Positions 1 through 64,000 of a DNA stretch of 64,000 nt are shown here, in pieces. Numbering within the stretch: position 1 is the first letter of the stretch; every line of letters begins with the position of its first letter. A model generated the notes under the pieces. The model did not search any database. It was not told the DNA's origin and saw only the letters and a list, made by a program, of their open reading frames with translations. The DNA is from Candidatus Magasanikiibacteriota bacterium (lineage in GTDB: Bacteria; Patescibacteriota; Patescibacteriia; Magasanikbacterales; UBA922). The translations under genes were made by a program, and so were the position numbers. The DNA lies in the NCBI GenBank assembly GCA_016193335.1, contig JACPSK010000001.1:519738-583737 (forward strand), read 5' to 3'.

Positions 1-54
1 ATTTTTTAAAATCTTGTAGAATCTGTTGAACAGAACGTTTGAGATGCAAATAGA

Positions 55-1185
55 CTATTTTAGATACTTTTTCCCCTTCAATTCCTCAGGAAAATAACTC
101 TCCTCGTCATATTTGCTGTATCCCTCCCCATATCCAAGTTCTTTCATGAGTTTGGTCGAGGCATTGCGGACCTTAAGCGGGATGGGAAGATTCCCGTATT
201 TTTGCACGTCTTTCACTGCGATTTGGAGAGCGTCGTAAGCCCTGCGATCTTTTTTACAGGAAGCAAGATAAGCCACTCCATGAGCGAGGTTGATGGCGCA
301 TTCCGGATAACCAATAATCTCAACCGCTCGAAACACGGCATTTGCCACCACAAGCGCCGTAGGCTGGGCAAGTCCTATGTCTTCTGAAGCAAAAACCACC
401 ATGCGGCGCGCTATAAATTTCGGGTCTTCCCCTGTTTCCACCATGCGAGCCAAGTAATACAAAGCCGCGTCAGCCTGACCTGATCGCATACTTTTGATAA
501 AAGCGGAAATCGTGTTGTAATGTTCTTCGCCTTTTTTGTCGTAACGCAGATGTTTATCTTGGAGCGTGCTCGTAAGCGTTTCCACTGTTATCTTCTTGTA
601 CAAATCACGAGTATGTTCGAGCATACCGAGAGCCTGGCGCGCGTCTCCATTCGCCATCTGGATAAGCCAATCCTCAGTGTCCTTGTCCATAGATAAGCCG
701 GCACGCCGTATAATTGCCCGCATATTTTCTTCGGAGAGTTCATGAAGGGTAAACACACGACAACGCGACAACAGAGGGGCGATTACTTCAAAACTCGGAT
801 TTTCCGTAGTCGCTCCGATAAGCGTTATCTCTCCACTTTCCACATAAGGCAAAAGAAAATCCTGCTGGGCTTTATTGAAACGATGAATTTCATCCAAAAA
901 CAATACTCTCGGCCTGCCATCTGAATTTTGTTTTAAAAGGTTCCGAATATCTTGTTTGCCCGCCGATACTGCGGAAAGTTCAGCGAGATCGGCATCAAAA
1001 GCCCGGGCGTAAATCCGCGCCAGCGTGGTCTTACCCACTCCTGGCGGACCCCAAAGAATAAACGAAAACAGATGCTGTTTTTCTATAGCTTCTCTCAGGG
1101 GCTTTCCTATCTCGGTAAGATGTTCTTGCCCTACGAATTGCTCCAGAGAAATGGGGCGCAACTGTTCGGGAAGCGGAGTCTTCAT
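55..1185 (-). CDS. rarA: Replication-associated recombination protein A (AAA+ ATPase RarA/MgsA)
   Basis: Walker A GPPGVGKTTLARIYA, Walker B VLFLDEIHRFNK, sensor/arginine region and MgsA-type C-terminal helical domain. The ORF track extends to 1239, but the likely start is the internal MKTPLPEQL. Confidence 0.85.
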   Translation of the reverse strand: MKTPLPEQLRPISLEQFVGQEHLTEIGKPLREAIEKQHLFSFILWGPPGVGKTTLARIYARAFDADLAELSAVSAGKQDIRNLLKQNSDGRPRVLFLDEIHRFNKAQQDFLLPYVESGEITLIGATTENPSFEVIAPLLSRCRVFTLHELSEENMRAIIRRAGLSMDKDTEDWLIQMANGDARQALGMLEHTRDLYKKITVETLTSTLQDKHLRYDKKGEEHYNTISAFIKSMRSGQADAALYYLARMVETGEDPKFIARRMVVFASEDIGLAQPTALVVANAVFRAVEIIGYPECAINLAHGVAYLASCKKDRRAYDALQIAVKDVQKYGNLPIPLKVRNASTKLMKELGYGEGYSKYDEESYFPEELKGKKYLK

Positions 1186-1319
1186 ATATATAATGTATAT
1201 GGCAATTGCCATTGTAGCATAGCAAGAATCAATATACATATTATTGACTCAACAGATATTTTCATGTTATATAGCTTATGTTCAGACGCTGTCACATAGC
1301 GATTTGAACAAAGGGAGGT

Positions 1320-1634
1320 ATGGACGAAACACACGACTTTGTTGTTCTTTCTCTTGATATCAATACCAGAGGGCTGGCAGTTCGGATCTGTGTCCATGTT
1401 CCTGAATTGGTCGAAATGGACCTAAACCTTAGTCTCAGACCCCCTGAGACCTTGACGCTGAGAGGCAGGGTGGTTAAGATTGACCCGCCTGAACCTGCCC
1501 CCGGACAAGGGATATATCAAGTTATGCTTGTGCTGGAAGATCCTGGACCTGAAGAGATGCGACACCTGAGCGGCTACTTGCTGTCGCAACTCTCATGGGA
1601 TAGGAAAAGAATGCACAAGCACCGGATCCAATAG
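1320..1634 (+). CDS. Hypothetical small protein (weak PilZ-like D-x-N-x-x-G segment)
   Basis: 104-aa ORF in an intergenic gap with typical codon usage. The LSLDINTRGLAV stretch only loosely resembles the PilZ DxSxxG motif. Confidence 0.35.
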   Translation: MDETHDFVVLSLDINTRGLAVRICVHVPELVEMDLNLSLRPPETLTLRGRVVKIDPPEPAPGQGIYQVMLVLEDPGPEEMRHLSGYLLSQLSWDRKRMHKHRIQ

Positions 1635-1865
1635 AGGGAGGCCATCTCGATGACAGCTCCTCGCCTCAGCGAGCAGACGAGGAGCATTGCACTTCAAAAA
1701 AAGAATTGTTATGCTATCTAATAGATCAAACGCATGGGACATTTTTACCAAAATGCCTCGAACCTAATGCTTCTAAGTAATGCGGGGCGACAGGACATAA
1801 ATGAAATTTTTAATTTACAATTTTTATCCGGATTTGGTCTGGACTTAATCTAACTTCACAACTAT

Positions 1866-2600
1866 ATGGCTTATGCTATCGGCATTGTTATCTTTATCCT
1901 TCTTATCAGTATCCGTCAGGTAAATGAATACCAGCGCGGAGTCAAATTCCAATTCGGCAAATTCGTGCGCGTAGTAAGCCCGGGCTGGCGTTTGGTAGTG
2001 CCTATTTTCCAAAGCATGACCAGAGTGGACATGCGGGTAAAAGCCGTAGATGTGCCGCTCCAGGAAGCAATCACAAAAGACAATATATCTGCAAAAATTA
2101 ACGCCGTGATTTATTACCGCGTTTCAGACGCTTCCAGAGCCATCCTTGAAGTGGAAAATTTTTGGTTCGCGGTGTCTCAACTCGCCCAAACCACCATGCG
2201 CAATGTAGTGGGTGAGCTCGAACTCGACGAACTTCTGGCGAACAGAGAAGCCGCCGCAAAAAAAATAAAAGAAATTGTGGACCATGCCACTGACTCTTGG
2301 GGCATAAAAGTGGAAAGCGTGGAGCTCAAAGATGTTATTCTTCCGGAAGACATGCAAAGGGTTATAGCAAAACAAGCTGAAGCAGAACGTGAAAAACGAT
2401 CCGTGATTATAAAAGCAAGCGGAGAAGTGATAGCGGCTGAAAATATTGCCAAGGCGGCAGAACTCCTATCAAGAGCGCCAGGCGCTATGCATCTCCGGAC
2501 GCTAAGCACCATAAACGATCTAAGTTCAGACCAATCGAATACGGTCATTTTTGCCATGCCTCTCGAAGTGCTCCGAGCTTTTGAGAGAATGGGGAAATAA
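1866..2600 (+). CDS. SPFH/band-7 domain protein (stomatin/prohibitin-like)
   Basis: N-terminal TM helix, then SPFH hallmarks: YQRGVKFQFGKF, NAVIYYRVSDASRAI, and a coiled-coil AEAEREKRSVIIKASGE region. Confidence 0.8.
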   Translation: MAYAIGIVIFILLISIRQVNEYQRGVKFQFGKFVRVVSPGWRLVVPIFQSMTRVDMRVKAVDVPLQEAITKDNISAKINAVIYYRVSDASRAILEVENFWFAVSQLAQTTMRNVVGELELDELLANREAAAKKIKEIVDHATDSWGIKVESVELKDVILPEDMQRVIAKQAEAEREKRSVIIKASGEVIAAENIAKAAELLSRAPGAMHLRTLSTINDLSSDQSNTVIFAMPLEVLRAFERMGK

Positions 2601-2636
2601 AATATCAATAAATTTATTATTTTAAACTGTAAGAAT

Positions 2637-3047
2637 ATGAATGAAATGCATGAAGGTAGCGCGGCATGTCCCATATGCGGTACTCCCACTCACATCGGGT
2701 GCGAGTGCGGGGGGGGAAATAAACCAACAGAGTACGAGCCAACGTTCAATTATCCCGAGGAACGGATGGCTTATGACATATTGACTGACAAAAGCAAATT
2801 TAACGAACTAAAAACAAAACTGGAAAACGGTGAACCCGTTACCACGGATGAGATGGATGGACTCGTCACGCTTGAAGCTGTGAGAAGAAGCGGGACAGGA
2901 GAAAACTCCATCTATAGCATTGACGAAGACCGGTTAGGTGAACCGGCAAAGCAACGTCTTCAACACATGAGAGAACGTATAGTTGTATCTGACGCGGAAG
3001 CAGCGGAATTAGGCCAGTTGGCCAGAAACGCGAGGGACAAGAGATAG
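2637..3047 (+). CDS. Hypothetical Cys-rich small protein
   Basis: 136-aa ORF with CPICGTPTHIGCECGGG, a putative metal-binding N-terminus. No recognisable family. Confidence 0.4.
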   Translation: MNEMHEGSAACPICGTPTHIGCECGGGNKPTEYEPTFNYPEERMAYDILTDKSKFNELKTKLENGEPVTTDEMDGLVTLEAVRRSGTGENSIYSIDEDRLGEPAKQRLQHMRERIVVSDAEAAELGQLARNARDKR

Positions 3048-3272
3048 GTGAAAAATAATGAAATGAGGAGAAGCCCGGCACGACCCGGGCTTCTTTATTC
3101 TCCATGTGATGTTAGACGCAATCTTGAACAAAAATTGGAGACTTTGCTGAAAGAAACTTTTCGTAATTCAAAAATTCGTAGCAATCAACTTGCCGCTCAA
3201 CGAGATTGACAAAAAAGCTGTTCAGCTGTTACCTTAGGCATTGACTCAAACCAACAACATGGGAGAGACGTC

Positions 3273-4691
3273 ATGTCGGAGATTTCTCATTCTTTTGACT
3301 TCCGTGTACGACGGGTTTTGAATTGGTTGCCTCTTGGCTTGGCCTACGCCCTTCTCTACATGGGGCGCTACAACCTCACGGTTGCTCAGAATGCTCTCGG
3401 CGATAGCTTGATGAGCAAGGCTGAGTTTGGGACCATTTTTGGAGTGGGGGCTTGGGTCTACGCCCTGTCCTTTATTGTAAATGGGCCCCTGACCGACCGC
3501 TTTGGTGGACGGTGTATGATGCTCGTCGGGGTCTTTGGCGCGATCGTGGCCAATTCCCTGATGGGTTTGGTCCTCTACGGGATGACCAATTTGGGATGGA
3601 GCGTTTCGCTCATCCATGCCTTCACCGTTCTGTACGCGGTCAACATGTACTTCCAAAGCTTTGGCGCCGTGGCCATCGTCACGACCAAGGCCCCCTGGTT
3701 CCATGTCAGCGAGCGCGGGACCTTCTCCACGATCTTCGGCGTGCTCATCGCCCTTGGCATTTTCTTTGCCTTTGACTGGGGCTTTGCCATCGTGGAAGCC
3801 AGCCGCGCCGCGCCCAAGGAAAACCTCGGCTTCTGGGCCGGCGTCTTTGGCTCTATCTTCGGACTGGGCAAGAGCGGAACGGACGAGAACTGGATGATTT
3901 TCTTCGTTCCCTCGGCGCTCCTCTCGGTCTTCTGGGTGCTGATGTTCCTCTGGCTCAGGAATACTCCCGGCGAAGCCGGCCACAAGGACTTCCACACGGG
4001 CGAGGAACGGCTCCAATCCGGAGGAAAGAAGGACTCGGTGTTCCAGATCTTCCGGAAAATCCTCAAGCACCCGGTGCTCCGCGTGGTCTGCATCGTGGAG
4101 TTCATGAGCGGAGTGCTCCGGAACGGAGTGATGCACTGGTACCCCATGTTCGCCAAGGAACTGGGCTTCAAGAAGCAGTTCTGGGTCAGCGACAACTGGG
4201 GACTGGCGCTCCTCATCGCCGGGCTCCTCGGCGGCATCTTCTCCGGCTGGTGCTCGGACCGGTTCTTCCAGTCCCGCCGCGCGCCCATGGCTACCATCCT
4301 CTACGGGCTCATGCTCGCGGCTACGGGAGCCATGGTCTTCAGCCTCGACGCCAACTGGTGGTTCATGGGAATAGCCATCCTCGTGGTCTCCATGAGCGTG
4401 ATCGGTGTGCACGGGATCTTCTCGGGCACGGCAACGGCAGACTTTGCCGGAGCCAAGAACACCGGCGCCGCGGTGGGGATCGTGGACGGCATGGTCTACC
4501 TGGGAACAGGCCTCCAATCGCTCGTGATCGGCGGCCTTGTGCCTTCCGGCCAAGCTGCCAAGGACCCTGCCAACTGGATCTTCTGGCCGGTCGTCCTGAT
4601 CCCGGCCGCTTTCATCGGCCTCTGGTTCGCCTCGCGAATCTGGCATGCCAAGCCTAGGCCCCAAGCAGAGGCAGTGGCAAGTCGGCGATAA
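3273..4691 (+). CDS. MFS transporter (organophosphate:Pi antiporter / GlpT-like)
   Basis: 472 aa with ~12 predicted TM helices. The N-terminus (LPLGLAYALLYMGRYNLTVAQNAL) resembles the OPA/GlpT family. The gene is ~62-65% GC versus ~40% for its flanks, and a GGGAGAG RBS sits 5 nt upstream. Confidence 0.65.
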   Translation: MSEISHSFDFRVRRVLNWLPLGLAYALLYMGRYNLTVAQNALGDSLMSKAEFGTIFGVGAWVYALSFIVNGPLTDRFGGRCMMLVGVFGAIVANSLMGLVLYGMTNLGWSVSLIHAFTVLYAVNMYFQSFGAVAIVTTKAPWFHVSERGTFSTIFGVLIALGIFFAFDWGFAIVEASRAAPKENLGFWAGVFGSIFGLGKSGTDENWMIFFVPSALLSVFWVLMFLWLRNTPGEAGHKDFHTGEERLQSGGKKDSVFQIFRKILKHPVLRVVCIVEFMSGVLRNGVMHWYPMFAKELGFKKQFWVSDNWGLALLIAGLLGGIFSGWCSDRFFQSRRAPMATILYGLMLAATGAMVFSLDANWWFMGIAILVVSMSVIGVHGIFSGTATADFAGAKNTGAAVGIVDGMVYLGTGLQSLVIGGLVPSGQAAKDPANWIFWPVVLIPAAFIGLWFASRIWHAKPRPQAEAVASRR

Positions 4692-5054
4692 GCGCTACCG
4701 GAGTGGACTATCTCGTTCCTTCACTGTGCAGTTGTGGATCCAATTGCACCCTCGGACTATTATTTTCTTGAATAAAAGAAAGAAATTGACGGGGCAGATA
4801 TTTCATTATCTCTAATGATCTGTCTTAACAGACATGGTAAGGAAAGCACTCTGTTGTCGAACTTTTTCAAAATTTTGAAAAGATGAATTTTCTTTGCATG
4901 CCACTATTAAAACGTCTGCAGTGTGACCCGTAACAGAAACTTTAGAAAAATAAAAAGACTTACTTCATATTTCTCTGTATACACAATATACACATAAAAT
5001 TCTAAAGAAGCGCCAAACTATCTCGTTTCAAAAAGTTATATTTTGCTCAACCGA

Positions 5055-5393
5055 TCATTTGGAATTTGAAAAAATCTGAACCAAAATCAAAGCGAATAAA
5101 AAACACAAAATGTAGGCTGCCGCGAAATTCAGCCAATGGCTTTTGGTAAATTGAAAATTAAACCAAATAAGTACAAGACTAAAAAAGACAGCCGCCAGAG
5201 CTCCATAAATACCACCAACAAGAAAATCTTTCGACAGGCTCTTGTCATTCATGGTTAAGAGGATATAAGAGATCGCGAACACAATCGGGACCCCCCCTAT
5301 GGCCCCTGCCAACTTTGGGCCTGAAAATTTAGCAATAAGCAAAATAAGAGCAGTCGCCAAGGCCGAAGCCAAACTTTTGAGTACAATATCCAT
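5055..5393 (-). CDS. Hypothetical small membrane protein (3-4 TM)
   Basis: 112-aa hydrophobic ORF with host-like AT-rich codon usage. Confidence 0.45.
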   Translation of the reverse strand: MDIVLKSLASALATALILLIAKFSGPKLAGAIGGVPIVFAISYILLTMNDKSLSKDFLVGGIYGALAAVFFSLVLIWFNFQFTKSHWLNFAAAYILCFLFALILVQIFSNSK

Positions 5394-5460
5394 AAGATAA
5401 TTTTAAACAATTTGAATTTATAATTCTTGCCTACAGTATAGCACGGAATTATATTTTACA

Positions 5461-5489
5461 TTGACACGAGACAATTTCTAAGCTATACT
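5461..5489 (+). promoter_or_regulatory. Sigma70-like promoter upstream of tRNA-His (TTGACA-17 bp-TATACT)
   Basis: TTGACA at 5461-5466, a 17-nt spacer, and TATACT at 5484-5489, about 43 nt upstream of the tRNA 5' end. Confidence 0.4.
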
Positions 5490-5531
5490 GCTCCCGTTTC
5501 CTCGGGAAAAAAGAGAAGAAGTCCCTTGCGG

Positions 5532-5603
5532 GGTGGCCATGGTGTAGGGGTAACACACGAGATTGTGGCTCTCGTATCACGGGTTCGAATCCCGTTGGTC
5601 ACC
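5532..5603 (+). tRNA. tRNA-His (anticodon GUG) with genomically encoded G-1
   Basis: Manual cloverleaf: acceptor GTGGCCA/TGGTCAC including a G4:U69 wobble; D stem GTGT/ACAC; anticodon stem CGAGA/TCTCG with loop TTGTGGC (GTG at positions 34-36); T arm ACGGG-TTCGAAT-CCCGT. An extra G precedes position 1 and pairs with discriminator C73, which is the His hallmark. Confidence 0.85.
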
Positions 5604-5932
5604 CCGTAGGGGATTTAAAAAAATTCGTTGCTTATCAAATTAAAAAACATCATTGACGATGTTTTTTTGATATTAAAGATGAGATAAAAATTCTGCACTG
5701 TTTAAAGTATATAAACAATCAATGATGCGTCAATCTATCCAACGCGATGAAATATATTTTACAAAACCGCAATGGTCTTTAGTCCAAAACTACAGACGAC
5801 AGTAGGTTCCGGAGGGGGCAGATCCCCATTTCTACAACCCCCATTTCTACATTTTAACAAATCCCACAACATGCTATAATTAAGATTGTAAATTTTGCGT
5901 AATCTCTTACAAATGTCCTATTCATCTATATT

Positions 5933-8900
5933 ATGAGAGATTCGCGTTCAAGTTTTCAACGTCTCACCACTTGGTTCGTTATTTTTACAACCTTGTGGTA
6001 TTTTGTGTTTGGATTATCACCTTTTAACATACAAGACCCCACCGTGCCCGTGGTAAAGGCCGCGGCTGTAAGCTGGGCAGGGGCAAGCACCGGCACCTGG
6101 GAAACGGCGAGCAATTGGAGCGGCGGATCTGTGCCAAGTTCAAGCGATGATGTTACCATATCCCCCACAAGCACCAATATCGCGGTTACTCTTTCTTCAG
6201 GCCAAACCGCTGACTTTAGCACACTCACCATGGGCGGGAACGCCACGTACGGAGTAACAACCACTCTTATTGGAAATATCGGCACAGGCGGAAGCATAAC
6301 CATGCAAGGACGTTCCACCACAACCATCCAAAATGCGACGGCGCAAACTATCAGTGGAACTTTAACCATTCAAGCCGGCGGGGCACTGGTACACGCGGAC
6401 AACAGCACTGCGGCTTCCAATATCATAAGTATAAGTGTTGGCGCTCTTGATCTCCAATCCGGCGGTAGAATAGATTTGGATCGACTCGGCTATGACGGAG
6501 GTACGGGGGGCGCTACCGGTTCCGGACCCGGAGGCGGAGCAAAAGGGTCAGTAGCTTCTGGCGGAGGAGCTCATGGAGGAGACGGCGGCGATGGGTATGA
6601 CGGCTCTGCATTAGAGGGTAGTGGCGGGACAGGCTACGACGACTTCACCGGTCCCACTGATCTGGGATCTGGAGGCGGGGGTCTTAATACCAATGGCCCT
6701 GGTGGAGCCGGCGGCGGGGCCGTAAAAATCACGATCACCGGCGGCGGAACCGCCACAATAAACGGCACTCTAACGACGCAAGGGGGTAACGGAGGAAATT
6801 GGGGTACGTCCCGCACGGGAGGCGGAGCCGGCGGCTCTGTATGGATTAATTTCAGCGCCAACGGCACTTTTGCCGGAAGCGGCGCCATAAACGTGGATGG
6901 AGGGGATGGAGGAACAAACGGCGGTGCCTACGATTACTACGCCGGGGGTGGGGGCGGAGGTCGTATTGCCATTACCGGACACAATTCACACACGTTTTCC
7001 GGAACTCTATCTTATGATGGAGGTACTCTCACAGAATCGGTTTCTAATATAGTTTCTCAAGATGGAGGCGGAGGGACATATTGGCTCAAACAATCCGGCC
7101 AAACTGGTGATTTATATATAGGCGGAAACACAAAGGGGCACGACAATCCTGCGCGCGTAGTGGATACAAAGAGTGTGAATGATATATGGTTCGAAGGAGC
7201 AAGCGGTTTGGCCATAGCAAGCGGAGTCACCATAACATTGGCTTCTTCTACCATATCAGCAGGTACTGCTACATCAAGCATTGATATCGACGGGGTCTTT
7301 AGTCTGCCTACCAGCTTTACCATCCCGAATAAAATTTCCGTTACCACCACGGCCACCGGTCTTGATACGGTAAATTCCCTAACCATAGCAGCCGGAGGAC
7401 GTTTGGCGCTTGAATACATTTCAACCAGTTCTCCGTGGACCCAACTGAGTACCCTTACTCTTAATGGCGATTTGACTCATCTCGCGAACACCAGCACCAT
7501 TCATAATTCTGTAAACATTTCAGCTACCACTATCACCATAGGGACCACGGGAAGAGTAATAGCAGACAGATGGGGCTACCCCGGTGGAGCCCCTAACTCA
7601 AGCGGTTCAGGACCTGGCGCTGGCACATTTTTGGATACGCACGGCGGCGGCGGTGCCTATGGAGGCAATGGTGGAAATGGAGCTTCAGGACAAGGACTGG
7701 GCGGCTCTTTGTATGGAACCACATCCACACCGGAATACGATGCCGGTTCTGGCGGCGGCGGGGCTATCGCTACGGTAAGCGGAGGTCCTGGCGGAGGTAT
7801 CATAAAACTCGTTGCCAGCGGCACTTTTACTTTAAATGGCGCCATTTCCGCAAATGGGTTGGCAGGGCCTAATGGATGCGGCGGAAGCCCGGGAAGAGCC
7901 GGGGGAGGCGGAGCGGGAGGAGGTATCAGAATAGAAGCAGGCACTCTAAGCGGCAGTGGAAGCATTGCGGCAAATGGCGGAGACTCTTGGTGTTCCGCAG
8001 GAGCGGGAGGAGGCGGACGTGTGTTGGTGACCGCCTCAACGTATTCTTTTACCGGCACTGTTACCACCACAGCAGGCCAAGAGCAGCAATTTGGAAATGA
8101 CGGAATTATCGGCACAGCAGTGGTTTCTCCATCTGCCGCCGGCACCCTCTACTCAAACAATACTAGCGCGGCGAGCGGACAAACAAATCCGACTAAATTA
8201 ACAGACATAACTCCCGCCTTTTCTGCTGTTTACAATGACCCTGATTCCGGAGATATTGCGAATAAAGCTCGAATCCAAGTGAGCACCAGCCAAACTATGA
8301 GCTCTCCAATCTGGGACTCAGGATCAGGCGGAACCAGCATCACAAATTGCAGCCAAGGAAATCGCTGTCAAGATTTAGTATTTGGCAGTTTTGGCACTGC
8401 TCCCACCACAAACTTGGCGCTCAATGATGACGCAGACGAAAATTCACAAACCACTTATTATTGGCGGCTAAAATATTTTGATGACGAAGTGGGTGAAGGA
8501 GCCTGGTCTTCCACCTCGACTTTTACTCTCCTCGACGCTCCCAATGAACCGAGCGGGGTCGCCACTTCCACTCTTTCCACTACCGCCTTACTTCTGAGCT
8601 GGACAGACAATTCTTCCATCGAAGATCATTTTGACGTGGACCAATCTACTGATGGAACGAGTTTTACCACTGCCACCACCACCGGAGCAAATACCAGCAC
8701 CTACCATTTTTCCGGCCTCACACCAAACACCCAATATACTTTTAGAGTACGGGCCGGCAACAGCGCCGCGAGCTCTACCTTTGCCACGTCAAGCGCCGGA
8801 TACACGCTTGCCAATGCGCCGATTTCTTTATCCGGTTCAGCGGACAGCATGAGCGCGATCACCACAATTTGGGCCGGGAATGACAATCCAAACGGCACAG

Positions 8901-11776
8901 CTTACAATATTCAAGAAGTAAGTACTGCCGCCAGCTCCGGATGGATCACCAATACTACCCACACCTTTACCGGGCTTTCCGGAGGAACGCAATACCAGTT
9001 TAAAGTGAAAGCGAGAAATACCGATGGCATTGAAACTGCTTACACGAGCCCTGTCTACGTATCCACGCCAGACTCGGGAGGAGGTACTGCAGGAGGAGGC
9101 GCGAGCGGCGCGCCATCGGCTCCCTCTACTCCTCCATTCAGTGGCCCGTCACTTCCTCTTGAGCCGGACACACCTTTGCCCGAACTTCAGCCTGCCAAGG
9201 GACTTATATACATACCGAGCCAAAAAAATGATTGGTTTGACATGCTTGAATTTGGAAAAATTCCAAGCGGCACTGAAACAGGTCTTGCAAAAGCAATAGC
9301 GGGAAGCGGTTCTGAAAAAAAATTCAATTTGAATTCAGTATTCAGCATGGAATTCAAAGTCAGACCAAAAATAGCTCCGCAAGGTTTTAGCGGCGTGCCA
9401 ATCATATTTTCAAAAGAAGGATCATACAGACTCACGTTCAATTCAAGCATAGAATCTCTGAAAAAAGGACTGTGTTTCGAAGTTACGCAAAAAGATGCTA
9501 CGAATGTAAGTGTCTGTGACAAAAAACAGCCTCACATTTGGCCGCCTTATGAATATCGCGTAGTTTGGACCGGTACCGCTCTTGAACTCTACGAAGGAGA
9601 AACTCAGCTTGACGTAAAACCACTTTCTTCCATAAAAGACACAGATAAACCTTTGGTGCTAGGCGGAAGTTTAACTGAATACAAACCGGGAAAATTTCTT
9701 ATCAGCAGTTATGAAAATACATTTTACACTCTCAGAGTAAAGCGCGAACAGCCTGTCTATTATATAAACAAAAAGGATATCTCAGTGGTGATCAATCCGG
9801 TATATGCCAAATACGTGGCTCTTAAGGAGAGCTATGAGACTCCGGTAGACGAATTCAAAGACAAAAGCTATGATATTGCCACTAAATCTGAAAAAAATTT
9901 CGATCTGACCGGAGAAGACGGACTAAAATGCGTAAATGCTCTGTTTGCAAATTCACAAACAGACCCGAACAAACAATTTACTGAATCGAGCTATGCTTGT
10001 GTTTATCTGGATACGAAAGCGCCAAACGTGGATTTTTCTGTTGACACGGGAGTGGTGAACGGCGTAGCCATATCACAGCCGAGCCTGAGCGGAGTCTCAG
10101 AGCCAAACGCAACCATCAACATAAGCAGAAAAAAGAAATCGCTTTCAGGAGCTTTGTATCGAAAAAGTATTTTTTATACTCCCATTTTGATGCTGGCGGC
10201 CGATACAGAACAAAACTACAGCACCACAGCCGATGAAAATGGAAATTGGTCTTATACGTTTACCGATGTTTCGGAAATCGGTGAATATGAAATAACGGTT
10301 CAAGCGGAAGATCCGGCAGGAAACAGTTCTGAGCCAGTCAAAAAAAATCTTGTTTTGACGCAAGAACCCCCGGCTCCTGCAGAACCACAGCCAGAAGAGC
10401 CGAAACCTGTCGAACCTGAACCCGAGGAACCCAAGCCCATTGAACCTGCACCAACAGAACCGAAACCGGAAGAACCGAAACCAAAGCCGGCTGACGCAAA
10501 TCCGGATACGCCCGTGAATCCGGAAACTCCAAAATCAACGGCTGACACAAAAACTCCAACAAACGGAAATACTCCGACCGAACAAAACTCCGCAAACAAC
10601 GGGACCTCCACGCAGGCTCTCCCGAATAAAACAACAGCTGAAGAAAAAAATAAAGACAGAACGCCACAGATTGAAATAAAAGGCAGTGTTGAAAAAGCTA
10701 TAGATCTCCTTGGCAGGGGTCTTGAATCTATCAAAACAATTATTGACAACCCTCGGGTAGAACAGGTAAACGAACGCGTAGCCGCCCCAGGCCTTATAGC
10801 CATTGGGTTCGCCAATGCGGCAACCGGAGCCCAACTGCCCAATTTGTTGGCTTTCCTTCGCTATATTTTCGGCCAGCCGATCATGCTCCTGCGAAGACGA
10901 AAACAAAAAAAATGGGGTGTGGTATACAATGCTTTTACCAAACGGCCCGTTGATCTCGCCACCATACGTATCATTGAGGACAAAACCGACAAAGTCGTCC
11001 GAACTCAAGTCACTGACACACACGGCAGATACTTCGTGTCCGTGGACCCCGGCGCCTACCGCATTGAAATTATCAAACCGGGTTTCCTGGGCTTCAGTGA
11101 ATATCTTAAAGAAAAAGATGAAGATTCTTCGTATGTAAATCTGTATCATGGGAGTGTATTTTATCCTTCCGAAGAGCAGGCTTATTTGACCTACAATATA
11201 CCCGTGGATCCTGACGTTCCCGACAAAACCACAGACTCCGTGCTGAAAGATCGTCTAAAATTGGTACTGCACCATGCTTTCAGTGTAGTGGGTCTTATCG
11301 CGAGCGCTGTTTCCTTTGTTGTTTCACCCACGCCACTCATCGGCACACTTTTGGCCCTCCATTTGTTCTTTTATGTGCTCATGTACAAAATCGCTCATCG
11401 CGCCTTGCCGGCGTCTTGGGGTGTTATTTCTGAACAAGGAACGCGCAAAGAACTCGGACACGTGGTAGTGCGCGTCTTTGATTCTGAATATGACAAGTTG
11501 GTGAATACCGAAGTCTCGGACCGCAAAGGACGTTACGCAGTGCTGGTCGGCCCGAGCAGATATTATCTTACTTACGACAAAAAAGAATACAAACTCAAAA
11601 AGAGCCCGACACTGGACTACAGCAGTGAAAAAACGCATGGCCTTGGAGGTCTTATTGACCGCAGTGAAGAATTGGAACGCTTAAAAATACCGAACCGGAA
11701 TACAAAACCTGATTCTGTTTCAGATACAAAAAACTCTGATGCAGCAGGTAAAAATAACATCACTTCAAAAAAATAA
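5933..11776 (+). CDS. Giant (1947 aa) cell-surface protein: signal/TM anchor, Gly-rich beta-helix-like repeat region, fibronectin-III-like domains, Pro/Glu/Lys-rich linker, C-terminal TM segments with CarboxypepD_reg-like domains
   Basis: N-terminal hydrophobic segment. About 700 aa of GGxGG/GxGGxG repeats. FN3-like blocks (WTDNSSIEDHFDVDQSTDGTSF...YTFRVRAGN; YNIQEVSTAASSGW...YQFKVKARN). A PEPQPEEPKPVEPEPEEPKP linker. Two CarboxypepD_reg-like blocks (VTDTHGRYFVSVDPGAYRIEI; SDRKGRYAVLVGPSRYY) flanked by TM helices. Confidence 0.8.
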   Translation: MRDSRSSFQRLTTWFVIFTTLWYFVFGLSPFNIQDPTVPVVKAAAVSWAGASTGTWETASNWSGGSVPSSSDDVTISPTSTNIAVTLSSGQTADFSTLTMGGNATYGVTTTLIGNIGTGGSITMQGRSTTTIQNATAQTISGTLTIQAGGALVHADNSTAASNIISISVGALDLQSGGRIDLDRLGYDGGTGGATGSGPGGGAKGSVASGGGAHGGDGGDGYDGSALEGSGGTGYDDFTGPTDLGSGGGGLNTNGPGGAGGGAVKITITGGGTATINGTLTTQGGNGGNWGTSRTGGGAGGSVWINFSANGTFAGSGAINVDGGDGGTNGGAYDYYAGGGGGGRIAITGHNSHTFSGTLSYDGGTLTESVSNIVSQDGGGGTYWLKQSGQTGDLYIGGNTKGHDNPARVVDTKSVNDIWFEGASGLAIASGVTITLASSTISAGTATSSIDIDGVFSLPTSFTIPNKISVTTTATGLDTVNSLTIAAGGRLALEYISTSSPWTQLSTLTLNGDLTHLANTSTIHNSVNISATTITIGTTGRVIADRWGYPGGAPNSSGSGPGAGTFLDTHGGGGAYGGNGGNGASGQGLGGSLYGTTSTPEYDAGSGGGGAIATVSGGPGGGIIKLVASGTFTLNGAISANGLAGPNGCGGSPGRAGGGGAGGGIRIEAGTLSGSGSIAANGGDSWCSAGAGGGGRVLVTASTYSFTGTVTTTAGQEQQFGNDGIIGTAVVSPSAAGTLYSNNTSAASGQTNPTKLTDITPAFSAVYNDPDSGDIANKARIQVSTSQTMSSPIWDSGSGGTSITNCSQGNRCQDLVFGSFGTAPTTNLALNDDADENSQTTYYWRLKYFDDEVGEGAWSSTSTFTLLDAPNEPSGVATSTLSTTALLLSWTDNSSIEDHFDVDQSTDGTSFTTATTTGANTSTYHFSGLTPNTQYTFRVRAGNSAASSTFATSSAGYTLANAPISLSGSADSMSAITTIWAGNDNPNGTAYNIQEVSTAASSGWITNTTHTFTGLSGGTQYQFKVKARNTDGIETAYTSPVYVSTPDSGGGTAGGGASGAPSAPSTPPFSGPSLPLEPDTPLPELQPAKGLIYIPSQKNDWFDMLEFGKIPSGTETGLAKAIAGSGSEKKFNLNSVFSMEFKVRPKIAPQGFSGVPIIFSKEGSYRLTFNSSIESLKKGLCFEVTQKDATNVSVCDKKQPHIWPPYEYRVVWTGTALELYEGETQLDVKPLSSIKDTDKPLVLGGSLTEYKPGKFLISSYENTFYTLRVKREQPVYYINKKDISVVINPVYAKYVALKESYETPVDEFKDKSYDIATKSEKNFDLTGEDGLKCVNALFANSQTDPNKQFTESSYACVYLDTKAPNVDFSVDTGVVNGVAISQPSLSGVSEPNATINISRKKKSLSGALYRKSIFYTPILMLAADTEQNYSTTADENGNWSYTFTDVSEIGEYEITVQAEDPAGNSSEPVKKNLVLTQEPPAPAEPQPEEPKPVEPEPEEPKPIEPAPTEPKPEEPKPKPADANPDTPVNPETPKSTADTKTPTNGNTPTEQNSANNGTSTQALPNKTTAEEKNKDRTPQIEIKGSVEKAIDLLGRGLESIKTIIDNPRVEQVNERVAAPGLIAIGFANAATGAQLPNLLAFLRYIFGQPIMLLRRRKQKKWGVVYNAFTKRPVDLATIRIIEDKTDKVVRTQVTDTHGRYFVSVDPGAYRIEIIKPGFLGFSEYLKEKDEDSSYVNLYHGSVFYPSEEQAYLTYNIPVDPDVPDKTTDSVLKDRLKLVLHHAFSVVGLIASAVSFVVSPTPLIGTLLALHLFFYVLMYKIAHRALPASWGVISEQGTRKELGHVVVRVFDSEYDKLVNTEVSDRKGRYAVLVGPSRYYLTYDKKEYKLKKSPTLDYSSEKTHGLGGLIDRSEELERLKIPNRNTKPDSVSDTKNSDAAGKNNITSKK

Positions 11777-11797
11777 AAAAAACTTGAAACACAAAAA

Positions 11798-11823
11798 AGA
11801 GCCCGAAAACGGACTCTTTTAAA
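11798..11823 (+). terminator. Putative rho-independent terminator after the giant gene
   Basis: Imperfect hairpin GAGCCCG-aaaa-CGGACTC followed by TTTT. Confidence 0.35.
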
Positions 11824-12133
11824 AATATTTAATGCCCCGGCTTAAAACTGTGAATAATATGGGGTCAAAAATCTTGCCAAGGAACAAAGACCTAGAGTAT
11901 ACTCATATCCTTTATTAGGATGCCGAGACAGCCAATCCTATTTATATCTTTTTAAGACAAAATGAAAAAACACCCTTAAAAAAGCGGCATAAAAAGAGAA
12001 CAACAATAATTTTGGTTATTGAGCCAAAATTGAATGGGGCTTGTTTAAAAACTAAAAATTTAAGTTTTAGCTTCTCCTCGAGATCTTGATTAAAAATAAA
12101 TAATTCATTAATGAATTCAACACGCTTTGATCT

Positions 12134-13054
12134 ATGAATATACATTTGCTCACTCCCCATATCCCTACCGCGCCGGACTCGCCCCTGCGCGTTAGTTTGG
12201 ATTTGTTGGATATGGCGGCCCGAAGAAAGGGACACACTCTTCACATAATAGAAACAAGCCAATGCAAGATGTATTTTGACAAAAAACCCGTTATACTGGT
12301 AGACAACAAAAAACCAAAAATCAATATACTCATCACCAAACCATCTTTTTCCGGAAAAAATCTTGACGTGCACGCGAGTGTGATCAGACAATTTGAGCTG
12401 GGAGGCATACCCACGATAAATAGCTACCATTCTATCGTCAACTCAAAAAACAAAGTACGGATGCTCCAAAAACTGACCTCAAAAGGAATACCCATTCCAA
12501 AAACCTATGTGGTCCGATCTTCTGAATATGTGTCGGAAATCTCGGAACAGATCGGGAGTTTCCCCGTAATTATAAAAAGTGTCTTCGGATCCGGCGGCAT
12601 AGGAGTGGGAATCATAGAAAGCAAGCGCGGGTTAAAAACGATTATTGAAATGATGATAGAAGACAACGACTCCACTCCTCTCATTATCCAGCACTATGTG
12701 CGTGAATCGCGAGGCAAAGACATACGCGTCTTTGTTGTGGGAAATAAAATCGTGGCGGCCATGGATCGGATCGCCACAAAAAAAGGAGAATTCAGATCAA
12801 ACTTTTCAATTGGCGGCAAAGTAAAAATCGCGTCTCTGTCTGAAGAAGAAAAAAAACTGGCAAAACGGGCCGCCAAGGCCATGCATCTTGAGTTCGCGGG
12901 GGTTGATATCATCCGTTCCAAAGAAGGGCCAAAGGTGCTGGAGGTAAATTCAAATCCGGGATTGCAGGGCATTACTCAAGCCACCGGAGTAGACGTCGCC
13001 GGAGCGATTATTGATTACGCGATGAACAAAGCCAAAGAATTGGGACGGGAATAG
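12134..13054 (+). CDS. RimK-family ATP-grasp ligase (alpha-L-glutamate ligase-like)
   Basis: ATP-grasp architecture: a pre-ATP-grasp N-domain, PVIIKSVFGSGGIGV (glycine-rich loop), and LEFAGVDII...EVNSNPG (Mg/ATP site). Length 306 aa. Confidence 0.75.
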   Translation: MNIHLLTPHIPTAPDSPLRVSLDLLDMAARRKGHTLHIIETSQCKMYFDKKPVILVDNKKPKINILITKPSFSGKNLDVHASVIRQFELGGIPTINSYHSIVNSKNKVRMLQKLTSKGIPIPKTYVVRSSEYVSEISEQIGSFPVIIKSVFGSGGIGVGIIESKRGLKTIIEMMIEDNDSTPLIIQHYVRESRGKDIRVFVVGNKIVAAMDRIATKKGEFRSNFSIGGKVKIASLSEEEKKLAKRAAKAMHLEFAGVDIIRSKEGPKVLEVNSNPGLQGITQATGVDVAGAIIDYAMNKAKELGRE

Positions 13055-13079
13055 CTTCCGGTAAAAGTATTTTAATAAA

Positions 13080-13110
13080 AGAAAATTCTACTGGAATTTT
13101 CTTTTATTTT
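13080..13110 (+). terminator. Rho-independent terminator after the RimK-like gene
   Basis: Perfect 9-bp stem AGAAAATTC/GAATTTTCT with loop TACTG, followed by TTTATTTT. Confidence 0.5.
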
Positions 13111-13124
13111 AGGCTAAAATAGAT

Positions 13125-13439
13125 TTGACTTATGTAAAAAAATCTGGAAGAAAGATGGCGGAAACAAAAAATAAGCAGGCTTGTCCATTCACTAAAACAG
13201 TATACTTAATTATTAACACACTCACTATGCTAAGCAGAACAAAAAAAATGAAGCCTTTTAAACAAGCGATGTTCACTCTGTTAATCGGTTTCTCGGTAGT
13301 GGCTTTTTGGAGAGGCGCCTGGGGATTGATGGATGTATATTTGCTTCCTGACAATTATGAAATTAGCTCGTGGATTTCGATCTTCGTCGGACTAGGCGTC
13401 CTGGCAATAACACATTATTGGACAAAAGAGTTGGTTTGA
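13125..13439 (+). CDS. Hypothetical small membrane protein
   Basis: 104-aa ORF with two hydrophobic helices. The likely start is the internal MKPFKQ. Confidence 0.35.
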   Translation: MTYVKKSGRKMAETKNKQACPFTKTVYLIINTLTMLSRTKKMKPFKQAMFTLLIGFSVVAFWRGAWGLMDVYLLPDNYEISSWISIFVGLGVLAITHYWTKELV

Positions 13440-13450
13440 AAGAATGATTT

Positions 13451-15046
13451 ATGCGCATTGCGAAAATTTTTGATTCCAAAAAAAACCGGTGTCTGGCGGC
13501 GTTCTTTTTTATCATTCTCCCTTGGTATATCTTGCTCCTCGTGCGGCCCTTGGATTTATCAAATGATGACCTGGGCAGACACTTAAAAAATGGAGAATTC
13601 ATATTACAGGCCGTCAGTTCCTTAGAATCTATACCAGAGATATTCAGCACAAATTTTTATTCTTACACCTTTCCCGATTTCCCTTTCGTCAATCACCATT
13701 GGGGAAGTGGAGTGCTCTTTTACAGTCTCTGGTCTACGCTAGGCCCTCTCGGATTCCAAGCATTCATGTATGGTACCGCTATCTCGACCCTTTTTATTTT
13801 TTTTGTCTTAGCGTACAAAAAATCAAATCTTCTTATCGCCTCTTCAGTTACTTTTTTCCTCGTTCCTCTCGTGGCAGAACGCCGTGAGCTAAGGCCAGAG
13901 CTGTTCAGTTATCTTTTTCTGGGGTTGTTTCTACTTATTCTTTTCAGGTATAGAGATAATCCTCAGTATGGAAAACTACCCTATCTATTGCCCTTTATAT
14001 TTCTACTCTGGGTCAATATTCACATATTCTTTATATTCGGACTTTTTGTGCTGGGCCTTTTCTTTGTCGACGCGCTTGTTGCTCGGCCGAGGCAAACGGC
14101 ATATACCAAAAAATTGGGAACAGCGGTCTTACTCTGTCTTATCGCGGGGCTCATCACTCCGACCGGCGTGAAAACACTACTATACCCCTTCGCTATTTTT
14201 CAAAACTTTGGAATACAAGTGCAAGAGACTCTTTCTCTAAGCCAGGCAACAACAAATGATTTGCACCCCACCAAGGCAATAAGCCTAAAAATAAGTCTTG
14301 CATTTGGAGTGCTTGTCTTTTTATATTTAATAATCCACAAAGGTCGCAAAAACAATTTCCTAGTCACAAGCCTATGGGCTGTCTTTGGTTTTCTGGCCTG
14401 GAACATGATACGAAATATAAGTATGTACGCACTGGTCGCAATACCAACGCTGTCCATGGGTGTTTACGCGTTCGGTCTCAGATATTTTAAAAATAAATCT
14501 TTCGGCACTGGAGCCAAACTTGCCGTTTCAATATTAGTCATTTTGTCAACTTTACTGATTCACAAAGAACGCATCCCCGCGGCTTGGCAAGCCTGGGGAT
14601 ATGGTCTGGCGTCGAAATCTCAAGAAGCTGGAACGTTTTTAAGGCAAAATAATATACAAGGACCCTTATTTAATGATTTCAGCAGTGGAGGCTATGTCAT
14701 ATTCAATCTGTATCCTAATATCCGCCCCTTTGTGGACAATAGACCCGAAGCCTATCCTGCCGAGTTTTTTACCGACACTTATCTTCCTCTGCGTTCAGAT
14801 GAAGAAATCTGGGGAAAAACCCAAAAACAATATGGCTTCAATGTCTTACTTTTAGAATTTCCCAAAGATCCTGAACCGATCCTATTCTTGATACATCGAG
14901 TGAATGATCCTGATTGGGTTCCCGTATTTGTAAATAACTATCACGTCATCTTTGTAAGAAACAATGAACAAAACGCGGACATTATAAAACAATTTGAAAT
15001 CTCGAAAGATGCTTTTCGTCTCGAGAAGACTTCAAGCACTCTCTAG
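13451..15046 (+). CDS. Polytopic membrane protein, probable GT-C-fold glycosyltransferase (PMT/ArnT/YfhO-like)
   Basis: 531 aa with >=10 TM helices and a large C-terminal soluble domain. It sits adjacent and convergent to a DPM1-like GT2, the usual pairing for lipid-linked sugar transfer. Confidence 0.5.
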   Translation: MRIAKIFDSKKNRCLAAFFFIILPWYILLLVRPLDLSNDDLGRHLKNGEFILQAVSSLESIPEIFSTNFYSYTFPDFPFVNHHWGSGVLFYSLWSTLGPLGFQAFMYGTAISTLFIFFVLAYKKSNLLIASSVTFFLVPLVAERRELRPELFSYLFLGLFLLILFRYRDNPQYGKLPYLLPFIFLLWVNIHIFFIFGLFVLGLFFVDALVARPRQTAYTKKLGTAVLLCLIAGLITPTGVKTLLYPFAIFQNFGIQVQETLSLSQATTNDLHPTKAISLKISLAFGVLVFLYLIIHKGRKNNFLVTSLWAVFGFLAWNMIRNISMYALVAIPTLSMGVYAFGLRYFKNKSFGTGAKLAVSILVILSTLLIHKERIPAAWQAWGYGLASKSQEAGTFLRQNNIQGPLFNDFSSGGYVIFNLYPNIRPFVDNRPEAYPAEFFTDTYLPLRSDEEIWGKTQKQYGFNVLLLEFPKDPEPILFLIHRVNDPDWVPVFVNNYHVIFVRNNEQNADIIKQFEISKDAFRLEKTSSTL

Positions 15047-15054
15047 CCTCTAAC

Positions 15055-15170
15055 ATACAACCACCCCTTACATCCCCTCCTTGAAAAGGAGGGGATCGCG
15101 GCTGCGAAGTCTCTTTCCTCTTGGGTTCCACCGACAAGGTCCCTGAGACCCCTTGAAAAAGGGCGTTGCG
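15055..15170. repeat. Copy R1 of the composite palindromic intergenic repeat family
   Basis: CCCCTTACATCCCCTCCTT-gaaa-AGGAGGGGATCGCGGCTGCGAAGTCTC. The same modules recur at five other loci in this window. Confidence 0.6.
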
Positions 15171-15176
15171 AAAATT

Positions 15177-15887
15177 TTACTTGCGTAATTTCCCAAACAG
15201 ATTGTATCTAAAAATACAGTACAAAGCTCTAAATCCGTCTTTTATGCCTATCTTTTTGCCCTCAGCGTAACTTCTTGGATTATAAGACACAGGAACTTCA
15301 ACAATGCGTATACCCGAGACGCGAGAAACGCGGGCCGTGAATTCAAGATCAAAACCAAAACGATTTTCTTTGAGAGAGATGGAATTCAAAACAGATTTTT
15401 TAAAAACCTTGTAACAAGTTTCCGCGTCGCTCAGCCTTTGACCGCTGAGTAGATTTGATAGAGTCGTAAATATTCTATTGGCTATATAATGAGTGGGGTA
15501 TCCTTTGCTTCTCTTCTTTGCCAAAAAACGGGATCCATACACTAGGTCCGCTTCTCCTTTCAGCAAAGGCTCAAGCAATATTTTGTAATCCGACGGCGAA
15601 TATTCAAGATCGGCATCCTGCACCAAAATAATATCTCCGCTTGCTTTTGCAAAGCCGCTATGAAGCGCGGCCCCCTTGCCCTGGTTCTCAGAATGACGAA
15701 TTATTTTGAGAAATGTATCGCGCGCAAGCTCCTGAACTCGAAAAAAACTTCTGTCTGTAGAAGCATCATCAACTATGATAATTTCTTTACTTAAACCGAG
15801 GATGTCTGCTTGGCTTGCCCGTTTTATAAGTTCGCTTATGGTGTCCTCTTCATTAAAAACGGGAATAATTATGGAAACAGAATTCAT
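15177..15887 (-). CDS. GT2-family glycosyltransferase, dolichol/polyprenol-phosphate sugar synthase (DPM1-like)
   Basis: SIIIPVFNEE, DDASTDRS, and the DxD region VQDADLEYSP. The likely start is MNSVSIIIP; the ORF track extends to 15956. Confidence 0.8.
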   Translation of the reverse strand: MNSVSIIIPVFNEEDTISELIKRASQADILGLSKEIIIVDDASTDRSFFRVQELARDTFLKIIRHSENQGKGAALHSGFAKASGDIILVQDADLEYSPSDYKILLEPLLKGEADLVYGSRFLAKKRSKGYPTHYIANRIFTTLSNLLSGQRLSDAETCYKVFKKSVLNSISLKENRFGFDLEFTARVSRVSGIRIVEVPVSYNPRSYAEGKKIGIKDGFRALYCIFRYNLFGKLRK

Positions 15888-16014
15888 ACAAATAATGAAA
15901 ATCCGAGACCAAATCTCATTCTTCGCATTACTTCTGAGTAAGTCTAACATACGCAAGACCTTTTAACGAGGCACCGGGGGAATCCCTGGTTTCGTCCGTA
16001 CTGTCTCTTCTTCC

Positions 16015-16200
16015 ACTTCCGCCTTGCGGAGGAGGGAGACGCCGCAGCCGCGACCCCCTCCTTTCCGAAGGAGGGGGTTAGGGGGTGGTTATGAGACTGT
16101 TCGGATACGCTCCAGAACCCCCTCTTACATCTCCCCCTTAGTAAAGGGGGAGAGACACCAGTGGGGGGGTGTTTGTGAGAGAATAAGACACCAAGCTTGT
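16015..16200. repeat. Copy R2 of the composite palindromic repeat family (inverted orientation of the GCGGCTGCG module, plus GGGGTGGTTATGAGACTGTTCGGATAC module and TCTCCCCCTT-agtaa-AGGGGGAGA hairpin)
   Basis: Shares three sequence modules with R1, R3, R4 and R5. ORF 15944..16279(-) is a spurious translation of this repeat. Confidence 0.6.
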
Positions 16201-16541
16201 CTTCCAGGCTTATTTCATGATATATAAACAAGGTCCTTCTGCAAACCAAGGGAGACAGAAATGCTCGCGACTTTCGCACACTTCATCTATGATGAACGCC
16301 TCATCCCCTTCAACAGGCAAAACGCGGCCAACTACACGACCATTATGGGCGCCTGGCTGGCCAGAATTTCGTTTTACCTGTTTGGGATCATACTTGTCGC
16401 GTTCGCGATGCGCAGTGAATTGACGCCCTGGATGCTCGGCCTGCGTTACGCAGCCATAGGTTTTGGCATCTTGGCCGGAATCTGCGACGCTTTGGACGGC
16501 TTCATCGCCCGAAAGCTCGGCTGTGTGACCGAACTTGGCAG

Positions 16542-17694
16542 GATACCGTTACCTTTTGGGTGCGTGAAAAGTTGTTTTCTTTGCTAGACTATGCTAAGAA
16601 ATGAGTGTTTAACTAGTTAATTAGCCTACTGTGGTAAAAAAAACACAATCCATCCTGTCAGAAATGTGGGAGCAGGGAAACCAACAAACGAGGAAGCCGA
16701 CGTGAATTAAAAAGATATTGTTGCAAGAGCTGTCGAGGCTCTTTTTCAGTTGATCATGGCAGGAAGAAACCGGTGTTGTGGATTCCCCACATCGATGGTA
16801 TTTCCTTTCGCAAGCTCGGCGATGCACAAGGATTGTCCGGCAAACAGGCATATGTGCGCGTGTTTGATGAACTGAAGACCTTGCCGGAGAATCTGGAAAT
16901 CACCCGACAGTATGGTGCATACACGTCGGGTATTTTAATTATGGATGGAAAATATATTAAAGTCCGCGGATACAAACACAAGATTCCGTTCATCTATGCC
17001 ATTGACTACGAAACGCATGACATCTTGTTTGGGATACTGTCCCATGCTGAAGATGAAAAAACATTTCTTGCATTTTTTCACACACTCAAAACATTGAATT
17101 ATCCACTTCAAGCCGTCGTGGCCGACGACCGAACGTCGCTCCCCTTAGCCTTAAAACAGGTGTACCCGGGTATTCGGGTACAGCTTTGTCTTAACCATTA
17201 TCTGGAGAATATCCGACAACAACTCCACATTCGTACCGATGGAACCCATCGTCATTTTTTTAACGCGCTCAAGAAGCATGTATTTGACCATTACGAAAAT
17301 GACGAACAACTTACGACAGCCCTCCGCCAGGTGTGGACCAACCGATGTGAACAGGTGCCACTCCGCCAAACGATCCTTCTCCAGATTCACCAACGGAGAA
17401 CAGAATTATTTGCATACCACACCATAGTGAACTGTCCGAACAACACCAATCTGATTGAACTGTTTAATTCCCACTTTAATGCTCGACTGAAATCACTGAA
17501 AGGTTTCAAAACCAAAGCCCATGCCATGCTGTGGCTGAATGGCCTCATCATCCGCCGGCGGACAAAACCATTCACTGACTGCGGATCGAAGTTCAAACAT
17601 CTGAACGGCAAATGCTCCCTTGAGATGAGTATCAAAAAACAGGCCGAGTGGCCTGAAATATATGGGGTAAAAGCACCCAAAAGGTAACGGTAAC
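16542..17694 (+). mobile_element. Complete ~1153-bp insertion sequence with ~21-bp terminal inverted repeats and a 9-bp target-site duplication
   Basis: Left end GATACCGTTACCTTTTGGGTGC. The reverse complement of the right end is GTTACCGTTACCTTTTGGGTGC. Direct repeat ACTTGGCAG at 16533-16541 and again at 17695-17703. The element carries a single transposase gene. Confidence 0.75.
16638..17687 (+). CDS. DDE transposase with N-terminal Zn-ribbon (IS1595/IS256/IS1-type; family unresolved)
   Basis: In-frame N-terminal CQKCGS-x17-CCKSCRGSFS zinc ribbon. DDE-type core motifs MDGKYIKVRG, VVADDRTSLPLALKQVYPGIRVQLCLNHYLENI and NLIELFNSHFNARLKSLKGF. No in-frame ATG before 16770; the first GTG/TTG is at 16770/16773. 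Confidence 0.6.
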   Translation, partial: KKHNPSCQKCGSRETNKRGSRRELKRYCCKSCRGSFSVDHGRKKPVLWIPHIDGISFRKLGDAQGLSGKQAYVRVFDELKTLPENLEITRQYGAYTSGILIMDGKYIKVRGYKHKIPFIYAIDYETHDILFGILSHAEDEKTFLAFFHTLKTLNYPLQAVVADDRTSLPLALKQVYPGIRVQLCLNHYLENIRQQLHIRTDGTHRHFFNALKKHVFDHYENDEQLTTALRQVWTNRCEQVPLRQTILLQIHQRRTELFAYHTIVNCPNNTNLIELFNSHFNARLKSLKGFKTKAHAMLWLNGLIIRRRTKPFTDCGSKFKHLNGKCSLEMSIKKQAEWPEIYGVKAPKR

Positions 17695-18349
17695 ACTTGG
17701 CAGCATACTCGATCCGCATCATGACAAAACCCAGTACCTGGCAAAAACCGGCTGCCTGATCGCGGATGCCGCCATCGCGGTGGCTGTATTGGGCAGCTAT
17801 TGGTACCTGGTGGGGGCCGTCATCTTGAAATACGCGGTAAATGAGCGCGATGAGACCGTTATGTTTCACCGCCTCTGGGCCAAAAGCCTGGTCCCAAACG
17901 CGAACTTGGCCGCGGGGTCTTCGGGCAAGATCAGAACCGTGCTCTGCTTTGTGGGCATGCCACTCATGCACTTGTGCGTCCTCCCCTTCGATCTGCTCTC
18001 GGTGTATCTCGGGATCTCGTGTCTGCTCACAAGCATGACCCTCCTCTCACTGAGGATCTACGTGCGGAATTACCGCAATCTGATCCTGAAAGAACGAGGA
18101 CAGCTGAATTGAAGAAGGAATTGGAAAACTCTCGCCTCGCTTGCTTTGCAATTTATCCAGACCGGAAAAATTCATGTAAAAACTTACATTAAAGTACGAT
18201 ACAAAATATCCCGGCCGGCCAGAAAATTAACATTTCCATTCATGAATGCAAAGCAGGAGATCTGGCGAGAGCAAAAAAATCCCGATATGCTCGGGATTTT
18301 TAATTTACAATTCTTGTTTAATTGGAGTTTGTATCAACCAAATCAAATG

Positions 18350-18994
18350 CTAAACAAATAACACATACAGCAAAGGAACCACAGTGATCCCGAGGAACAC
18401 ATACAAAGAAATCATTATAGTTTTTCTCAACCCATGCAAAAAATGTTCATAACTGTGCTTGTGGTGACGCATAAATAAATCTGTCATAAGCAAACAAAAG
18501 CCAACAAATACATACCACAAAATAAGTCGCGGCGGTTCGAAAGGCCACAATTCGTAGCCTCCATAAGACAAAAGAAACATAAGAGGAGCAGAAAGCATGG
18601 CGGCCCACAGTCCGCTCAAAACCATTTTCATCTTGTCCAGTTTGAGCCAAAATAACATAAGAAGGAAAACATTTATAATAATATGATACAGCCAAGCCAA
18701 GCCCAGAAGCTCCGAAGAGCCGCCCACAAGACTCAAATCTCCTGACAATACCTCTATGGCCAAAAAACTGGTGCCTATGTAAACCGTATAAAACAAAATC
18801 CAGGAAAAGAAAAAAGATGAAACATAGGGGGACCATGCTTTTGAAGGCAAAAACAAAGCCGTACCATATCCTATGGCTCCAAGCATACACATGCTTACAT
18901 GAGCATCAGTGGTAGCAACCAAGATGCCAAAAGCAAGCAGAGAGAGAAAAGCGCCCGCCGATTTTCGCGCCGCGTCTTTGAATGTAACTGGCAT
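18350..18994 (-). CDS. Hypothetical polytopic membrane protein
   Basis: 214 aa with ~6 TM helices. No recognisable motif. Confidence 0.45.
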   Translation of the reverse strand: MPVTFKDAARKSAGAFLSLLAFGILVATTDAHVSMCMLGAIGYGTALFLPSKAWSPYVSSFFFSWILFYTVYIGTSFLAIEVLSGDLSLVGGSSELLGLAWLYHIIINVFLLMLFWLKLDKMKMVLSGLWAAMLSAPLMFLLSYGGYELWPFEPPRLILWYVFVGFCLLMTDLFMRHHKHSYEHFLHGLRKTIMISLYVFLGITVVPLLYVLFV

Positions 18995-19265
18995 ATAGAA
19001 CCTTTGTTAAAGAGATAAATGTCTTTTTTCATTTTTTCTCAAAATCCAAAGGGAAAAATCTGCTTCAATTTCCCTTTCTTTCCAGCTTTTTCTTTTACTC
19101 TGCTATGTACGCGTTGGCTCCTTCCAAAGCGATCTCAACGCTCAATACTATTCACTAATATAAATGTATCCATGCTTAATCAAAAGTATAGCAGAAATAT
19201 CAAATCCATAAAAGAACAAACACTGGCTATGCGGCCATTTTTCTGTTAAAATTAGCATTCCTTCT

Positions 19266-20363
19266 ATGATCAAAAAAATACTCATCATCTCAGCCAAGGC
19301 CGGAGCAGGACATATCCGAGCGGCAGAGGCTCTCACAAAAACCGCGCTACTCCAATTCCCGGAATTGGAAGTTAAACATATTGAGTTTACTGACTTTATA
19401 CCCTCAGTTTTAAAAACAGTCTTTTTTGATTCTTACGGCCCTTTGGTGTGCAAAGCTCCTATAATCTGGGATTTTTTATTCAAAAAAACAAACACAGAGC
19501 TTGGCAGTGCAACAATTCTGAAATTAATCTCATTCTTACAAAAAACAAGGGGCAGTTCTTTCGTAAAAGCAGTTCTTGATTTTAATCCTGATCTTATCCT
19601 TCACACCCATTTTGTAAGCCCATACATAAGCTCAGAGTCCAAACAACTCGCTCACATACCAAACGCGATTGTGATAACAGACTATGGCGTTCATAAACTC
19701 TGGGTCGGCTTGCCTCAGGCAGACTACTTTATGCCTCACCAAGATATGATAAGAGAACTGAATCTGCAAAGAATTCCCCTATCACGCATCCATGTCACCG
19801 GCATGTCCATAGATCCGGTATTTTATAAACATAAAGAATCCGGACAACTCAAACAAAAATATGGCTTTGAACTTGGGAAACCCTTAATTCTCGTACTAGC
19901 CGGCGGACAGGGTTTAAGCGACACGACAAAGCCAGTCAAAGCCATAAGCTCTATCCAAACGCCCTTTACTTTGGTCGCCATAGCCGGCAAAAACAAAACA
20001 TTGGAAAAAAAACTTAAAAATCTAAAACTCCCAAAACAAATCAATTACAGAACCACGGGATGGACAGACACAATAGACGAATATATCCGTATGGCAGACT
20101 GCGTGGTCGGTAAACCCGGAGGCATGACCACGAGCGAATGCATGGCTCTTGGCAAGCCGATTATTGCCATTAATGCTGTCCCCGGCCAGGAAGAATTAAA
20201 TGCAGACTTCATAATAAAACACAGACTCGGACTGATCGCTAAAAGTATGTCAGAACTTCCCGGCTTGGTGCTTGATGTCATACAAAAAAAACAGGCTTTT
20301 AAACCTATTTGTTACCCTCGTAGCGCCGAGGAAATTTTGAAAATTTGTGTTTCTAAAATGTAA
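19266..20363 (+). CDS. GT28-family glycosyltransferase, monoglycosyldiacylglycerol (MGDG) synthase / MurG-like
   Basis: N-terminal GAGH phosphate-binding motif (SAKAGAGHIRAAEAL) and the C-terminal GT28 nucleotide-sugar motif (VVGKPGGMTTSECMALGKPII). Confidence 0.7.
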   Translation: MIKKILIISAKAGAGHIRAAEALTKTALLQFPELEVKHIEFTDFIPSVLKTVFFDSYGPLVCKAPIIWDFLFKKTNTELGSATILKLISFLQKTRGSSFVKAVLDFNPDLILHTHFVSPYISSESKQLAHIPNAIVITDYGVHKLWVGLPQADYFMPHQDMIRELNLQRIPLSRIHVTGMSIDPVFYKHKESGQLKQKYGFELGKPLILVLAGGQGLSDTTKPVKAISSIQTPFTLVAIAGKNKTLEKKLKNLKLPKQINYRTTGWTDTIDEYIRMADCVVGKPGGMTTSECMALGKPIIAINAVPGQEELNADFIIKHRLGLIAKSMSELPGLVLDVIQKKQAFKPICYPRSAEEILKICVSKM

Positions 20364-20394
20364 GAGATGGAGACAGGGCACGAAAAATTTATAA

Positions 20395-20600
20395 GCACCC
20401 CTTACATCCCCTCCTTGAAAAGGAGGGGAGAATGACAGCGGAGTCTCTCCCCCTTTACTAAAAGGAGAACTCCCCGCACCGGTCTCTCCCCCTTTACTAA
20501 GGGGGAGATGTAAGAGGGGGTTTGGACATATCAGAGAATACAGTGCAAAGGGGTCTCCTCTCCTTGTGGAGGAGGAGATCTAAGGGGTGGCGCGTGAGGA
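20395..20600. repeat. Copy R3 of the composite palindromic repeat family
   Basis: CCCCTTACATCCCCTCCTT-gaaa-AGGAGGGG followed by two TCTCCCCCTTTACTAAGGGGGAGA hairpins and GATGTAAGAGGGGG. Confidence 0.6.
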
Positions 20601-20629
20601 AGGCGCTTGTAAAAGAAGTCGGGGGTAAT

Positions 20630-21205
20630 CTACTGATTATACAACTTAAACTGATCCGGAATGGCATCCCCTTCCAAAGGATCACCATAGCCTTTGAGCG
20701 GATCCTGCCCCTTGTAATACCCGGAATTAAGCACTCCCCATTGAAAATAAGATACGTCATCGTCCTCATTGGCAAATAAGACAAGATCCACTACAAAATA
20801 AGCAACGCTGTAAGACATAAGCATTACGGCCACTCCCAATACCCCATGGCTTATGATGCTGTTTGCTTTGTTTATTCTGTCTTCATTGCCCGCGGAGGTC
20901 ATATATAAATATCCTCCGTATACGGTGTAGATGATAAATAAAGTGCCAATAAAGGTTAAAAACATCTGCACTAAGCGGGCGGCAATAATAGGAGCAAGGC
21001 TTGGTTTTCCATATTGCGCCCCCTGTGTGCCGGCAAAGGCTCCTGTTTGTTTTCCTATTTCCTCTTGGAGAGGAGAAACAGCCGGCGGGTCTTCCGCGCC
21101 TGCAATGCCTGGAACAAAAAGTAGAGAATAGACAAAAAAACCCAGTATCGTAAGAATTAATTTATGTTTTAACGTTTGTGAAAAAACTTTTCGCATATTT
21201 ATCAT
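20630..21205 (-). CDS. TrbC/VirB2-like pilin paralog 1 (signal peptide, two TM helices, C-terminal extension)
   Basis: Core FIGTLFIIYTVYGGYLYMTSAGNEDRINKANSIISHGVLGVAVMLMSYSVAYFV matches the family consensus (TM1-YxGxxWMxxxG[NE]E[ED]-TM2). Confidence 0.6.
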   Translation of the reverse strand: MINMRKVFSQTLKHKLILTILGFFVYSLLFVPGIAGAEDPPAVSPLQEEIGKQTGAFAGTQGAQYGKPSLAPIIAARLVQMFLTFIGTLFIIYTVYGGYLYMTSAGNEDRINKANSIISHGVLGVAVMLMSYSVAYFVVDLVLFANEDDDVSYFQWGVLNSGYYKGQDPLKGYGDPLEGDAIPDQFKLYNQ

Positions 21206-21651
21206 TCTTGTTTCAAAGGCGCTTCAGTGGTATCTCCAAAGCCGGTCGCTTCTTTGACTTTTGAGGCCACAAGGTAAGCTATGCTATAAGCCGAAAGTAT
21301 AATGATAAGACCTATTACCGCGGCCTGTATGGTGCCGTAAGCTTTCTGAATTTTGTCTTCTTCTCCATGCGAAGTAACCAGGTTATAGCCGGCATTTACC
21401 ATTAAAACAATAAATATTATGCCATAGGCCTTTAGCATTACTTTTATTATATTTGCTATTACCACGCGCACATCCGGAGCTTCTTCATTTTGAGGTTTCA
21501 AACCGGCTTTCTCGGCTCCTGCGTTTAGCTGTTTGAGCGCCTGGCTCTTGAGTTCAGTCTCGGCGCTCGCGGTGCTGAATGGCGCGAAGTTTAAACCGAG
21601 CGCCATGATAACTACTGTGGTGAGGAAAAAAATATGTATTGATTTTTTCAT
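21202..21651 (-). CDS. TrbC/VirB2-like pilin paralog 2
   Basis: Signal peptide plus core VMLKAYGIIFIVLMVNAGYNLVTSHGEEDKIQKAYGTIQAAVIGLIIILSAYSIAYLV. Confidence 0.6.
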   Translation of the reverse strand: MKKSIHIFFLTTVVIMALGLNFAPFSTASAETELKSQALKQLNAGAEKAGLKPQNEEAPDVRVVIANIIKVMLKAYGIIFIVLMVNAGYNLVTSHGEEDKIQKAYGTIQAAVIGLIIILSAYSIAYLVASKVKEATGFGDTTEAPLKQE

Positions 21652-21702
21652 AAAAAAATACCCGGCCTTAACTTTATCGATTGGTTTTTCCTAATTTTGC
21701 TT

Positions 21703-22092
21703 TTAACCCCCGCTTGTCGCTCTTTCCAAAATGGCGTTTACCGCGAAATTTGAGAGCGTATACGCGCCCAAAGTCACGATAAGACCCATGATAGATCCTG
21801 TTATAATTTTTTTCGCTTTGTCTATTTGATCTTGTTCACCCCGAGCCGCCATCCACATATCTCCCGCATAAGCCAATAAAAACGTAAACATTATTCCCAC
21901 CAAAGAAAGAACGGCTTTTATCACTGTGCCCACCATTTCCGCAAAAGTGGTATCCGTGGTTTCTCCATAGCCTGCTTTCTTTCCGGCGTCTTTTACGATA
22001 TTGTTGCCAAGGTCTATGGCGGAAACCGAAGATACCAACACAGAAGACATTAAAAGAGGTGAAATAACGAGAAAAAATAAAATGCGTTTCAT
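21703..22092 (-). CDS. TrbC/VirB2-like pilin paralog 3
   Basis: Core LSLVGIMFTFLLAYAGDMWMAARGEQDQIDKAKKIITGSIMGLIVTLGAYTLSNF. Confidence 0.65.
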   Translation of the reverse strand: MKRILFFLVISPLLMSSVLVSSVSAIDLGNNIVKDAGKKAGYGETTDTTFAEMVGTVIKAVLSLVGIMFTFLLAYAGDMWMAARGEQDQIDKAKKIITGSIMGLIVTLGAYTLSNFAVNAILERATSGG

Positions 22093-22109
22093 ACGAAAAT
22101 AATTATTTT

Positions 22110-22490
22110 CTATCCTTGAAACTTACCGGTTACAAACACTGTTATCGCGTAAGCGGAAACCGTAATAAAAAGTCCGATTAATGAAGCTGTAATAATTTTC
22201 TGCGCTTTGCTTATTTGGTCTTCCTCGCCTCTTGCCGTCATCCATAGTATGCCGGCGTAGACCATAAGTATGAGAAAAATGAGTCCTACTAAACTCAGAA
22301 GGGCGTTTACTATAGTACCTACCACTATTCCCAGATTTTCTTCCTTTGTTCCTGCTTTGCCGGCCACCGTGTCCAAATTAGTTCCCGAAGCTCCGATTCC
22401 TATTTGGGCCGAGGCTGTTCCCGCTGACAGCAAGGCAAAGGCGGACATGACGAGCAGTAACATCGATAGAATGAATTTATTTTTTAGCAT
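22110..22490 (-). CDS. TrbC/VirB2-like pilin paralog 4
   Basis: Signal peptide plus core LSLVGLIFLILMVYAGILWMTARGEEDQISKAQKIITASLIGLFITVSAYAITVFV. Confidence 0.65.
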   Translation of the reverse strand: MLKNKFILSMLLLVMSAFALLSAGTASAQIGIGASGTNLDTVAGKAGTKEENLGIVVGTIVNALLSLVGLIFLILMVYAGILWMTARGEEDQISKAQKIITASLIGLFITVSAYAITVFVTGKFQG

Positions 22491-22584
22491 ATAGAGAAAA
22501 ATTCTTATGTTCTTTTTTCTTGGATTGGTTTTGTAGATTCATTAAATCCCTTCTTGCCTTTTCTTTTTCCTCTCAAAGGACATA

Positions 22585-22780
22585 CCCCCTATTCTCCACT
22601 CACAACCACCCCTTACACCCCCTCCTTAGTAAAGGAGGGGATCGCGGCTGCGGTGTCTCTCCCCCTTTACTAAGGGGGAGATGTAAGAGGGGGTTGTGGA
22701 ATGTATCCAAACAGTCTCATAACCACCCCTTACATCCCCTCCTTGGTAAAGGAGGGGATCGTGGATGCAATGTCCTTCTC
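22585..22780. repeat. Copy R4 of the composite palindromic repeat family (two tandem units, one carrying the inverted GGGGTGGTTATGAGACTG module)
   Basis: CCCCTTACACCCCCTCCTT-agtaa-AGGAGGGGATCGCGGCTGCGGTGTCTCTCCCCCTTTACTAAGGGGGAGATGTAAGAGGGGG...CAGTCTCATAACCACCCCTTACATCCCCTCCTTggtaaAGGAGGGGATCG. ORF 22520..23005(+) is a spurious translation. Confidence 0.6.
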
Positions 22781-22813
22781 CGAGATGAGAAGAAACGCCA
22801 TGAAGAGAAAACA

Positions 22814-23470
22814 CTACAAACTATCCCACTTTTCTTGACACTGTACACTGTTCAGCCCCTGGTAAAATTGCCAGCATCCGTCCGTTGGCCCCGGGCAAGC
22901 AAGTTCATCTCCATTGCCTTTCTTTTCTCCATGCAATTTACAATCTTCGAGCGTGGTTACGCGCCAGGCGATTTTGGAGGGAGACCATACGGAATAATCC
23001 CCTGAGCCTCCGGCGCTGTACCAGTCGAAACAACATCCGAGCGGCTGATCCCCGATTTGATCCGGCGTTAAAAAGGCCTTTCCTCCGCCCTCATTCGGGT
23101 TTCCTTGTATAACACGATTCGTTACAAAGCTTGTTACCGCATAAGCCGCCACCACTATTACCAGGCCTATGGTGGCGCGGATGATGGAATCTCTCGCGGT
23201 CTTTACGTTTTCTTCTTCTCCTCTTGCAGTCATCCAACGAATTCCGGCGTATACCATGATGATGAAAAAAATGATTCCCACCGCGATGGTCGCTGTTTTT
23301 ATGATATTACCCGTAACATTGGTTATTTGGCCTTCTGTGATGCCGGTTTTGCCAACTACGGTCGTAAGAGCGCCTTCAGCGTCTCCGATGGTTTTTTTGG
23401 CGTGGACTGAGTCTGAAACTTGCAACAAACAAAATGCCGAAAATAAAAGTACCCACAAAATTCTTATCAT
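22814..23470 (-). CDS. TrbC/VirB2-like pilin paralog 5 with Cys-rich C-terminal extension
   Basis: Core IAVGIIFFIIMVYAGIRWMTARGEEENVKTARDSIIRATIGLVIVVAAYAVTSFV, then a CCFDWY...CPGPTDGCWQF...CQEKWDSL tail. The likely start is MIRILWVLL. Confidence 0.65.
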   Translation of the reverse strand: MIRILWVLLFSAFCLLQVSDSVHAKKTIGDAEGALTTVVGKTGITEGQITNVTGNIIKTATIAVGIIFFIIMVYAGIRWMTARGEEENVKTARDSIIRATIGLVIVVAAYAVTSFVTNRVIQGNPNEGGGKAFLTPDQIGDQPLGCCFDWYSAGGSGDYSVWSPSKIAWRVTTLEDCKLHGEKKGNGDELACPGPTDGCWQFYQGLNSVQCQEKWDSL

Positions 23471-23474
23471 AAAA

Positions 23475-24347
23475 TCACTGCCAAAGACAAATATCTGCCT
23501 GTTGTTTGCATTCACTTTCAAGTTTTAAGTTAGGACATATTGATTTTGCTTCAACAGCTTTTTCTGAAACGCAATTCCCTCCGTCCCATTTGCAGTTCAA
23601 ATCTTTCACTTCCGCTGGCGCATATGGCAAAGATCCCATGTTATTGCAAGTTGGCTCGTCTTGTTTTGTAGCAGCTTTGTCTTCTTCTGTCATGTCCTTA
23701 GCAATATTTTTTTTCAATTCTTGCAAGAAATTATTACATACCCCATTTTCCTCGAAAAATGCTTTTGCCTTACAACTTCCACTCTGGCCTACACTTGCAT
23801 TACACTCAGACTCAGAAGCGAACGATACTGTACCGTTTGGACAACCGTCAGCACCGGGTTCTTTCTCTTTAACCTTAGAAAAGGTAATGCACTGTTCAGT
23901 TGCTTTATCAAAACAATAATCCGTATCTTTTGGCTTTCCACCTGACCCTGCTCCTCCCCCCCCTCCGGTATTTATCACCTGCCCGCCGCTCACGCTCTTG
24001 AGGACAAAATTGGTAATGGCGTAAGAAGCCAAGACAATAATGATGCCGATAACCGCGGCCACAATGGTATCCAAAGCCTTTTTGGCTTCTTCTTCTTTTC
24101 CTCGGGCTATCATCCAACGTATACCACCATAAATCATCAATCCAAAAAACAATACCGATATCATCGAGAGTCCGGTACCTACGATATTCCCGACAATGGT
24201 GGGCAAATCCGTGCCATATTGTTTGAGCCCGGCCGCTCCGGCCGTCTCTTCGAGTCCATATTGGCCGTACACCACCCCGGTGGAAAAAAATCCTGAAACC
24301 AAAACAACGCAGGCAGCGATACTTATGAGTAGAGTTTTTTGTTTCAT
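23475..24347 (-). CDS. TrbC/VirB2-like pilin paralog 6 with Gly-rich spacer and Cys-rich C-terminal domain
   Basis: Core LSMISVLFFGLMIYGGIRWMIARGKEEEAKKALDTIVAAVIGIIIVLASYAITNFV, then a GGGGGAGSGG spacer and >=12 Cys. The likely start is MKQKTLLIS. Confidence 0.65.
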   Translation of the reverse strand: MKQKTLLISIAACVVLVSGFFSTGVVYGQYGLEETAGAAGLKQYGTDLPTIVGNIVGTGLSMISVLFFGLMIYGGIRWMIARGKEEEAKKALDTIVAAVIGIIIVLASYAITNFVLKSVSGGQVINTGGGGGAGSGGKPKDTDYCFDKATEQCITFSKVKEKEPGADGCPNGTVSFASESECNASVGQSGSCKAKAFFEENGVCNNFLQELKKNIAKDMTEEDKAATKQDEPTCNNMGSLPYAPAEVKDLNCKWDGGNCVSEKAVEAKSICPNLKLESECKQQADICLWQ

Positions 24348-24454
24348 AGAAAAATGCGGAGAATTAGGAAACTTATGTGCGTCTTTTTTGAAAAAAGAGA
24401 AACGGACTATCTGTGGCAAAGATTTCTGGAGATAGTTTTATAGAGCATTCTCCG

Positions 24455-24700
24455 CGCCACCCCTTCACATCTTATCCTCCACAAGGAAGGGAGCACTGCA
24501 GCCGCGATCCCCTCCTTTTCAAGGAGGGGATGTAAGGGGTGGTTATGAGACTATTCGGACAAACTCCTCAACCCCCTCTTACATCTCCCCCTCTTACATC
24601 TCCCCCAAGGGGGAAAGACACCGCTATTATTCCTCCTCCTTGAATAAGGAGGGAATCATGAATGCGTTTGTCCCCTCCCGAAGAACGGGGTATTGGGGGT
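24455..24700. repeat. Copy R5 of the composite palindromic repeat family
   Basis: Contains CGCGATCCCCTCCTT-ttc-AAGGAGGGGATGTAAGGGGTGGTTATGAGACTATTCGGACA, TCTCCCCC repeats, and the related hairpin TTCCTCCTCCTTgaataAGGAGGGAAT. Confidence 0.6.
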
Positions 24701-24723
24701 AATAGTTACCCAAACTTATATAA

Positions 24724-25128
24724 TTAAGGAATTATCAGCACTTCCTGCGTAGTAGCCTCGTACAAATTCTTGAGGACAAAGGTACTTATCGCGTAAGCGC
24801 CCAAAATGATAATAAGGCCCGCGACCGAAGCAAACAAAATCTGCTGAGCTTTTTTTACATTATCTTCGTTTCCGCCCGCGGTCATCCATCTGAATCCCGC
24901 GTAAATGATAAGAACCGTGGCAAGTATGCCCAAAAGTCCCAAAGCCACGTTTATTATCCTTCCCGCCAATATGCGAGGATCTTCTTTCCCAAGTCCGGTA
25001 TATTCTCCGCAATCCAACCCGAGCGCGTCTTTTCCGCATTCATATTGGGCGGAAGCTTGGAGCGGAAGAACCCACACACTCACAAAAAAACTAACCGCGA
25101 AACTAAAGATAAGGGCAGATAATTTCAT
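24724..25128 (-). CDS. TrbC/VirB2-like pilin paralog 7 (short N-terminal Cys pair)
   Basis: Signal peptide, QYECGKDALGLDCGEY, then core LGLLGILATVLIIYAGFRWMTAGGNEDNVKKAQQILFASVAGLIIILGAYAISTFV. Confidence 0.65.
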   Translation of the reverse strand: MKLSALIFSFAVSFFVSVWVLPLQASAQYECGKDALGLDCGEYTGLGKEDPRILAGRIINVALGLLGILATVLIIYAGFRWMTAGGNEDNVKKAQQILFASVAGLIIILGAYAISTFVLKNLYEATTQEVLIIP

Positions 25129-25244
25129 ATTTTTATTTAATTAGCAACTAGCAACTCACAATCTGGTAATTTATTGTCAGTCGTCAATCGTTAATTGCGA
25201 AAAAGCACTCCGGGCAGAGTCTCCCCTGCCCGGTGCGCTTGTCA

Positions 25245-25775
25245 TTAGTCGATTTGTAACTCTGTGGGAATACCGGTGTTCGTGCCGGTTGTGGCAGACG
25301 CCAATTTGTTTAATACAAACAAAGCGATCGCCCAAGCCGACAAAATAATCGCCAAGCCGATAATTCCTGAGAAAATGAGCTTGCGAGCCTCAGCTACTTT
25401 GTCTTCATTGCCGCCTGCGGTCATCCATTTGAATCCGCCCACCAAGATGATAACTACAGCCACAATGCCGAGAAGACTCAAGGCTACGTTTATCAGTTTG
25501 GCTATGGTTGTGCGCAAATCTTGATTGCCCAAAGTGGTTTTCAGTTCGGTGTTCACTTTGCCGAGTCCGTATATGTCCGATCCTGTCGGAGCCGCGGCGC
25601 ATTTGCCTGTGGAAGCGCAAACAAGACCTGTTTTACAATCTGATGTCGCTGTACAATTAGCGCCTATATCTCCAGTACCGGCGAAAGCGGCCGGAGCCAA
25701 CATCAAAGCGAAAAACGCGGTCGCGATAATGGCCAAAGCCAATCTGTATCGTTCCAATTTTGCTGCTAAATACAT
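25245..25775 (-). CDS. TrbC/VirB2-like pilin paralog 8 (N-terminal Cys-rich knot)
   Basis: ANCTATSDCKTGLVCASTGKCAAAP, then core LSLLGIVAVVIILVGGFKWMTAGGNEDKVAEARKLIFSGIIGLAIILSAWAIALFV. Confidence 0.65.
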   Translation of the reverse strand: MYLAAKLERYRLALAIIATAFFALMLAPAAFAGTGDIGANCTATSDCKTGLVCASTGKCAAAPTGSDIYGLGKVNTELKTTLGNQDLRTTIAKLINVALSLLGIVAVVIILVGGFKWMTAGGNEDKVAEARKLIFSGIIGLAIILSAWAIALFVLNKLASATTGTNTGIPTELQID

Positions 25776-25842
25776 GTTATCACCTCCCTTCGGATTAGTG
25801 TGTGTATTACTAATTCAAGGTTAGTAATCATAGTAATTTTGG

Positions 25843-26625
25843 CTAGGGACAAGTCGCAGGGCAGGCTCCTTTTTGGACATCTGCACATTCCGGCCCTATC
25901 AATTTTTCAAATAAATCTTCCCCCGATTTCACCTCTATGGTTTCGCAGGTTTTGCCTGATCCGCAAATGAGGCCACAGAACTGCCCCAACAGTGGGTGCT
26001 TTTCCTGACAATCTGGAGCGCATTTGCCTTTCTCAGCAGATCCACATTCCAATGATTTTATCTTTTGATTTAACTCCTGTTCAGTTTCTACCTTTATGCT
26101 CAGACACGAATTTAAGCCCTGATTTTTTAGACAAGTCTGCAAGCAATAGTCTCCTGTCCCTGTAAAGACACTTGAATTTGATGGTGTTGCACTCCCACCA
26201 CCACTCACCGCACCAAGTCCCACAAGAACTAGATTGAGTATAGCATAGCCGCTGAAAATGATAAATACCCCGATGGCAGACCAGACCATAGTTTCAGTTC
26301 CTTTTTTCACTCGCTCCGCGTTGCCGGCAGACGTAAGCCAAAGAAATCCGCCAACGATAAACATAAGAAGAGCGGCCGAACCCATTATCGTGAGCCCCTG
26401 TTTTAGAATCTTGCCCAAAATTATGGGAACTCTCACTTCTCCCACCGGTTTTTCTGTTGTCCCTCCGAGAGGATTCACCAATCTGGTTACGGTTACATTT
26501 CCCGGCGGCACGGCGCTCACCGCGCCAAAAAAAAGAAAACAAAAACTTAAAGAGGCCAGTGATAAAAGGATATATTTTTTTATTTTTATGTTCAACATAT
26601 TGTTTTTAACATCATAACGCGGCAC
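25843..26625 (-). CDS. TrbC/VirB2-like pilin paralog 9 with Cys-rich C-terminal domain
   Basis: Core LTIMGSAALLMFIVGGFLWLTSAGNAERVKKGTETMVWSAIGVFIIFSGYAILNLV, then a >=14-Cys C-terminal region. Confidence 0.6.
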   Translation of the reverse strand: MPRYDVKNNMLNIKIKKYILLSLASLSFCFLFFGAVSAVPPGNVTVTRLVNPLGGTTEKPVGEVRVPIILGKILKQGLTIMGSAALLMFIVGGFLWLTSAGNAERVKKGTETMVWSAIGVFIIFSGYAILNLVLVGLGAVSGGGSATPSNSSVFTGTGDYCLQTCLKNQGLNSCLSIKVETEQELNQKIKSLECGSAEKGKCAPDCQEKHPLLGQFCGLICGSGKTCETIEVKSGEDLFEKLIGPECADVQKGACPATCP

Positions 26626-26646
26626 AATCGGAAATTTCCTTCTTTC

Positions 26647-27429
26647 TCATTTTATAGCCCTATATGCTTTGCTCACGTCGAGAGCATCAAGCACGAAACG
26701 TATAAGCAAATACGCGCTAAAAGCTATGATAAGACCCACCACCGCGGCTATCAATATCTGTTGGCCTTTTTTCACCCGTTCAGCGTTGCCGGCAGAGAAA
26801 ATCATCATAAATCCGCCATACACAAACATCACAAAGGCAAGAGAACCGATAAGCGCGAAAAGATTGTCTCCCCAGTTCAAAATAAGAGTGATAAATACGT
26901 CAGCGTCGCGGCAAGTGTCGTCAAAAACACAAGGGGGAAGCGGACCTTTGTACCCGGGAGGCGGGCCGAGCTTGCCTCCGTAGCCGCCGGAGGGGTCGGC
27001 TTCCGAATCTTCCGATGCCTCTTCTGGAGCAGGGCCGGCTTCAGGACTATCCGCAGGCAATAATTTTATGGTCAACGTAGTCTGTATTTTTTCTTCCTGG
27101 CTGTCTTTGTGAGCCGCAGAAACCTGTAGTTTCATTTCCCCTCCTACCCCACCACCTACTTTGTTACCATCAAAAGTTATGATCAAAGACCCTTCTTCTT
27201 CATCTTTTTCCGCTGACAGATATTCTAATTTCCCACATTCTTCGCACCAATACACTGAATCTTTTCCAGCAGTAGTATACAAAATAAATTGAGTCGCTTC
27301 ACTTTTTTTTACCTCATATTCTGTCTGTATGTTACTCCATTCAATTGCGACTGCCGATACAAAAACAGGTGCTGCCAACAATAAAAACCCTATAAAAAAA
27401 TACAATATCCTTATTTTTGTTTTGTTCAT
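26647..27429 (-). CDS. TrbC/VirB2-like pilin paralog 10 with N-terminal beta-rich ectodomain
   Basis: C-terminal core LFALIGSLAFVMFVYGGFMMIFSAGNAERVKKGQQILIAAVVGLIIAFSAYLLIRFV. The likely start is MNKTKIRIL. Confidence 0.6.
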   Translation of the reverse strand: MNKTKIRILYFFIGFLLLAAPVFVSAVAIEWSNIQTEYEVKKSEATQFILYTTAGKDSVYWCEECGKLEYLSAEKDEEEGSLIITFDGNKVGGGVGGEMKLQVSAAHKDSQEEKIQTTLTIKLLPADSPEAGPAPEEASEDSEADPSGGYGGKLGPPPGYKGPLPPCVFDDTCRDADVFITLILNWGDNLFALIGSLAFVMFVYGGFMMIFSAGNAERVKKGQQILIAAVVGLIIAFSAYLLIRFVLDALDVSKAYRAIK

Positions 27430-27443
27430 ATCAAATCTTGACC

Positions 27444-28868
27444 TCACATCGTCTGTTGCACCACGCGGGCGGTATTAAGAATTAAATCCACGTCCCGTTT
27501 TACCGGATCTTTTTCATCTTCATACGGTCTGTTGTACAAAGTAACCAAATCTTTGAAAGCTTTGTCGGCTTCGTCTACGTCTCTTCCATTATACCAGTTT
27601 TGCGCGAATAATACTTGCGAGGCAAAGGGCGCGAGGTCTTCATTTTCTTGCTGTGCGGTTATCTGCGCTCGGATCGGACTTGGCTGGAGACTCGCGTCTG
27701 TGTATTCCTTTACTTTTTCAGGACTCGTGATATAGCGGACAAAATCCCAGGCTTCGTCCGCGTGCGCTGTTTTCTTGGATACTGATTCAAGCCAATAATT
27801 CGCCACATTTACCGGCGAGGCCGGATTCAGCTGTGGCATGGGTATCACGGAAAGATTCATGCCCGGAGCTCTGGACAAAATTCTGCTCCGATCAAAAGCA
27901 TAACCGAAATAAAATACATTTTTACCTCTTACAAAAGAAGTGAAGGCATCGTCCATACTGTCATTCCAACTGTAGGCTTCTTTATTCGGGTTCGCGAAAT
28001 CCGCATAAAAACGAAGCGCCTGCATGGTGGGGTGATTCAAACGAATTTTGTCTATATCCGTGGCAAAAGTTACTGAATTGTTTGAAGCCATTTGCACCCC
28101 ATTTTGCAACATTAGAAGACTGAGAATATCAAAAGTATTGTCTATGTTGGCGCTGGTGCCGAGAGCCACGCCGGATTGAATAATGGATCCGCTCGAGCTA
28201 AACTTGGTGCTTTTTTTCACGGCTTCCACGAATTCATCCCAAGTGGCCGGAGGCTCCGGAATACCAGCCTTGTCCAACAAATCTTTGTTGTAATAAATGG
28301 CAAGAGCGTCCAAAGCCAAGGGCAATCCGTACACATCTCCTGACCGTATGGCGTCGGCTCCAACCGACTGTACATACGCCGAACGAATGGACTTTACCGA
28401 AGGCATGGTATTTGTCTCCTGTATCACCTCTATTTCCTTATTCAATTTGCTTTTGAGCTGTAAACGGGAAACCTGGACTTGAGACGGCATAATTCCAAGA
28501 CGCGTCCTGTATTTACCCAGCCATCTTACATTCATGGACACGATGTCCGGACCCACGTCGTCCGCGAGAGCATTGGTGAAGAGCCGATCAAACTCATCAT
28601 AGCGAACCTGGCGTATGCTCACGGTAACGTAGGGACGTATCTTTTTGTATTCCTGAGCGAATTTTTCCAGTTGTTCGAGATTGTTGTACACTGTCCAATA
28701 ATTCAAAACCACCGGGCTTACCGCCTGTTTTTCTTCGGCAGAGAGTCCTTTGCATCCAAAACCGAAAAATACCAAAAAAACTGCTACAGTGGCTATTTTT
28801 TTGAATCCAATTGTTTTGAAAATATTCATCTTTTGTAATTGCACATTCCGAAATAAAAATCTAGACAT
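27444..28868 (-). CDS. Extracellular solute-binding lipoprotein (ABC transporter SBP family 1, sugar-type), orphan
   Basis: Lipobox-like FGFGCKG after a signal peptide. SBP_bac_1-like fold motifs include GPDIVSMNVRWLGKY, IYYNKDLLDKAGIPEPPATWDEF and NVFYFGYAFD. No permease or ATPase genes are adjacent. Confidence 0.65.
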   Translation of the reverse strand: MSRFLFRNVQLQKMNIFKTIGFKKIATVAVFLVFFGFGCKGLSAEEKQAVSPVVLNYWTVYNNLEQLEKFAQEYKKIRPYVTVSIRQVRYDEFDRLFTNALADDVGPDIVSMNVRWLGKYRTRLGIMPSQVQVSRLQLKSKLNKEIEVIQETNTMPSVKSIRSAYVQSVGADAIRSGDVYGLPLALDALAIYYNKDLLDKAGIPEPPATWDEFVEAVKKSTKFSSSGSIIQSGVALGTSANIDNTFDILSLLMLQNGVQMASNNSVTFATDIDKIRLNHPTMQALRFYADFANPNKEAYSWNDSMDDAFTSFVRGKNVFYFGYAFDRSRILSRAPGMNLSVIPMPQLNPASPVNVANYWLESVSKKTAHADEAWDFVRYITSPEKVKEYTDASLQPSPIRAQITAQQENEDLAPFASQVLFAQNWYNGRDVDEADKAFKDLVTLYNRPYEDEKDPVKRDVDLILNTARVVQQTM

Positions 28869-29008
28869 TGAAGATCATCCTCTTCCTCTTTCGGAAATAA
28901 TTGCATGAACAACGTGCCATTATTATAGCACTCAAAACGCTCCAAACCAAGATGCCCAATATTTCATTTATTTTTTGTTCCACAAAATGCCCAGAATGCC
29001 CGCCCTTT

Positions 29009-30004
29009 TCAACTCAAAGCCCCAAAAATAAGACCGGACAAGGCATAGCTTGCGAGTATCACAATCACGCCGAGCGCGCCCCAAATCAAAATGTTCCATG
29101 CTTTTTTGGTGTCTTCCGCAGAGCCGCCTGAAGTCATATATACAAAACCGCCGTACATAAACATTATGAGGGCTATAGTGCCGAGGATGCTCAAGGCCGC
29201 CTTTATCATTTTCCCGATCAGAACATTAAAAGTAATTCCTCCCAACTTGTTAAGCCGAGAGATGCCTGCTACGCCGCCGCCAGACCCAAACCCGCCGCCA
29301 GACCCATCACCGGTCCCGCCGCCAACACCATCCCCAGCTCCTTTCTCTGGTTCATCCGGAACTACAAACGTGCTACCCTTGCACGCAACCTCTGGTATCA
29401 CCCACCCACTACTACCATTTGGAAGCGTATATGTATAATAATACTTAGCCTCTGAATTAAGTAAACTCTCAGGAAAACAGAGAGTTCCTCCGTCACTGGC
29501 AGTTACGTCCCAATCTTCCATAGATTCAACATCCACGGCTTTGAATTTTGCAAATATATTCTTAGGCCATGGATAACATTTTTTTTGTGATCCATCTTGT
29601 TTGATTGAGAGATGATCATTTTTCACTTCTACATCAGTCCCTTCCTTGCCAAGCGCTGCCTCAAAAGCAGTTTTTGCGTACTTCAATAAATTATCTTTCT
29701 CACCCTTCTGGTATAAAAATGACATTGTAACACTTTTTCCCCCAGTCTCTCCATCAATAAAAAGATTTTGATACAGGCAATCATTAAAGTTTAGGGGACA
29801 ATCAGATCCGCTACTATCACAGGCTTTCTTGGTCGCCTCATTCATAAATGCGCCCTTAAAAGAACAGATACATTGATATGCTGTTTCTCCAGGGACCAAA
29901 TGCGAGTCTGCGCTCACTGGATTTGCATGAACAAACACCATAAATACAGACACACTTAAACAAGCCCCTAAAAATAAACACTGTATGTAACCATATATAC
30001 TCAT
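29009..30004 (-). CDS. TrbC/VirB2-like pilin paralog 11 with large N-terminal Cys-containing ectodomain and Gly-rich spacer
   Basis: C-terminal core LSILGTIALIMFMYGGFVYMTSGGSAEDTKKAWNILIWGALGVIVILASYALSGLI, preceded by GGGTGDGSGGGFGSGGG. Confidence 0.6.
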   Translation of the reverse strand: MSIYGYIQCLFLGACLSVSVFMVFVHANPVSADSHLVPGETAYQCICSFKGAFMNEATKKACDSSGSDCPLNFNDCLYQNLFIDGETGGKSVTMSFLYQKGEKDNLLKYAKTAFEAALGKEGTDVEVKNDHLSIKQDGSQKKCYPWPKNIFAKFKAVDVESMEDWDVTASDGGTLCFPESLLNSEAKYYYTYTLPNGSSGWVIPEVACKGSTFVVPDEPEKGAGDGVGGGTGDGSGGGFGSGGGVAGISRLNKLGGITFNVLIGKMIKAALSILGTIALIMFMYGGFVYMTSGGSAEDTKKAWNILIWGALGVIVILASYALSGLIFGALS

Positions 30005-30870
30005 ACAAATAATTTTTCTATTTCTCCATCTATAAATGGATCCTTTTTCGCGAAATGAATCGCGGTTTTGAGCAAAGCCAGTTTAGTGCCTGTGTCAAAA
30101 TAAACGCCTTCATACTCATAGGCGTAAAAGGGCTTCTGCCCAGCCAGCGCGTTTGCCGCGTCCGCGAGCCAAATCTCGCCGCCCTTGCCTTCCTTTTGCT
30201 TCTCAAGCACAGGCCAGAGATCTTTGGTAAACACATACCTCATGCCACCCACTATCAGGCCCTGAGGCGACACGTCTTTTTCACTCGGTTTTTCTTTAAA
30301 AGCCTGCACTTTAAAAACCTTCGGGTCTTTTGTCTTATTACCATACACATTCCCGTATTTGGTCATGGCTTTCTTGTCCTGAATATGTTGCACACCTATC
30401 ACCGAAGCCTTTTTCTTATAAAACACATCCAGCAATTGTTTTACCACCGGGGTCGTGGAATCTATAATACTGTCGCCGTCTGAAAATACAAAAGATTCTT
30501 CCCCCACAAATTCCCTGGCGCAGAGTAAGGCATCGCCGTTTCCTTTTGGTGATGATTGCCTGGTATAAAAAAAACGAACTTTCTTCGTTAATTCCACCAA
30601 AGGAGCTATGCGATCATAGGAACCTTTCTTTTTCAAAAAAAATTCATAATCATGATTACGATCAAAATGATCTTCTATGGCTCGCTTCTGGGAGCTGGTC
30701 ACAAAAATTATTTCCGTGATGCCACTCTCCGCCATTTCTTCAACAATATATTGCACCACCGGCTTATCCAAGACCGGAAGCATTTCCTTGGGCATGGCTT
30801 TGGTGGCTGGCAAAAAACGAGTCCCCAATCCGGCTACGGTTATTACTCCTTTTCGTACATTCTGTCTCAT
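30001..30870 (-). CDS. galU: UTP--glucose-1-phosphate uridylyltransferase
   Basis: GVITVAGLGTRFLPATKAMPKEMLPV nucleotide-binding loop, and the overall GalU pattern of ~290 aa. Confidence 0.85.
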   Translation of the reverse strand: MRQNVRKGVITVAGLGTRFLPATKAMPKEMLPVLDKPVVQYIVEEMAESGITEIIFVTSSQKRAIEDHFDRNHDYEFFLKKKGSYDRIAPLVELTKKVRFFYTRQSSPKGNGDALLCAREFVGEESFVFSDGDSIIDSTTPVVKQLLDVFYKKKASVIGVQHIQDKKAMTKYGNVYGNKTKDPKVFKVQAFKEKPSEKDVSPQGLIVGGMRYVFTKDLWPVLEKQKEGKGGEIWLADAANALAGQKPFYAYEYEGVYFDTGTKLALLKTAIHFAKKDPFIDGEIEKLFV

Positions 30871-30944
30871 ACGAGAATAAAAATTTTTAATTTTTCTTCC
30901 CCTCTATTGTAACATGCTCTCTGTTCTTTTTCCATGCGCCCGGC

Positions 30945-32378
30945 CTATTCAATCTCTTCCCAACTCAAAAGTTCATAAGTCCCGCTCGTGGGGAATCCTG
31001 GCGGCGTATGAAAAAGCAAGTTCGAATCGTACACATGAGTAGTGTTTATGAAACCGGACACTACCGGATCTCCCCATTTCCAACCTCCCCCGCCGTATGA
31101 AATCTGGGATCCAAAAAATAACAAACTGTTTTTTACGCTCGCATTGTAGCTTGGATTATAATAAGGCCTAGCTATCTGTCCAAATTGAGACAAGGCCGCG
31201 GCGTCAATCTCCATATCGTCAGGAACTTTAAAAGGCACAATAATATCGCCCTGGGCTATCAAACCCAATACATCGTCTCCTGCTTTTTCTTTGTAAGTGA
31301 GATTGTTGTTTATATATAATTCTTGATAGGTAGGTTCCAAAACCGGGAACCTTCCGGCGACTACGGTTACCCGTCCGTCTACCAAGCCTTCAACCCATAT
31401 ATCGTCTTCCACGAAAATAACACCGTTTCCGGGAATCTGCTTTGTTTCCACAAAAGACTCGGCAAGAATGTCATAACAATTGAGAGATCCTGTCCACCAC
31501 CACCATTTAAAAAATCCCTTGCCTTTGTAACACTCGCGAGAAGACACTTTGTACAAATCAAAAACTCCTCCATCTTTAAAGACTATATGCCAACCTTCCT
31601 GTCCGGATGAATTCAAATGCAGACCTCCATCATCGGCGAGATCACGGATTTGGGCCATGTCAGCGCTTATAGCTTCAAAATTCTTCGAGGCCACGGGAAA
31701 TTGCCAAAATTCTTGTGGGCCTCCATTACCCCAGATACCGGGTTTGCTATTCCCGCCTTGATAAAAATACGTTTCTCTGGCGCTCTCTACCAGAGCGTCC
31801 GTGGTGGCGTCAAAACGTATGCCACCGTTTGAATGCACTTTCCCGTGCACCTCAGTGGTATTGCTAAACCTCATATCAGCATTTTCCAAAAAAGCGAAAT
31901 CGCTGAGAGAAGAGAGGCCAAAACTTGCTTTTACGCTGCGTGTGTCACTGCTGTTATGTGCGGTCCAACCGGTTGATTGTATCGTTACAATCGTAGAGCC
32001 GGATGGCGGTGGATCTATTTCCAATGAAAAATACCCCAACAAATTTCCGTCTTTGTCTTTATATTCATGTATATATGGCCCTGGCCCTTCTGTGCCATCA
32101 GTATAATCTTCAGGATCATGCGCCAGGTGCCAGCGATAATATTCTATGCCTGCCTCTGCCACATGAAAGGCGTTCGCTCGATTAAACACTCTGTTTGAGG
32201 TCTTATTTTCAAACAAGGCATAGCCGGCGACACCACTCACAATGATAGTAAAAGCGACAGATCCGAAAACCATTACATAAACCAAAAGACTGCCGTTTTT
32301 GTCCCGGGTTATCTGTTCCAAAATTCCAAATAATCTTTTAAAAAAATGACGATGCGGCGCGGATTTCATAAAAATCAA
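30945..32378 (-). CDS. Type IV pilus minor pilin, PilX-like
   Basis: N-terminal hydrophobic helix followed by the PilX_N signature ...ANAFHVAEAGIEYYRWHL. 477 aa. Confidence 0.5.
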   Translation of the reverse strand: MIFMKSAPHRHFFKRLFGILEQITRDKNGSLLVYVMVFGSVAFTIIVSGVAGYALFENKTSNRVFNRANAFHVAEAGIEYYRWHLAHDPEDYTDGTEGPGPYIHEYKDKDGNLLGYFSLEIDPPPSGSTIVTIQSTGWTAHNSSDTRSVKASFGLSSLSDFAFLENADMRFSNTTEVHGKVHSNGGIRFDATTDALVESARETYFYQGGNSKPGIWGNGGPQEFWQFPVASKNFEAISADMAQIRDLADDGGLHLNSSGQEGWHIVFKDGGVFDLYKVSSRECYKGKGFFKWWWWTGSLNCYDILAESFVETKQIPGNGVIFVEDDIWVEGLVDGRVTVVAGRFPVLEPTYQELYINNNLTYKEKAGDDVLGLIAQGDIIVPFKVPDDMEIDAAALSQFGQIARPYYNPSYNASVKNSLLFFGSQISYGGGGWKWGDPVVSGFINTTHVYDSNLLFHTPPGFPTSGTYELLSWEEIE

Positions 32379-32998
32379 TTTGATTTTAAATTCCTTATCT
32401 GTACCGTGCTCTCCACATGAAAAGGCGCCGGACTTTTGGCTGGATTCTTTTCAAGTTCCAACTGAATCTTTACCATTCTGACCTGAATGGGAACGGCCGG
32501 GGTTTCAAGCGGATCTTCACTGCCGCTGTAGGTTTCATCAAAATACATAAAAACAGGCTTATTCTCTGCTTGGTTTACTACTTCATGCGCCACTTCTGTG
32601 GATGATTCAGAATCCAAATCATATCCGAGAGGAGAACCGCTTGGTTTAATGACTCCTTTTTTAAGCGTACTGTCTTGAAGCCAAAAACGAACTCGTTCAA
32701 TCAAAGCATCTTTGTCTACGTTGGCATAAAATATAAATTCATTATCATCGGCCAAAACAATGGGATACGATCCGATGCTCGAATTTTGCGCTCTCCTCAT
32801 ATCGTCTGAAGTTTGACGCAGTATGTTTCTTCCATCGCTCTGCGCCGCAAGCTGTTCCCAAATCACGCTATTGTCACGCAAACCGCGTATCACCAACCAA
32901 GTCGCGGCCGCGCTTATTAAACTAAAAATACCTATGGAAACAATAAGCTCTATGGCAGAAAATCCGAGATTCTTTTTATTGAAAGGTTTCCTGAACAT
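32375..32998 (-). CDS. Type IV pilin-like minor pilin (prepilin N-terminal methylation motif)
   Basis: KKNLG|FSAIELIVSIGIFSLI matches the class III signal peptide G|F(T/S)xxE. The likely start is MFRKPFNKK. Confidence 0.55.
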   Translation of the reverse strand: MFRKPFNKKNLGFSAIELIVSIGIFSLISAAATWLVIRGLRDNSVIWEQLAAQSDGRNILRQTSDDMRRAQNSSIGSYPIVLADDNEFIFYANVDKDALIERVRFWLQDSTLKKGVIKPSGSPLGYDLDSESSTEVAHEVVNQAENKPVFMYFDETYSGSEDPLETPAVPIQVRMVKIQLELEKNPAKSPAPFHVESTVQIRNLKSN

Positions 32999-33033
32999 TA
33001 AATTTTGGGCTAAAATTTTCACTAATTCCCTAC

Positions 33034-34884
33034 TCAATTCCCTTGGCTCACCATATCAACGATCACCGACACATCATTCTCCACATTCACCGTCGTGCTG
33101 TAATTTTGATACCCTTCTTTCTCCACTTCCACGGTGTAGTCGCCCGAAGCAAGGGAGGCGTACGCTTGGCCAGGAGGCACGCAACCATTAACAAAGGTAA
33201 ACGAAACATCGGATAATACGGGAGTTTCTGTATTTAGATCACTATGCAAGTAAACCTTATATCTCAGATACCGGTTGCCCTTTTGCGCTGAGCTCAAAGA
33301 ATCATAGCCTGTAGTATAAAAGGTATTCGGGGTACCGTCTGGGCCCAGATAATTCCACTCGGTGCTCGTGGCGCTTGCCGCGGTCGCGATTTGAAATTTC
33401 AGGCTTGTTGCCTCTGGTTGATTCGCCGGTTCCCAAATTAAATTCACATATTCCACAGAAAACCCAGTATCAAATACAGAAGATTCCAATTCTCCGTCTG
33501 AGACATAGAATTGCCCGATTTTCGCCAATTTGAGATCCCCCGCGGGAGACTGAGTATCCACCCCGGCGTCATCAGCCCAATATTTTTGTTCATTGTCCAT
33601 AAATTGTTGTCCTCCTCCGAGCGACCAATCGCTTTGACGCAAACTGCCCAGACCGGTAATAAATTGTTTGTCATTGGCCCCGGATTTGAGCATCCTGACC
33701 AGAGCGTTTGAAAGCGGCTGAAGAGTAACACTATCCCTCACCGTCACTAAGAGAGAGTGTTTGGTGTTTTTACCCACCACAAGCCGTACAGGCTGATCAA
33801 TCCCGGGCAATAAAGTAAAGGGTAGAGGAGGAATGCTTCCTATAAGGTCATAATCTTCCAAAAATACGGCATACGCGTCCCACTCCACATTTTGAAAAGT
33901 GTACAAGCCGGCTCCATCTGTTTCCACCTCACGGTCAAATTTGAGAATATCCGGATTTGTACCAAGCAATTTCGTACCCTGAATATCCAGTTCCACGTAC
34001 GGCTCGACATCACATTTCAAATCTAAAGTGGAGATCGAAATCGAAGAAACTTTATCTATAAAAAAACTCTCTTCTGTCAAATCCCCGGCGACCACGCTAA
34101 GAGGTTGCATGCTCGGATTCGACACTTCATCCGTGGGCATCATAGTTTGATCTGTGATATAGCCGGTCTTAGAGACTACAACACCATACGCTCGAGTTCC
34201 AAAGCCCAAATCCAACAGACGCAGTTTTCCATTCTTATCCGTGGTATCCACGAGATCTATGGGAGTGTCTGTGGAAGTGGCCGTAATATGAACGCTGGCC
34301 CCTTGAACCGGTACAGCTTCGGCGTCAAAAACACTTATGAATAAAGCGCCATGATCAGGATCGCCCTCCAAATATTGAGGGGCTATCGTGGTTTGGACAG
34401 ACAAAGGTTTTGTCTGTCTGCAACTCGCGCAGCTTACTTCCACCACCACCAATTTATAATCCGCCGGAGCTGTGTCGTTTGGATTCCCGCCGATAAGGCC
34501 ATCAAACGAGTCATCAATATTCCTTACTGTTCTTGTAAGCACAAAATCTATTCCATTGCGCGAGCTGGTACTCGTCCTGTCCAATACTCCCAAAGGATTA
34601 CCCCCCACAAGGCCAAGGTCATGGAAAGCGAGATTATGAACAATTTCGATTTCCTCATTCAAAATCGCGCTCTCCAAAATAGTAATTCTTGATTGGTACA
34701 CAACTTTGAGAATTATTTGAGTTCCTCCATATATTCCCAACACAAACAACGCAAAAATACCGATTGCCACAATCATCTCTACCAAAGAGAAACCCGGCCT
34801 CGAAACAGCTCTATACTTGTAAAAAAAGACAGACACGTTAGAAAGATAAAAGAAAAAATTCACCTTTGACTCAAACTCACTCAT
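33034..34884 (-). CDS. Large type IV pilin-like minor pilin (PilV/PilW-type with extended C-terminal domains)
   Basis: SRPG|FSLVEMIVAIGIFALFV prepilin motif, followed by ~570 aa of beta-rich sequence. Confidence 0.55.
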   Translation of the reverse strand: MSEFESKVNFFFYLSNVSVFFYKYRAVSRPGFSLVEMIVAIGIFALFVLGIYGGTQIILKVVYQSRITILESAILNEEIEIVHNLAFHDLGLVGGNPLGVLDRTSTSSRNGIDFVLTRTVRNIDDSFDGLIGGNPNDTAPADYKLVVVEVSCASCRQTKPLSVQTTIAPQYLEGDPDHGALFISVFDAEAVPVQGASVHITATSTDTPIDLVDTTDKNGKLRLLDLGFGTRAYGVVVSKTGYITDQTMMPTDEVSNPSMQPLSVVAGDLTEESFFIDKVSSISISTLDLKCDVEPYVELDIQGTKLLGTNPDILKFDREVETDGAGLYTFQNVEWDAYAVFLEDYDLIGSIPPLPFTLLPGIDQPVRLVVGKNTKHSLLVTVRDSVTLQPLSNALVRMLKSGANDKQFITGLGSLRQSDWSLGGGQQFMDNEQKYWADDAGVDTQSPAGDLKLAKIGQFYVSDGELESSVFDTGFSVEYVNLIWEPANQPEATSLKFQIATAASATSTEWNYLGPDGTPNTFYTTGYDSLSSAQKGNRYLRYKVYLHSDLNTETPVLSDVSFTFVNGCVPPGQAYASLASGDYTVEVEKEGYQNYSTTVNVENDVSVIVDMVSQGN

Positions 34885-34983
34885 CCAAAAAGCACAGACT
34901 TACATTTCGGTTTAGACAAAATGACATACAAAATAAAATTCAGCAGACCAAATAAATTCTCTCTCAGTAAACCCATGCGGCAT

Positions 34984-35460
34984 TCACTCCAAACCGACTT
35001 CTCTCATCATAGCGCTTACCATCTCTTCAGCCTGTTTTATAAGCATGACTTCGCTTAGATCAGTTCTTTTTTGCTCTCTAAGAACATTGATCTGTTCCCT
35101 TACCAAGTCTCCTCTCATTTTTTTAAGTTCATCTTTATATTGGGAGATACGTTCTTGCAAATCGGATATCCGTTTTTTGTCTTGGAGCACCGAAGCGTCT
35201 TCCTCTGTTTGTGTCAGCTGAAGTTGTTCTCTCAATTCTTTCAAAGCCTTCAAAACCTCTTGCATGTGAATCATGATATTTTGAACCTGCTTTTTACTGC
35301 TTTTTACTTCCCGTACCAAAACGTCAGCGCGTTCCATGGCAGCGCCTGCCTCCAGCTCTTTGCCGAACTCTTCTTTGGCTTCACGTGTTTCAAAATCCCT
35401 TTCAGCAACTTCACGCGAACGTCTGTTTCTTTCATATTGTCGTTCTGTTTCATTTTGCAT
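34984..35460 (-). CDS. Hypothetical coiled-coil protein
   Basis: 158 aa, highly charged, with heptad-like E/K/R/Q-rich sequence. Confidence 0.4.
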   Translation of the reverse strand: MQNETERQYERNRRSREVAERDFETREAKEEFGKELEAGAAMERADVLVREVKSSKKQVQNIMIHMQEVLKALKELREQLQLTQTEEDASVLQDKKRISDLQERISQYKDELKKMRGDLVREQINVLREQKRTDLSEVMLIKQAEEMVSAMMREVGLE

Positions 35461-35680
35461 AAAAATTAAAATAACCGCGGATATTCATTCTTTAAACAGA
35501 TGGGGAACCAATTTTACAAGGAGACAGACACGATACATTATAACAATTTTCATGAAGGAAGCACAGAAAAATGATGCCCTGTCTTTTTATTAGTACATAT
35601 CGATCCTTTCAGAAGGATATCTTGATCAAATACTGAAAGCATATTATACTCTGCCGTAAACTCAAAGTCAGGAGTTCTCT

Positions 35681-35977
35681 ATGATCACGCGCGAGGATAT
35701 GGGGCGTTTGGTACCCGGAACCGTTTTGGTCGGGGTGCAAGGATCCGGGGTGTCGGCGAAGGAGACCCGTTTTCGAGTCGAACGATCTGTCAATTCCGGC
35801 GGATCGATTCAGCTCTGTCTGGTAGAGCTGGCCACCGATAAGCGGGTCGTCTGTTTTGCGTACACTTCCGGCGCCAACCTGGTCTTTTACACAGGTCAGG
35901 CACGCATGGAAGAATTTTGGCATGCTGAGGCGCGGATCGAGGGAAGCCCGAAAGGGCTAGGGGGTCTGCTGGTCTGA
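35681..35977 (+). CDS. Hypothetical protein encoded in a GC-rich (~60%) island
   Basis: 98-aa ORF with a strong RBS (AGGAG 8 nt upstream of ATG). Its GC content and codon usage are discordant with the flanks. Confidence 0.4.
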   Translation: MITREDMGRLVPGTVLVGVQGSGVSAKETRFRVERSVNSGGSIQLCLVELATDKRVVCFAYTSGANLVFYTGQARMEEFWHAEARIEGSPKGLGGLLV

Positions 35978-36120
35978 TAAAAGACCAAAACACCGAGCAC
36001 GCGCTCTTGAAGACATCTCCGGATTACACAGGAGCGCGTGTTCAGAATCAATATATGTAAAAATGTGAAAATTCTAATGAATTCCAGTCAAAACATATCC
36101 GCTTGAACATGATAAAAAAT

Positions 36121-36147
36121 AAAAATCACCTCGCGAGGTGATTTTTA
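36121..36147 (-). terminator. Bidirectional rho-independent terminator downstream of rpsR
   Basis: Perfect palindrome ATCACCTCG/CGAGGTGAT flanked by A-run and T-run. Confidence 0.55.
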
Positions 36148-36208
36148 ATCTACAAAAAATTTGCTAGAAGGTTTTTACTCCGCTTGCGCCAGTAAACCAA
36201 TGGATGAT

Positions 36209-36436
36209 TTACTTTGGCACAAAAGCCATCAAACCTGCTATGCGGGCCTGCTTCACGGATTTAGCCGCTTTGCGTTGGTGCTTGGCGCATAATCCGCTTC
36301 TTTTTCGTGGCGCTATCTTCATGTAAGAGGAGACAAATCTCCTCAGCACTTGTATCTGTTTATAATCAACAGAGCTCAAATCATTGGCACAAAAATAGCA
36401 AGATTTCATTTTTCTTATTTTCTTTGGCATAATCAT
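36209..36436 (-). CDS. rpsR: 30S ribosomal protein S18
   Basis: CYFC...DYKQIQVLRRFVS...RKRSGLCAKHQRKAAKSVKQARIAGL, the canonical S18 pattern. Confidence 0.85.
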   Translation of the reverse strand: MIMPKKIRKMKSCYFCANDLSSVDYKQIQVLRRFVSSYMKIAPRKRSGLCAKHQRKAAKSVKQARIAGLMAFVPK

Positions 36437-36879
36437 TAAAAAGGTATATCTTCCACCTTTATTTCTTCTTCTATTAGCTCCCCGGATCCTGTCTCAGGAG
36501 ACTTTGGCAGGGGTGAATTATCATTATGATATTCGGATTGTCCCGATCCGCGCGGCGAATCGAGCATTATCATGTTTGATACTATGATTTCTGTCCGATA
36601 TCTCTTTACTCCATCTTGACCGACCCAATCTCTTGTTTCCAATCTACCCTCCATATACACTTTACGCCCTTTATTCAGATATTGACCCGCGATTTCTGCC
36701 AAACGGCCCCAAAGGACGCAATTATGAAAGTCCGATCGCTCTTGTTTTACTCCATTCGCGTCATTCCAAACGCGATTGGTAGCTATACTCAGAGTAGCGA
36801 CGGTCTGCCCGGAAGGAGTACTGCGGACTTCCGGATCTCTGGTCAAACGACCGAGGATTGTAGCGCGATTTAGATCCAT
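36436..36879 (-). CDS. ssb: Single-stranded DNA-binding protein
   Basis: OB-fold N-terminus (NRATILGRLTRDPEVR...), a Gly/Ser-rich linker, and the acidic C-terminal tip EDIPF. Confidence 0.85.
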   Translation of the reverse strand: MDLNRATILGRLTRDPEVRSTPSGQTVATLSIATNRVWNDANGVKQERSDFHNCVLWGRLAEIAGQYLNKGRKVYMEGRLETRDWVGQDGVKRYRTEIIVSNMIMLDSPRGSGQSEYHNDNSPLPKSPETGSGELIEEEIKVEDIPF

Positions 36880-36983
36880 AGGTATGTACTTTAAATAAAT
36901 TACTACAATCCCATCCTAGCACATCCCCCTCCTCTCGCAAGGCTTTTATTAAATTTTTCTAAACTCTCAAACGGAACAGGCAA

Positions 36984-37496
36984 TTATACTTTGTCCAAAT
37001 CCTTCTGCAAAATCTCATCCAATCTCTCATCAATCTCCGCCAAACTTACTTCAGGAATTTCTTTAATTCTTTCTTTATGAATTTCGTGGTGAACTTCGTG
37101 ATGAACCTCGTGCTCTCTCACTGCTTCGGACTCCTTATCCGGTCTTTCGTAGAATACAGAGCCCACCGGCTGAGGGGCCAACATAGACTTGACATCAAAC
37201 TTTTTTTGTTTTGGATCGTGAATCTTGATAACAAGACGCAACAAAGTGCCCGCTAAATAGGCTTTACGTTTTATATCGGCAAGTTTATCAGGCTCCACGG
37301 AAAATTCTATCAACTGAAAATACCCATAACGGATATGCTTTATAGGGTATGCCAATCTATTTTTCCCTATATCTTGGGATTGAATGACAGACCCGCCAAA
37401 ATTTGTTATGGCCCCAAGCACTCCTTCCATTGTTTTTTTTACTTCCTCTTCGGTAAGCGTGCCTGGCAAGACACACAACATCTCATAATGATCCAT
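36984..37496 (-). CDS. rpsF: 30S ribosomal protein S6 (with charged C-terminal extension)
   Basis: MDHYEMLCVLPGTLTEEE...GKNRLAYPIK matches the S6 N-terminus. The gene order rpsF-ssb-rpsR is conserved. Confidence 0.8.
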   Translation of the reverse strand: MDHYEMLCVLPGTLTEEEVKKTMEGVLGAITNFGGSVIQSQDIGKNRLAYPIKHIRYGYFQLIEFSVEPDKLADIKRKAYLAGTLLRLVIKIHDPKQKKFDVKSMLAPQPVGSVFYERPDKESEAVREHEVHHEVHHEIHKERIKEIPEVSLAEIDERLDEILQKDLDKV

Positions 37497-37846
37497 ATTT
37501 TAGATACTCGATTAGATTTGTCTAGAAGGCAGTTCTACATCGACCGCTTGGAAATCCTGCCTGTGTTTACAAGCGTCCCTTCATATAAGGGCGGCCATAC
37601 TATAGCATCGAATTATAAATATGTCAAACTAATCCACGACAAGGGGGGAAAACCAAACAAAAAGGGTTCTTGCCCGCTTTTCTCTTCAAAAAATCACCTC
37701 CAAAAACCCCCAACAACACAAAATCAGAAGCCATAATGAGGCGAATCTATCCGGATATTCTTGTCCAAGATCCAGGCCATATCTCGTGTGATTCGAACGC
37801 AGGCGCGCAAACTGTCTAAACAACAAAGGATATGATATTATGAAAA

Positions 37847-39598
37847 GTGTTATATCATTTTCCTATGCTCCCCACACAAATAGTTCACCAAATACTCACA
37901 AATACCTTAGGGCTCTCCGAAAACCAAATACAGACCTACACAGATGAAGCTCACAAACACGAGCAAACCTTGGAACAATTTTTGGTTGATCAAAATATAA
38001 TACCCGAACAAAATCTCTACGCCAAAGCTTCCGAATTGTTACATATCCCTTTTGTCAATTTAAAAGAAAAAGACATACCAAAGGACACACTGGAACTTGT
38101 GCCCGCTCCTTTCGCCGAAACCCATCATGTTATTGCTTTTGCCAAAGATAATAAAACCTTATCCATCGCCACCACAGATCCTACAGACCTCCAAAGCATC
38201 GAATTTTTAAGAAAAAAAACAGGTTTGTCCTTAAAAGTACATACCAGTACTTTTAGTTCCATCAAGTTTGCCCTACGCAACTATCACAGCGACCTCGCGA
38301 ACGAAGAAGTCATAAAAAAGCTAAGCAGTGTTGACGCTTTTACCCAAAAAGGCCAACTCGAGAAAGTTGCCCAAGAATTACCTATCGTAAACATACTCAA
38401 TACCATACTCGAACACGCGGTATACGAAAACGCAAGCGACATCCATATTGAGCCAGCCGAACACGAACTCACCGTGCGCTATAGAGTAGATGGCGTTCTC
38501 AAACGAGTCATGAATCTGCCCAAACAGACTCAAAACGGAATCATGGCTCGCGTAAAAATTCTGGCCCATCTCAAAATAGACGAGCACATGGCCCCGCAAG
38601 ACGGCAGATTCAAAATAAAGGTCCAAGATGAAACCCTTTCATTGCGCGTATCAATAGTGCCTGTCTTTGCCGGAGAAAAAATAGTCATGCGTCTTCTTCA
38701 TGAAGGAGAAAAAGCCCTCAGCCTCGACCAACTTGGTTTTCTGCCAGGCCCCAAAGCATTGGTAGAAGAAGCTATACGAAAACCTCACGGCGTGCTTCTT
38801 GTCACCGGCCCCACAGGAAGCGGCAAAACGACAACACTATATTCGATATTGGGAATCATAAATACGCCCAAAGTAAATATCTGCACCATAGAAGACCCCA
38901 TAGAATACCACGTCTCAGGTATCAACCAAAGCCAAATTAATCCGCGGGCCGGCTTCACCTTCGCGTCAGGACTCAGGGCCTTTCTCCGTCAGGATCCGGA
39001 CATTATCATGGTCGGAGAAATCCGAGATCAAGAAACCGCGGAAATAGCCATACACGCGGCCATGACCGGGCACCTTGTGCTTTCCACTCTCCACACAAAT
39101 GACGCGGCCACCACCATACCTCGCCTCATAGACATGGGCGTTCCTCCTTTTCTTGTAGCCTTCACCATCAATTCTATCGTCGCCCAGCGTTTGGTTCGTC
39201 GTTTATGCGACGAATGCAAACAAAGTTTTACCATATCCAAAGACGCGGTAAGAGAACTTTCAAAATCTATAAATATAGAAACTCTTCCCGCGCTATACGA
39301 CAAACTTAATATAAAGCGCTCTCCTGAAGAAAACAATTTCGAAAGCATGACCTTTTACAAAAGTACCGGCTGCAAGCACTGCCATGAAAGCGGTTACAAA
39401 GGCAGAACCGGTATTTATGAGGTGCTAAGCATGGATAAAGAAATTTCAAACATGATCAACGGCCGAGTTGGGGCACAAGAGATACTAGAATACGCCACGC
39501 AAAAACAAGGCATGATTACCATGCTCCAAGACGGGCTGATCAAGGCAAAACAAGGCATAACAACCATCGAAGAAATACTTCGAGTCACCAGAGAATAG
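37847..39598 (+). CDS. pilB: Type IV pilus assembly ATPase PilB (GspE family)
   Basis: Walker A VTGPTGSGKTTTLYS, Asp box, Walker B IIMVGEIRD, His box LVLSTLHTNDAA, and the C-terminal CxxC...CxxC zinc motif. Confidence 0.85.
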   Translation: MLYHFPMLPTQIVHQILTNTLGLSENQIQTYTDEAHKHEQTLEQFLVDQNIIPEQNLYAKASELLHIPFVNLKEKDIPKDTLELVPAPFAETHHVIAFAKDNKTLSIATTDPTDLQSIEFLRKKTGLSLKVHTSTFSSIKFALRNYHSDLANEEVIKKLSSVDAFTQKGQLEKVAQELPIVNILNTILEHAVYENASDIHIEPAEHELTVRYRVDGVLKRVMNLPKQTQNGIMARVKILAHLKIDEHMAPQDGRFKIKVQDETLSLRVSIVPVFAGEKIVMRLLHEGEKALSLDQLGFLPGPKALVEEAIRKPHGVLLVTGPTGSGKTTTLYSILGIINTPKVNICTIEDPIEYHVSGINQSQINPRAGFTFASGLRAFLRQDPDIIMVGEIRDQETAEIAIHAAMTGHLVLSTLHTNDAATTIPRLIDMGVPPFLVAFTINSIVAQRLVRRLCDECKQSFTISKDAVRELSKSINIETLPALYDKLNIKRSPEENNFESMTFYKSTGCKHCHESGYKGRTGIYEVLSMDKEISNMINGRVGAQEILEYATQKQGMITMLQDGLIKAKQGITTIEEILRVTRE

Positions 39599-39617
39599 GT
39601 TCTGTTACTTTTCTCCT

Positions 39618-40730
39618 ATGGTACAGCACAAGAAATTAAGTCCTTTCGAAGAAAAACTGAATCAATGGTTTGCCGCTTATCTCACGCGGATAAATCTTAT
39701 TCATAAAATTTTTTTCTTCGAACATCTCCGAACCATGCTCCATGCCGGTCTTTCACTCACCGAAAGCCTGTCAATTTTAAGCAAAGAAACAGAACAAAAA
39801 AAAATGAAATCCGTCATAGACGGTCTACTCGCCGAAGTCGAATCGGGCAAACAGCTCAGTACAGCCCTGGGAATGTATGAAAAATACTTTCCGTCCATGT
39901 ATATCAAAATGATCGCTTCTGGAGAAACAGCCGGAATCTTAGAAGAAACTCTGGAACACATAGTAACTCAAATGAAAAAAAACCATGAATTAATCTCCAA
40001 GGTCCATGGGGCTCTCATTTATCCTGCCGTGATCCTAAGTGCGGTGGCTGCGGTAGGAATACTTATGACCACCGTAGTATTACCAAAATTGGTCGTATTA
40101 TTCGAAGAATTTGAAACCAAACTGCCCCTTTCCACGCGTATTCTCATAAACATTACGAACATTTTCAGCAATCCTCTGTACCTTGGCATCATGTTGGCGT
40201 TTATACTTGCTCTCGGAATAACATTTTTTGTACTTTTAAAAAAATCAGCTCTCTTCAAAAAAATAATCCATTCAATCAATCTAAAAATGCCCATTCTCGG
40301 CACCATTATAAAACACATAAACTTGGCCCGCTTCTCTCTTACCCTATCATCGCTCTTGCAAAGTACCATACCCATCGTCGAAGCTGTCGACATTAGCGCC
40401 GATACCTGCGGGAACCTGCTCTACAAAGAAACGCTAAAAGAAACAGCCATGAGAGTAAAAAAAGGGGAAGCTCTTTCTCAGGTACTATCATCATTCCCGG
40501 CCCTATATCCTCCCATGGTCACCGAGATGATACTTGTCGGAGAACGTAGTGGAGAAGTCAACCGACTGCTTACAGAAATTGCCGGCTTTTACAGCGATGA
40601 AGTGGATAAAACCATGAAAAATATGTCAACAATCATAGAACCCGTCATTATTATTGTCCTCGGAATTATTGTCGCGGGAGTTGCCATCGCGGTCGTGATG
40701 CCCATGTTCAATCTTATACAAAATTTTTAA
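39618..40730 (+). CDS. pilC: Type IV pilus platform protein PilC (T2SS-F domain x2)
   Basis: Two GspF repeats (..LSESL..; ..GERSGEV..) and three TM helices. 370 aa. Confidence 0.85.
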   Translation: MVQHKKLSPFEEKLNQWFAAYLTRINLIHKIFFFEHLRTMLHAGLSLTESLSILSKETEQKKMKSVIDGLLAEVESGKQLSTALGMYEKYFPSMYIKMIASGETAGILEETLEHIVTQMKKNHELISKVHGALIYPAVILSAVAAVGILMTTVVLPKLVVLFEEFETKLPLSTRILINITNIFSNPLYLGIMLAFILALGITFFVLLKKSALFKKIIHSINLKMPILGTIIKHINLARFSLTLSSLLQSTIPIVEAVDISADTCGNLLYKETLKETAMRVKKGEALSQVLSSFPALYPPMVTEMILVGERSGEVNRLLTEIAGFYSDEVDKTMKNMSTIIEPVIIIVLGIIVAGVAIAVVMPMFNLIQNF

Positions 40731-40738
40731 ACCGCCTC

Positions 40739-41845
40739 ATGTTGCACAATCCTTTTCCCCATGCGTTTGGACTTGATATAGGAGACCTGTCCATAAAGGT
40801 GGTCCAATTAAAAAACAAGTCCAACCGCTTGCGAGGCCCTCAATATGATGTCTGTGTCGCCCGGTCAATACTTTTGCCTCCCGGGATTGTTGTGGATGGA
40901 GAATTGCAAAAACCTGAACAAATGCGCCATTATATTCAAAAATTACTCAAAGGAAATGGTTCCAGCCAAAAAACCATCAAAAGCCCTTGGGTGGTATCTT
41001 CAGTACCAGAATCACAGAGTTTTATAAAACTATTGTCTATTCGCAAAACATCCGAAGAAATTATCGATGATGATATACTTATAGAAGCAGAAAAGCACAT
41101 TCCGCTCAGCGGCGAACAAACCTATTATCTCGACTGGCATATTTTGCCGCCCCAAGAACCTGATGACCAAGACACTCAGATATTGCTTGGCTCCACGGCA
41201 AGGCAAACAAGCGACGCTTATACCTACTTGCTTGAATCAGTGGGCCTTGGGGTCATAGCTTTGGAAATAGAAGCTCTCTCCACAGCTCGGGCCATGATAA
41301 GCGCAGACAAAAATTACTCCGGGGAGGCGCGCGCCCTTTTGGATCTCGGAGCAAAACGCTCCAACATAATCATTTACGACCACGATAGCGTACGGTTTAG
41401 CGCTTCAGTGGACTTCGCCGGAGAATCACTGAGCACAGGACTTGCCGAGGTACTCAATCTGTCCTATACAGAAGCGGAAGAAATAAAAAAACAAAAGGGC
41501 CTCATATACGAAGACTACAAAAACGCATGGCCCTTTCTAAATACGCAGGTGCACAAACTTATAGCCGCCATCAAGCAATCTCTTCTGTTTTATTACAGCC
41601 ATTTCCCGCACGCCAACAAGATCACACGCATCACCATGAGCGGGGGAGGATCCAATCTAAAAAAATTGCCCGAGATTTTAACTCAGCAACTGGGAATAGA
41701 ATGTTCGCCGGGCCATCCATGGAAAAATCTTGGCACAGATAAACCAACGCCTGTTCCTGAACAGGAATCCTTATCTTTTTCAAATGCCATAGGACTGGCA
41801 ATAAGAGCGGCTGACAATCCATACTACATACGCGATATCATTTAA
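40739..41845 (+). CDS. pilM: Type IV pilus assembly protein PilM (actin-like ATPase fold)
   Basis: N-terminal FGLDIGDLSIKVVQL (phosphate 1), LDLGAKRSNIIIY, and MSGGGSNL (phosphate 2). It lies immediately upstream of the pilN/pilO-like genes. Confidence 0.75.
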   Translation: MLHNPFPHAFGLDIGDLSIKVVQLKNKSNRLRGPQYDVCVARSILLPPGIVVDGELQKPEQMRHYIQKLLKGNGSSQKTIKSPWVVSSVPESQSFIKLLSIRKTSEEIIDDDILIEAEKHIPLSGEQTYYLDWHILPPQEPDDQDTQILLGSTARQTSDAYTYLLESVGLGVIALEIEALSTARAMISADKNYSGEARALLDLGAKRSNIIIYDHDSVRFSASVDFAGESLSTGLAEVLNLSYTEAEEIKKQKGLIYEDYKNAWPFLNTQVHKLIAAIKQSLLFYYSHFPHANKITRITMSGGGSNLKKLPEILTQQLGIECSPGHPWKNLGTDKPTPVPEQESLSFSNAIGLAIRAADNPYYIRDII

Positions 41846-41854
41846 AAACATCTC

Positions 41855-42400
41855 ATGCTCCCAACCAGACTTAATCTGCTATCTCCCAATAAAAAAGATA
41901 CTCTCCGGCGTATTATCATTTTCCAATTCATCAAAAATGCCATCCAAATTCTCCTTATAGTCACCTGCCTCACCGGCATTGTGCTCCTTGGCGCCCAGCC
42001 TCTCCTAGAGACCTATTTCAGTCGTCTGGCCTCGAATCTGACTTCCATAAACAAAACCTATAGCGACGTAAGCAGAAAAATCCAAGAAATAAACACCATT
42101 TTACGCGAGGCCGATTCAGTACAATCCGAATATACGCAATGGAGCGACATTATACAGGATTTCAGTCTCGCCATACCGTCCGGAATAAAGCTAAAGGATA
42201 TAGAGTTTACTGACAAAGGCTCCCGCGTTTCGTTCTCCGGCGAAGCCCAGACCCGCGAACAGCTATTGGAGTTAAAACAATCTCTTGAAAATATGAACTG
42301 TAAATCTTGGTGCATTGCTTCAGTTCCTCTTCCTCCTTCCCTCCTAACCCAAAAAGAACATATCAGTTTCTCCATTACTGCGGACGCGACTTTTAGATAA
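41855..42400 (+). CDS. pilN: PilN-like inner-membrane pilus alignment protein
   Basis: RLNLLSP (the INLLP-type motif), a single TM, and a coiled-coil periplasmic domain. Confidence 0.55.
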   Translation: MLPTRLNLLSPNKKDTLRRIIIFQFIKNAIQILLIVTCLTGIVLLGAQPLLETYFSRLASNLTSINKTYSDVSRKIQEINTILREADSVQSEYTQWSDIIQDFSLAIPSGIKLKDIEFTDKGSRVSFSGEAQTREQLLELKQSLENMNCKSWCIASVPLPPSLLTQKEHISFSITADATFR

Positions 42401-42402
42401 TT

Positions 42403-42960
42403 ATGTTCAAAATCCCCATAAAAATCAAAATCGCCTTCGTGATCTGCGGATTGCTTCTGCTTATGATTTCCATTATTGTTGGCATTATCGTACCTTCAAC
42501 ACGTTACATAAAAAAATTAAGAACCAATATTATAGGTACCCAAGAATTTTCTGAAAAAAACTATCAGCGTTCCCAACAACTCAAAAAATCCATAAAAGAA
42601 CTCGGCAATATCTATGGACGAACCGGTGACATGAAACGCATGACCTTTGAAAAAGAAAAAGATCTGGTTCTTATAAAACAATTCGAGGATCTGGCAGAAC
42701 GCTTTGATATAAGGCAAAACCTAAATCTTGAATATAGAGAAGGATCAAAAATGGATACCCAGGGAATCAAAGACGGCGGTTATTATATATTTACTTTTCA
42801 TAACCAAGGCAGTTTCAAAAACCACCTTGCGTATCTACAGGCTCTGGAAATCTTGCCAACTTATGTAATTATAGATAATCTTTCTTTTATTTCTCAAAAC
42901 AATCCAGAGAATCCGCAACAAACAACTTTCAATTTTACTGGAAAAGTGTATACAAGATAG
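42403..42960 (+). CDS. pilO: PilO-like inner-membrane pilus alignment protein
   Basis: Single N-terminal TM, coiled coil, 185 aa, positioned after pilN. Confidence 0.45.
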   Translation: MFKIPIKIKIAFVICGLLLLMISIIVGIIVPSTRYIKKLRTNIIGTQEFSEKNYQRSQQLKKSIKELGNIYGRTGDMKRMTFEKEKDLVLIKQFEDLAERFDIRQNLNLEYREGSKMDTQGIKDGGYYIFTFHNQGSFKNHLAYLQALEILPTYVIIDNLSFISQNNPENPQQTTFNFTGKVYTR

Positions 42961-42966
42961 ACACAT

Positions 42967-43302
42967 ATGAAAAATACACACTTCACAAGAAAAAAAATAC
43001 TCCCGCGCGGTTTAGAATACAAAAACTACTCCTTATTGCGTATTCTCAACGCGCTCTCAGCTGTCATTATCGTCTTGGTATTCTGTTTCACCTTATGGTT
43101 TGTATACACTTATATATACAAAACCATTACTCAGGCTCAATATATACTTATCCAAGAGACAGAACCTGGAGTTAAACCTATCAATTTCAAACTTTATGAA
43201 AAAGTCAACTCCGCGTGGGAACAAAAAACCACCCCGGAAACTGCCGGGAAAAACCACGATCCATTCAACGAAACACTAAGCACATCCACCTACCCTTTAT
43301 GA
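42967..43302 (+). CDS. Hypothetical small membrane protein (possible PilP-position gene)
   Basis: 111 aa with one TM helix, in the last position of the pil operon. Confidence 0.35.
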   Translation: MKNTHFTRKKILPRGLEYKNYSLLRILNALSAVIIVLVFCFTLWFVYTYIYKTITQAQYILIQETEPGVKPINFKLYEKVNSAWEQKTTPETAGKNHDPFNETLSTSTYPL

Positions 43303-44453
43303 AACTTGCTTTCACTCTGGGACATCAGCCTCATATTTCAAGAGCAGAGATAGAAGCAGTTCTCTCTGGCCTAAAACTGGGCTATACCATAAGCAAAGAC
43401 ACGGGCAAAGAACTCTTACTGCAAGCCGACTCAACTACGGACGCCACCGCTCTCATGGAAAAACTGGGAGGTACGATAAAAATTTCAATCTGTGTGGAAA
43501 CACCAAACACACAGTCCGATGAGAGCCGGATCTCACGCGCCGCGAACTATCTTGCCAAAAAACAAAATGGAAAAATCGTTTTTTCCCTGCAAGGACCGGA
43601 CCAAAAAAAAATAGGCCTGGCCATTAAGCAAGCACTAAAGAAAATGGGACGTGCGAGCCGTTTTGTTGAAGCAAAAAACACCGCAAGTATTATACATAAT
43701 AATCTCATCAGTAAGGGCGGCGACTTAACACTTATAGACAAAAAATGGTACGCGGGTGTAGCCATACAAAATATCGAAAAATTCTCTGTTCGAGACTACG
43801 GACGCCCCGAGCATGACAGCAAGAGTGGTATGCTCCCTCCCAAGCTCGCTCGGATTATGGTCAATCTCGCCGGAGTCCATTCCAAGGCGCGCCTTTTGGA
43901 CCCCTTCTGCGGATCGGGAACTGTTTTGGTTGAAGCATTAAGCCTGAAATATCTTAATGTGTCTGGTTCAGACATCTCCGAAAAAGCTGTCGAAGACAGC
44001 AAAAAAAACCTTTCATGGTTCATGGAATCAATGCCGTCCGAAGAAAAAAAACTCACCCAATGCAATATTCAATATTGCGACGCAAGAAGCTTGAACTCCT
44101 GTTTTCATCACATAAAATTTGACGCCATTGTCAGCGAACCCTACCTTGGAAAAACGCTGAACGGAAAAGAATCTCTTCAACAGCTCCAAACACAGGCAAA
44201 GGATCTTTCCACCTTGTATATCGAAAGCTTTAGCTCATTTAAAAAAGTCCTAAAAAGGGGAGCTATAGTCATATTTGTCATCCCGAGTTTCAAGTATAAT
44301 AATCAAGAATGGATAAAGGTTCCTTGTTTGGAGAATATAAAAAAAATGGGTTTTAAAATTGCCCCATTTGGTCCTGGAAAAGAAATCACGCTCAGCTACC
44401 ATCGTCCCGCCCAATTTATCACAAGGAACATCTACAAATTCGTCAAAGAATAA
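43299..44453 (+). CDS. THUMP-domain RNA (guanine-N2) methyltransferase (UPF0020/Trm14-TrmN-like)
   Basis: SAM motif I LDPFCGSGTVLVEA with an upstream THUMP-like domain. The likely start is MKLAFTLGH; the ORF track starts at 43215. Confidence 0.7.
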   Translation: MKLAFTLGHQPHISRAEIEAVLSGLKLGYTISKDTGKELLLQADSTTDATALMEKLGGTIKISICVETPNTQSDESRISRAANYLAKKQNGKIVFSLQGPDQKKIGLAIKQALKKMGRASRFVEAKNTASIIHNNLISKGGDLTLIDKKWYAGVAIQNIEKFSVRDYGRPEHDSKSGMLPPKLARIMVNLAGVHSKARLLDPFCGSGTVLVEALSLKYLNVSGSDISEKAVEDSKKNLSWFMESMPSEEKKLTQCNIQYCDARSLNSCFHHIKFDAIVSEPYLGKTLNGKESLQQLQTQAKDLSTLYIESFSSFKKVLKRGAIVIFVIPSFKYNNQEWIKVPCLENIKKMGFKIAPFGPGKEITLSYHRPAQFITRNIYKFVKE

Positions 44454-44458
44454 AAAAT

Positions 44459-45181
44459 CTATTTCCACCATTTATCTATAATTTGGCCGGCACCGTAGCC
44501 AACAAAGGCCGCCAAACCAGCCAAGCCCAACATCTCGAATCCCGCGCTATACCAGCTGCGATTCGAATAACGAGCAGTAAAGCCTCCGAGCGCAAAAAGT
44601 CCCGCAAGTGTTCCCGCTATTGAGACAATTACTCCTTGCCCTATATTATTAAATAAAAAATAAGGAAATAATGGTACAAAACCACCAATGATGTATGCCA
44701 CCAACATAACGGCTCCATTTCTTACAGGAGAACGAGATTTGTCTACACAAATCTTAAGCTCCCGATAAGCCATTTCCTTTAACATTAATTCTTTGTCTTG
44801 AGCGGCTACCAAAGCCATGCGGCCTGCCAATTCATCCGGCCAACCATCTTCTATAAAGAGCTCCTGCATTTCCTTAGTCTCCTCAGTTAAATTTTGGCTT
44901 ATTTCCTGGCGTTCTTCGAATAGTTTACGTTCTTCCAAAGCATGCTCTGATTTGCTGGATAGGTAAGAACCAACCGCCATGGAAATAGACTCCACCGCTA
45001 TAATGACCGAGCCGGATAAAATAATCAAAAAAGAACTCTGCGTGGCAGTGGCAATGCCGGTGATAGATCCCATAGTAGAGACCATTCCATCTTCCAAACC
45101 AAAAACAAGCTCTCGCATCGCGCTCAAAGCAATGGATTCATTGTGATGGATAAAATTTGGATTATAGGGGATATCGGCCAT
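44459..45181 (-). CDS. VIT1/CCC1-family Fe/Mn transporter
   Basis: LVFGLEDGMVSTMGSITGIA N-terminal motif, a central acidic coiled-coil insert, and C-terminal TM helices. Confidence 0.75.
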   Translation of the reverse strand: MADIPYNPNFIHHNESIALSAMRELVFGLEDGMVSTMGSITGIATATQSSFLIILSGSVIIAVESISMAVGSYLSSKSEHALEERKLFEERQEISQNLTEETKEMQELFIEDGWPDELAGRMALVAAQDKELMLKEMAYRELKICVDKSRSPVRNGAVMLVAYIIGGFVPLFPYFLFNNIGQGVIVSIAGTLAGLFALGGFTARYSNRSWYSAGFEMLGLAGLAAFVGYGAGQIIDKWWK

Positions 45182-45295
45182 ACCAAATACCTATCTTAGA
45201 TAAGCAACTTCCGCAGTCCAGACTAAATCGGAGTCATCATTCCACTGAAATCCAAAGCATTCAAAGTATACAGCGACGCTATATCTTCTGCAAGA

Positions 45296-45326
45296 AAATC
45301 CCGCTCTTATGAGCAGGATTTTTTAT
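45296..45326 (-). terminator. Rho-independent terminator downstream of the 1043-aa acidic protein gene
   Basis: Hairpin ATCCCGCTC-ttat-GAGCAGGAT with U-runs on both sides. Confidence 0.4.
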
Positions 45327-45346
45327 AGCAGAAATTCAGTAATTTT

Positions 45347-48300
45347 TTACCTAGGTTCTCCGAATGGCCCTTGTGGACCTCCTTGTGGCCCACCTGAAGG
45401 AAAACCATTGTTTTGTTGAGAGCCAGGACCCGGTTGAAATCCTCCATTCGGTCCAGAGTCAGAACGAAAATTTTCACGTCTCTCCCCCCCAAATTCCGGC
45501 CGTGGCTTGGGCGAAGGCAAAGGATCAAGCCCAACCTTTTGGTCTCCTCTAAATTCGCTGCTCGGTCTGTTTCGATCTCCTAAGATAGGAGCTTGAGAAT
45601 CATTTGAATTTGGAATGAATACTTTCTTTTTACCTTCATTGTTAGGAGAAAATGATTGATCACCACGTAACCTATCATTTATATTTTCAAACTCCGGCCG
45701 TGGCTTGGGCGAAGGCAAAGGATCAAGCCCTGCTTTTTCGTCTTGTCTAAATTGATCGCCAAACCTGTTTCGATTCCCCGATATGGGACCCGGCAAACCA
45801 CTCGGCATTGGGATCAAACCTCTTTTTTCACGTTCATCATCGGGAGAAGACGAACGATCACCACGTAATCCATCACCCGAATTCTCAAATTCAGGTCTGG
45901 GCATCGGTGAGGGTAAGGGTACAAGACCGGCCTTCTCATTTCTATCAAAACTCTCATTTTGTCTTCTAAAATCAGCTGATTCAGAGCCACCAAATTGTTT
46001 CCCTGAATTGTCCCGGCTTCTTTGTTCAAATCCTTGATTCTGACCGGGAATCTGAAAAGAAGGCACTTGAGACCCGGGCTGAAATGATCCTCCATTCTGT
46101 TTGAAAGAAGAATCGCGCGGATCGCCTTGGTCTCTAAAATTAGCAGGATCAAAGTCTCTTCGCTCTCCTTCAGTACCCTGATTTTCTTGTCTGGCTCTGC
46201 CAGTAAAATCTCTTAAATCACGCTCGATGGAAAAAAACTCTTCCTCTTCGGTTCTTCGTTCTTTGTCCACCTGTGTCATTTGTTCAAAACGCTTGCGCTC
46301 TTCGGCCTTACAGCCCTCATCGCAGAAAGGATCGGCATTCAAGTGGCTTTCAAAAAATTCTTTCCGTTTTTGTTCGTCCTTAGCTTCCAAGTTTCGAAAC
46401 CGCTCATTACGTTCTTCTTGAGCGGCTCTCTGTTCTTCTTCAGAACCTGCGTTCTGAAGACGTGATTCGAATTCTTGTTCCAATTTTTGTCGTTCTTCTC
46501 CTTGTCGAAATTGAAATTCAAATTCTTCGTTCTGGACAGATTCAATCATCTGTCTTTTTTCTTTAAAACGTTCCGCGAAACCGGGATCACGACGTTCCAA
46601 TTCATTCAAAACTTCTTTTGGAATATCAAAACGTTCCTGGAACTGCTGAAATTCTCTTGGATCGCGAATTTCCTGAAGATTTTCTTTTATGCGATCGGAC
46701 TGAGCATCAATGGCCCGATCAAATACTCGATCAAAGCCTTGAGGAGGACCAAAACGTCTAGGATCAAAACTCGGGCCTTCTTCTCCTGCAAAACCTGCCG
46801 GGCCAAAGAAGTCCTCCGGACGTTCAGAAAAATCGTTCTGAAGCCTTCTAAATATTTCTATGTCGCCCGGATTATTGGAGCTGATTTCTTCAAAAAAACG
46901 TTCCCCTTCATCCCTGGCACGCTCAGCAAACCTAGATTTAGCTTCACGTTCCATGTTTTCTATGAACTCACGTTTTTTGGGGTCTGATTTAACCTTTTCC
47001 TCAAGCTGTTGGATAAGTCTAAAAGTGTTAGGATCCGGTTTCTCGGCCATCTGACGAGAAAGCTCACGAAAGCGTTCTGCGTCTGCTTCGGCGTCCGGGA
47101 AGGCCGCCACAAATGATTGTATACTTTTTTCCTCTTCCTGTTTAAATTCTTTCTCTATCTCTTCATCTTTAAAACGGACGCGTTCTTTAAGATCTTGAAT
47201 GGTTTTCATTCGTTCCACACCCACGGAAGATTCTTGATCCTGAAAGCGTTGCATCATGCGCTCACGAGCTCGCGTTTTAAATTCGTTGTCTCCAAATTCT
47301 CCTTCAAATTTACTTTGGAAACGGCGAGCGCTTATATCTTTGGCACGCTCGATTTTGGTTCTAATCTCTTCAGGCAGCCCTTCCACGGATTTAAGCTGAT
47401 CAAAAATTTCCATGTTTCTTGTTTCATCTCCGCCAACTTTATGGGCGTAGCGTTCAAAACGGTCGCCTCTCTCGCTTTCAGGCAATTGTTCAAAGCCATC
47501 TTTAAAACGATTCAAGGCGTTTTCTTGAGCCTGACGAATGGCTCCACGAGCTTCCATGGGTACATGATCTTCAATCCGTTTCAAAACTTCAAGATTTCTT
47601 AAATTTTTGAATTCGCTCCCTGTTTGCCGTTCAAGCACACGATCAAAACGTTCGGTAAGTCTCTCCTGGTTTTCTTCCACACGGGCTATCACCTGCGCCG
47701 CGTGATTGCTCGCTTGATCGCGCGCCTCTTGCACGCGTTCCACGACTCTCTGGGCCACTCCTTCCGGAGCATTCTCGATAATTCTTTGTTCAATGTGTTC
47801 CAATATCTTTTGTTGTTTAATCTGTTTGTCTATCACATTGTCCAAAAGCCGATTAACTCCGGCGTCAGAAGCGCCGCGTTCTCTCAAAGAGTCGGCTTTG
47901 TCTTGTATGTTCTGAAGTCTGTCTTCGAATCGCTCCACTACTCGAGCCACTGCTTCTGTGGCTTGTTCGTCATTAGGATGTTCTTCCACCGCCTGTCTTG
48001 CCTCCTGTAAGTCGACATTACTCCATCTCAACTCGAGTTCAGCTTCTTTTACCGGATTCAAAGTAACGGCTTTTTGTACTGTTCTTCCTATGCCTCTAAA
48101 AAAATTCTTCACTCCAAACAAAGCGTCACCCGGCACTACACGGGATTCTTCTACTCCAAGATCTTCATTTGTTACACGAGCGTCTTCTTCAGCCTCCTCT
48201 GAGGTTTCTTCAGATGTTTCTGCCGCAGGCTCAGCGCTTTCCTCAGAATCCGCAACTCCCGCGGTTTCGCCTGTCTCTGGTCCTTGCTCTAGACCGGCGT

Positions 48301-48478
48301 CTCCATTGTCTTCTGACACAGGGTCAGGAGTTTCGGGATCTGCCGTTCCAGTAGCGCCTGTCTCGGATGCCGCAGGTTCGCCAGGAACCGCGGGCTCATC
48401 GGATTGAGCCAAAACAGGACCGGTGCTTACTGCCAAAGAGAGAAGAGTTGTTAACAATGCGACTTTTTTGTGTTCCAT
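45347..48478 (-). CDS. Large secreted acidic low-complexity protein (signal peptide, E/R/D/F-rich coiled-coil region, C-terminal 66-aa tandem repeats)
   Basis: Signal peptide MEHKKVALLTTLLSLAVSTGPVLA. About 40% charged residues. Repeats GLDPLPSPKPRPEFEN...RGDQ occur x3. Confidence 0.6.
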   Translation of the reverse strand: MEHKKVALLTTLLSLAVSTGPVLAQSDEPAVPGEPAASETGATGTADPETPDPVSEDNGDAGLEQGPETGETAGVADSEESAEPAAETSEETSEEAEEDARVTNEDLGVEESRVVPGDALFGVKNFFRGIGRTVQKAVTLNPVKEAELELRWSNVDLQEARQAVEEHPNDEQATEAVARVVERFEDRLQNIQDKADSLRERGASDAGVNRLLDNVIDKQIKQQKILEHIEQRIIENAPEGVAQRVVERVQEARDQASNHAAQVIARVEENQERLTERFDRVLERQTGSEFKNLRNLEVLKRIEDHVPMEARGAIRQAQENALNRFKDGFEQLPESERGDRFERYAHKVGGDETRNMEIFDQLKSVEGLPEEIRTKIERAKDISARRFQSKFEGEFGDNEFKTRARERMMQRFQDQESSVGVERMKTIQDLKERVRFKDEEIEKEFKQEEEKSIQSFVAAFPDAEADAERFRELSRQMAEKPDPNTFRLIQQLEEKVKSDPKKREFIENMEREAKSRFAERARDEGERFFEEISSNNPGDIEIFRRLQNDFSERPEDFFGPAGFAGEEGPSFDPRRFGPPQGFDRVFDRAIDAQSDRIKENLQEIRDPREFQQFQERFDIPKEVLNELERRDPGFAERFKEKRQMIESVQNEEFEFQFRQGEERQKLEQEFESRLQNAGSEEEQRAAQEERNERFRNLEAKDEQKRKEFFESHLNADPFCDEGCKAEERKRFEQMTQVDKERRTEEEEFFSIERDLRDFTGRARQENQGTEGERRDFDPANFRDQGDPRDSSFKQNGGSFQPGSQVPSFQIPGQNQGFEQRSRDNSGKQFGGSESADFRRQNESFDRNEKAGLVPLPSPMPRPEFENSGDGLRGDRSSSPDDEREKRGLIPMPSGLPGPISGNRNRFGDQFRQDEKAGLDPLPSPKPRPEFENINDRLRGDQSFSPNNEGKKKVFIPNSNDSQAPILGDRNRPSSEFRGDQKVGLDPLPSPKPRPEFGGERRENFRSDSGPNGGFQPGPGSQQNNGFPSGGPQGGPQGPFGEPR
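45440..46000. repeat. Intragenic tandem repeat (~198-bp unit x ~3)
   Basis: TCCGGCCGTGGCTTGGGCGAAGGCAAAGGATCAAGCC recurs at 45496 and 45694, with a diverged third unit near 45895. Confidence 0.5.
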
Positions 48479-48773
48479 ATTGTTCGATTGGAATTATGAC
48501 TTAAGTAATATGTTTAATGTAATGATTCTATATTCACGATAAAATATTTTCTGCAAAATAAAATTCAGCCCTGAGGCTGAACCATCAAAAAACTTCGATG
48601 TCCGCGGCGACACTCACGCGAGTAGTAAAAATAAAAGAGAATGTCGCCGTTTCAAATTTCATAATGCAAATATTTGTGTTTGATGTTTATCTTTAAAGAA
48701 AGTATAGCACAAAAAAGCAGATTTGTCAAGATTATTGTATACAAAAATGAACAAAAATATATCTTGTCCATCA

Positions 48774-48802
48774 AAAAAACTCCGATACAGGAGTTTTTTT
48801 TA
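48774..48802 (-). terminator. Bidirectional rho-independent terminator downstream of ychF
   Basis: AAACTCC-gataca-GGAGTTT hairpin flanked by A7 and T8 runs. Confidence 0.45.
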
Positions 48803-48921
48803 ATCCAGACTCAGTTAGAATACTGAAAGATAAAAAAATTTAAGCCGCACGGAGACCATTCGTCACGATTCACTACAAAAGAATGAATTTTTTCTAGCGC
48901 CTGTGTTCTGGATATACAAAA

Positions 48922-49992
48922 TTAGGTGCTCACATGAAAATAGCACACATCCCCGTCAAGAACTTCGTAATCCTTGCCCACCAATTTCATTTTTCCTTTT
49001 TCTTTTACACCAGTCCAGCCGCCTTCTGACACAAAATCCTTCCAATTCGCCACATCCGCCTTTATGTATCCCTTTATAAAATCAGTATGGATGACGCCGG
49101 CCGCGTCCGGTCCAAGAGTCCCTCGGGTCACGGTCCAAGCACGAGTTTCCGGTTCTCCGGAGGTAAAAAAGGTAAGCAAATTCAAAAGCCTATAACCTGC
49201 CACAATTATCTTGTCCAACCCAGTCTGTTCCATGCCGAGTTCCTTCATATAGGCTTTTGCTTCCTCTTCAGACAAATCCACCAATTCTGCCTCAAGCTTG
49301 GCGGAAATAGAGACATGGGGAACATTTTCCTCTACCAAAATGCCTTTGTCACCGGATCCTTCATCTTCATTCATAATATACATCAAAGGTTTGTCTGAAA
49401 GCAGATGCAATTGTTTTATGTATATTATTTCTTCTTTTGTACGTTCAAAACTCCGCGCGGGCATACCTGCTTCAAGATGTTTTAAAAGACGTTCACAGAG
49501 CCCAAGCTCAAGGGCCGCTTCTTTGGCCTGAACGCCCTTTGCTTTGCTTTTGATTCTTTCAAAGTATTTGCCAAGAGTCTGCCAGTCTGCCATTATCAAT
49601 TCCAAATTTATTACTTCAGCATCTGTCTTGGGGTTCACTGCCCCATGCACATGGCTAACATTCAAATCCGAAAAATCACGAACCACATGGGCGATAGCGT
49701 CTACTTCTCTTATATGAGCAAGAAATTTATTACCAAGCCCTTCTCCTTCTGAAGCTCCTTTTACCAGACCCGCTATATCCACAAATTCGATGGCGGTTGG
49801 GACGATCTTTTTTGATTTGGAAACGTCTGAAAGCTTTTGCAAGCGCTCGTCTGGAACCGCTACCACCCCCACATTGGGTTCTATGGTGCAAAAAGGATAA
49901 TTCTGGGCCTCAGCCTGTTTGCTTCGGGTAAGCGCGTTGAAGAGTGTGGATTTACCGACATTTGGAAGACCAACAATGCCTATAGAAAGCAT
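48922..49992 (-). CDS. ychF: Ribosome-binding ATPase YchF (Obg-family)
   Basis: G1 [13 protein letters not shown]3 [10 protein letters not shown], and the TGS C-terminal domain. The ORF track extends over the adjacent tRNA; the likely start is MLSIGIVG. Confidence 0.85.
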
Positions 49993-50003
49993 AAAAATTT
50001 TTG

Positions 50004-50077
50004 TGGACCATAGCGGATTTGAACCGCTGACCCCTTGCATGCCATGCAAGTGCTCTAGCCAGCTGAGCTAATGGCCC
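50004..50077 (-). tRNA. tRNA-Ala (anticodon GGC)
   Basis: Reverse complement GGGCCATTAGCTCAGCTGGCTAGAGCACTTGCATGGCATGCAAGGGGTCAGCGGTTCAAATCCGCTATGGTCCA. It has the G3:U70 identity pair, an anticodon loop ATGGCAT, and T loop TTCAAAT. Confidence 0.85.
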
Positions 50078-50166
50078 TTTATTCAATAAAAATCAAAAAC
50101 ACTATAACAAGAGAGCTGCGTGTCGTCAATCCCAACTTAAGCAGCCATGTTATCCACAAAACCATT

Positions 50167-50195
50167 TTGACAAAGCTGAGTCTTGTCATTATAAT
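50167..50195 (+). promoter_or_regulatory. Consensus sigma70 promoter (TTGACA-17 bp-TATAAT) with no annotated gene immediately downstream
   Basis: Exact -35 TTGACA at 50167-50172, a 17-nt spacer, and exact -10 TATAAT at 50190-50195. Confidence 0.5.
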
Positions 50196-50531
50196 CAATT
50201 CAGTTCTTTTTAAAATTCACTTATCAAGAAGAGACGAGGGATTTGGCCCTATGACTCTCTACCAACCTGATTCTATCGTTTCGCTGGTTCTTCCGGCAGA
50301 GACGGCAAAGAAATAAGGTGGTCCTTCCAACCCACACTGGGGAAGATGCGCCGACATTCAAAAAATGTTGGAAAAATATAAACTTCTTATCTGGTGGGTA
50401 AGATTTTTTTGTTTTATACCCTAACATAAGACAGAAATATCTTACCCGCGGGTATCGGTGAGAAGTCTGTTGGTCCGAGACGGACCAACAGGTGAAAGAA
50501 ACCAAGCAAGCGAATGAGGAGAAACGAACAA

Positions 50532-50888
50532 ATGGCTATCATCAGTCCACAGAAGGAAGCCTTGCTGGCTCTCGCAAGAGTTGCAAGGCAGAGAGATTGG
50601 ATCCTGCCGATCGGCGACTGCCAGCTGGAACTCCAGGGCTATCCAAGGGCGATTCTCCTCGGCCTGCGCCATGACGTGGGCGGAGAAACCGTGGTCTTGC
50701 TCGGCCGGGGAGAGCGCGTCTACGCCGAGATCCCCGGACCCTGCGTCTTCGTGCACTTGCGAGATGCAACTGTGGCTGAGTGTGCCAAGGTCTCGGCCTC
50801 GCGTGTGGACGCGGCCGAGCTCCTCCGTCTGGAGGATGGGTGTCTGGTCCCAACCGGGATCACGGAGGTCTTCGCGAGGCTCGCCTAG
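50532..50888 (+). CDS. Hypothetical protein in GC-rich (~62%) island
   Basis: 118-aa ORF MAIISPQKEALLALARVARQ... with a GAGGAG RBS 10 nt upstream. Both strands are open here, so the coding call is tentative. Confidence 0.3.
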   Translation: MAIISPQKEALLALARVARQRDWILPIGDCQLELQGYPRAILLGLRHDVGGETVVLLGRGERVYAEIPGPCVFVHLRDATVAECAKVSASRVDAAELLRLEDGCLVPTGITEVFARLA

Positions 50889-51333
50889 CGCAGTTCTTTG
50901 TTCTTTGTTTTGATCCGCTCGATGTGGAGAATCGAGCGGCCTTCAGCTTAGGGACGATAGAAAAATCGTAGATGAGCTGAGAGCTTTAAAGATGTCAGGA
51001 AGTAATTGGGAAAGTCGGATAGAAAATTTTGAGCACGATATTCTTAAAAAACAATCCTATGACGGATTCATCAAAAAAGGAGCAGAACGAGAAAGCGAGT
51101 TCATCAGAGAAATGGAGTAATGGCATGATCTCCCATGAGGAATGGGACAGAAGATTCGGCCCGATACCAGAGTTTATTCTCACTATTCCTTATATCAATA
51201 AGCCAAAAAAACAGTCCGATTAATGGAATTATTAAAATAAAGAAATAATATGGCACAAACAGAAGAACAAAGAAAATATACTGATGACGCTATGAAAGAG
51301 TTAATGGGTGGACAAGATGAAGAAACAGAAAAA

Positions 51334-51360
51334 CAGTCCGGCTAAGCCGGACTGTTTTTA
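51334..51360 (+). terminator. Rho-independent terminator
   Basis: ACAGTCCGGC-taa-GCCGGACTGT perfect 10-bp stem followed by TTTTTA. Confidence 0.5.
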
Positions 51361-52050
51361 GTCATCCATTCTCCAAATTATCGAGAGTACCATTAGATTA
51401 TTTATATTGTACGACGTCATTTTTTATAATATTCTAAAAAATAATCCGAGTGCGCTTTCTATTATGTTAAAAAGGTTTACCTTTGTAACCTCATAAGGGG
51501 AACTGTACAAATAGTTGACAAACACTGGCGACTGTGCTACTCTGCACAGTCGCCGTACCTCCAAACAACAGGAAGGAACACGGCGCCTCAGGTCTCAGAC
51601 TCGCAGACGAACTGCCCCACAAAGCCGGGCCAAAGCACCCGGCCGAGGTGCCCGAAACGCACCGGGCAGTCGCGCTGGTAGGCGCCTGAGATGAGCAGTA
51701 CACCGCAGTCGAGCTGGCGACCTCAGGGAGCCTGAACAGGACTTCCCGAGGTCGGGCAGCTCGCAGCGCGGGGTTCGTACTGTTCCTGTCGCCCCCGTTG
51801 GGGGCTGTAGGGGCAGGAGCTTCACTCTCCTGCCCCGTCCGACCACTTGAGCATGACATCCGAGGCTCGGATGCTGCGCTCATGTGATCGGCCTTCAAAT
51901 TAATAATAGAGAGAAGTGGAACGACGCCGAAAGCCCATGAACTGCTCCCCTGAGCAGCGCACGGGCTGGTGGAGTCGTGTGCCTGGTGTCTATTCCACCT
52001 CGCACGCTGGCGTCTGATAGCGCCCCACCAGCACCCTTCAACGACAAGAA

Positions 52051-52076
52051 GCCCGGCAAGAAGCCGGGTCTTTTTC
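52051..52076 (+). terminator. Rho-independent terminator at the end of the GC-rich non-coding block
   Basis: GCCCGGC-aagaa-GCCGGGTC followed by TTTTT. Confidence 0.5.
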
Positions 52077-52682
52077 GTATCCGGATGACGGACAGGACTC
52101 GCCAACGAACGGGCTCCTGCGCGATGCTCGTCGCAGAACTTCAGAATGTAGGTGAAGCCCCAAAATGAAGAACGGCCCAGGAGAGTATCCTGAGTCGGCG
52201 AAGGGCGTCGGCCGAACTGGTCACGCGGGAACGTGACCGGCAAGGCCTTCCAACAAGTCGGAGCGCATGAAGGAACCATGCATACCAACCTGTCAGTTCT
52301 GCCTCCGCCCACGCGGAGATGCTTGGCTGTTATTCATTCTTCTTACACTACCTGGTACCTGTCTGCCTTGTCAAGGCATGGACAGAGCTTGCTGTGAGGG
52401 CTGAAGTATCGGCGGCATGCTACGTGAGAGCCGCGGGCAGTTCCTTAATCATGATTGTGTATCAATTTAAACATTAAAAAAAGATTAAATAAAGTTTAAT
52501 GTGGAACTTAATAAAATTTAATCTGGGCCAGTTAACAATTAACAAACACAATTAATATCACTGAAATATAAGGAAAAAAACTTAATGGGTGTTTTCATTT
52601 TATAGGGCAAACTATATTGGAATTATTCATAAAAGAACAAAATTGTGTATATTATTGTATACAATTTTATTTATAACGCGGC

Positions 52683-52831
52683 CATTTCCCCTTTACTAAA
52701 GGGGAAATGTAGAGAAGATGTCCTTGGGTTTTTCTCAATGGATTCGTAAGTACCCCCTACATCCCTTATACAAACGCCCCCTACTTCCCCTCCTTAGTAA
52801 AGGAGGGAATTCTGGCTGCGAGGTCTATTCC
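52683..52831. repeat. Copy R6 (diverged) of the composite palindromic repeat family
   Basis: TTTCCCCTTTACTAAAGGGGAAATGTAGAG...CCCTACTTCCCCTCCTTagtaaAGGAGGGAATTCTGGCTGCGAGGTCT. Confidence 0.5.
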
Positions 52832-52854
52832 ATTAAGGAAAAATAGAGCAATAG

Positions 52855-52926
52855 TGACCCCACCACGAATCGAACGTGGATCTAGAACTTAGGAGATTCT
52901 CGTTCTATCCATTGAACTATGGGGTC
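52855..52926 (-). tRNA. tRNA-Arg (anticodon CCU)
   Basis: Reverse complement GACCCCATAGTTCAATGGATAGAACGAGAATCTCCTAAGTTCTAGATCCACGTTCGATTCGTGGTGGGGTCA. Acceptor GACCCCA/TGGGGTC, anticodon loop CTCCTAA, T arm CCACG-TTCGATT-CGTGG. Confidence 0.85.
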
Positions 52927-52984
52927 AGTACATCCGAGATGTTGCGGTAAAAACTCGCTTATGAGCCAAATTATAGAAACTCGT

Positions 52985-53764
52985 CTAAGCTAGTGCCCAA
53001 AGAAGCTTAAACATATCTCTTAGCATACGAACAAGTTGCGCGTGTCTAATATGAACAATTGCCAGCTCTTGTTGGTCTTCATAAAGGATCAAAACTTCGG
53101 CCTCGGCCAAAATGAGTTGTCCCCCAAAGAGAATGTTCTCCTTTGCCGTTTGTTTCATCCATTTGTTGTCTATTCCAAATTTATCAGGCTCAAGTGAAGC
53201 AATCCATTTCCTGCCGGCTTCATTGTCTGCCACAAGAAGATTGTCGGCAGTATCTAAGCCTATTCTTGAGATATATAGATTCCACCAGAGATCAAAAGCG
53301 CCAAAAACAGCCAAGCTGGAAGCATCCAGTATTGAAAGGGTCTGAGGATTATTTGTATAAAAATCGGTATATTCGGCTCGACAAGCATCCAAACCATGAA
53401 AAGTCTCTAGAGAAAATCTCTCATCAATACTATATAAAGATAAGAAATCTGGCAAGTGTAATTGAAGATCCCGAACGGTCCTCGCGGTTTCACTTTGCTT
53501 CTTCTCTGCCAGAGCAAGAAGATTCTGAGGGTGTAAGGAGCGATACATCTGTTTGCCAGAGTCTATTAATCCTCCGGATTCTGACCGAAGTCTTTTTACC
53601 AAACCGAGAGATTCCAATTTTCTCAAAATATGATAGCCCAAAGTTCTGGTGACTCCTGCTCTAGCTGTAACATGAGACACCGTGGACTCTCCGAGATCAA
53701 GCAAGGCAAGATACAGTTTTGCCTCAGATTCTTCCAATCCTATGGATTTGAGAATTTCAAGCAT
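52985..53764 (-). CDS. TrmB-family transcriptional regulator (winged-helix sugar-responsive regulator)
   Basis: N-terminal EAKLYLALLDLGESTVSHVTARAGVTRTLGYHILRKLESLGLV is a TrmB-type wHTH. A C-terminal effector domain is plausible. Confidence 0.6.
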   Translation of the reverse strand: MLEILKSIGLEESEAKLYLALLDLGESTVSHVTARAGVTRTLGYHILRKLESLGLVKRLRSESGGLIDSGKQMYRSLHPQNLLALAEKKQSETARTVRDLQLHLPDFLSLYSIDERFSLETFHGLDACRAEYTDFYTNNPQTLSILDASSLAVFGAFDLWWNLYISRIGLDTADNLLVADNEAGRKWIASLEPDKFGIDNKWMKQTAKENILFGGQLILAEAEVLILYEDQQELAIVHIRHAQLVRMLRDMFKLLWALA

Positions 53765-54131
53765 ATATATAAGTATAGAAAAAAGAGGCTAAATTGTCAA
53801 TTTTAATTTACAAAAAGTATGAATTTTAATATTTATATTTATTTTAAAATAAAAATGGCTGTCATTTTGTATATATACATTTACAAAATCAATACGCTAA
53901 AAATCCTTCAGGTCGATGTTTATTTTCAATTAAAAAATAGTGCCAAAAGAGAGACAGAAAAAAAAATCGAATGCGGCCAGATAATATGATGATAAGTTTT
54001 GCCTTAAAGGCCCAATTATGGTCACTATGCGGACTCTGAAGCACCTGCTATACTTCCACTCCGAAAAGTCTTCAAGGCTCAGCCACAAATTTCTTTTTTT
54101 CTTAAAAACTCCGATAATCCAATCTTATTCT

Positions 54132-55217
54132 ATGGAAATTTTTCTTCTCATCGCTCTACTTTTAATATTTTTGTCTCTTAGCATGGGTATTTTTTTTATG
54201 CATTCAAAGCTCAAAAGCATGGAAAAAAACAAACCCCAGGATGAAAACCTGTTTATGCTTCTTCAGCAACAAATCCAACAACTAAACAAAACCATGGACG
54301 AAAAAATGGGTGAGACCTACCGTGCGATGAACCAAACCCAAGCAAATATACATAAAACCATACAAGGGCAATTTGGCCAAAGCGCCAAACTGATCGGCGA
54401 CATCACGGAAAAACTTAGCAACTTAGACAAAACGAATCAGCAAGTCGTGGGATTTTCCCAACAACTGGCAAATTTGGAGCGGGTACTTACCAGCCAAAAG
54501 CGTAGAGGCAACCTTGGAGAGGCCGGCCTCCAATTGGTCCTCGAAAATATCCTGCCACCCGGAGCCTTCAAAATGCAATACCAGTTTGAAGACGGAGACA
54601 CGGTAGACGCCGCCGTTTTCGCGAAAGAAGGGATCATTCCTGTGGATGCCAAATTTTCCCTGGAGAATTACACGCGTCTCTTGGATGAAACGGACGAAAC
54701 CAGACGCGCTCAGCTCGAACGCGATTTTAAAGGTGATCTGAAACTGCGGATTGATGAAACCAGCAAATACATAAAGCCCAAGTACGGTACTTTGGAGTTC
54801 GCTTTTATGTTTATTCCCGCTGAAGCCATTTATTATGATCTTCTCGTAAATGAAGTTGGCGCGGTCAAGGTAAATACCAGAAGTCTTATAGATTATGCTT
54901 TTAACACAAAAAAAGTTATCATTGTCTCGCCAACTACCTTCGCGGCGTATCTCCAGACTGTGCTCCAAGGGCTTAGGGCTTTTCAGATCGAAGAAGGCGC
55001 GAAAGAGATCAGACAAAACGTGGAAAAGCTTGGCAAACACATAAAATCCTATGAAGATTATATGTTAAAACTTGGCACGAGCATGAGCACCACGGTAAAT
55101 CATTACAATAGCGCGTACAAGGAACTGGGAAAAATAGACAAAGACGTAGTGAAAATTACGGATGGAGAAAAAAAAATAGAACCACTTGAAATAGAGAGGC
55201 CGAGATTGAGAGAATAG
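54132..55217 (+). CDS. rmuC: DNA recombination protein RmuC
   Basis: N-terminal TM, a long coiled coil, and the RmuC core QKRRGNLGEAGLQLVLENILP...DAAVF...FMFIP. The ORF track starts at 54018; the likely start is MEIFLLIAL. Confidence 0.8.
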   Translation: MEIFLLIALLLIFLSLSMGIFFMHSKLKSMEKNKPQDENLFMLLQQQIQQLNKTMDEKMGETYRAMNQTQANIHKTIQGQFGQSAKLIGDITEKLSNLDKTNQQVVGFSQQLANLERVLTSQKRRGNLGEAGLQLVLENILPPGAFKMQYQFEDGDTVDAAVFAKEGIIPVDAKFSLENYTRLLDETDETRRAQLERDFKGDLKLRIDETSKYIKPKYGTLEFAFMFIPAEAIYYDLLVNEVGAVKVNTRSLIDYAFNTKKVIIVSPTTFAAYLQTVLQGLRAFQIEEGAKEIRQNVEKLGKHIKSYEDYMLKLGTSMSTTVNHYNSAYKELGKIDKDVVKITDGEKKIEPLEIERPRLRE

Positions 55218-55297
55218 GCGAGGGAAAAAATTCTGTAATGAACAGTAAGCACAAAAATCCTGCCATGGCTAAAAAACGGGTCCAGTAGTTACGCACT

Positions 55298-55618
55298 ATG
55301 AAACCAATGACCAAGCCAAGCAAGCCCCATCTCTGTCATTGTCATATGTGCCAAAGCTGGTCAGGCGCGCCTGTTGTGGGATGGGCAGATTTTCCTTTAT
55401 AATCGCTGAAATATGAAAGCGGCAAGCCGGCTTTATACAGGTCATCCAAAAAGACACAGCGAGGATTTTGCCCAAAATGCGGCAGTACGCTATTCGCGTT
55501 AGATGATGATAGCAAGTATATCTGCATGACCATTACCACGCTTCGCGACAAAAATAAAATCATTCCTGAATTTGAAAGTTTCAAAGAAAATTCGCCTAAA
55601 TGGAATACACGTTTCTGA
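55298..55618 (+). pseudogene. GFA/CENP-V-family (glutathione-dependent formaldehyde-activating-like) gene with in-frame TAA
   Basis: MKPMTKPSKPHLCHCHMCQSWSGAPVVGWADFPL-TAA-SLKYESGKPALYRSSKKTQRGFCPKCGSTLFALDDD... Both zinc-binding Cys clusters of the GFA fold (CxCxxC and FCxxCGS) lie in one frame, split by a stop codon at 55400-55402. Confidence 0.5.
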
Positions 55619-55632
55619 TTCAGAAAAGAAAT

Positions 55633-56250
55633 ATGAAATACATAGATCTTACACACGTATTCAGCGCAGAAATGCCTGTGTATCCCGGAGATCCCAAGCC
55701 GGAAATGACACAAATCGCTTTTGCCGATTCCCAAGGTTATACTGACTTCAGAATCACAAGCAGTATGCATGTGGGGACTCATATGGATGCTCCATTACAT
55801 ATGCTCAAAGACGGGAAAAAACTCTCTGAATACCCGCCAGAACATTTTTTCGGCAAAGGCGTCTTACTTGACGCGCGAGACAAAAAAATTGATCTTGAAC
55901 TCTTGGAAAACAAAACTATCACGAGGGGAGACATTGTTTTTATAATGACCGGATTTTACAAAAAATATTATACGCCAGAATACTACAAACTATATCCTGA
56001 AATTACTGAGGCTTTCGCGCTAAAAATGGCTGAAGAGGGAATAAAAATCATTGGCATCGACACTCCAAGTCCGGATCGTCCGCCTTACCGCATACACAAA
56101 CTACTCATGAAAAATGATATACTTATCATCGAAAACCTCACAAACCTTGAAGAGCTTAGAAGCCACGCGGAATTCGATATTGTTGCCTTGCCTGCAAAAT
56201 TCGATGCAGAAGCGGCTCCGGTAAGAGTCGTGGCTTGCTTAGCCTCATAA
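55633..56250 (+). CDS. Cyclase-family hydrolase (kynurenine formamidase-like)
   Basis: HxGTHxDAPxH metal-binding motif (HVGTHMDAPLHM), and the length and pattern of Pfam cyclase-family proteins. The likely start is MKYIDLTHVF. Confidence 0.75.
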   Translation: MKYIDLTHVFSAEMPVYPGDPKPEMTQIAFADSQGYTDFRITSSMHVGTHMDAPLHMLKDGKKLSEYPPEHFFGKGVLLDARDKKIDLELLENKTITRGDIVFIMTGFYKKYYTPEYYKLYPEITEAFALKMAEEGIKIIGIDTPSPDRPPYRIHKLLMKNDILIIENLTNLEELRSHAEFDIVALPAKFDAEAAPVRVVACLAS

Positions 56251-56283
56251 AATTCTTAGGAGTTTATTCCTACATTAGCCGCT

Positions 56284-56664
56284 ATGGGCACGCTGATTGA
56301 ATTCAATGACACCCTACAACTCACGGCTGAACAAGGTTTCCCCGAAGATATCTTAAATTTGGGAAAACACAACCAAAAGGCCGTAGAGCTGGATGAGATC
56401 AAAAATCTGGTATTTGAATTCAAAAAAAATGGAATCCGTCTCTTTCATCACGCGCCAACTCGCTGTTTTTTGGTTCATAACAAAAACGGTAAATGGATAT
56501 ATTGGGGGCACATAGTAGTTACTGAGCAAAATGTTTCCGGTGATAATAAAAATAATTATCAAACTACGGGAAAATACAAAATCACTAAAATCTATAGTCC
56601 CGAAAGCCAGGCAGAAATAACATCCAGAGAAGCCCGGGATGGGGAGAGTTTTTTTGATGCATAG
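56284..56664 (+). CDS. Hypothetical protein
   Basis: 126-aa ORF with no recognised motif and host-like composition. Confidence 0.4.
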   Translation: MGTLIEFNDTLQLTAEQGFPEDILNLGKHNQKAVELDEIKNLVFEFKKNGIRLFHHAPTRCFLVHNKNGKWIYWGHIVVTEQNVSGDNKNNYQTTGKYKITKIYSPESQAEITSREARDGESFFDA

Positions 56665-56794
56665 AACTGAGATACAGCTAGGAGCTTGCCATGCCTAGAA
56701 AAACTTTCATCCGTCATCTTGACAAAAAAACAAATTTTGCCTATACTTATCGCCACTCTCACCATTATCAAATTAAGCGACAAAATAAACACAT

Positions 56795-57055
56795 ATGCCA
56801 AATCTAAGAAATGCCAGAAAAGCTCTTAAACAAGCGCACAAAAGGACCTTAAAAAATATAAAAGTGAAAGAAGCTTATAAAAAAGCCCTCAAAGAAGCCG
56901 CAAAAGTCCTTGGTTCGGGCGGAGAGCTGGGAGACAAAATAAAGCTTGTCCAAAAAAAATTGGACAAAGCCGCCCAAAAAGGTGTGATAAAAAGAAACAC
57001 TGCGGCCCGAAAACTTTCTCGTCTCATGAAAAAAGCTCATCCCTCAAAAAAATAA
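56795..57055 (+). CDS. rpsT: 30S ribosomal protein S20
   Basis: MPNLRNARKALKQAHKRTLKN...KGVIKRNTAARKLSRL matches the S20 helical pattern. Confidence 0.8.
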   Translation: MPNLRNARKALKQAHKRTLKNIKVKEAYKKALKEAAKVLGSGGELGDKIKLVQKKLDKAAQKGVIKRNTAARKLSRLMKKAHPSKK

Positions 57056-57067
57056 ATCGCTCCGACA

Positions 57068-57099
57068 TAAAACATCCCGCTTATCGGGATGTTTTATTA
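57068..57099. terminator. Bidirectional rho-independent terminator between rpsT(+) and holA(-)
   Basis: ACATCCCG-ctta-TCGGGATGT flanked by an A-run and TTTTATT. Confidence 0.55.
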
Positions 57100-57115
57100 T
57101 AATTCTTACCAAAGA

Positions 57116-58081
57116 TTATCTGGCCGCCACAAAAATATCCAAGAGGAGGGAATGATCCGCCTTTCCAGTTTTAGCCTCTATGTCTATATCAAGCAAACGA
57201 CTGTTCGCCAAACGCAGTTGGTCCAAATTATAGCGTCCGAGAATAGACAAAGTTTTTTTTAAAACGAAAGGATGCAACCCCATTTCCTTTGCGTCTGGTT
57301 TTAAACCGCGGTCCAAAACATCTTTTATTTGCAATAAAATCCTAAATTGCCTTACCAACATGGCAAATACATAAAAAGAATCTTTCCCCATTTTATATTG
57401 TTCCGCGATCATACCAAAAGCCCGACCCTTATCCCCAAGCACTATAGCGTCCACCAAATTAAAGACATTGTCGTCAGCGCTATTGTCCATGAAAAGAACA
57501 AGATCAGATTCTAGAATAGTCTTATCTCCCTTATAAGATACCAACTGATCAATAATACGATCCAGAAACCACATATCCCCCCCCGCGTTGCGCATTATGT
57601 AGGAAAGAGCTTGTTTATCTATATTCCCGCCCCTATTCTTTATCTCCTGCCCAATCCAAATCCCCAGTTCCCTGGCTTCCAAGGGTTTGAAATACTCCTT
57701 ATATTTTTGTCTTTTGAAAAGGTCAAAAAGCGCCAAGGCCTCTTTGCCTTTGAAAGCCTCGATGCTCTCCCAAAAAACCAAGACTGTGCTTTCTGGTATT
57801 GTATCCTGTTTGATTCTGTCCAATAAAATGTTCTGCAAGGTTTTTTCTTTTGACACCAAAAGATTCTTGACAACAACCAAGCGCCGCTCGGACAAAAACG
57901 GCACGGATAAAACTTCCGCGAGAATCCTTTGCGCTTCTTCGGTGATTGCGGAATCCAAAATGCTGACATTGTAACCAAAAGGATCCCTTTCTTTTTTGAA
58001 TTGTCCAATCAGCTTTTTTAGATAAGAAGCGGAACGAAAAGAATCCAAACCATATACAAAAATGACCATAGGCAAAATCAT
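57116..58081 (-). CDS. holA: DNA polymerase III delta subunit
   Basis: Delta N-terminal clamp-loader fold (VIFVYGLDSFRSASYLKKL), 321 aa, C-terminal helical domain. Confidence 0.7.
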   Translation of the reverse strand: MILPMVIFVYGLDSFRSASYLKKLIGQFKKERDPFGYNVSILDSAITEEAQRILAEVLSVPFLSERRLVVVKNLLVSKEKTLQNILLDRIKQDTIPESTVLVFWESIEAFKGKEALALFDLFKRQKYKEYFKPLEARELGIWIGQEIKNRGGNIDKQALSYIMRNAGGDMWFLDRIIDQLVSYKGDKTILESDLVLFMDNSADDNVFNLVDAIVLGDKGRAFGMIAEQYKMGKDSFYVFAMLVRQFRILLQIKDVLDRGLKPDAKEMGLHPFVLKKTLSILGRYNLDQLRLANSRLLDIDIEAKTGKADHSLLLDIFVAAR

Positions 58082-58294
58082 TGTGTCATACCTCAGACAG
58101 ACAAAACTAAAATATCAGAGGCATTGTAATACGCGAGATCAGAGTTCGCAATGTCGCCAGGCGTGGATAAAATAAATTTAAATGTGATATACTTTGACAA
58201 GAAAATCTCGTTTCTCTCCCCAATAACGGGTCTTGGACAGATCAAAACCAAACAATCCCTACTATAAATAACACGACTTTTTGTCTTAATCTAG

Positions 58295-58747
58295 ATGAAT
58301 AGACAGGGCTCTAAATGTACTATGGATAAAGACGACCTGGCACCAAAAATCAATAAGACTCCGGCAAGCGTTCTCAGAGAGCACCTGACTTTTGGACAAC
58401 GAGCTGCGGACCGAACGACCAATCTCTTGGGAAGTTGGCTATTTATCATCGCTTTTGGTGTGATGCTCATGGTCTGGATATCATTAAATTCTTTGGCATG
58501 GATACTCCACTGGGACCCTTATCCTTTTATCCTTTTAAATCTGGCCCTTTCCTGTCTTGCCGCGCTCCAAGCTCCCATTATTATGATGAGCCAAAAAAGA
58601 CAAGAAGAGCGCGACCGGATCACTGCCAAATATGATTACGCAATAAATAGAAAAGCCGAACGAGAGATTCAAAATATACAAAAGGATCTTCAAGAAATTA
58701 AAATCCTTGTAAAATCCACACGACAAACTCCTAAAACGAATAAGTAA
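58295..58747 (+). CDS. DUF1003-family membrane protein
   Basis: WDPYPFILLNLALSCLAALQAPIIMMSQKRQEERDR followed by a KAEREI segment, the DUF1003 consensus. Two TM helices. Confidence 0.6.
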   Translation: MNRQGSKCTMDKDDLAPKINKTPASVLREHLTFGQRAADRTTNLLGSWLFIIAFGVMLMVWISLNSLAWILHWDPYPFILLNLALSCLAALQAPIIMMSQKRQEERDRITAKYDYAINRKAEREIQNIQKDLQEIKILVKSTRQTPKTNK

Positions 58748-58767
58748 CACGAACAAAATCCTTATTT

Positions 58768-60003
58768 ATGAATGATCCCATAAAAACCGATGTGTTGATA
58801 CTGGGCGCTGGAATTGGAGGATACGAAACCTTCAGAAGTCTTTCCGGACTCATGAAAAGAAAGAGGGTTAAGAAAAAAATAACCATTGTCGACAAAAACA
58901 ATTACTTCACATTTATACCCATGCTCCATGAGGTGGCCGCCGGTTCCATAGAACCCACACATTGCGCCGTACCGCTCCGTGAGCTCGTCCATGAAACCAC
59001 TCATGAATTTATTAAGTCAGAAGTGAGGCAAATTGATCCTGATTCGAAAATAGTTGAGACTGGCCGGGGACCGATTGCCTATGATTATTGCGTGGTAGCG
59101 CTCGGCAGCGGCACCAATTATTTTAATATACCGGGTGCGGCAAAGTACAGCCACCACGTTCGAGATTTAAACGCGGCCATGGCTTTGCATAATAAAGTCA
59201 TCAGCCTTCTCGAAGACCCTTCGGCAAAAAAGGTAGATATTGTCGTTGCAGGGGGAGGCTATACCGGAGTGGAAATAGCCGGACAATTTTATGATCTGTC
59301 TTATAAAGACGCGCGCCTTCTGTACCCCCATATACGCATAAACATCTCAATAATAGAATCCAGAGAGCTCTTGCTCAAGTTTATGCCTGATAAAGTTAGA
59401 AAAAAAATAACCCAGCGCTTCAAAAATCAAGGAATCAATATATATCTCAATTCCAAAGTTAAAGAAGTATACAAAGACCGCGTGCTTTTGGAAGATGGGA
59501 AACAAATACCAAGCGACATAACTATCTGGACCACGGGATTCGAGAATATCGCCAGCCGTTTTCTGCCAGAATTATACGTGGAAAACGGACGTATACCTGT
59601 CCTAAAATCTCTCAACCACGCAAAAGCCGATTCTTTATATGCCGTGGGAGATATTATGTTTAGAAAAAATCCACAATCTGATATTCCTTACCCACAGCTT
59701 GCCGAGGCGGCCCACAAAGAAGGAGAATATGTGGCCCGCCATATAGCGGCTCGATTGTCCGGAGAAAAATTCACCAAACCATTCATTTTTAAGGCAAAAG
59801 GGACTCTCATGCCCATAGGGGATTGGTATGGCGTAATGGTTGTGGGACCTTTTGTATTGTTCGGCCGCCTCGCTTGGTGGATCCGAAGGACTGTATATTT
59901 GCTCTTTATGCCCGGTTTGATCAGAAAAATAAAGATAGCGCTTGACTGGACTCTGCACAGCTTCGGTTTCAGATATATAATTGAAATGAACCCAAAAAAA
60001 TAA
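58768..60003 (+). CDS. ndh: Type II NADH dehydrogenase (NDH-2) / FAD-dependent pyridine nucleotide-disulfide oxidoreductase
   Basis: Two GxGxxG dinucleotide folds (VLILGAGIGGYE; VVAGGGYTGVEIAG) and a C-terminal membrane-anchor helix. Confidence 0.7.
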   Translation: MNDPIKTDVLILGAGIGGYETFRSLSGLMKRKRVKKKITIVDKNNYFTFIPMLHEVAAGSIEPTHCAVPLRELVHETTHEFIKSEVRQIDPDSKIVETGRGPIAYDYCVVALGSGTNYFNIPGAAKYSHHVRDLNAAMALHNKVISLLEDPSAKKVDIVVAGGGYTGVEIAGQFYDLSYKDARLLYPHIRINISIIESRELLLKFMPDKVRKKITQRFKNQGINIYLNSKVKEVYKDRVLLEDGKQIPSDITIWTTGFENIASRFLPELYVENGRIPVLKSLNHAKADSLYAVGDIMFRKNPQSDIPYPQLAEAAHKEGEYVARHIAARLSGEKFTKPFIFKAKGTLMPIGDWYGVMVVGPFVLFGRLAWWIRRTVYLLFMPGLIRKIKIALDWTLHSFGFRYIIEMNPKK

Positions 60004-60006
60004 AAC

Positions 60007-62754
60007 TCATTTCAAATCCCCCCAGCGCTCTCCAATGCTTACATGGACTTCTATCGGCACGCGGAGTTCCACCACTTCTTCCATTTCTTTTTTCAAAAGT
60101 TCAGCAAGCGCCTTTTCTCTGCCTTTTTTGACTTCCAATACCAATTCATCGTGAACCTGGAGGATCATTCTGATTTCTTTCCCTTGTTCTTTTCCAAAAT
60201 TTCTTTTTATGGATGTATCCACGGCTATCATGGCCATTTTCATGACATCAGCCGCTGTCCCCTGGATAGGCATATTTACGGCCATTCGTTCGGCCGCGCT
60301 TCGAAGTTGATAATTGTTTGCTCGAAGTTCAGGAATATATCTGCGTCTCCCGAATAGCGTTTCCACATAGCCTGTTTTCTTAGCTGTTTCCAAGGTGTCA
60401 TCAATATATGCTTTCACTCCGCTGAATTCTTCAAAATATTTGTCTATAAACTCTTTTGCCTGCCATTGAGGTATCCCCGCCCTCCAAGACAAACCATATA
60501 CCCCCATTCCATACAAAACCCCAAAGTTTACTTCTTTCGCCGCATAACGCATTTGTTTTGTTACTTGTTCGGGCGATACTCCATTTATGGCCGCGGCGGT
60601 CGCTGTATGGATATCCTCACCTCGCTCAAAAATATCCAACATCTTCTTATCTTCAGCGAGAGAAGCTACTATCCGAAGCTCAATTTGCGAATAATCCGCG
60701 GCAAGAAGCAGATTACCCGGTTCTGCCACAAAAGCGTCCCGTATCTTTTTCCCGAGTTCTGTTCTAATGGGAATATTTTGTAAATTTGGGTCAGAACTCG
60801 AAAGTCGCCCTGTGCTCGCGACGGTCTGGTTGAATGTGCTGTGTATCCGTCCGCTTACCTTGTTTACGAGTCCTGGCAAAACATCAGTATAAGTATTCTG
60901 TAATTTTGAAAGTTCTCTGTATTCTTCTATCAGGGTTATAATCGGGCTCTCTTCCCTCAGCTTCTCCAGCTCAGAAGACGCCGTGGAATATCCTGTCTTC
61001 CCTTTCTTTATATTTTGGGTCGGCAAATCCATTTTCTCAAAAAGAATCTCACGCAATTGCACTGAAGAAGCTATATTAAATTCCTGGCCGGCTTCTTTCC
61101 AAATTTTTTTGGTAAGCGCCTTGATGTTTTCGTGAGCTTCAGACGACAACACATTCAAAACCGCGCTATCCACAGCTATGCCATTGAGCTCCATTCGAGC
61201 CAAAACAGAGATAAGTGGCATCTCCAGTTGAGAAAAAAGCCCCAAATTGTCATCTTTTTCCAAGCGCTTTGTTTGCGCCTCTTTAATTTTAAAAATATGC
61301 TCTCCATACCCGGCCAATGTCGAGGAATCCAATCCAAATAAGTTCCCCTGTCCGACTTTCTCTGCAAGTTCCAATCCGAGCTCCCTCAATGCAATGCTCG
61401 GCAAATCATGGGTCCTCGCACTTGAATTAATAATATAAGAAGCCACCATAACATCAAAAAGGCCCAATTCAGGCTCGATATCATACATATTTAGAGCCTT
61501 AATAAGCTGCTTCAAATCATGACCAAGCAATATTCTATCTTTATTTTTTTTAAATATGCTTTCTACATCAGAATGAGCCTGATATTTTCTGGTGCCTGAA
61601 CGCGAATCCCAAAACAACTCAAGGAACCAAGATTCCTTTCCCGTACCAAAAACCAAACCTCTCAATTTGGATTGAAATATATCCGGACCTGTCAAAATTT
61701 CCTTACAATAAAAAAAGGCCTGCTTCTCCAGTATGGCGGCCAACTCAGCCGCTCGGTCAGCAGACCAAGTCTGCATTTTTGTTTCCTTCTCTTGAAGCCC
61801 GGCTTTGACTTTATTTTTCGCGTCTTTTTTCAAAAGAGTGCTAGATCCAGCGTTCGGAAGTCGTGTCAACAATGAATAAAATTCAAACTTCTTTAATATG
61901 TCCTTTACTTCTTTACTGTCGTAAGGACTCACTCTGCAATTTTTTAGAGAAAATGTAATTCCTCCTACATCTGTTTTGATACGAGCCAAACGCTGGCTGA
62001 GCAGAGCATCTTTTTTCCCTTGATTCAGTTTATCTATAACGGATTTTTTTATTTTAAAATCCTCCAGTTTCTTTATATGTTTATAAATTTCCTCTATCCC
62101 TCCTATCTTCTCTATGAGTTCTGTGGCTGTTTTTGTGCCTATCCCAGCAATCCCGGGGATATTATCGGAACTATCACCCATTAAAGCCTTAAAGTCCACA
62201 ATATGCTCTGGTCCGAAACCGAAACGTTTCGTCACCGCGTTTTCATCATATAATTCATACTCAGAAATTCCTTTCTTCAGCAAATAAACTTCAGTATGCC
62301 CGTCATCCGCCAACTGCAGCATGTCTTTGTCGCCAGAAACAATGACGCAGGTAATTTTTCTGTTTTTCTGATTTTTAATCTTTCTTGCGACAGTGCCAAT
62401 GACATCATCGGCTTCATAGCCTTGTTTAGTATAAATAGGAATTTGAAAAGCCTGCACTATTTGGTATGTTAAAGGAATCTGGTCATACAAGTCTTGATCG
62501 GCCCTTACCCTTGTTGCCTTATAGTCCTTGTATAAATCATCACGAAAAGTTCCTCCATCTACGTCAAAACTTACCGCCAAATAATTGGGCTTTATCTCAT
62601 TGAGCACCTTCAAAAGCATGGCTGTAAATCCATACACCGCGTTTATAGGACTGCCATCTTTTGCCGTAAGCGGAGGCAAGGCATGATAAGCTCGGTGAAT
62701 TATCGCATTTCCATCTATAATTACAAAAATTTCCTTTTTCGCATTTACATTCAT
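60007..62754 (-). CDS. polA: DNA polymerase I
   Basis: 5'-3' exonuclease N-domain (FVIIDGNAIIHRAYHA), polymerase motif A DYSQIELRI, motif B RRYAAKEVNFGVLYGMG, and motif C VHDELVLEV. Confidence 0.9.
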   Translation of the reverse strand: MNVNAKKEIFVIIDGNAIIHRAYHALPPLTAKDGSPINAVYGFTAMLLKVLNEIKPNYLAVSFDVDGGTFRDDLYKDYKATRVRADQDLYDQIPLTYQIVQAFQIPIYTKQGYEADDVIGTVARKIKNQKNRKITCVIVSGDKDMLQLADDGHTEVYLLKKGISEYELYDENAVTKRFGFGPEHIVDFKALMGDSSDNIPGIAGIGTKTATELIEKIGGIEEIYKHIKKLEDFKIKKSVIDKLNQGKKDALLSQRLARIKTDVGGITFSLKNCRVSPYDSKEVKDILKKFEFYSLLTRLPNAGSSTLLKKDAKNKVKAGLQEKETKMQTWSADRAAELAAILEKQAFFYCKEILTGPDIFQSKLRGLVFGTGKESWFLELFWDSRSGTRKYQAHSDVESIFKKNKDRILLGHDLKQLIKALNMYDIEPELGLFDVMVASYIINSSARTHDLPSIALRELGLELAEKVGQGNLFGLDSSTLAGYGEHIFKIKEAQTKRLEKDDNLGLFSQLEMPLISVLARMELNGIAVDSAVLNVLSSEAHENIKALTKKIWKEAGQEFNIASSVQLREILFEKMDLPTQNIKKGKTGYSTASSELEKLREESPIITLIEEYRELSKLQNTYTDVLPGLVNKVSGRIHSTFNQTVASTGRLSSSDPNLQNIPIRTELGKKIRDAFVAEPGNLLLAADYSQIELRIVASLAEDKKMLDIFERGEDIHTATAAAINGVSPEQVTKQMRYAAKEVNFGVLYGMGVYGLSWRAGIPQWQAKEFIDKYFEEFSGVKAYIDDTLETAKKTGYVETLFGRRRYIPELRANNYQLRSAAERMAVNMPIQGTAADVMKMAMIAVDTSIKRNFGKEQGKEIRMILQVHDELVLEVKKGREKALAELLKKEMEEVVELRVPIEVHVSIGERWGDLK

Positions 62755-62966
62755 ATTTTATTATTGTAACACGAGGTCTTACGAAACCGCCAGCCTCCAA
62801 CTTCAAATTCAAGGGCAGACAACTCTATATTTCTGCGTAAAGCCAAATAAGTTCTGGACTTCATTTTATAAAAAAAATCCCCATAGAGGGGGTTTAATCT
62901 GCTGAGAATTGTTACAAGACCTTTGCGAAGAATTTAATCGAATATTCTTTAAAAACTGAATTTCAC

Positions 62967-63569
62967 TCAGGTGAAAAAATGTTCAATATTGCCGCGCTGA
63001 TTTAACATTCTCCTCGCGTCTTCCATTTCCTTTCTTAACGCGTCCTTTCCTTGAACTCTATCAGACAAAAAATTTAGTTCCTCCAGCCACCCATTTATTT
63101 TCGCAGCGAGTTCTTTTGACGCTCTCGCGTCATTAGATTTTGAACGCTCAAACAACACATTGAATTCCCTCTTCATTCTGTCAAAAGTATTTGAGTCTCT
63201 GGCTAAGGCAGGATCAACTTCCTGAACGTTTTTCTCTCTTCCCTCCGGCGGTCTTGTCTGCTCTTTCGCCAAACGTTCTTCTCTTTTTTGAGATCTCAAA
63301 TCCGCCAAATCTGCCAGCATGTTGTCCAGAGCTGACCCAGCGTCCGCGCGTCCTTCATTCGCGCTAGCGGCCAAATAAGCTTCTATTTCAGATATCTGAC
63401 TCTCAGTTAGATCATTAAGACCTCCACTGTTATAAGATCTCTGTAAATCCTTTAAAGCCTGAGAAAAACCATTGTTTGATTCTGCGGATCTTCTAAATTC
63501 AAACAAAGCTCGGTTGCTTTCAACTCTCCGACCCAAAGCTCTGTTCTGATCCGGTGAATTCAAGTTCAT
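62967..63569 (-). CDS. Hypothetical charged coiled-coil protein
   Basis: 200-aa ORF that is E/R/K-rich, with no motif recognised. Confidence 0.4.
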   Translation of the reverse strand: MNLNSPDQNRALGRRVESNRALFEFRRSAESNNGFSQALKDLQRSYNSGGLNDLTESQISEIEAYLAASANEGRADAGSALDNMLADLADLRSQKREERLAKEQTRPPEGREKNVQEVDPALARDSNTFDRMKREFNVLFERSKSNDARASKELAAKINGWLEELNFLSDRVQGKDALRKEMEDARRMLNQRGNIEHFFT

Positions 63570-63678
63570 AATAATAAAATTATAGCATCTTTTGATCCTT
63601 TTGTCAATCAGATTTTCTTGACATTTTAGCCTATATAAGCCATAATGCGCAGACTTTTAATAAAAAATACCAAATTAT

Positions 63679-64000
63679 GTGACCCACACCATACAGAAGA
63701 CCCCAGGCTCTCAGGTAGAAATCAGTATCACCGTTGAACGGGAGGAATACAAAAAACACATGGAGCGGGCGGCTCTCCGGATTTCCAACCGAATTTCTGT
63801 GAAAGGCTTCCGAAAAGGAAAAACTCCCTATAATATTATCAAAAAAGAAGTCGGCGAAATGAACATTCTAAATGAAGCGCTCGAATCTATAGTTCAAGAG
63901 ACATTTTACAAGGTGGCAACGGAAGAAAACTTAGACACCATAGGCATGCCACAGATAGAGATTGAAAAAATGGCTCCGGGCAATGAACTTATATACAAAG
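63679..64000 (+). CDS. tig: Trigger factor (N-terminal part; continues beyond window)
   Basis: GTG start, then ...VKGFRKGKTPYNIIKKEVG (the ribosome-binding signature GFRxGxxP). The frame is still open at the window end. Confidence 0.6.
   Translation, partial: MTHTIQKTPGSQVEISITVEREEYKKHMERAALRISNRISVKGFRKGKTPYNIIKKEVGEMNILNEALESIVQETFYKVATEENLDTIGMPQIEIEKMAPGNELIYK

What the first reader, a model, noticed from the sequence alone, without database searches (positions are those of the whole stretch)
15055..24700. Dispersed family of composite palindromic (MITE/REP-like) intergenic repeats with SD-like hairpins
At least six loci carry the same sequence modules in either orientation: 15055-15170, 16015-16200, 20395-20600, 22585-22780, 24455-24700 and 52683-52831. 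The modules are (a) CCCCTTACATCCCCTCCTT-loop-AGGAGGGGAT, a stem that contains an AGGAGG Shine-Dalgarno-like core; (b) GATCGCGGCTGCG[AG][AT]GTCTC; (c) TCTCCCCCTTTACTAAGGGGGAGATGTAAGAGGGGG; and (d) GGGGTGGTTATGAGACTGTTCGGATAC. They sit only in intergenic gaps (convergent, divergent and co-directional) and generate spurious ORFs with HPL/GGD-rich translations. Three copies sit inside the pilin paralog array. They have no regular spacing and no unique spacers, so they are not CRISPR. They may be mobile miniature elements, transcript-end stabilisers, or recombination substrates driving pilin diversification.
Basis: seen in the sequence. Interest (0 to 1): 0.7.

Follow-up and report, generated by a model that had tools for sequence, protein, structure and literature searches.

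The report
Triplex-type palindromic DNA repeats (BoxC-like)
The repeats are real, and each is a hairpin plus a third mirror-image G-rich segment, the same design as the little-understood "BoxC"/intrastrand-triplex repeats of E. coli, here found in a tiny-genome Candidate Phyla Radiation (CPR) bacterium and, in near-identical form, in many other phyla.

Summary
Six intergenic loci carry about 10 intact and 7 decayed copies of one repeat family; none is expected by chance.

Each unit has three blocks on one strand:
- a pyrimidine arm (Y);
- its purine complement (R);
- a third block (RH) that mirrors R, with G opposite G and A or T opposite A.

This is the class II purine-motif "intrastrand triplex motif" known from E. 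coli BoxC/PIT/TM_ECO (Holder 2015). As there, two unit types sit in inverted pairs. Here the pairs build a ~117-bp composite (a-b-c-d).

The same family occurs in at least seven phyla. R type predicts RH type across 64 instances (0/3000 permutations). The A/T ambiguity fits triplex rules, not a Watson-Crick outer stem.

In other organisms the pairs lie in-frame inside real genes (LepA, an acyl-CoA synthetase), and some LepA orthologues lack the insert. That suggests insertion or mobility.

I found no transposase, T-tract terminator, Rfam family, phage or plasmid link. The SD-like AGGAGG is a by-product of the purine arm.

Verdict: a new sequence family of a known but functionally unsolved kind. 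Triplex formation in vivo, the way the elements spread, and the copy number in the source genome remain untested.

The parts
15059..15095 (-). Unit type a, intact. On the - strand: TCCCCTCCTT-ttc-AAGGAGGGGA-tgta-AGGGGTGGTT (Y-loop-R-loop-RH), 10/10 pairs and 10/10 triads.
   Evidence: Five Logan short-read contigs stop at 15083-15088, inside this hairpin.
15096..15170 (+). Linker b (CGCGGCTGCGAAGTCTCT, 15096-15113) followed by a decayed type c unit.
16031..16053 (-). Linker b in reverse orientation (GGTCGCGGCTGCGGCGTCTC).
16054..16090 (+). Unit type a', intact: CCCCCTCCTT-tccg-AAGGAGGGGG-tta-GGGGGTGGTT. Its loop 2 (TTA) is the same as in E. coli type A TM_ECO.
16091..16115 (+). Linker d (25 nt) between two units whose RH blocks face each other.
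16116..16168 (-). Unit type c, intact on the - strand (16116-16153): TCTCCCCCTT-tact-AAGGGGGAGA-tgta-AGAGGGGGTT. The same hairpin has a second, weaker RH on the + strand (16130-16168, 1 mismatch).
   Evidence: Logan contig L001 starts at 16130.
20393..20429 (-). Unit type a with 1 triad mismatch (RH AGGGGTGCTT).
   Evidence: Three Logan contigs end at 20425.
20430..20484 (+). Linker b variant plus a truncated duplicate of the start of type c (GTCTCTCCCCCTTTACTAA, repeated 39 nt downstream).
   Evidence: (family D15).
20485..20522 (+). Unit type c, intact, 10/10 triads.
20553..20590 (+). Decayed unit: TCTCCTCTCCTT-gtgg-AGGAGGAGA-tcta-AGGGGTGG.
   Evidence: (E=1.8e-4).
22604..22640 (-). Unit type a, 9 triads, perfect.
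22641..22657 (+). Linker b between two units whose Y arms face each other.
22658..22695 (+). Unit type c, intact, 10/10 triads.
22696..22720 (-). Linker d in reverse orientation.
22721..22758 (-). Unit type a, intact. It starts the second, partial copy of the ~117-bp a-b-c-d composite (start-to-start spacing 117).
   Evidence: (family D1).
22759..22800 (+). Linker b variant plus the decayed hairpin CTTCTC-cgagat-GAGAAG.
24456..24507 (+). Decayed unit (24456-24493) and linker b in reverse orientation (24494-24507).
24508..24544 (+). Unit type a, intact, 10/10 triads.
24545..24569 (+). Linker d (3 mismatches).
24570..24615 (-). Damaged type c unit. It has a 15-nt tandem duplication of CCCCCTCTTACATCT (24572-24601), and the hairpin loop is deleted. 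These look like slippage scars.
   Evidence: (family D12, spacing 15).
24628..24700 (-). Decayed type a unit (TCCCTCCTT-attc-AAGGAGGAGGAATA), a linker b variant and a decayed hairpin.
   Evidence: (family D8).
52681..52715 (+). Decayed hairpin (ATTTCCCCTTT-act-AAAGGGGAAAT) without a matching RH.
52773..52828 (-). Decayed type a unit (52773-52809, 3 mismatches) plus a linker b variant, 26 nt from tRNA-Arg.

Best explanation
The loci are arrays of BoxC/PIT-like 'intrastrand triplex motif' repeats.

Anatomy. Each unit has three 9-10-nt blocks on one strand:
- a pyrimidine arm Y;
- a 3-6-nt loop;
- the all-purine complement R;
- a 3-6-nt loop (mostly TGTA);
- a third block RH that is the mirror image of R, with G opposite G and A or T opposite A.

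Proposed structure. On single-stranded DNA, Y and R form a hairpin. RH can fold back antiparallel to R in the major groove, giving G*G.C, A*A.T and T*A.T triads. This is a class II purine-motif triplex.

Arrangement. Two unit types alternate in opposite orientation, joined by linkers b and d: type a (AAGGAGGGG) and type c (AAGGGGGAG). This gives a ~117-bp composite that is present whole, permuted, partly duplicated or decayed at the six loci.

Shown here:
- the three-block rule;
- strong enrichment over chance;
- R-RH covariation across phyla and within orthologous LepA inserts;
- DNA-level rather than protein-level conservation;
- strictly intergenic placement in this window.

Taken from the literature, for E. 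coli relatives only: a stable triplex of the single strand in vitro, polymerase stops, no promoter or terminator activity, and raised local genome variability.

Inferred for this window. The structure forms only transiently, when DNA is unwound during replication, repair or transcription. It impedes polymerases and promotes slippage, deletion and recombination between copies. The elements are non-autonomous, probably selfish DNA that spreads by a mechanism not yet known.
For: 1. Enrichment: 10 class II motifs, 8 with no mismatch, versus 0 in 40 dinucleotide shuffles.

2. Definition and properties of the class, including in vitro CD/NMR evidence for TM_ECO, come from PMC4666352.

3. Same pair architecture as E. 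coli: two different types, inverted, RH blocks facing, 16-27-nt linker there and 25 nt here.

4. Collection scans constrained only the hairpin and TACA, not the flanks. They returned 11 genome loci (several phyla by record title) and 46 metagenome loci. Among these:
- 64 of 128 flanks show at least 9/10 canonical triads;
- the R type predicts the RH type: AAGGAGGGG gives GGGG[T x17 / A x16]GG; AAGGGGGAGA gives AGAGGGGG; AAGGGGGAGG gives GGAGGGGG; AAGGGGGGG gives GGGGGGG;
- label permutation reached the observed score 0/3000 times, both with and without the window's copies.

5. In 17 double-sided type-a units, 12 would have a T.T or A.A mismatch if head and tail paired by Watson-Crick. All 17 satisfy the triad rule. 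In the window's pairs, each RH fits its own R at 10/10, but fits its neighbour's RH complement at only 7-8 of 10 by my hand alignment of the sequences.

6. T in RH gives A on the C-rich strand. That is non-canonical for a pyrimidine-motif or RNA triplex, so the constraint points to the G-rich DNA strand.

7. Orthologous LepA inserts:
- In the first unit, R and RH are invariant across 7 filled orthologues, including all Gly third-codon positions.
- Loops vary, and the reading frame through Y differs between alleles.
- The second unit shows three concerted R/RH states: GGGGAGGAG/GGGGTGGTT, GAGGAGGAG/GAGGTGGTT and GAGGGGGAA/GAGGGGGTA.

8. Slippage-type scars in the window: a 15-nt tandem duplication at 24572-24601, a partial duplication at 20443/20482, and a 117-bp tandem at 22583/22700.

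9. Hairpins are far more stable than shuffled sequence (z -3.5 to -7.8).
Against: - I could obtain no structural data for these sequences.
- In E. coli, DMS footprinting did not detect the triplex in vivo, and duplex DNA showed no triplex signal.
- The triad rule is permissive for G-rich DNA: permuted labels still score about 7.1-7.2 of 10.
- Copies are related by descent or gene conversion, so the covariation counts are not independent events.
- Watson-Crick folding predicts three-way junctions for the pairs, which compete with a triplex.
- The window's type a units have RH on one side only.
- The genome-wide copy number in the source genome is unknown. The assembly breaks could be explained by the window's own copies.
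- Instability of the flanking genes was not demonstrated, because no close relatives were available.
Confidence: 0.7

Rival explanations
1. REP/REPIN-type elements mobilised in trans by a Y1 HUH transposase (RAYT or IS200/IS605-like). On this reading the hairpin is the binding site. The conserved flank (TTACAT plus C/G run) acts as the guide or cleavage sequence, read through DNA-DNA contacts on single-stranded DNA.
For: - The layout is BIME-like: alternating orientations with specific linkers.
- A conserved sequence abuts the hairpin foot.
- Presence/absence polymorphism and in-frame insertions in other organisms imply some insertion mechanism.
- IS200/IS605 TnpA is known to use hairpins plus adjacent guide bases (my own knowledge, not tested here).
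Against: - No Y1_Tnp or any intact transposase appears among the ORFs of the window that I scanned. The only hit is a truncated Mutator/IS256-type fragment.
- None appears among the most recurrent Pfam families of 148 ORFs next to such units on about 50 contigs.
- The co-varying flank is 9-10 nt long and mirrors the arm. A 4-nt guide would not need that.
- REP families are normally species-specific, whereas this one is near-identical across phyla.
Confidence: 0.12
2. RNA-level elements: very stable hairpins in intergenic transcripts. They could protect 3' ends, separate transcription units in the pilin array, or sequester an AAGGAGG Shine-Dalgarno sequence.
For: - Strong hairpins.
- Placement after stop codons and between co-directional pilin genes.
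- The AAGGAGG core is inside the stem.
- REP sequences are known to stabilise upstream mRNA (my own knowledge).
Against: - No T tract follows any unit, and none is called terminator-like.
- Units occur in both orientations at each locus and also in a divergent promoter region.
- There is no Rfam family at either threshold; only sub-threshold miRNA-like chance hits.
- PIT elements had no promoter or terminator activity in E. coli.
- A hairpin-only function does not explain the RH block or its A/T rule.
- In-frame copies inside genes cannot be terminators.
Confidence: 0.1
3. MITEs: deletion derivatives of an insertion sequence. The palindromic units would be terminal inverted repeats, moved by the parent transposase, for example the IS256/Mutator-type gene in the window.
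For: - A transposase fragment lies 600 nt from locus 2.
- The composite is about 100-120 bp and palindromic.
- The copies are dispersed.
Against: - The transposase gene is truncated and is separated from the repeats by another gene fragment.
- There are no consistent element ends or target-site duplications at the six loci or at the LepA insertion.
- The loci are permuted or partial arrays, not unit-length elements.
- There is no match in plasmids or viral contigs.
Confidence: 0.05
4. G-quadruplex or i-motif forming repeats. The G runs of R and RH (GG-A-GGGG...GGGG-T-GG) would fold into two-tetrad quadruplexes, and the C-rich strand into i-motifs.
For: Four to six GG tracts lie within about 25 nt on the G-rich strand (seen directly in the sequence).
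Against: A quadruplex needs neither the adjacent complementary Y arm, nor mirror placement of the interruptions, nor the restriction of interruptions to A/T opposite A. All three are observed.
Confidence: 0.03

Closest known systems
BoxC / PIT elements / TM_ECO of E. coli and other Proteobacteria (Hoyne et al. 2000; Holder et al. 2015, PMC4666352)
   Same: - Class II Y-loop-R-loop-RH design with stems of 9-10 nt.
- G/C-rich, and loops less conserved than stems.
- Always intergenic here, with no strand bias (5 + and 5 -).
- Two types occur in inverted pairs, with RH blocks facing across a linker of about 16-27 nt.
- Loop 2 is TTA in one unit.
- No link to phages or plasmids.
- Decayed and partly deleted copies occur at the loci.
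   Different: - The sequence does not match the TM_ECO pattern CCCTCNCCC-N3-6-GGGNGAGGG-N3-GGGNGAGGG (0 hits).
- The arms are AAGGAGGGG or AAGGGGGAG and end in AA/TT.
- Loop 2 is mostly TGTA.
- The host is a Candidatus Magasanikbacteria (CPR) genome.
- Units build a ~117-bp a-b-c-d composite in tandem.
- The same sequence family spans many phyla and, elsewhere, sits in-frame inside genes. That was not reported for TM_ECO.
REP / BIME / REPIN elements with RAYT transposases
   Same: - Short extragenic imperfect palindromes.
- Clustered in mosaics of alternating orientation with defined linkers.
- Many decayed copies.
- They break short-read assemblies.
   Different: - No RAYT was found in the window or near related copies.
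- A 9-10-nt mirror-symmetric third block takes the place of a GTAG-type tetranucleotide.
- Distribution is cross-phylum rather than species-specific.
Rickettsia palindromic elements (RPEs)
   Same: In other organisms, pairs of these units are inserted in-frame into surface loops of conserved proteins (LepA, acyl-CoA synthetase, a helicase, secreted-protein domains). Some LepA orthologues lack the insert.
   Different: - In this window all copies are intergenic.
- The sequence is unrelated.
- RPEs are restricted to Rickettsia and are not described as triplex motifs.
H-DNA-forming mirror repeats
   Same: A homopurine/homopyrimidine mirror repeat (R-loop-RH) that can form reverse-Hoogsteen triads.
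   Different: Here the complementary Y arm lies on the same strand. The triplex can therefore form from one single strand by a double fold-back, without supercoiling-driven strand opening.

Membership tests
Class II purine-motif intrastrand triplex motif (ITxF definition, Holder 2015) | Three consecutive blocks Y-R-RH on one strand, with stems of 6-15 nt, at most 1 mismatch, and loops of 1-6 nt. | tested here: met
   10 motifs with stems of 9-10, loops of 3-6 and 0-1 mismatch.
Class II purine-motif intrastrand triplex motif (ITxF definition, Holder 2015) | R is homopurine. RH lies antiparallel to R and gives only G*G.C, A*A.T or T*A.T triads. | tested here: met
   8 of 10 units are perfect. 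Cross-phylum R-RH covariation reached the observed score in 0/3000 permutations. Concerted changes occur in the LepA alleles.
Class II purine-motif intrastrand triplex motif (ITxF definition, Holder 2015) | More frequent than in scrambled sequence. | tested here: met
   10 observed versus 0 in 40 shuffles. With relaxed settings, 16 observed versus a mean of 0.05.
Class II purine-motif intrastrand triplex motif (ITxF definition, Holder 2015) | The single strand actually folds into a triple helix (CD, NMR, DMS protection). | not testable with these tools
   Shown only for TM_ECO oligonucleotides in the paper. ViennaRNA does not model triplexes.
BoxC / PIT / TM_ECO sequence family | Consensus 5'-CCCTCNCCC N3-6 GGGNGAGGG N3 GGGNGAGGG-3'. 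| tested here: not met
   0 matches in the window.
BoxC / PIT / TM_ECO sequence family | Intergenic, no strand bias, and inverted pairs that combine two different types. | tested here: met
   Type a pairs with type c at loci 2, 4 and 5.
REP/BIME with RAYT | A cognate Y1 (RAYT) transposase gene in the genome, typically flanked by REPs. | tested here: inconclusive
   None among the ORFs scanned in the 64-kb window. None among the most recurrent families of 148 neighbouring ORFs elsewhere. The rest of the 686,675-bp source contig could not be retrieved.
REP/BIME with RAYT | Extragenic imperfect palindromes of 20-40 bp, in mosaic clusters of alternating orientation. | tested here: met
MITE | Defined element ends with terminal inverted repeats, a target-site duplication, and a related autonomous IS. 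| tested here: not met
   The loci are permuted or partial arrays. No TSD was recognisable at the LepA filled versus empty site. The only transposase gene is a truncated Mutator-type fragment that is not adjacent to the repeats.
Intrinsic terminator | A GC-rich hairpin followed by a T tract. | tested here: not met
   None of the 16 terminator-like sites in 14800-25000 coincides with a unit.
CRISPR array | Identical direct repeats at regular spacing, with unique spacers. | tested here: not met
   Both orientations occur, spacing is irregular, and linkers recur.
Any Rfam RNA family | A covariance-model match at the gathering score. | tested here: not met
   No hit at these loci at gathering threshold. 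At the E-value threshold there were only sub-threshold chance hits.
RPE-like in-frame palindromic insertions | Insertion in-frame within protein-coding genes. | tested here: not met
   Not in this window, where all copies are intergenic. It is met for the same unit family in loci L011, L052/L058, L026, L009, L017 and L048.

The most novel reading that the evidence does not exclude
These triplex-type units would be one pan-bacterial family of mobile, non-autonomous elements. Their three-block fold on single-stranded DNA would itself be the structure recognised or used for insertion. Pairs would insert into intergenic DNA and, in-frame, into loops of essential genes such as lepA. They would then be kept intact by DNA-level selection or gene conversion for long periods. 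If so, the 25-year-old BoxC/PIT puzzle would be a transposition problem with an undiscovered mechanism. In CPR genomes such elements might mark the boundaries of exchangeable gene blocks, such as the pilin and glycosyltransferase cassettes.
Probability: 0.2. Interest if true: 0.8.

Novelty: new member of a known kind. Interest (0 to 1): 0.5.

Why it matters
BoxC/PIT/intrastrand-triplex repeats have been known since the 1990s, yet neither their function nor their way of spreading is established.

What this case adds:
- a second, sequence-distinct family;
- a host with a very small (CPR) genome, where junk DNA is scarce;
- the same design conserved across phyla;
- a clean comparative signal, with arm and third strand changing together and A or T allowed opposite A. 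This favours a purine-motif DNA triplex over a longer Watson-Crick stem or an RNA structure;
- filled and empty alleles of an essential gene (lepA) in related bacteria, which opens the mobility question to testing.

Practical consequences: the units break short-read assemblies and generate spurious ORFs, so recognising them improves annotation of CPR genomes.

Tried and rejected
- Protein search with a spurious-ORF translation of the repeats: no hits, so it gave no handle on other copies.
- Viral contigs with the hairpin pattern: 0 hits. Plasmids with blastn: no match.
- Retrieving the source contig failed. Look-ups returned only Logan fragments of the window, or nothing. A genome-wide count was therefore impossible.
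- GT2 homologue search for close relatives: the nearest is 56% identical, so orthologous-locus comparison of the window's own sites was not possible.
- attC (integron) reading: GTTAGGG in one unit resembles R', but it fails the GTTRRRY consensus, the other units have TGTAAGG, and there are no cassettes.
- Start-stop mini-ORF (AAGGAGGGG-ATG-TAA): present in the TGTA loops, but absent from the tail-side loops of related units. I treat it as coincidence.
- Longer Watson-Crick outer stem between head and tail: contradicted by 12 of 17 mismatched interruptions.
- Pyrimidine-motif or RNA triplex on the C-rich strand: half of the type a copies would need non-canonical A*A.U triads.
- Survey for a recurrent neighbouring gene: 148 ORFs gave 185 Pfam families, with none in more than 3 members and no transposase among the recurrent ones.

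Full report

Yes.

- The repeat finder recovers the family as direct and inverted repeats, for example 41 nt at 100% and 106 nt at 85%.
- A profile of nine units searched with nhmmer --max hits only these six loci.
- Linker module b occurs 3 times at up to 3 mismatches (0.01 expected). Module d occurs 3 times (0.00 expected).
- All copies lie between ORFs or next to tRNA-Arg, in convergent, divergent and co-directional gaps.
- Three loci lie in or at the edge of an array of ten T4SS_pilin (PF18895) paralogues.
- The repeats generate spurious ORFs such as HNHPLHPLLSKGGDRGC.

**2. Context**

The window is from a CPR bacterium. The glycosyltransferase at 15177-15887 is 100% identical to a protein named 'MAG... 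[Candidatus Magasanikbacteria bacterium]', on a contig of 686,675 bp.

The gene content fits that origin: type IV pilus genes, SSB, ribosomal protein S6, PolA, and a pilin-like array.

I could not retrieve the rest of that contig.

Eight Logan short-read contigs from seven runs match the window at 100% identity. All of them stop inside repeat hairpins: at 15083-15088, and at 16130 or 20425. This shows the units are repeated. The window's own copies would be enough to explain these breaks.

**3. Anatomy**

Read on the G-rich strand, each intact unit is Y - loop - R - loop - RH.

- Type a: TCCCCTCCTT-ttc-AAGGAGGGGA-tgta-AGGGGTGGTT.
- Type c: TCTCCCCCTT-tact-AAGGGGGAGA-tgta-AGAGGGGGTT.

R is the Watson-Crick complement of Y. 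RH is the mirror image of R, with G opposite G and A or T opposite A.

This is the rule for an antiparallel purine-motif triple helix (G*G.C, A*A.T, T*A.T). The block order is 'class II' in the scheme of Holder et al. 2015.

A scan written to their criteria finds 10 such motifs, 8 of them perfect. Five are on each strand. Forty dinucleotide shuffles gave 0. About seven further copies are decayed.

- Modules a and c are the two unit types.
- Module b is the linker between units whose Y arms face each other.
- Module d is the linker between units whose RH blocks face each other.

Together they form a ~117-bp a-b-c-d composite. It is present 1.6 times in tandem at 22583-22780 and in permuted or partial form elsewhere.

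**4. What is known about this kind of repeat**

E. coli BoxC was rediscovered as PIT elements and later named TM_ECO. It has the same design. According to PMC4666352:

- The elements are always intergenic and show no strand bias.
- They occur as inverted pairs that always combine two types.
- The single strand forms a stable triplex in vitro (CD, NMR) and stops polymerases.
- No triplex was detected in vivo by DMS footprinting.
- No promoter or terminator activity was found.
- TM loci are more variable between strains than control sites.

From their Table 1, paired TM_ECOs have RH blocks facing across 16-27 nt. The window's locus 2 has the same arrangement with a 25-nt linker.

The window's units do not match the TM_ECO consensus. 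This is therefore a different sequence family of the same kind.

**5. Is the third block under constraint, or am I over-reading G-rich DNA?**

I scanned the genome and metagenome collections with patterns that fixed only the hairpin and TACA, leaving both flanks free.

*Distribution.* The scans returned 11 genome loci and 46 metagenome loci. By record title, the genome loci come from Chlorobiota, Ignavibacteriota, Hymenobacter, a gammaproteobacterium, Binatia, Brocadiaceae and Neomarinimicrobiota, plus unclassified MAGs.

*Covariation.* Among 64 non-redundant instances, 64 of 128 flanks give at least 9/10 canonical triads. The R type predicts the RH type:

| R arm | RH block |
|---|---|
| AAGGAGGGG | GGGG[T x17 / A x16]GG |
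| AAGGGGGAGA | AGAGGGGG |
| AAGGGGGAGG | GGAGGGGG |
| AAGGGGGGG | GGGGGGG |

Shuffling R labels never reached the observed score (0/3000), with or without the window's copies.

*Triplex versus a longer Watson-Crick stem.* Many environmental units carry an RH on both sides. In 17 such type-a units, 12 would have a T.T or A.A mismatch if head and tail formed a Watson-Crick outer stem. All 17 obey the triad rule.

*Which strand.* The A/T ambiguity is tolerated only by the purine motif on the G-rich DNA strand. On the C-rich strand, or in RNA, half the copies would need non-canonical triads.

*Caveats.* Copies share ancestry, so the counts are not independent. The rule is also permissive for G-rich sequence: permuted labels still score about 7.2 of 10.

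**6. Evidence from orthologous inserts**

Unexpectedly, units of this family lie in-frame inside real genes in other organisms:

- an acyl-CoA synthetase with two pairs, which has about 19 extra residues relative to a solved homologue;
- LepA/EF4 of a Nomurabacteria-like CPR bacterium, with about 28 extra residues between MEY and YVLNLIDTPGH;
- a UvrD/AddA-like helicase;
- a C-terminal region of secreted proteins, one of which carries a Por_Secre_tail domain, with the insert SPPYQGGDVRGGW.

LepA orthologues at about 80% identity fall into two groups. Some are 599-603 aa with an empty loop (MEYKFGNENYVLNL). Others are longer and carry this pair or an unrelated palindromic insert at the same loop.

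DNA of seven filled orthologues (eight loci, two nearly identical) and one empty orthologue shows:

- In the first unit, R and RH are invariant, including all four-fold-degenerate Gly third positions.
- Loops vary, and the reading frame through Y differs between alleles. The conservation is therefore at the DNA level, not the protein level.
- The second unit exists in three states in which R and RH change together: GGGGAGGAG/GGGGTGGTT, GAGGAGGAG/GAGGTGGTT and GAGGGGGAA/GAGGGGGTA.

Whether these states arose by in-situ compensation or by gene conversion from other copies, the three-block relation is maintained.

No target-site duplication could be recognised at this level of divergence.

**7. 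Rival explanations**

- **REP/RAYT.** The layout is BIME-like, and a single-stranded-DNA hairpin transposase could in principle read a flank. However, no Y1 transposase occurs among the ORFs of the window that I scanned, and none is among the most recurrent families of 148 neighbouring ORFs on about 50 other contigs. A 9-10-nt mirror block is also more than a guide sequence would need.
- **MITE.** There are no defined ends, TSD or parent IS. The Mutator-type gene at 16773-17687 is a truncated fragment.
- **RNA element.** There are no T tracts and no Rfam family. Both orientations occur at each locus, and a hairpin-only role does not explain RH.
- **G-quadruplex or i-motif.** Neither explains the Y arm or the mirror rule.

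Watson-Crick folding predicts stable hairpins and, for pairs, three-way junctions (z -3.5 to -7.8). These would compete with a triplex.

**8. Most likely mechanism**

*Shown:* three-block units, their enrichment, their covariation, and their intergenic placement in this window.

*From the literature on E. coli relatives:* triplex folding of the single strand, and polymerase stops.

*Inferred for this window:*
- The structure folds transiently when the DNA is unwound.
- It obstructs replication or repair and promotes slippage and recombination between copies.

Scars consistent with this are present: a 15-nt tandem duplication with loop deletion at 24570-24615, a partial duplication at 20443/20482, and the 117-bp tandem.

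The units also bound blocks that look unstable. One is a glycosyltransferase gene whose best homologues (at most 56% identical) include proteins of other phyla. Another holds a truncated CDP-alcohol phosphatidyltransferase next to the transposase fragment. Others are subsets of the pilin paralogues.

I could not show that the repeats drive pilin diversification. How the elements spread is unknown.

**9. Verdict**

It missed the defining third block.

The finding is a new sequence family of a known but unexplained class. It has a few new angles: a CPR host, cross-phylum identity, the composite a-b-c-d unit, and in-frame inserts elsewhere.

I rate interest as moderate (0.5).

Noticed in passing
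L052/L058, L061-L063, L069-L072; proteins P0121-P0240: In LepA/EF4 of Nomurabacteria/Paceibacterota-like CPR bacteria, the loop between MQPVRMEY and Y[IV]LNLIDTPGH is an insertion hot spot. At least five unrelated insert families occur there, including an AT-rich one (RPQFPVSNFQFPINDSISSENSKLKIENS). Further inserts occur at other sites (PSTSSGQVG, PLRHSTSEAS, TPSLLPLAKGEVSKAEGV). Empty alleles exist at about 80% identity.
   Followed up: partly
L069, within the first ~130 nt of the lepA insert: A 20-nt palindrome (CAGGCCTGCCTGCGCAGGCA) is nested in loop 2 of the triplex-type unit. This separates R from RH.
   Followed up: no
window 16261-17687: A truncated CDP-alcohol phosphatidyltransferase (108 aa, profile positions 15-61 of 152) lies next to a truncated IS256/Mutator-type transposase (profile positions 161-362 of 379). 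This decayed block is bounded by repeat loci 2 and 3.
   Followed up: partly
window 45490-45951 (inside ORF 45347-48478, - strand): Three tandem copies of a 198-bp repeat (89% and 62% identity to the reference copy) lie inside a 1043-aa ORF with no Pfam match.
   Followed up: no
window 50218-50352 (+): A SAM (S-box) riboswitch scores above the Rfam gathering threshold. It lies upstream of a short ORF region with no Pfam hit, and next to tRNA-Ala (50003-50077, - strand).
   Followed up: no
window 21202-30004 (- strand): Ten paralogues with the T4SS_pilin domain (126-331 aa) form one array. It is interrupted by a solute-binding protein gene (27444-28868). Their conserved C-terminal segments account for repeat families D4, D6, D9, D10 and D19.
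   Followed up: partly
window 15177-15887 (- strand): The GT2 glycosyltransferase is flanked on both sides by repeat loci. Its best homologues are at most 56% identical and include proteins named as Electronema/Electrothrix and Aminicenantes as well as Magasanikbacteria. That suggests a horizontally exchanged cassette.
   Followed up: no
L026 3291-3325; L027 1781-1817; L041 1556-1598; L045 6692-6737; L049 3997-4090: Other sequence families of class II three-block motifs sit on the same contigs as the TACAT-loop family. Some are close to the E. coli TM_ECO consensus (for example TCCTCTCCC-cttgc-GGGAGAGGG-ttg-GGGTGAGGG). Several triplex-type families therefore coexist in one genome.
   Followed up: no
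L009, L017 (two genes), L048: A perfect type a unit encoding SPPYQGGDVRGGW sits at the same position of a conserved C-terminal region (…NNYGFEIERR-insert-KIGFVxGxGTSN…). It occurs in several large secreted proteins from different contigs, one of which is labelled Ignavibacteriota. The L009 protein also has a Por_Secre_tail domain.
   Followed up: partly

What the first reader, a model, noticed from the sequence alone, without database searches (positions are those of the whole stretch)
16533..17703. Intact IS element (TIRs plus 9-bp TSD) inserted precisely into the catalytic motif of a CDP-alcohol phosphatidyltransferase gene
The 9-mer ACTTGGCAG occurs at 16533-16541 and again at 17695-17703. 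Between the two copies lies a 1153-bp element whose ends are 21/22 inverted repeats (GATACCGTTACCTTTTGGGTGC vs GTTACCGTTACCTTTTGGGTGC). It encodes a Zn-ribbon plus DDE transposase. Removing the element and one repeat copy joins ...DGFIARKLGCVTELG to SILDPHHDKTQYL..., which regenerates the D-G-x2-A-R-x8-G-x3-D-x3-D signature exactly. This is therefore a recent insertional inactivation of a phospholipid-synthesis gene (PgsA-like). That is notable in a reduced-genome organism believed to depend on host lipids.
Basis: seen in the sequence. Interest (0 to 1): 0.6.

Follow-up and report, generated by a model that had tools for sequence, protein, structure and literature searches.

The report
Fresh IS insertion splitting a lipid-enzyme gene
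A 1.15-kb jumping gene has recently landed inside the catalytic motif of a rare lipid head-group transferase gene in an uncultured groundwater CPR bacterium, which is an ordinary kind of event; the more unusual point is that this element's transposase has no in-frame start codon and seems to depend on slippage at a run of eight A's.

Summary
ACTTGGCAG occurs only at 16533-16541 and 17695-17703, flanking a 1153-bp element (16542-17694) with 21/22 terminal inverted repeats. Removing the element and one repeat gives a 229-aa ORF that matches PF01066 (60 bits) and restores the full CDP-alcohol transferase motif. A 79%-identical orthologue from another groundwater metagenome has the uninterrupted site.

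The insertion looks recent. Both gene halves are undamaged, and dN/dS against the orthologue is 0.05. It is present in every assembly that reaches the site.

The host is a Candidatus Magasanikbacteria (CPR) MAG.

"PgsA" is not established. The protein scores 57 bits against the pgsA model (cut-off 109). It belongs to a tiny clade: three full-length relatives among 1.8 billion cluster representatives. A second CDP-alcohol transferase elsewhere in the genome could not be checked.

The element is an IS256/Mutator-type IS with an N-terminal zinc ribbon, from a large, mostly unnamed group (at least 999 protein clusters). Twelve relatives also have exact 9-bp duplications.

The zinc-ribbon ORF has no in-frame start. 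GTG/ATG plus an A8 run one frame off is conserved in 55 of 67 lineages. This implies programmed slippage, probably transcriptional.

Overall: an ordinary insertional inactivation by a new IS, with an interesting recoding feature.

The parts
16261..16541 (+). 5' part of the interrupted CDP-alcohol phosphatidyltransferase family gene (codons 1-93 plus 2 nt). As it stands, the ORF reads on into the IS to 16587, giving a 108-aa product that lacks the last two catalytic Asp residues.
   Evidence: ORF list; reconstruction; PF01066; annotated MBI2990007.1 as a CDP-alcohol phosphatidyltransferase family protein
16533..16541 (.). Left copy of the 9-bp target-site duplication, ACTTGGCAG
16542..17694 (+). 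Insertion sequence, 1153 bp, IS256/Mutator type with an N-terminal zinc ribbon. GC is 44.8%, against 55.7% for the target gene.
16542..16563 (+). Left terminal inverted repeat, GATACCGTTACCTTTTGGGTGC. The outer GATACCGTT is nearly invariant in relatives.
16592..16601 (+). Extended -10-like box, TGCTAAGAAA (family consensus TGCTAAAAT). Putative transposase promoter; this is an inference.
   Evidence: conserved block in the alignment of 54 left ends; not picked up by the simple promoter scan
16609..16620 (.). Perfect palindrome TTAACTAGTTAA between the putative promoter and the start codon, highly conserved in the family. Possibly an operator; function unknown.
16631..16633 (+). GTG start codon (ATG in most relatives). 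It lies in the frame one base behind the transposase frame. In its own frame it opens only a 24-codon ORF.
16636..16643 (+). A8 run, the proposed slippage site. Loss of one A in the mRNA, or a +1 ribosomal shift, joins GTG-GTA-AAA-AAA to CAC-AAT-CCA-TCC-TGT (M-V-K-K-H-N-P-S-C...).
   Evidence: literature PMC6211511 and PMC5009743
16638..17687 (+). Transposase reading frame: 349 codons plus stop, with no internal stops. NCBI annotates only the 304-aa part that starts at GTG 16773.
16656..16733 (+). Zinc ribbon C-x2-C-x18-C-x2-C (C7, C10, C29, C32). It is under purifying selection even though it lies upstream of any in-frame start.
16944..17459 (+). DDE catalytic core: D103, D163/D164, E274, with C184-x2-H187
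   Evidence: invariant columns; PF00872/PF10551; coordinates
17673..17694 (-). Right terminal inverted repeat. Read inward it is GTTACCGTTACCTTTTGGGTGC.
17695..17703 (.). Right copy of the 9-bp target-site duplication, ACTTGGCAG
17704..18112 (+). 3' part of the interrupted gene (last nt of codon 94 through to the stop). NCBI annotates a 110-aa hypothetical protein from GTG 17780.
   Evidence: colinear with orthologue L019

Best explanation
An IS256/Mutator-superfamily insertion sequence (1153 bp, single zinc-ribbon plus DDE transposase, 22-bp TIRs) transposed into a stand-alone gene for a divergent CDP-alcohol phosphatidyltransferase family enzyme. The host is the chromosome of a Candidatus Magasanikbacteria (CPR) bacterium from groundwater. 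Staggered cleavage of the target and gap repair duplicated the 9 bp ACTTGGCAG. The insertion falls after the second base of codon 94, between the G and the final D-x3-D of the catalytic motif. The remaining 108-aa N-terminal product therefore lacks two of the metal-binding aspartates, and the gene is inactivated (inferred). The event is evolutionarily recent. In every assembly of this population recovered here that reaches the site, the IS is in place. The target is a rare, probably accessory paralogue whose substrate is unknown. It is closest to PgsA but well below equivalog level. The IS itself looks functional. Its transposase can only be made after a one-base frame correction on an A8 run that begins three bases after the start codon. 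The most likely mechanism is RNA polymerase slippage producing A7 transcripts, which would keep transposase output low. Shown: the anatomy, the TSD, the family assignments, the empty site in a relative, purifying selection before the insertion, and conservation of the out-of-frame start plus A-run. Inferred: loss of enzyme activity, the copy-out/paste-in mechanism, and the nature of the slippage.
For: TSD and TIRs are exact and far beyond chance. The reconstructed 229-aa ORF scores 60.2 bits on PF01066 (E 4e-16) and has the complete motif at residues 79-101. It aligns end to end with three full-length homologues, with no indel at the junction. Orthologue L019 (79% nt identity) carries the uninterrupted site LDGFIARKLGCVTELGKILDPHHD, and the sequences are colinear. 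dN/dS is 0.05 at dS 1.24. The transposase scores 41.4 bits on PF00872, above the cut-off of 21. The Cys4, D103, D163/164, E274 and C-x2-H residues are invariant in relatives. Twelve related elements have perfect 9-bp TSDs and none has an 8-bp TSD. The A/T asymmetry at TIR position 2 is family-wide. The same junctions are seen at 100% identity in independent assemblies of several runs. The host identity comes from NCBI names and CPR-typical gene content. For recoding: no in-frame start exists. 55 of 67 lineages need the same -1-nt correction on an A7/A8 run, and 5 lineages encode M-T-K-K-H-N-P-H-C directly with one A fewer. The zinc-ribbon codons have dN/dS of 0.1-0.3. Gene callers truncate the protein in most of the 999 or more family clusters. 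A-runs of 7 or more suffice for slippage in IS1447 (PMC6211511). No IS using +1 ribosomal frameshifting is known, whereas +1 via transcriptional realignment is (PMC5009743).
Against: No contig or protein with the intact allele of this same population was found, so 'recent' rests on the lack of decay and not on an observed polymorphism. The enzyme's substrate and essentiality are unknown. The rest of the 686-kb contig and the rest of the MAG could not be searched for a second CDP-alcohol transferase. Many relatives lack TSDs. Swapped flanks between copies (L039/L040, L074/L076) point to recombination or chimeric assembly as the reason. NCBIfam IS256 models are matched only below their cut-offs (59 and 53 bits against 150). 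There are no RNA or protein data for the slippage. A8 is shorter than the classical A9. No stimulatory hairpin was identified.
Confidence: 0.88

Rival explanations
1. The interrupted gene is the organism's housekeeping PgsA. Its loss would then mark, or be tolerated because of, complete dependence on host-derived phospholipids.
For: The best NCBIfam and PDB matches are PgsA (TIGR00560 56.9 bits; S. aureus PgsA 7DRJ E 6e-7). [quoted passage not shown] No other CDP-alcohol transferase signature occurs in the window.
Against: The score is about half the pgsA equivalog cut-off of 109.1. The clade has only three full-length relatives in the two protein searches, which is not the distribution of a housekeeping gene. 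GC is 55.7% in a 44% genome. Neighbourhoods are not conserved. Only 64 kb of a contig of at least 687 kb could be inspected.
Confidence: 0.12
2. The insertion is a reversible switch. As with IS256 in icaC of Staphylococcus epidermidis, rare precise excision between the 9-bp repeats would restore the gene, giving phase-variable envelope lipid chemistry.
For: The element is of IS256 type and has perfect direct repeats and undamaged gene halves. Precise, transposase-independent excision of IS256 is documented (PMC11178275).
Against: No empty-site allele of this population appears in any assembly or protein set examined. Such excision is very rare even in staphylococci.
Confidence: 0.06
3. The element is a dead relic. 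On this view the missing in-frame start reflects a frameshift mutation in the A-run, and the interruption is an old, fixed pseudogene.
For: By ORF criteria, the transposase frame opens directly after a stop codon and has no start before codon 46.
Against: The same out-of-frame start plus A-run is present in 55 of 67 diverged lineages, and 17 near-identical pairs never differ in run length. The zinc ribbon is under purifying selection. There are no internal stops and all catalytic residues are kept. The TSD is perfect, the host gene halves are undecayed, and a relative has the empty site.
Confidence: 0.03
4. The frame correction at the A-run is made by the ribosome (+1 slippage of tRNA-Lys on AAA-AAA-A), or by heritable DNA-level length changes (a contingency locus), and not by RNA polymerase.
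For: tRNA-Lys can re-pair perfectly after a +1 slip on the run (sequence). In-frame clades with A6/A7 exist. Four lineages need the opposite shift, which could be a classical -1 frameshift on A-AAA-AAA.
Against: A 2016 review states that no IS using +1 ribosomal frameshifting has been identified (PMC5009743). There is no slow or stop codon after the shift site. Run length is identical within all 17 near-identical pairs and is clade-specific, which argues against frequent DNA-level switching. Use of both shift directions fits polymerase slippage, which gives both +1 and -1 products (PMC6211511).
Confidence: 0.25

Closest known systems
IS256 (Staphylococcus/Enterococcus) and the IS256 family, Mutator superfamily (Pfam PF00872)
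   Same: It has a single DDE transposase with the C-x2-H signature after the second Asp, short TIRs starting with GAT, and 8-9-bp TSDs. It inactivates genes by insertion. The PF00872 match is above the gathering score.
   Different: It is shorter (1153 bp) and has an N-terminal Cys4 zinc ribbon. It scores only 59 bits on the NCBIfam IS256 equivalog model (cut-off 150). There is no tblastn match in 72,556 plasmids. The start codon is out of frame and followed by an A8 run.
NCBIfam NF048019 'IS256 family transposase, variant Zn-binding type' and NF033544 IS1249
   Same: The architecture is the same: an N-terminal four-Cys domain fused to an IS256-type DDE domain. Both models hit from residues 5-9 onward.
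   Different: Scores are 53.4 and 30.6 bits, against cut-offs of 150 and 300. This is therefore a separate, uncurated subgroup found mainly in groundwater and sediment metagenomes and in CPR MAGs.
IS1447/IS120 group (IS3 family) and Roseiflexus IS630: transposase expression by transcriptional slippage
   Same: Making the transposase requires a homopolymer or slippery run plus a '+1' frame correction. A-runs of 7-9 are conserved in IS1447 relatives, and A7 or longer is sufficient (PMC6211511; PMC5009743).
   Different: In those elements slippage fuses OrfA to OrfB in mid-gene, and OrfA is itself a functional product. Here the site begins three bases after the start codon (codons 2-5), the unshifted product is a non-conserved peptide of 12-24 residues, and the IS family is different. 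No upstream RNA hairpin was identified.
IS256 insertion and excision in icaC of Staphylococcus epidermidis
   Same: An IS256-type element interrupts an envelope-related gene and leaves direct repeats that could mediate precise excision (PMC11178275).
   Different: There is no evidence of an excised allele here. The TSD is 9 bp, not 8 bp.
PgsA, CDP-diacylglycerol--glycerol-3-phosphate 3-phosphatidyltransferase (TIGR00560; S. aureus structure 7DRJ)
   Same: It belongs to the same Pfam family, has the same D-G-x2-A-R-x8-G-x3-D-x3-D motif, and is of similar length. PgsA is the best-scoring characterised relative.
   Different: It scores 56.9 bits against a cut-off of 109.1. It has a distinctive conserved N-terminal extension (YD..L.P..R.N.ANY) and DPHHDK in place of the DPLADK seen in S. 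aureus PgsA. The clade is very small. The substrate is unknown.

Membership tests
IS256 family / Mutator superfamily IS | Transposase matches Pfam PF00872 (Transposase_mut) above the gathering score | tested here: met
   41.4 bits against a cut-off of 21, E 1.1e-10, residues 98-297
IS256 family / Mutator superfamily IS | NCBIfam equivalog models reach their cut-off (NF033543 IS256; NF048019 Zn-binding variant) | tested here: not met
   59.3 and 53.4 bits against 150
IS256 family / Mutator superfamily IS | DDE triad with a C-x2-H motif after the second Asp | tested here: met
   D103, D163/D164, E274, C184 and H187 are invariant in 6 sequences of 49-75% identity. This rests on alignment and not on a structure.
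IS256 family / Mutator superfamily IS | 8-9-bp target-site duplication and terminal inverted repeats of about 20-40 bp | tested here: met
   9-bp TSD here and in 12 relatives. TIR is 21/22 here and 19-26 of 30 positions in relatives.
IS256 family / Mutator superfamily IS | Copy-out/paste-in transposition through a circular intermediate | not testable with these tools
   Requires experiments, or reads that span circle junctions
CDP-alcohol phosphatidyltransferase family (PF01066) | HMM match above the gathering score on the reconstructed ORF | tested here: met
   60.2 bits against 22, E 4.1e-16
CDP-alcohol phosphatidyltransferase family (PF01066) | Signature D-G-x2-A-R-x8-G-x3-D-x3-D | tested here: met
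   Residues 79-101, DGFIARKLGCVTELGSILDPHHD, complete only after in-silico excision
PgsA (phosphatidylglycerophosphate synthase, TIGR00560 / NF008090 equivalogs) | Score at or above the equivalog cut-off | tested here: not met
   56.9 against 109.1, and 29.3 against 304
PgsA (phosphatidylglycerophosphate synthase, TIGR00560 / NF008090 equivalogs) | Uses CDP-diacylglycerol plus glycerol-3-phosphate | not testable with these tools
   Needs an enzyme assay or complementation. The nearest solved structure, 7DRJ, matches only at E 5.9e-7.
IS elements expressed by programmed transcriptional realignment | Homopolymeric A/T run of at least 7 at the point where the frame must change | tested here: met
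   A8 at 16636-16643. A7 or A8 is present in 71 of 83 relatives.
IS elements expressed by programmed transcriptional realignment | The frame offset and the run are conserved among diverged relatives, and the downstream frame is under coding constraint | tested here: met
   55 of 67 lineages need -1 nt and 4 need +1 nt. The zinc-ribbon region has dN/dS 0.1-0.3.
IS elements expressed by programmed transcriptional realignment | Transcripts heterogeneous in run length, with a full-length trans-frame protein produced | not testable with these tools
   No transcriptome or proteome data are accessible

The most novel reading that the evidence does not exclude
The IS belongs to a large, uncharacterised IS256-like group with a zinc ribbon, frequent in CPR and groundwater genomes. 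In this group the transposase has no in-frame initiation codon at all. The only start codon lies one frame off, and translation of any functional protein depends on slippage on an A8 run that begins three bases after that start codon. The slippage is probably by RNA polymerase. This would be a start-proximal, all-or-none recoding throttle on transposition, not previously described for IS256-type elements. A secondary reading is that the group prefers GC-rich 9-mers as targets, which would explain why a 56%-GC gene was hit in a 44%-GC genome.
Probability: 0.55. Interest if true: 0.5.

Novelty: new member of a known kind. Interest (0 to 1): 0.35.

Why it matters
It adds one data point showing that transposition is active in a CPR bacterium with a very small genome, and that a rare lipid head-group transferase is dispensable in the sampled population. 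It says little about host-lipid dependence, because the gene is not demonstrably pgsA and the rest of the genome was not inspected.

The more useful result concerns the element. It represents a very abundant IS group, mostly unnamed in the databases searched, that gene callers systematically truncate. The group carries a conserved out-of-frame start followed by an A8 run. This offers a clean natural system, with in-frame, -1 and +1 variants, for studying slippage-dependent control of transposase expression. It is also a practical warning for annotating CPR genomes.

Tried and rejected
1. I looked for the intact allele in the same population. The exact 229-aa sequence is absent from the 15-billion-protein collection. 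Nothing closer than 50% and full length turned up in either protein search.

2. I tried to find the source genome and other IS copies in the GTDB representative genomes. The source MAG is not among the hits; only relatives of 37-75% identity were returned. A second CDP-alcohol transferase could therefore be sought only in the window, by motif scan, and none was found.

3. I tested for a conserved gene neighbourhood of the target clade as a guide to function. The flanking proteins of the three homologues share no similarity with the window's neighbours or with each other.

4. I considered whether the -10 box TAAGAA (missing the final T) marks a crippled copy. I rejected this because L035 and L039 share it.

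5. I considered whether the lack of TSDs in L022 and L024 argues against a 9-bp TSD. I rejected this after finding 12 perfect 9-bp TSDs and swapped flanks among the 80 metagenome loci.

6. I considered an RNA hairpin formed by the palindrome as a slippage stimulator. I judged it implausible: the stem would be all A-U, the loop too small, and it ends 16 nt upstream of the run. I did not fold it.

7. A tblastn search against plasmids for a named relative found no match.

8. Literature searches for IS256 plus slippage, or CPR plus this gene family, found nothing specific. PMC3199440 is not held in the library.

9. The simple promoter and terminator scan was uninformative.
Full report
**Observation.**
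The 9-mer ACTTGGCAG lies at 16533-16541 and 17695-17703 and nowhere else in the window on either strand. The 1153 bp between the copies (16542-17694) begin with GATACCGTTACCTTTTGGGTGC. They end with the reverse complement of GTTACCGTTACCTTTTGGGTGC, identical at 21 of 22 positions. A 20-nt core of this repeat matches only these two sites with up to three mismatches, and none of 100 shuffles gave any match. The junctions are real. Logan assemblies of several independent sequencing runs (SRR12113420, -424, -383, -428, -385) reproduce one or both junctions at 100% identity, as does the NCBI MAG.

**The target gene.**
Joining 16261-16541 to 17704-18112 gives an in-frame ORF of 229 aa. The complete motif D-G-x2-A-R-x8-G-x3-D-x3-D lies at residues 79-101, and the IS sits after the second base of codon 94.
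- The reconstructed protein matches PF01066 at 60.2 bits, against a cut-off of 22.
- It reaches only 56.9 bits on the pgsA equivalog TIGR00560, whose cut-off is 109.1.
- The nearest solved structure, S. aureus PgsA 7DRJ, matches at E 6e-7.
- An exhaustive HMMER scan of 1.84 billion cluster representatives found only two full-length relatives, at 49% and 40% identity. It also found the two fragments from this locus and its orthologue. Everything else had E of 1e-8 or worse. The word-indexed search added one 50% relative.
- The three relatives have unrelated neighbourhoods.
- The gene is 55.7% GC in a 44% GC window.

I therefore call it a divergent CDP-alcohol phosphotransferase with a PgsA-like fold and unknown acceptor, probably accessory. 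I do not call it pgsA.

**Age of the insertion.**
A Hainich groundwater contig (L019) carries an orthologue of 79% nt identity whose sequence runs straight through the site (…VTELGKILDPHHD…). It is colinear with the reconstruction and continues into the downstream intergenic region. Over 139 codons, dN/dS between the two is 0.05 at dS 1.24. The gene was therefore under strong constraint for essentially all of the divergence. Both halves are free of stops and frameshifts, and the TSD is perfect. The one TIR mismatch (A versus T at position 2) is shared by 53 of 54 distinct related elements, so it is not decay. No intact allele of this population exists in the protein collections searched. Every contig that reaches the site contains the IS. 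The insertion is therefore recent, and no empty-site allele of this population was seen in the samples examined.

**The element.**
The transposase frame (16638-17687, 349 codons) matches PF00872 Transposase_mut at 41.4 bits, against a cut-off of 21. It matches the NCBIfam IS256 and 'IS256 Zn-binding variant' models only below their cut-offs (59 and 53 bits against 150). C7, C10, C29, C32, D103, D163/164, E274 and C184-x2-H187 are invariant in relatives of 49-75% identity.

The family is large. At least 999 90%-identity clusters have E of 1e-10 or better. 142 loci were found in JGI metagenomes, of which 80 were fetched, and 6 loci were found in GTDB genomes. Most family members sit on contigs of about 1.15 kb, which are IS-only contigs typical of multi-copy repeats. 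Named hosts include Magasanikbacteria, Kerfeldbacteria, Saccharibacteria and Doudnabacteria. There is no match in 72,556 plasmids.

Among relatives with both flanks available, 12 have perfect 9-bp TSDs and none has an 8-bp TSD. Many others lack a TSD. Swapped flanks between copies (L039/L040, L074/L076) indicate recombination or chimeric assembly. The 12 TSDs are 66% GC, against 45% for the flanks, which hints at a GC-rich target preference.

In some samples the contigs break exactly 30 nt inside the IS ends, or consist of the IS alone. This is the expected k-mer signature of the element also occurring in other contexts in those samples.

**'Intact' and the A8 run.**
The zinc-ribbon frame opens directly after a TAA (16635-16637) and has no ATG, GTG or TTG before codon 46. 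NCBI consequently annotates only 304 aa. A GTG at 16631 lies one frame behind and is followed by GT and then A8 (16636-16643). In its own frame it encodes only 24 codons. Deleting one A gives M-V-K-K-H-N-P-S-C-Q-K-C.

This is not a lesion.
- Among 83 related elements (67 lineages at 95% nt identity), 55 lineages have ATG (rarely GTG or TTG) plus an A7/A8 run with the same offset.
- 4 lineages need the opposite correction, and 5 lineages have one A fewer and read M-T-K-K-H-N-P-H-C directly. 3 lineages lack the run.
- All 17 near-identical pairs have the same run length, which argues against DNA-level phase variation.
- The 39 zinc-ribbon codons have dN/dS of 0.1-0.3, so they are translated.
- Gene callers either truncate the protein or extend it spuriously into the TIR.

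By analogy, the most likely mechanism is RNA polymerase slippage producing a minority of in-frame transcripts, which would throttle transposase synthesis. In IS1447 an A9 run is used, A7 or longer suffices, and both +1 and -1 transcripts are produced (PMC6211511). The 2016 review PMC5009743 states that no IS using +1 ribosomal frameshifting has been identified, while +1 shifts by transcriptional realignment are known. A ribosomal +1 slip remains possible.

The left end also carries a conserved extended -10-like box and a perfect palindrome, TTAACTAGTTAA (16609-16620).

**Consequence and mechanism.**
The gene is a stand-alone unit. Upstream lie REP-like repeats and a divergent GT2 gene, and downstream lies a convergent membrane-protein gene, so polar effects are unlikely. 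The truncated 108-aa product lacks the last two aspartates of the motif, so loss of function is the reasonable inference. The window contains no other CDP-alcohol transferase signature. The remaining ~620 kb of the contig could not be examined. [quoted passage not shown] Reversible inactivation by precise excision, as known for IS256 (PMC11178275), is possible but unsupported.

**Verdict.**
The event is an ordinary insertional inactivation by a new member of an IS256-like, zinc-ribbon IS group. The noteworthy extra is the conserved start-proximal A-run recoding of that group.

Noticed in passing
window 16631-16643; loci L020-L105: The transposase has no in-frame start codon. GTG/ATG plus an A8 (or A7) run one frame off is conserved in 55 of 67 related lineages. 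5 lineages are in frame with one A fewer, and 4 need the opposite shift. This points to programmed slippage starting three bases after the start codon.
   Followed up: yes
window 16592-16620: The IS 5' region carries a conserved extended -10-like box (TGCTAAGAAA; consensus TGCTAAAAT) and a perfect 12-bp palindrome, TTAACTAGTTAA. Both are conserved across about 50 diverged elements. The palindrome may be an operator.
   Followed up: partly
window 15047-15106, 16036-16160, 20396-20522, 22599-22761, 24498-24606, 52688-52711: A family of GC-rich hairpin-containing intergenic repeats (REP/MITE-like, e.g. CCCCCTTAGTAAAGGGGG). One inverted pair (15059-15120 / 16029-16090, 77% complementary) brackets the GT2 gene. 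Logan contigs break at 15088 and 16130, within or next to these repeats.
   Followed up: partly
window 21202-30004 (- strand): A run of ten paralogous genes with the T4SS_pilin domain (PF18895), interrupted by a solute-binding protein gene. Type IV pilus genes (PilB, PilC, PilM) lie at 37847-41845. This content is typical of CPR genomes.
   Followed up: no
L019:1-457: The orthologue with the empty site carries an in-frame TAG (LKY*VNERDE) where the window has GCG. The contig has 1x coverage, so this may be a sequencing error or an independent pseudogenisation.
   Followed up: no
window 16261-18112, 3001-5000, 6001-9000: GC-rich islands (52-57%) stand out in a 44% GC window. The interrupted gene is 55.7% GC, and its L019 orthologue is also 55% GC against 44% flanks. 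The more distant homologues are 42-46% GC.
   Followed up: partly
loci L039/L040 and L074/L075/L076: Near-identical IS copies have exchanged flanks: the left flank of one equals the right flank of another. This indicates IS-mediated rearrangement or chimeric metagenome assembly, and it explains many missing TSDs.
   Followed up: partly
12 TSDs in window and loci L027, L031, L037, L046, L048, L056, L070, L075, L094, L099, L101: The 9-bp target duplications average 66% GC, while the flanking DNA averages 45%. This suggests a preference for GC-rich targets.
   Followed up: partly
window 3246-4691: Two fully overlapping 472-aa ORFs lie on opposite strands. The + strand ORF is an MFS transporter. 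The antisense ORF has no Pfam hit and is probably a shadow ORF of the GC-rich gene.
   Followed up: no
window 5933-11776: A 1947-aa protein with fn3, Big_13 and Ig-like domains lies next to a RimK-type ATP-grasp gene. It is probably a giant surface protein.
   Followed up: no

What the first reader, a model, noticed from the sequence alone, without database searches (positions are those of the whole stretch)
51490..52450. ~1-kb GC-rich non-coding block with promoter-like site, 11-bp perfect palindrome and terminator: candidate structured RNA or foreign remnant
In a ~40% GC genome this ~60-65% GC segment has both strands open, and the resulting ORFs (for example 51491..52312 on the minus strand) translate to R/S/C/W-rich nonsense. 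At its 5' edge are TTGACA-17-TACTCT (51514-51542) and the perfect hairpin GGCGACTGTGC-tactct-GCACAGTCGCC (51525-51552). An intrinsic terminator (GCCCGGC-aagaa-GCCGGGTC-TTTTT) lies at 52051-52076. No tRNA/tmRNA/RNase P/SRP signature was recognised by eye. It could be a large structured ncRNA, a group I/II intron fragment, or a horizontally acquired remnant.
Basis: seen in the sequence. Interest (0 to 1): 0.6.

Follow-up and report, generated by a model that had tools for sequence, protein, structure and literature searches.

The report
Orphan GC-rich hairpin-dense non-coding block
A single-copy stretch of about 0.9 kb in a tiny uncultured (CPR, Magasanikbacteria-like) bacterium is far more GC-rich and hairpin-dense than its surroundings, codes for no recognisable protein and matches no known RNA family, so it is a plausible but unproven new large structured RNA gene, possibly acquired from elsewhere.

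Summary
Window 51545-52450 is 58-66% GC in a genome of about 43% GC. It holds 11 distinct perfect hairpins (shuffles give 2.3). Its first 536 nt fold far better than shuffled sequence (z about -9 on both strands), whereas GC-matched coding DNA gives z of +1.4 to -2.4. It matches no Rfam family, even at E<=10. No frame has a protein homologue in 5.8 or 1.84 billion proteins. There is no GC3 codon bias, and no DNA relative turned up in phage, plasmid, viral, metagenome or related-genome sequence. The block sits in a variable interval between tRNA-Ala and tRNA-Arg. It is absent from the only syntenic relative (L012) and from the nearest relative of the neighbouring gene (L011). It is invariant in all ten contigs of the one population that carries it. 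My best reading (confidence 0.45) is a lineage-specific, probably acquired, stand-alone structured RNA of about 530 nt on the + strand. It would run from a TTGACA-17-TGnTACTCT promoter to a canonical terminator at 52051-52076, followed by a less structured 370-nt GC-rich tail. Covariation cannot be tested. The strand signals conflict. An unexpectedly long 273-codon open frame (P about 0.001) remains unexplained. The group I/II intron, RNase P and tmRNA readings are not supported.

The parts
51401..51430 (+). Alternative promoter-like site TTTATA-18-TATAAT, about 110 nt upstream of the GC-rich block.
   Evidence: Consensus scan, 10 of 12 matches. Function not shown.
51515..51543 (+). Promoter-like site: TTGACA (51515-51520), 17-nt spacer, TG-extended TACTCT (51538-51543).
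   Evidence: Read from the sequence. The -35 hexamer is perfect. The -10 hexamer matches 3 of 6, so it falls below the scan's threshold. Other promoters in this locus are canonical sigma-70 type.
51527..51554 (.). Perfect palindrome with 11-bp arms and a 6-nt spacer that is the -10 hexamer. It could be an operator or a 5' hairpin.
   Evidence: It is unique in the window, has no T-tract on either side and has no second copy.
51545..52078 (+). Part 1: the highly structured core, the candidate RNA of about 530 nt.
   Evidence: z = -8.9 on + and -8.7 on -. A repeat run gave -6.3 and -10.0. 66% of bases are paired, and unpaired bases are 38% A.
51572..51896 (+). Predicted domain I, a multi-branch domain closed by GAAGG/CCUUC. 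It contains a three-way junction (51582-51686), a long hairpin (51688-51790), and hairpins at 51791-51805, 51810-51836 and 51839-51891.
   Evidence: MFE helix list. The stems are perfect. This is a prediction only, with no covariation support.
51897..51912 (+). AU-rich stretch predicted to be single-stranded, lying between the two domains: AAAUUAAUAAUAGAGA within UUCAAAUUAAUAAUAGAGAGAAG.
   Evidence: It is the only long unpaired, AT-rich stretch inside the block.
51913..52039 (+). Predicted domain II, closed by GAAGUGG/CCCUUC, with hairpins at 51921-51978, 51979-52005 and 52009-52024.
   Evidence: MFE helix list.
52051..52076 (+). Intrinsic terminator: a 7-bp GC stem, an AAGAA loop and a CUUUUU tail.
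   Evidence: Scan hit. It has the same grammar as this genome's other terminators.
52077..52450 (.). Part 2: a GC-rich tail (58% GC) with weaker structure. Its status is unclear. It could be read-through, a second transcript or a remnant.
   Evidence: z = -1.3 on + and -2.8 on -. Perfect hairpins lie at 52219-52238, 52303-52318 and 52364-52378.
51491..52312 (-). A 273-codon open frame, called as a 262-aa gene by gene finders. It is probably spurious.
   Evidence: Its only homologue is itself. Phase bias is weak. The codon-model score is -0.18. AlphaFold2 mean pLDDT is 38. However, its length is unexpected, with P about 0.001.

Best explanation
The block is a stand-alone locus for a lineage-specific large structured non-coding RNA that was probably acquired horizontally. 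Proposed steps follow. (1) Inferred: transcription starts at about 51550 on the + strand from TTGACA-17-TGnTACTCT, or at about 51437 from the upstream TTTATA-18-TATAAT site. (2) Predicted from the sequence: the RNA folds into two GC-rich multi-branch domains (51572-51896 and 51913-52039) joined by an exposed AU-rich linker. (3) The motif is shown, its function is inferred: transcription ends at the canonical terminator at 52051-52076, giving an RNA of about 530 nt. The 370-nt GC-rich tail is read-through or a relic. (4) Inferred with low confidence: the very stable helices act as a nuclease-resistant scaffold, while the AU-rich linker and A-rich loops form the surface that binds a protein or an RNA partner. 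The perfect palindrome straddling the -10 hexamer would be an operator for a dimeric DNA-binding protein. The nearby TrmB-like regulator is one candidate.
For: GC is 0.58-0.66 against about 0.43 for the genome. Fold z is about -9. Sliding z-scores of -2 to -8.6 run across windows starting 51400-52150 and weaken beyond about 52300, whereas the neighbouring GC-rich coding ORF gives about -0.5. GC-matched coding controls give +1.4 to -2.4. There are 11 distinct perfect hairpins (16 counts) against 2.3 counts expected. No codon-phase GC3 bias is present. No protein homologue exists in any frame. On the + strand, unpaired bases are 38% A, as is typical of folded RNAs. The + strand has a perfect -35 hexamer with a TG-extended -10 and a canonical terminator of this genome's type. 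The block is present and identical in 10 contigs from at least 9 samples, always in the same place. Long GC-rich intergenic regions in AT-rich genomes are an established enrichment for structured RNAs (PMC6429828, PMC11109978).
Against: No homologue was found anywhere, so there is no covariation or conservation evidence. The block is absent from the syntenic relative L012 and from L011. Strand signals conflict. The minus strand has the lower MFE. In part 1, only 3 positions are G.U on + while 11 would be G.U on -, and part 2 shows the opposite, 9 against 4. The stems are almost all Watson-Crick, with 5.5% G.U on +. I saw no GNRA tetraloops among the hairpin loops when reading the folds. The -10 hexamer is weak and the scan did not call it. 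The palindrome has no second copy. The 280-codon open stretch is longer than chance allows, with P about 0.001. In published GC-IGR surveys most such regions turned out to be ORFs, and candidates with fewer than five representatives are ranked low (PMC11109978).
Confidence: 0.45

Rival explanations
1. The block is an inert remnant of horizontally acquired GC-rich DNA, for example a fragment of a donor's structured RNA, UTR or mobile element. It retains hairpins but has no function in this host.
For: The tRNA-Ala..tRNA-Arg interval differs between relatives, and L012 and L011 lack the block. This genome and its relatives carry other GC-rich islands that look acquired. Part 2 is only weakly structured. 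No conservation is detectable.
Against: Part 1 has z of about -9 with many perfect stems, which argues against decay. A promoter-like site and a host-type terminator frame part 1. No donor sequence was found. A 0.9-kb inert insert is costly in a very small genome (inference).
Confidence: 0.27
2. The block is an orphan protein-coding gene on the minus strand (51491-52312, 262-273 aa), as gene callers annotate it.
For: The open stretch of 280 codons exceeds 99.9% of dinucleotide shuffles. This frame scores best of the six in a codon model. Phase composition is weakly non-uniform, with p = 0.04.
Against: The composition is rich in S, R, C, W and P, and GC2 is 64% with no GC3 excess. The codon score of -0.18 is below independent true GC-rich CDS controls, which score +0.02 to +0.22. 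No homologue exists among about 15 billion proteins. AlphaFold2 gives pLDDT of 38. I saw no Shine-Dalgarno sequence or minus-strand promoter near the start. An mRNA with z of -9 would be extraordinary.
Confidence: 0.1
3. The block is a DNA-level element, a cluster of palindromes acting in replication, transfer or recombination (an origin, attC-like sites or mobile-element ends), rather than an RNA.
For: The structure is nearly strand-symmetric, with perfect Watson-Crick stems. The block lies in a variable hot spot next to dispersed REP-like hairpins.
Against: No integrase, transposase or Rep gene lies nearby. There are no terminal inverted repeats and no tRNA-derived direct repeats. No second copy exists in 84 kb of the contig. 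About 20 different helices cover two thirds of 900 nt, which is unlike known origin or att sites (established knowledge).
Confidence: 0.1
4. The block is a highly diverged member of a known RNA class, such as an ORF-less group I/II intron, RNase P RNA, tmRNA, or OLE, GOLLD or ROOL.
For: Its size and GC-richness fit. GOLLD and ROOL often lie near tRNA genes (my own knowledge). The stem GAGCAGUAC/GUACUGUUC at 51693-51701/51777-51785 superficially recalls the base of a group II domain V (my reading, from memory). The genome encodes RnpA, so an RNase P RNA must exist somewhere.
Against: No Rfam model hits the block, even at E<=10 with lax filters. ARAGORN finds no tmRNA. The domain-V-like stem encloses 75 nt rather than the few nucleotides of a hairpin tip, and it lies only about 150 nt from the 5' end.
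Confidence: 0.03

Closest known systems
Large 'ornate' bacterial RNAs of unknown function (OLE, GOLLD, ROOL; PMC12286853, PMC3413148)
   Same: It is a stand-alone locus of 0.5-0.9 kb, is non-coding and has many helices in multi-branch domains. Like GOLLD and ROOL (my own knowledge), it sits next to tRNA genes in an accessory-looking region.
   Different: It does not match their Rfam covariance models, even at E<=10. It has no homologues, so no conserved nucleotides or covariation are known. It occurs in a CPR bacterium rather than in Firmicutes or phages. No partner genes are associated with it.
GC-rich long intergenic region candidates from the GC-IGR / DIMPL pipelines (PMC6429828, PMC8723152, PMC11109978)
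   Same: It has exactly the signature those pipelines select, namely an intergenic region far more GC-rich and longer than the genome norm.
   Different: With one unique representative it would be filed there as 'unnamed' or 'low-ranking candidate'. Most such regions in those surveys proved to be ORFs. Here ORF status was tested and was mostly negative.
ORF-less group II intron
   Same: The size is similar, the sequence is GC-rich and folded, and one stem recalls the base of domain V.
   Different: No domain V/VI or D1-D4 model hits. The stem encloses 75 nt. There is no intron-encoded protein and no interrupted host gene.
Horizontally acquired GC-rich islands in Magasanikbacteria-like genomes (L031, L014, L026, and window 3273-4691)
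   Same: There is a sharp GC jump against an AT-rich genome. In the relatives these islands lie within a few kb upstream of YchF. The island at window 3273-4691 lies about 45 kb from YchF.
   Different: Those islands are clear protein-coding genes with strong GC3 bias and z-scores near zero. The block has neither property.

Membership tests
Any Rfam 15 family (including OLE, GOLLD, ROOL, HEARO, raiA, 6S, SRP, riboswitches and ribozymes) | A covariance-model match at the family's gathering score. | tested here: not met
   There is no hit in the block at gathering score. At E<=10 the only hits are two chance-level ones, mir-1304 and anti-hemB, each more than 35 bits below threshold.
Group II intron | The domain V/VI core, D1-D4 domains, a 5' GUGYG, and usually an intron-encoded reverse transcriptase. 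| tested here: not met
   No Rfam intron model hits. No RT ORF is present. The only DV-like stem encloses 75 nt.
Group I intron | The conserved P3-P8 core (Rfam model) and insertion within a host gene. | tested here: not met
   No model hits. The adjacent tRNA-Arg(CCU) is intact and lies 400 nt away.
Bacterial RNase P RNA | The conserved regions CR-I to CR-V and the P4 helix (Rfam models). | tested here: not met
   No hit at E<=10. rnpA is present elsewhere on the contig, so the true RNase P RNA remains unlocated within the 84 kb examined.
tmRNA / tRNA-like | A tRNA-like domain plus a tag reading frame. | tested here: not met
   ARAGORN finds only three tRNAs in the window and none in the block.
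Protein-coding gene (intact or decayed) | Homologues, or a codon-phase composition bias (GC3 much greater than GC2 in GC-rich genes). | tested here: not met
   No frame has a homologue other than the ORF's own record. GC by phase is 0.62/0.63/0.57, against 0.69/0.45/0.73 and 0.56/0.44/0.80 for real GC-rich ORFs.
Protein-coding gene (intact or decayed) | An open reading frame longer than composition alone allows. | tested here: met
   There are 280 open codons, against a shuffle mean of 140 and a 95th percentile of 202, giving P about 0.001. This is the one feature that favours coding, and it is unexplained.
tRNA-targeting integrative element | An integrase plus a direct repeat of the tRNA 3' end at the far boundary. 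| tested here: not met
   No integrase lies within 10 kb on either side. Repeats of the tRNA-Arg or tRNA-Ala regions reach only 10 nt or less, which is chance level.
Intrinsic terminator (52051-52076) | A GC-rich hairpin followed by a U-tract. | tested here: met
   Scan hit. It has the same form as this genome's intergenic terminators.
Sigma-70 promoter (51515-51543) | -35 and -10 hexamers spaced by 16-18 nt. | tested here: inconclusive
   The -35 hexamer matches 6 of 6, the spacer is 17 nt and TG is present. The -10 hexamer matches only 3 of 6, so the scan did not list the site. No transcription data are available.
Conserved structured RNA (any new class) | Homologues with compensatory base changes. 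| not testable with these tools
   No homologue could be retrieved. All ten contigs that carry the block are identical across it.

The most novel reading that the evidence does not exclude
The block is the first seen member of a new class of large (0.5-0.9 kb) ornate structured RNA in CPR/Patescibacteria. It would be expressed from its own promoter and built of two very stable GC-rich multi-branch domains displaying an AU-rich interaction segment. It would have been acquired or evolved in a tRNA-flanked hot spot.
Probability: 0.3. Interest if true: 0.7.

Novelty: new variant of a known kind. Interest (0 to 1): 0.45.

Why it matters
Large structured bacterial RNAs are rare, and several of them (OLE, GOLLD, ROOL) turned out to have unprecedented architectures. 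As far as I know and as far as my literature searches showed, none is known from CPR bacteria. Their minimal genomes make a 0.9-kb non-coding block conspicuous. If the block is transcribed and conserved in unsampled relatives, it would add a new class and a handle on CPR biology. If it is not, it is an example of how GC-rich foreign DNA with strong hairpin content, and a spurious 262-aa 'gene', enter MAG annotations.

Tried and rejected
- **Rfam.** I searched at gathering score and at E<=10, on 2.7 kb and on 1 kb, and found nothing.
- **blastn.** Searches of the phage and plasmid collections found nothing.
- **Protein-level searches for homologous loci.** The 273-aa frame matched only itself in the 5.8-billion and 1.84-billion protein sets. 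The five other frames, concatenated, gave no hit at E<=1.
- **Back-translated pattern scans.** Scans of JGI metagenomes and IMG/VR found nothing. Three DNA patterns scanned against IMG/VR also found nothing: one with loops specified and stems left free, the AU-rich linker, and the palindrome.
- **Synteny.** A genome scan with the TrmB-like protein found nothing. A YchF scan returned 80 loci, but neither nhmmer nor a single-sequence covariance model found the block in them. An alignment of ORF124 found nothing in metagenomes.
- **Exact-protein look-ups.** Look-ups with TrmB, ORF124, P0001 and ribosomal protein S20 returned only the same population.
- **Paralogues.** I searched the window and 10 kb beyond each end and found none.
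- **GC-rich islands in relatives.** These proved to be protein-coding genes, not analogues of the block.
- **Recoded-TGA gene on the + strand.** I rejected this. The absence of TAA and TAG in that frame is expected with only 14 TA dinucleotides, and the translation is Arg-rich nonsense.
- **Integrative element at a tRNA gene.** I rejected this.
- **Palindrome as a minus-strand terminator.** This is unlikely, because the palindrome has no T-tract, unlike real terminators in this genome.
- **Strand assignment by G.U asymmetry.** The result was contradictory between the two halves of the block.
- **AlphaFold2 on the ORF.** It gave pLDDT of 38, which is uninformative but consistent with a non-protein.

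Full report
**Source and context**

The window is part of contig CAYOIR010000001.1 (246 kb) of MAG GCA_964404105.1. YchF's best relatives, at 65-70% identity, are Candidatus Magasanikbacteria and other Patescibacteria. The organism is therefore a CPR bacterium with no closely related genome in the collections I could search. The surrounding genes are housekeeping genes. They include a type IV pilus cluster, YchF, RmuC, ribosomal protein S20, HolA and PolA, with DnaA, DnaN and RnpA just beyond the window.

The local gene order is as follows:

| Feature | Coordinates | Strand |
|---|---|---|
| YchF | 48922-50049 | - |
| tRNA-Ala(GGC) | 50003-50077 | - |
| SAM riboswitch | 50218-50352 | + |
| GC-rich ORF (ORF124) | 50514-50888 | + |
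| Three small ORFs | 50992-51345 | + |
| Bidirectional terminator | 51329-51359 | both |
| The block | 51545-52450 | unresolved |
| Two REP-like hairpins | about 52688 and 52790 | n/a |
| tRNA-Arg(CCU) | 52854-52926 | - |
| TrmB-like regulator | 52985-53764 | - |

**Checking the observation**

The GC jump is sharp. GC is 0.36 at 51250-51549, 0.66 at 51550-51849, stays between 0.57 and 0.62 up to 52449, and drops to 0.27 at 52450-52749. The quoted motifs are all present but shifted by 1-2 nt:
- TTGACA lies at 51515-51520, and TG-extended TACTCT at 51538-51543.
- The perfect 11-bp palindrome lies at 51527-51554.
- The terminator lies at 52051-52076.

The -10 hexamer matches only 3 of 6 positions and was not reported by the consensus scan. 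That scan reported TTTATA-18-TATAAT at 51401-51430 instead. 'Both strands open' holds only for one minus-strand frame.

**Is it structured beyond chance?**

Yes. Region 51545-52080 folds with z = -8.9 on the + strand and -8.7 on the - strand. An independent re-run gave -6.3 and -10.0. Sliding 200-nt windows give z of -2 to -8.6 for windows starting 51400-52150, weakening beyond about 52300. The adjacent GC-rich coding ORF gives about -0.5. Six GC-matched 536-nt coding controls, from this genome and from L031, give +1.4 to -2.4. The block contains 11 distinct perfect hairpins with stems of at least 6 bp (16 stem/loop counts), against 2.3 +/- 1.9 counts in shuffles. It gives three counts of at least 10 bp, from two distinct hairpins, against 0.013 expected. 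The right-hand 370 nt (52077-52450) is much less structured, with z of -1.3 and -2.8.

**Is it coding?**

Almost all tests say no.
- GC by codon phase is flat at 0.62/0.63/0.57. Real GC-rich ORFs here show 0.69/0.45/0.73 and 0.56/0.44/0.80.
- Chi-square phase heterogeneity gives p = 0.04-0.1, against 1e-5 to 1e-39 for real ORFs.
- The 273-aa translation has no Pfam domain. It has no homologue but itself in 5.8 billion clustered proteins.
- A full HMMER scan of 1.84 billion representatives also found only itself, plus one repetitive low-score hit.
- The other five frames, concatenated, hit nothing at E<=1.
- AlphaFold2 gives mean pLDDT of 38.
- A codon-usage model trained on GC-rich genes scores the frame at -0.18. 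That is the best of the six frames, but it is below independent true CDS controls, which score +0.02 to +0.22.

One result points the other way. An open stretch of 280 codons is reached by only about 0.1% of dinucleotide shuffles. I cannot explain this and I list it as unexplained. The + strand frame in the same phase has only TGA stops. That is expected, because the block has just 14 TA dinucleotides.

**Is it a known RNA?**

No. Rfam 15 gives nothing at gathering score. With lax filters at E<=10 it gives only two chance-level hits. ARAGORN finds no tmRNA or tRNA in the block. The group I/II intron, RNase P, SRP, 6S, OLE, GOLLD, ROOL, HEARO and small-ribozyme models therefore all fail.

**Relatives**

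None were found.
- blastn against phage and plasmid collections found nothing.
- Pattern scans of JGI metagenomes and IMG/VR found nothing.
- nhmmer and a single-sequence covariance model found nothing in about 0.7-1 Mb of Magasanikbacteria-like loci.
- No paralogue exists within 84 kb of the same contig.
- Exact-protein look-ups with four different anchor proteins returned the same population each time. The block is identical and sits in the same place in 10 contigs from two sequencing projects. There are 4 SNPs in 10 kb between the projects, and none is in the block.

Two informative relatives lack the block. L011 carries the SAM riboswitch plus the orthologue of ORF124 (69% aa identity, with third-position-biased substitutions). 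Its homology ends at about window 51055, and its next 1.1 kb holds no GC-rich block. L012 keeps the order YchF, tRNA-Ala, SAM-like leader, small GC-rich ORF, then tRNA-Arg, but has a membrane-protein gene where the block would be. The interval between the two tRNA genes is therefore a variable hot spot, and the block is a lineage-specific insertion. Other GC-rich islands near YchF in relatives (L031, L014, L026) are plain protein-coding genes.

**Architecture and strand**

The MFE model predicts the following elements:
- the palindrome as a 5' hairpin (51526-51555);
- domain I, closed by 51572-51576/51892-51896 and holding five sub-helices;
- an unpaired AU-rich linker (51897-51912);
- domain II, closed by 51913-51919/52034-52039;
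- the terminator hairpin.

Three things favour the + strand. Its promoter-like site and terminator follow this genome's own grammar, in which real terminators are A-tract, hairpin, T-tract, whereas the palindrome has no T-tract. Unpaired positions on the + strand are 38% A, against 21% A overall. The minus strand has no comparable promoter next to the block.

Three things favour the - strand. Its MFE is lower, at -285.7 against -260.1 kcal/mol. In part 1, only 3 helix positions are G.U on the + strand, whereas 11 would be G.U on the - strand; part 2 shows the reverse, 9 against 4. The long ORF and the tRNA-Arg gene also share the minus orientation. I regard the strand as unresolved and lean towards + at roughly 60:40.

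**Interpretation**

The combination of extreme, specific fold stability, absence of coding signal, A-rich loops and host-type transcription signals is best explained by a stand-alone structured RNA gene. Its absence from relatives, the sharp GC jump and the many acquired GC-rich genes in these genomes suggest acquisition from a GC-rich source. The function is unknown. The mechanism I commit to, with low confidence, is a stable scaffold RNA whose AU-rich linker and A-rich loops bind a partner, expressed from a promoter whose -10 hexamer sits inside an operator-like palindrome.

The main rival is that this is inert foreign DNA. The others are an orphan gene, a DNA-level palindrome cluster, and a diverged known RNA. 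In the nomenclature of the GC-IGR surveys this would be an 'unnamed' or 'low-ranking' candidate, because it has a single unique representative (PMC11109978).

**Verdict**

The feature is real and is not a member of any known family. It is a candidate new large structured RNA. Conservation, transcription and strand are all untested, so interest is moderate.

Noticed in passing
window 50218-50888; L011 1-711; L012 5336-5830: A SAM riboswitch (49.8 bits, above gathering score) controls an orphan GC-rich 118-124-aa ORF that has no Pfam domain. The only homologue (69% aa identity) also follows a SAM riboswitch. Substitutions are biased to the third codon position (29/22/52), so the gene is real. 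AlphaFold2 gives pLDDT of 55. In L012 the homologous leader precedes a different GC-rich small ORF. This looks like an unknown SAM-regulated function in CPR bacteria.
   Followed up: partly
window 15072, 16053, 16134, 20407, 20450, 20489, 22622, 22662, 24507, 52688, 52790: A dispersed REP/MITE-like hairpin family, (CTTACAT)CCCCYCCTT-AGTA/GAAA-AAGGRGGGG, often occurs in pairs 40-100 nt apart. It gives 11 pattern matches against 0.07 expected. Two copies lie between the block and tRNA-Arg.
   Followed up: partly
window 51491-52312 (-): The open frame of 273-280 codons through the block is longer than 99.9% of dinucleotide shuffles, although every other coding test fails. Gene callers annotate it as a 262-aa protein (P0001). 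This is unexplained.
   Followed up: yes
window 16261-18112: An IS256/Mutator-family transposase gene (16773-17687; PF00872, E = 7e-11) appears to be inserted in a GC-rich CDP-alcohol phosphatidyltransferase gene. The N-terminal part is at 16261-16587. The C-terminal part, at about 17700-18112, had no Pfam hit.
   Followed up: partly
window 3273-4691 and 5933-9300; L031 2532-3617; L014 1-400; L026 1-480: Sharp GC-rich (58-68%) protein-coding islands sit in AT-rich Magasanikbacteria-like genomes. They include an MFS transporter, a giant fn3/Big_13 surface protein and a Cys-rich secreted protein. This suggests repeated gene acquisition from GC-rich donors. A phage-type integrase next to a tRNA gene lies just left of the window (L092 12263-13470).
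   Followed up: partly
window 50992-51359: Three small AT-rich ORFs of 42, about 32 and 31 aa lie between ORF124 and the block. The last two end in KQSD* and KQSG*, within a duplicated 20-nt segment (51204-51223 and 51326-51345). The second copy forms the stem of the bidirectional terminator at 51329-51359.
   Followed up: no
window 45347-48478 (-): A 1043-aa protein has no Pfam domain. It is very rich in E, R, D and F, has a signal-like N-terminus and carries three C-terminal repeats of GL(V/I/D)PLPSPxPRPEFEN.
   Followed up: no
L093 7719-8081 (10 kb right of the window): rnpA (the RNase P protein) is present, so the genome should encode an RNase P RNA. None was detected by Rfam in the 84 kb examined.
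   Followed up: partly
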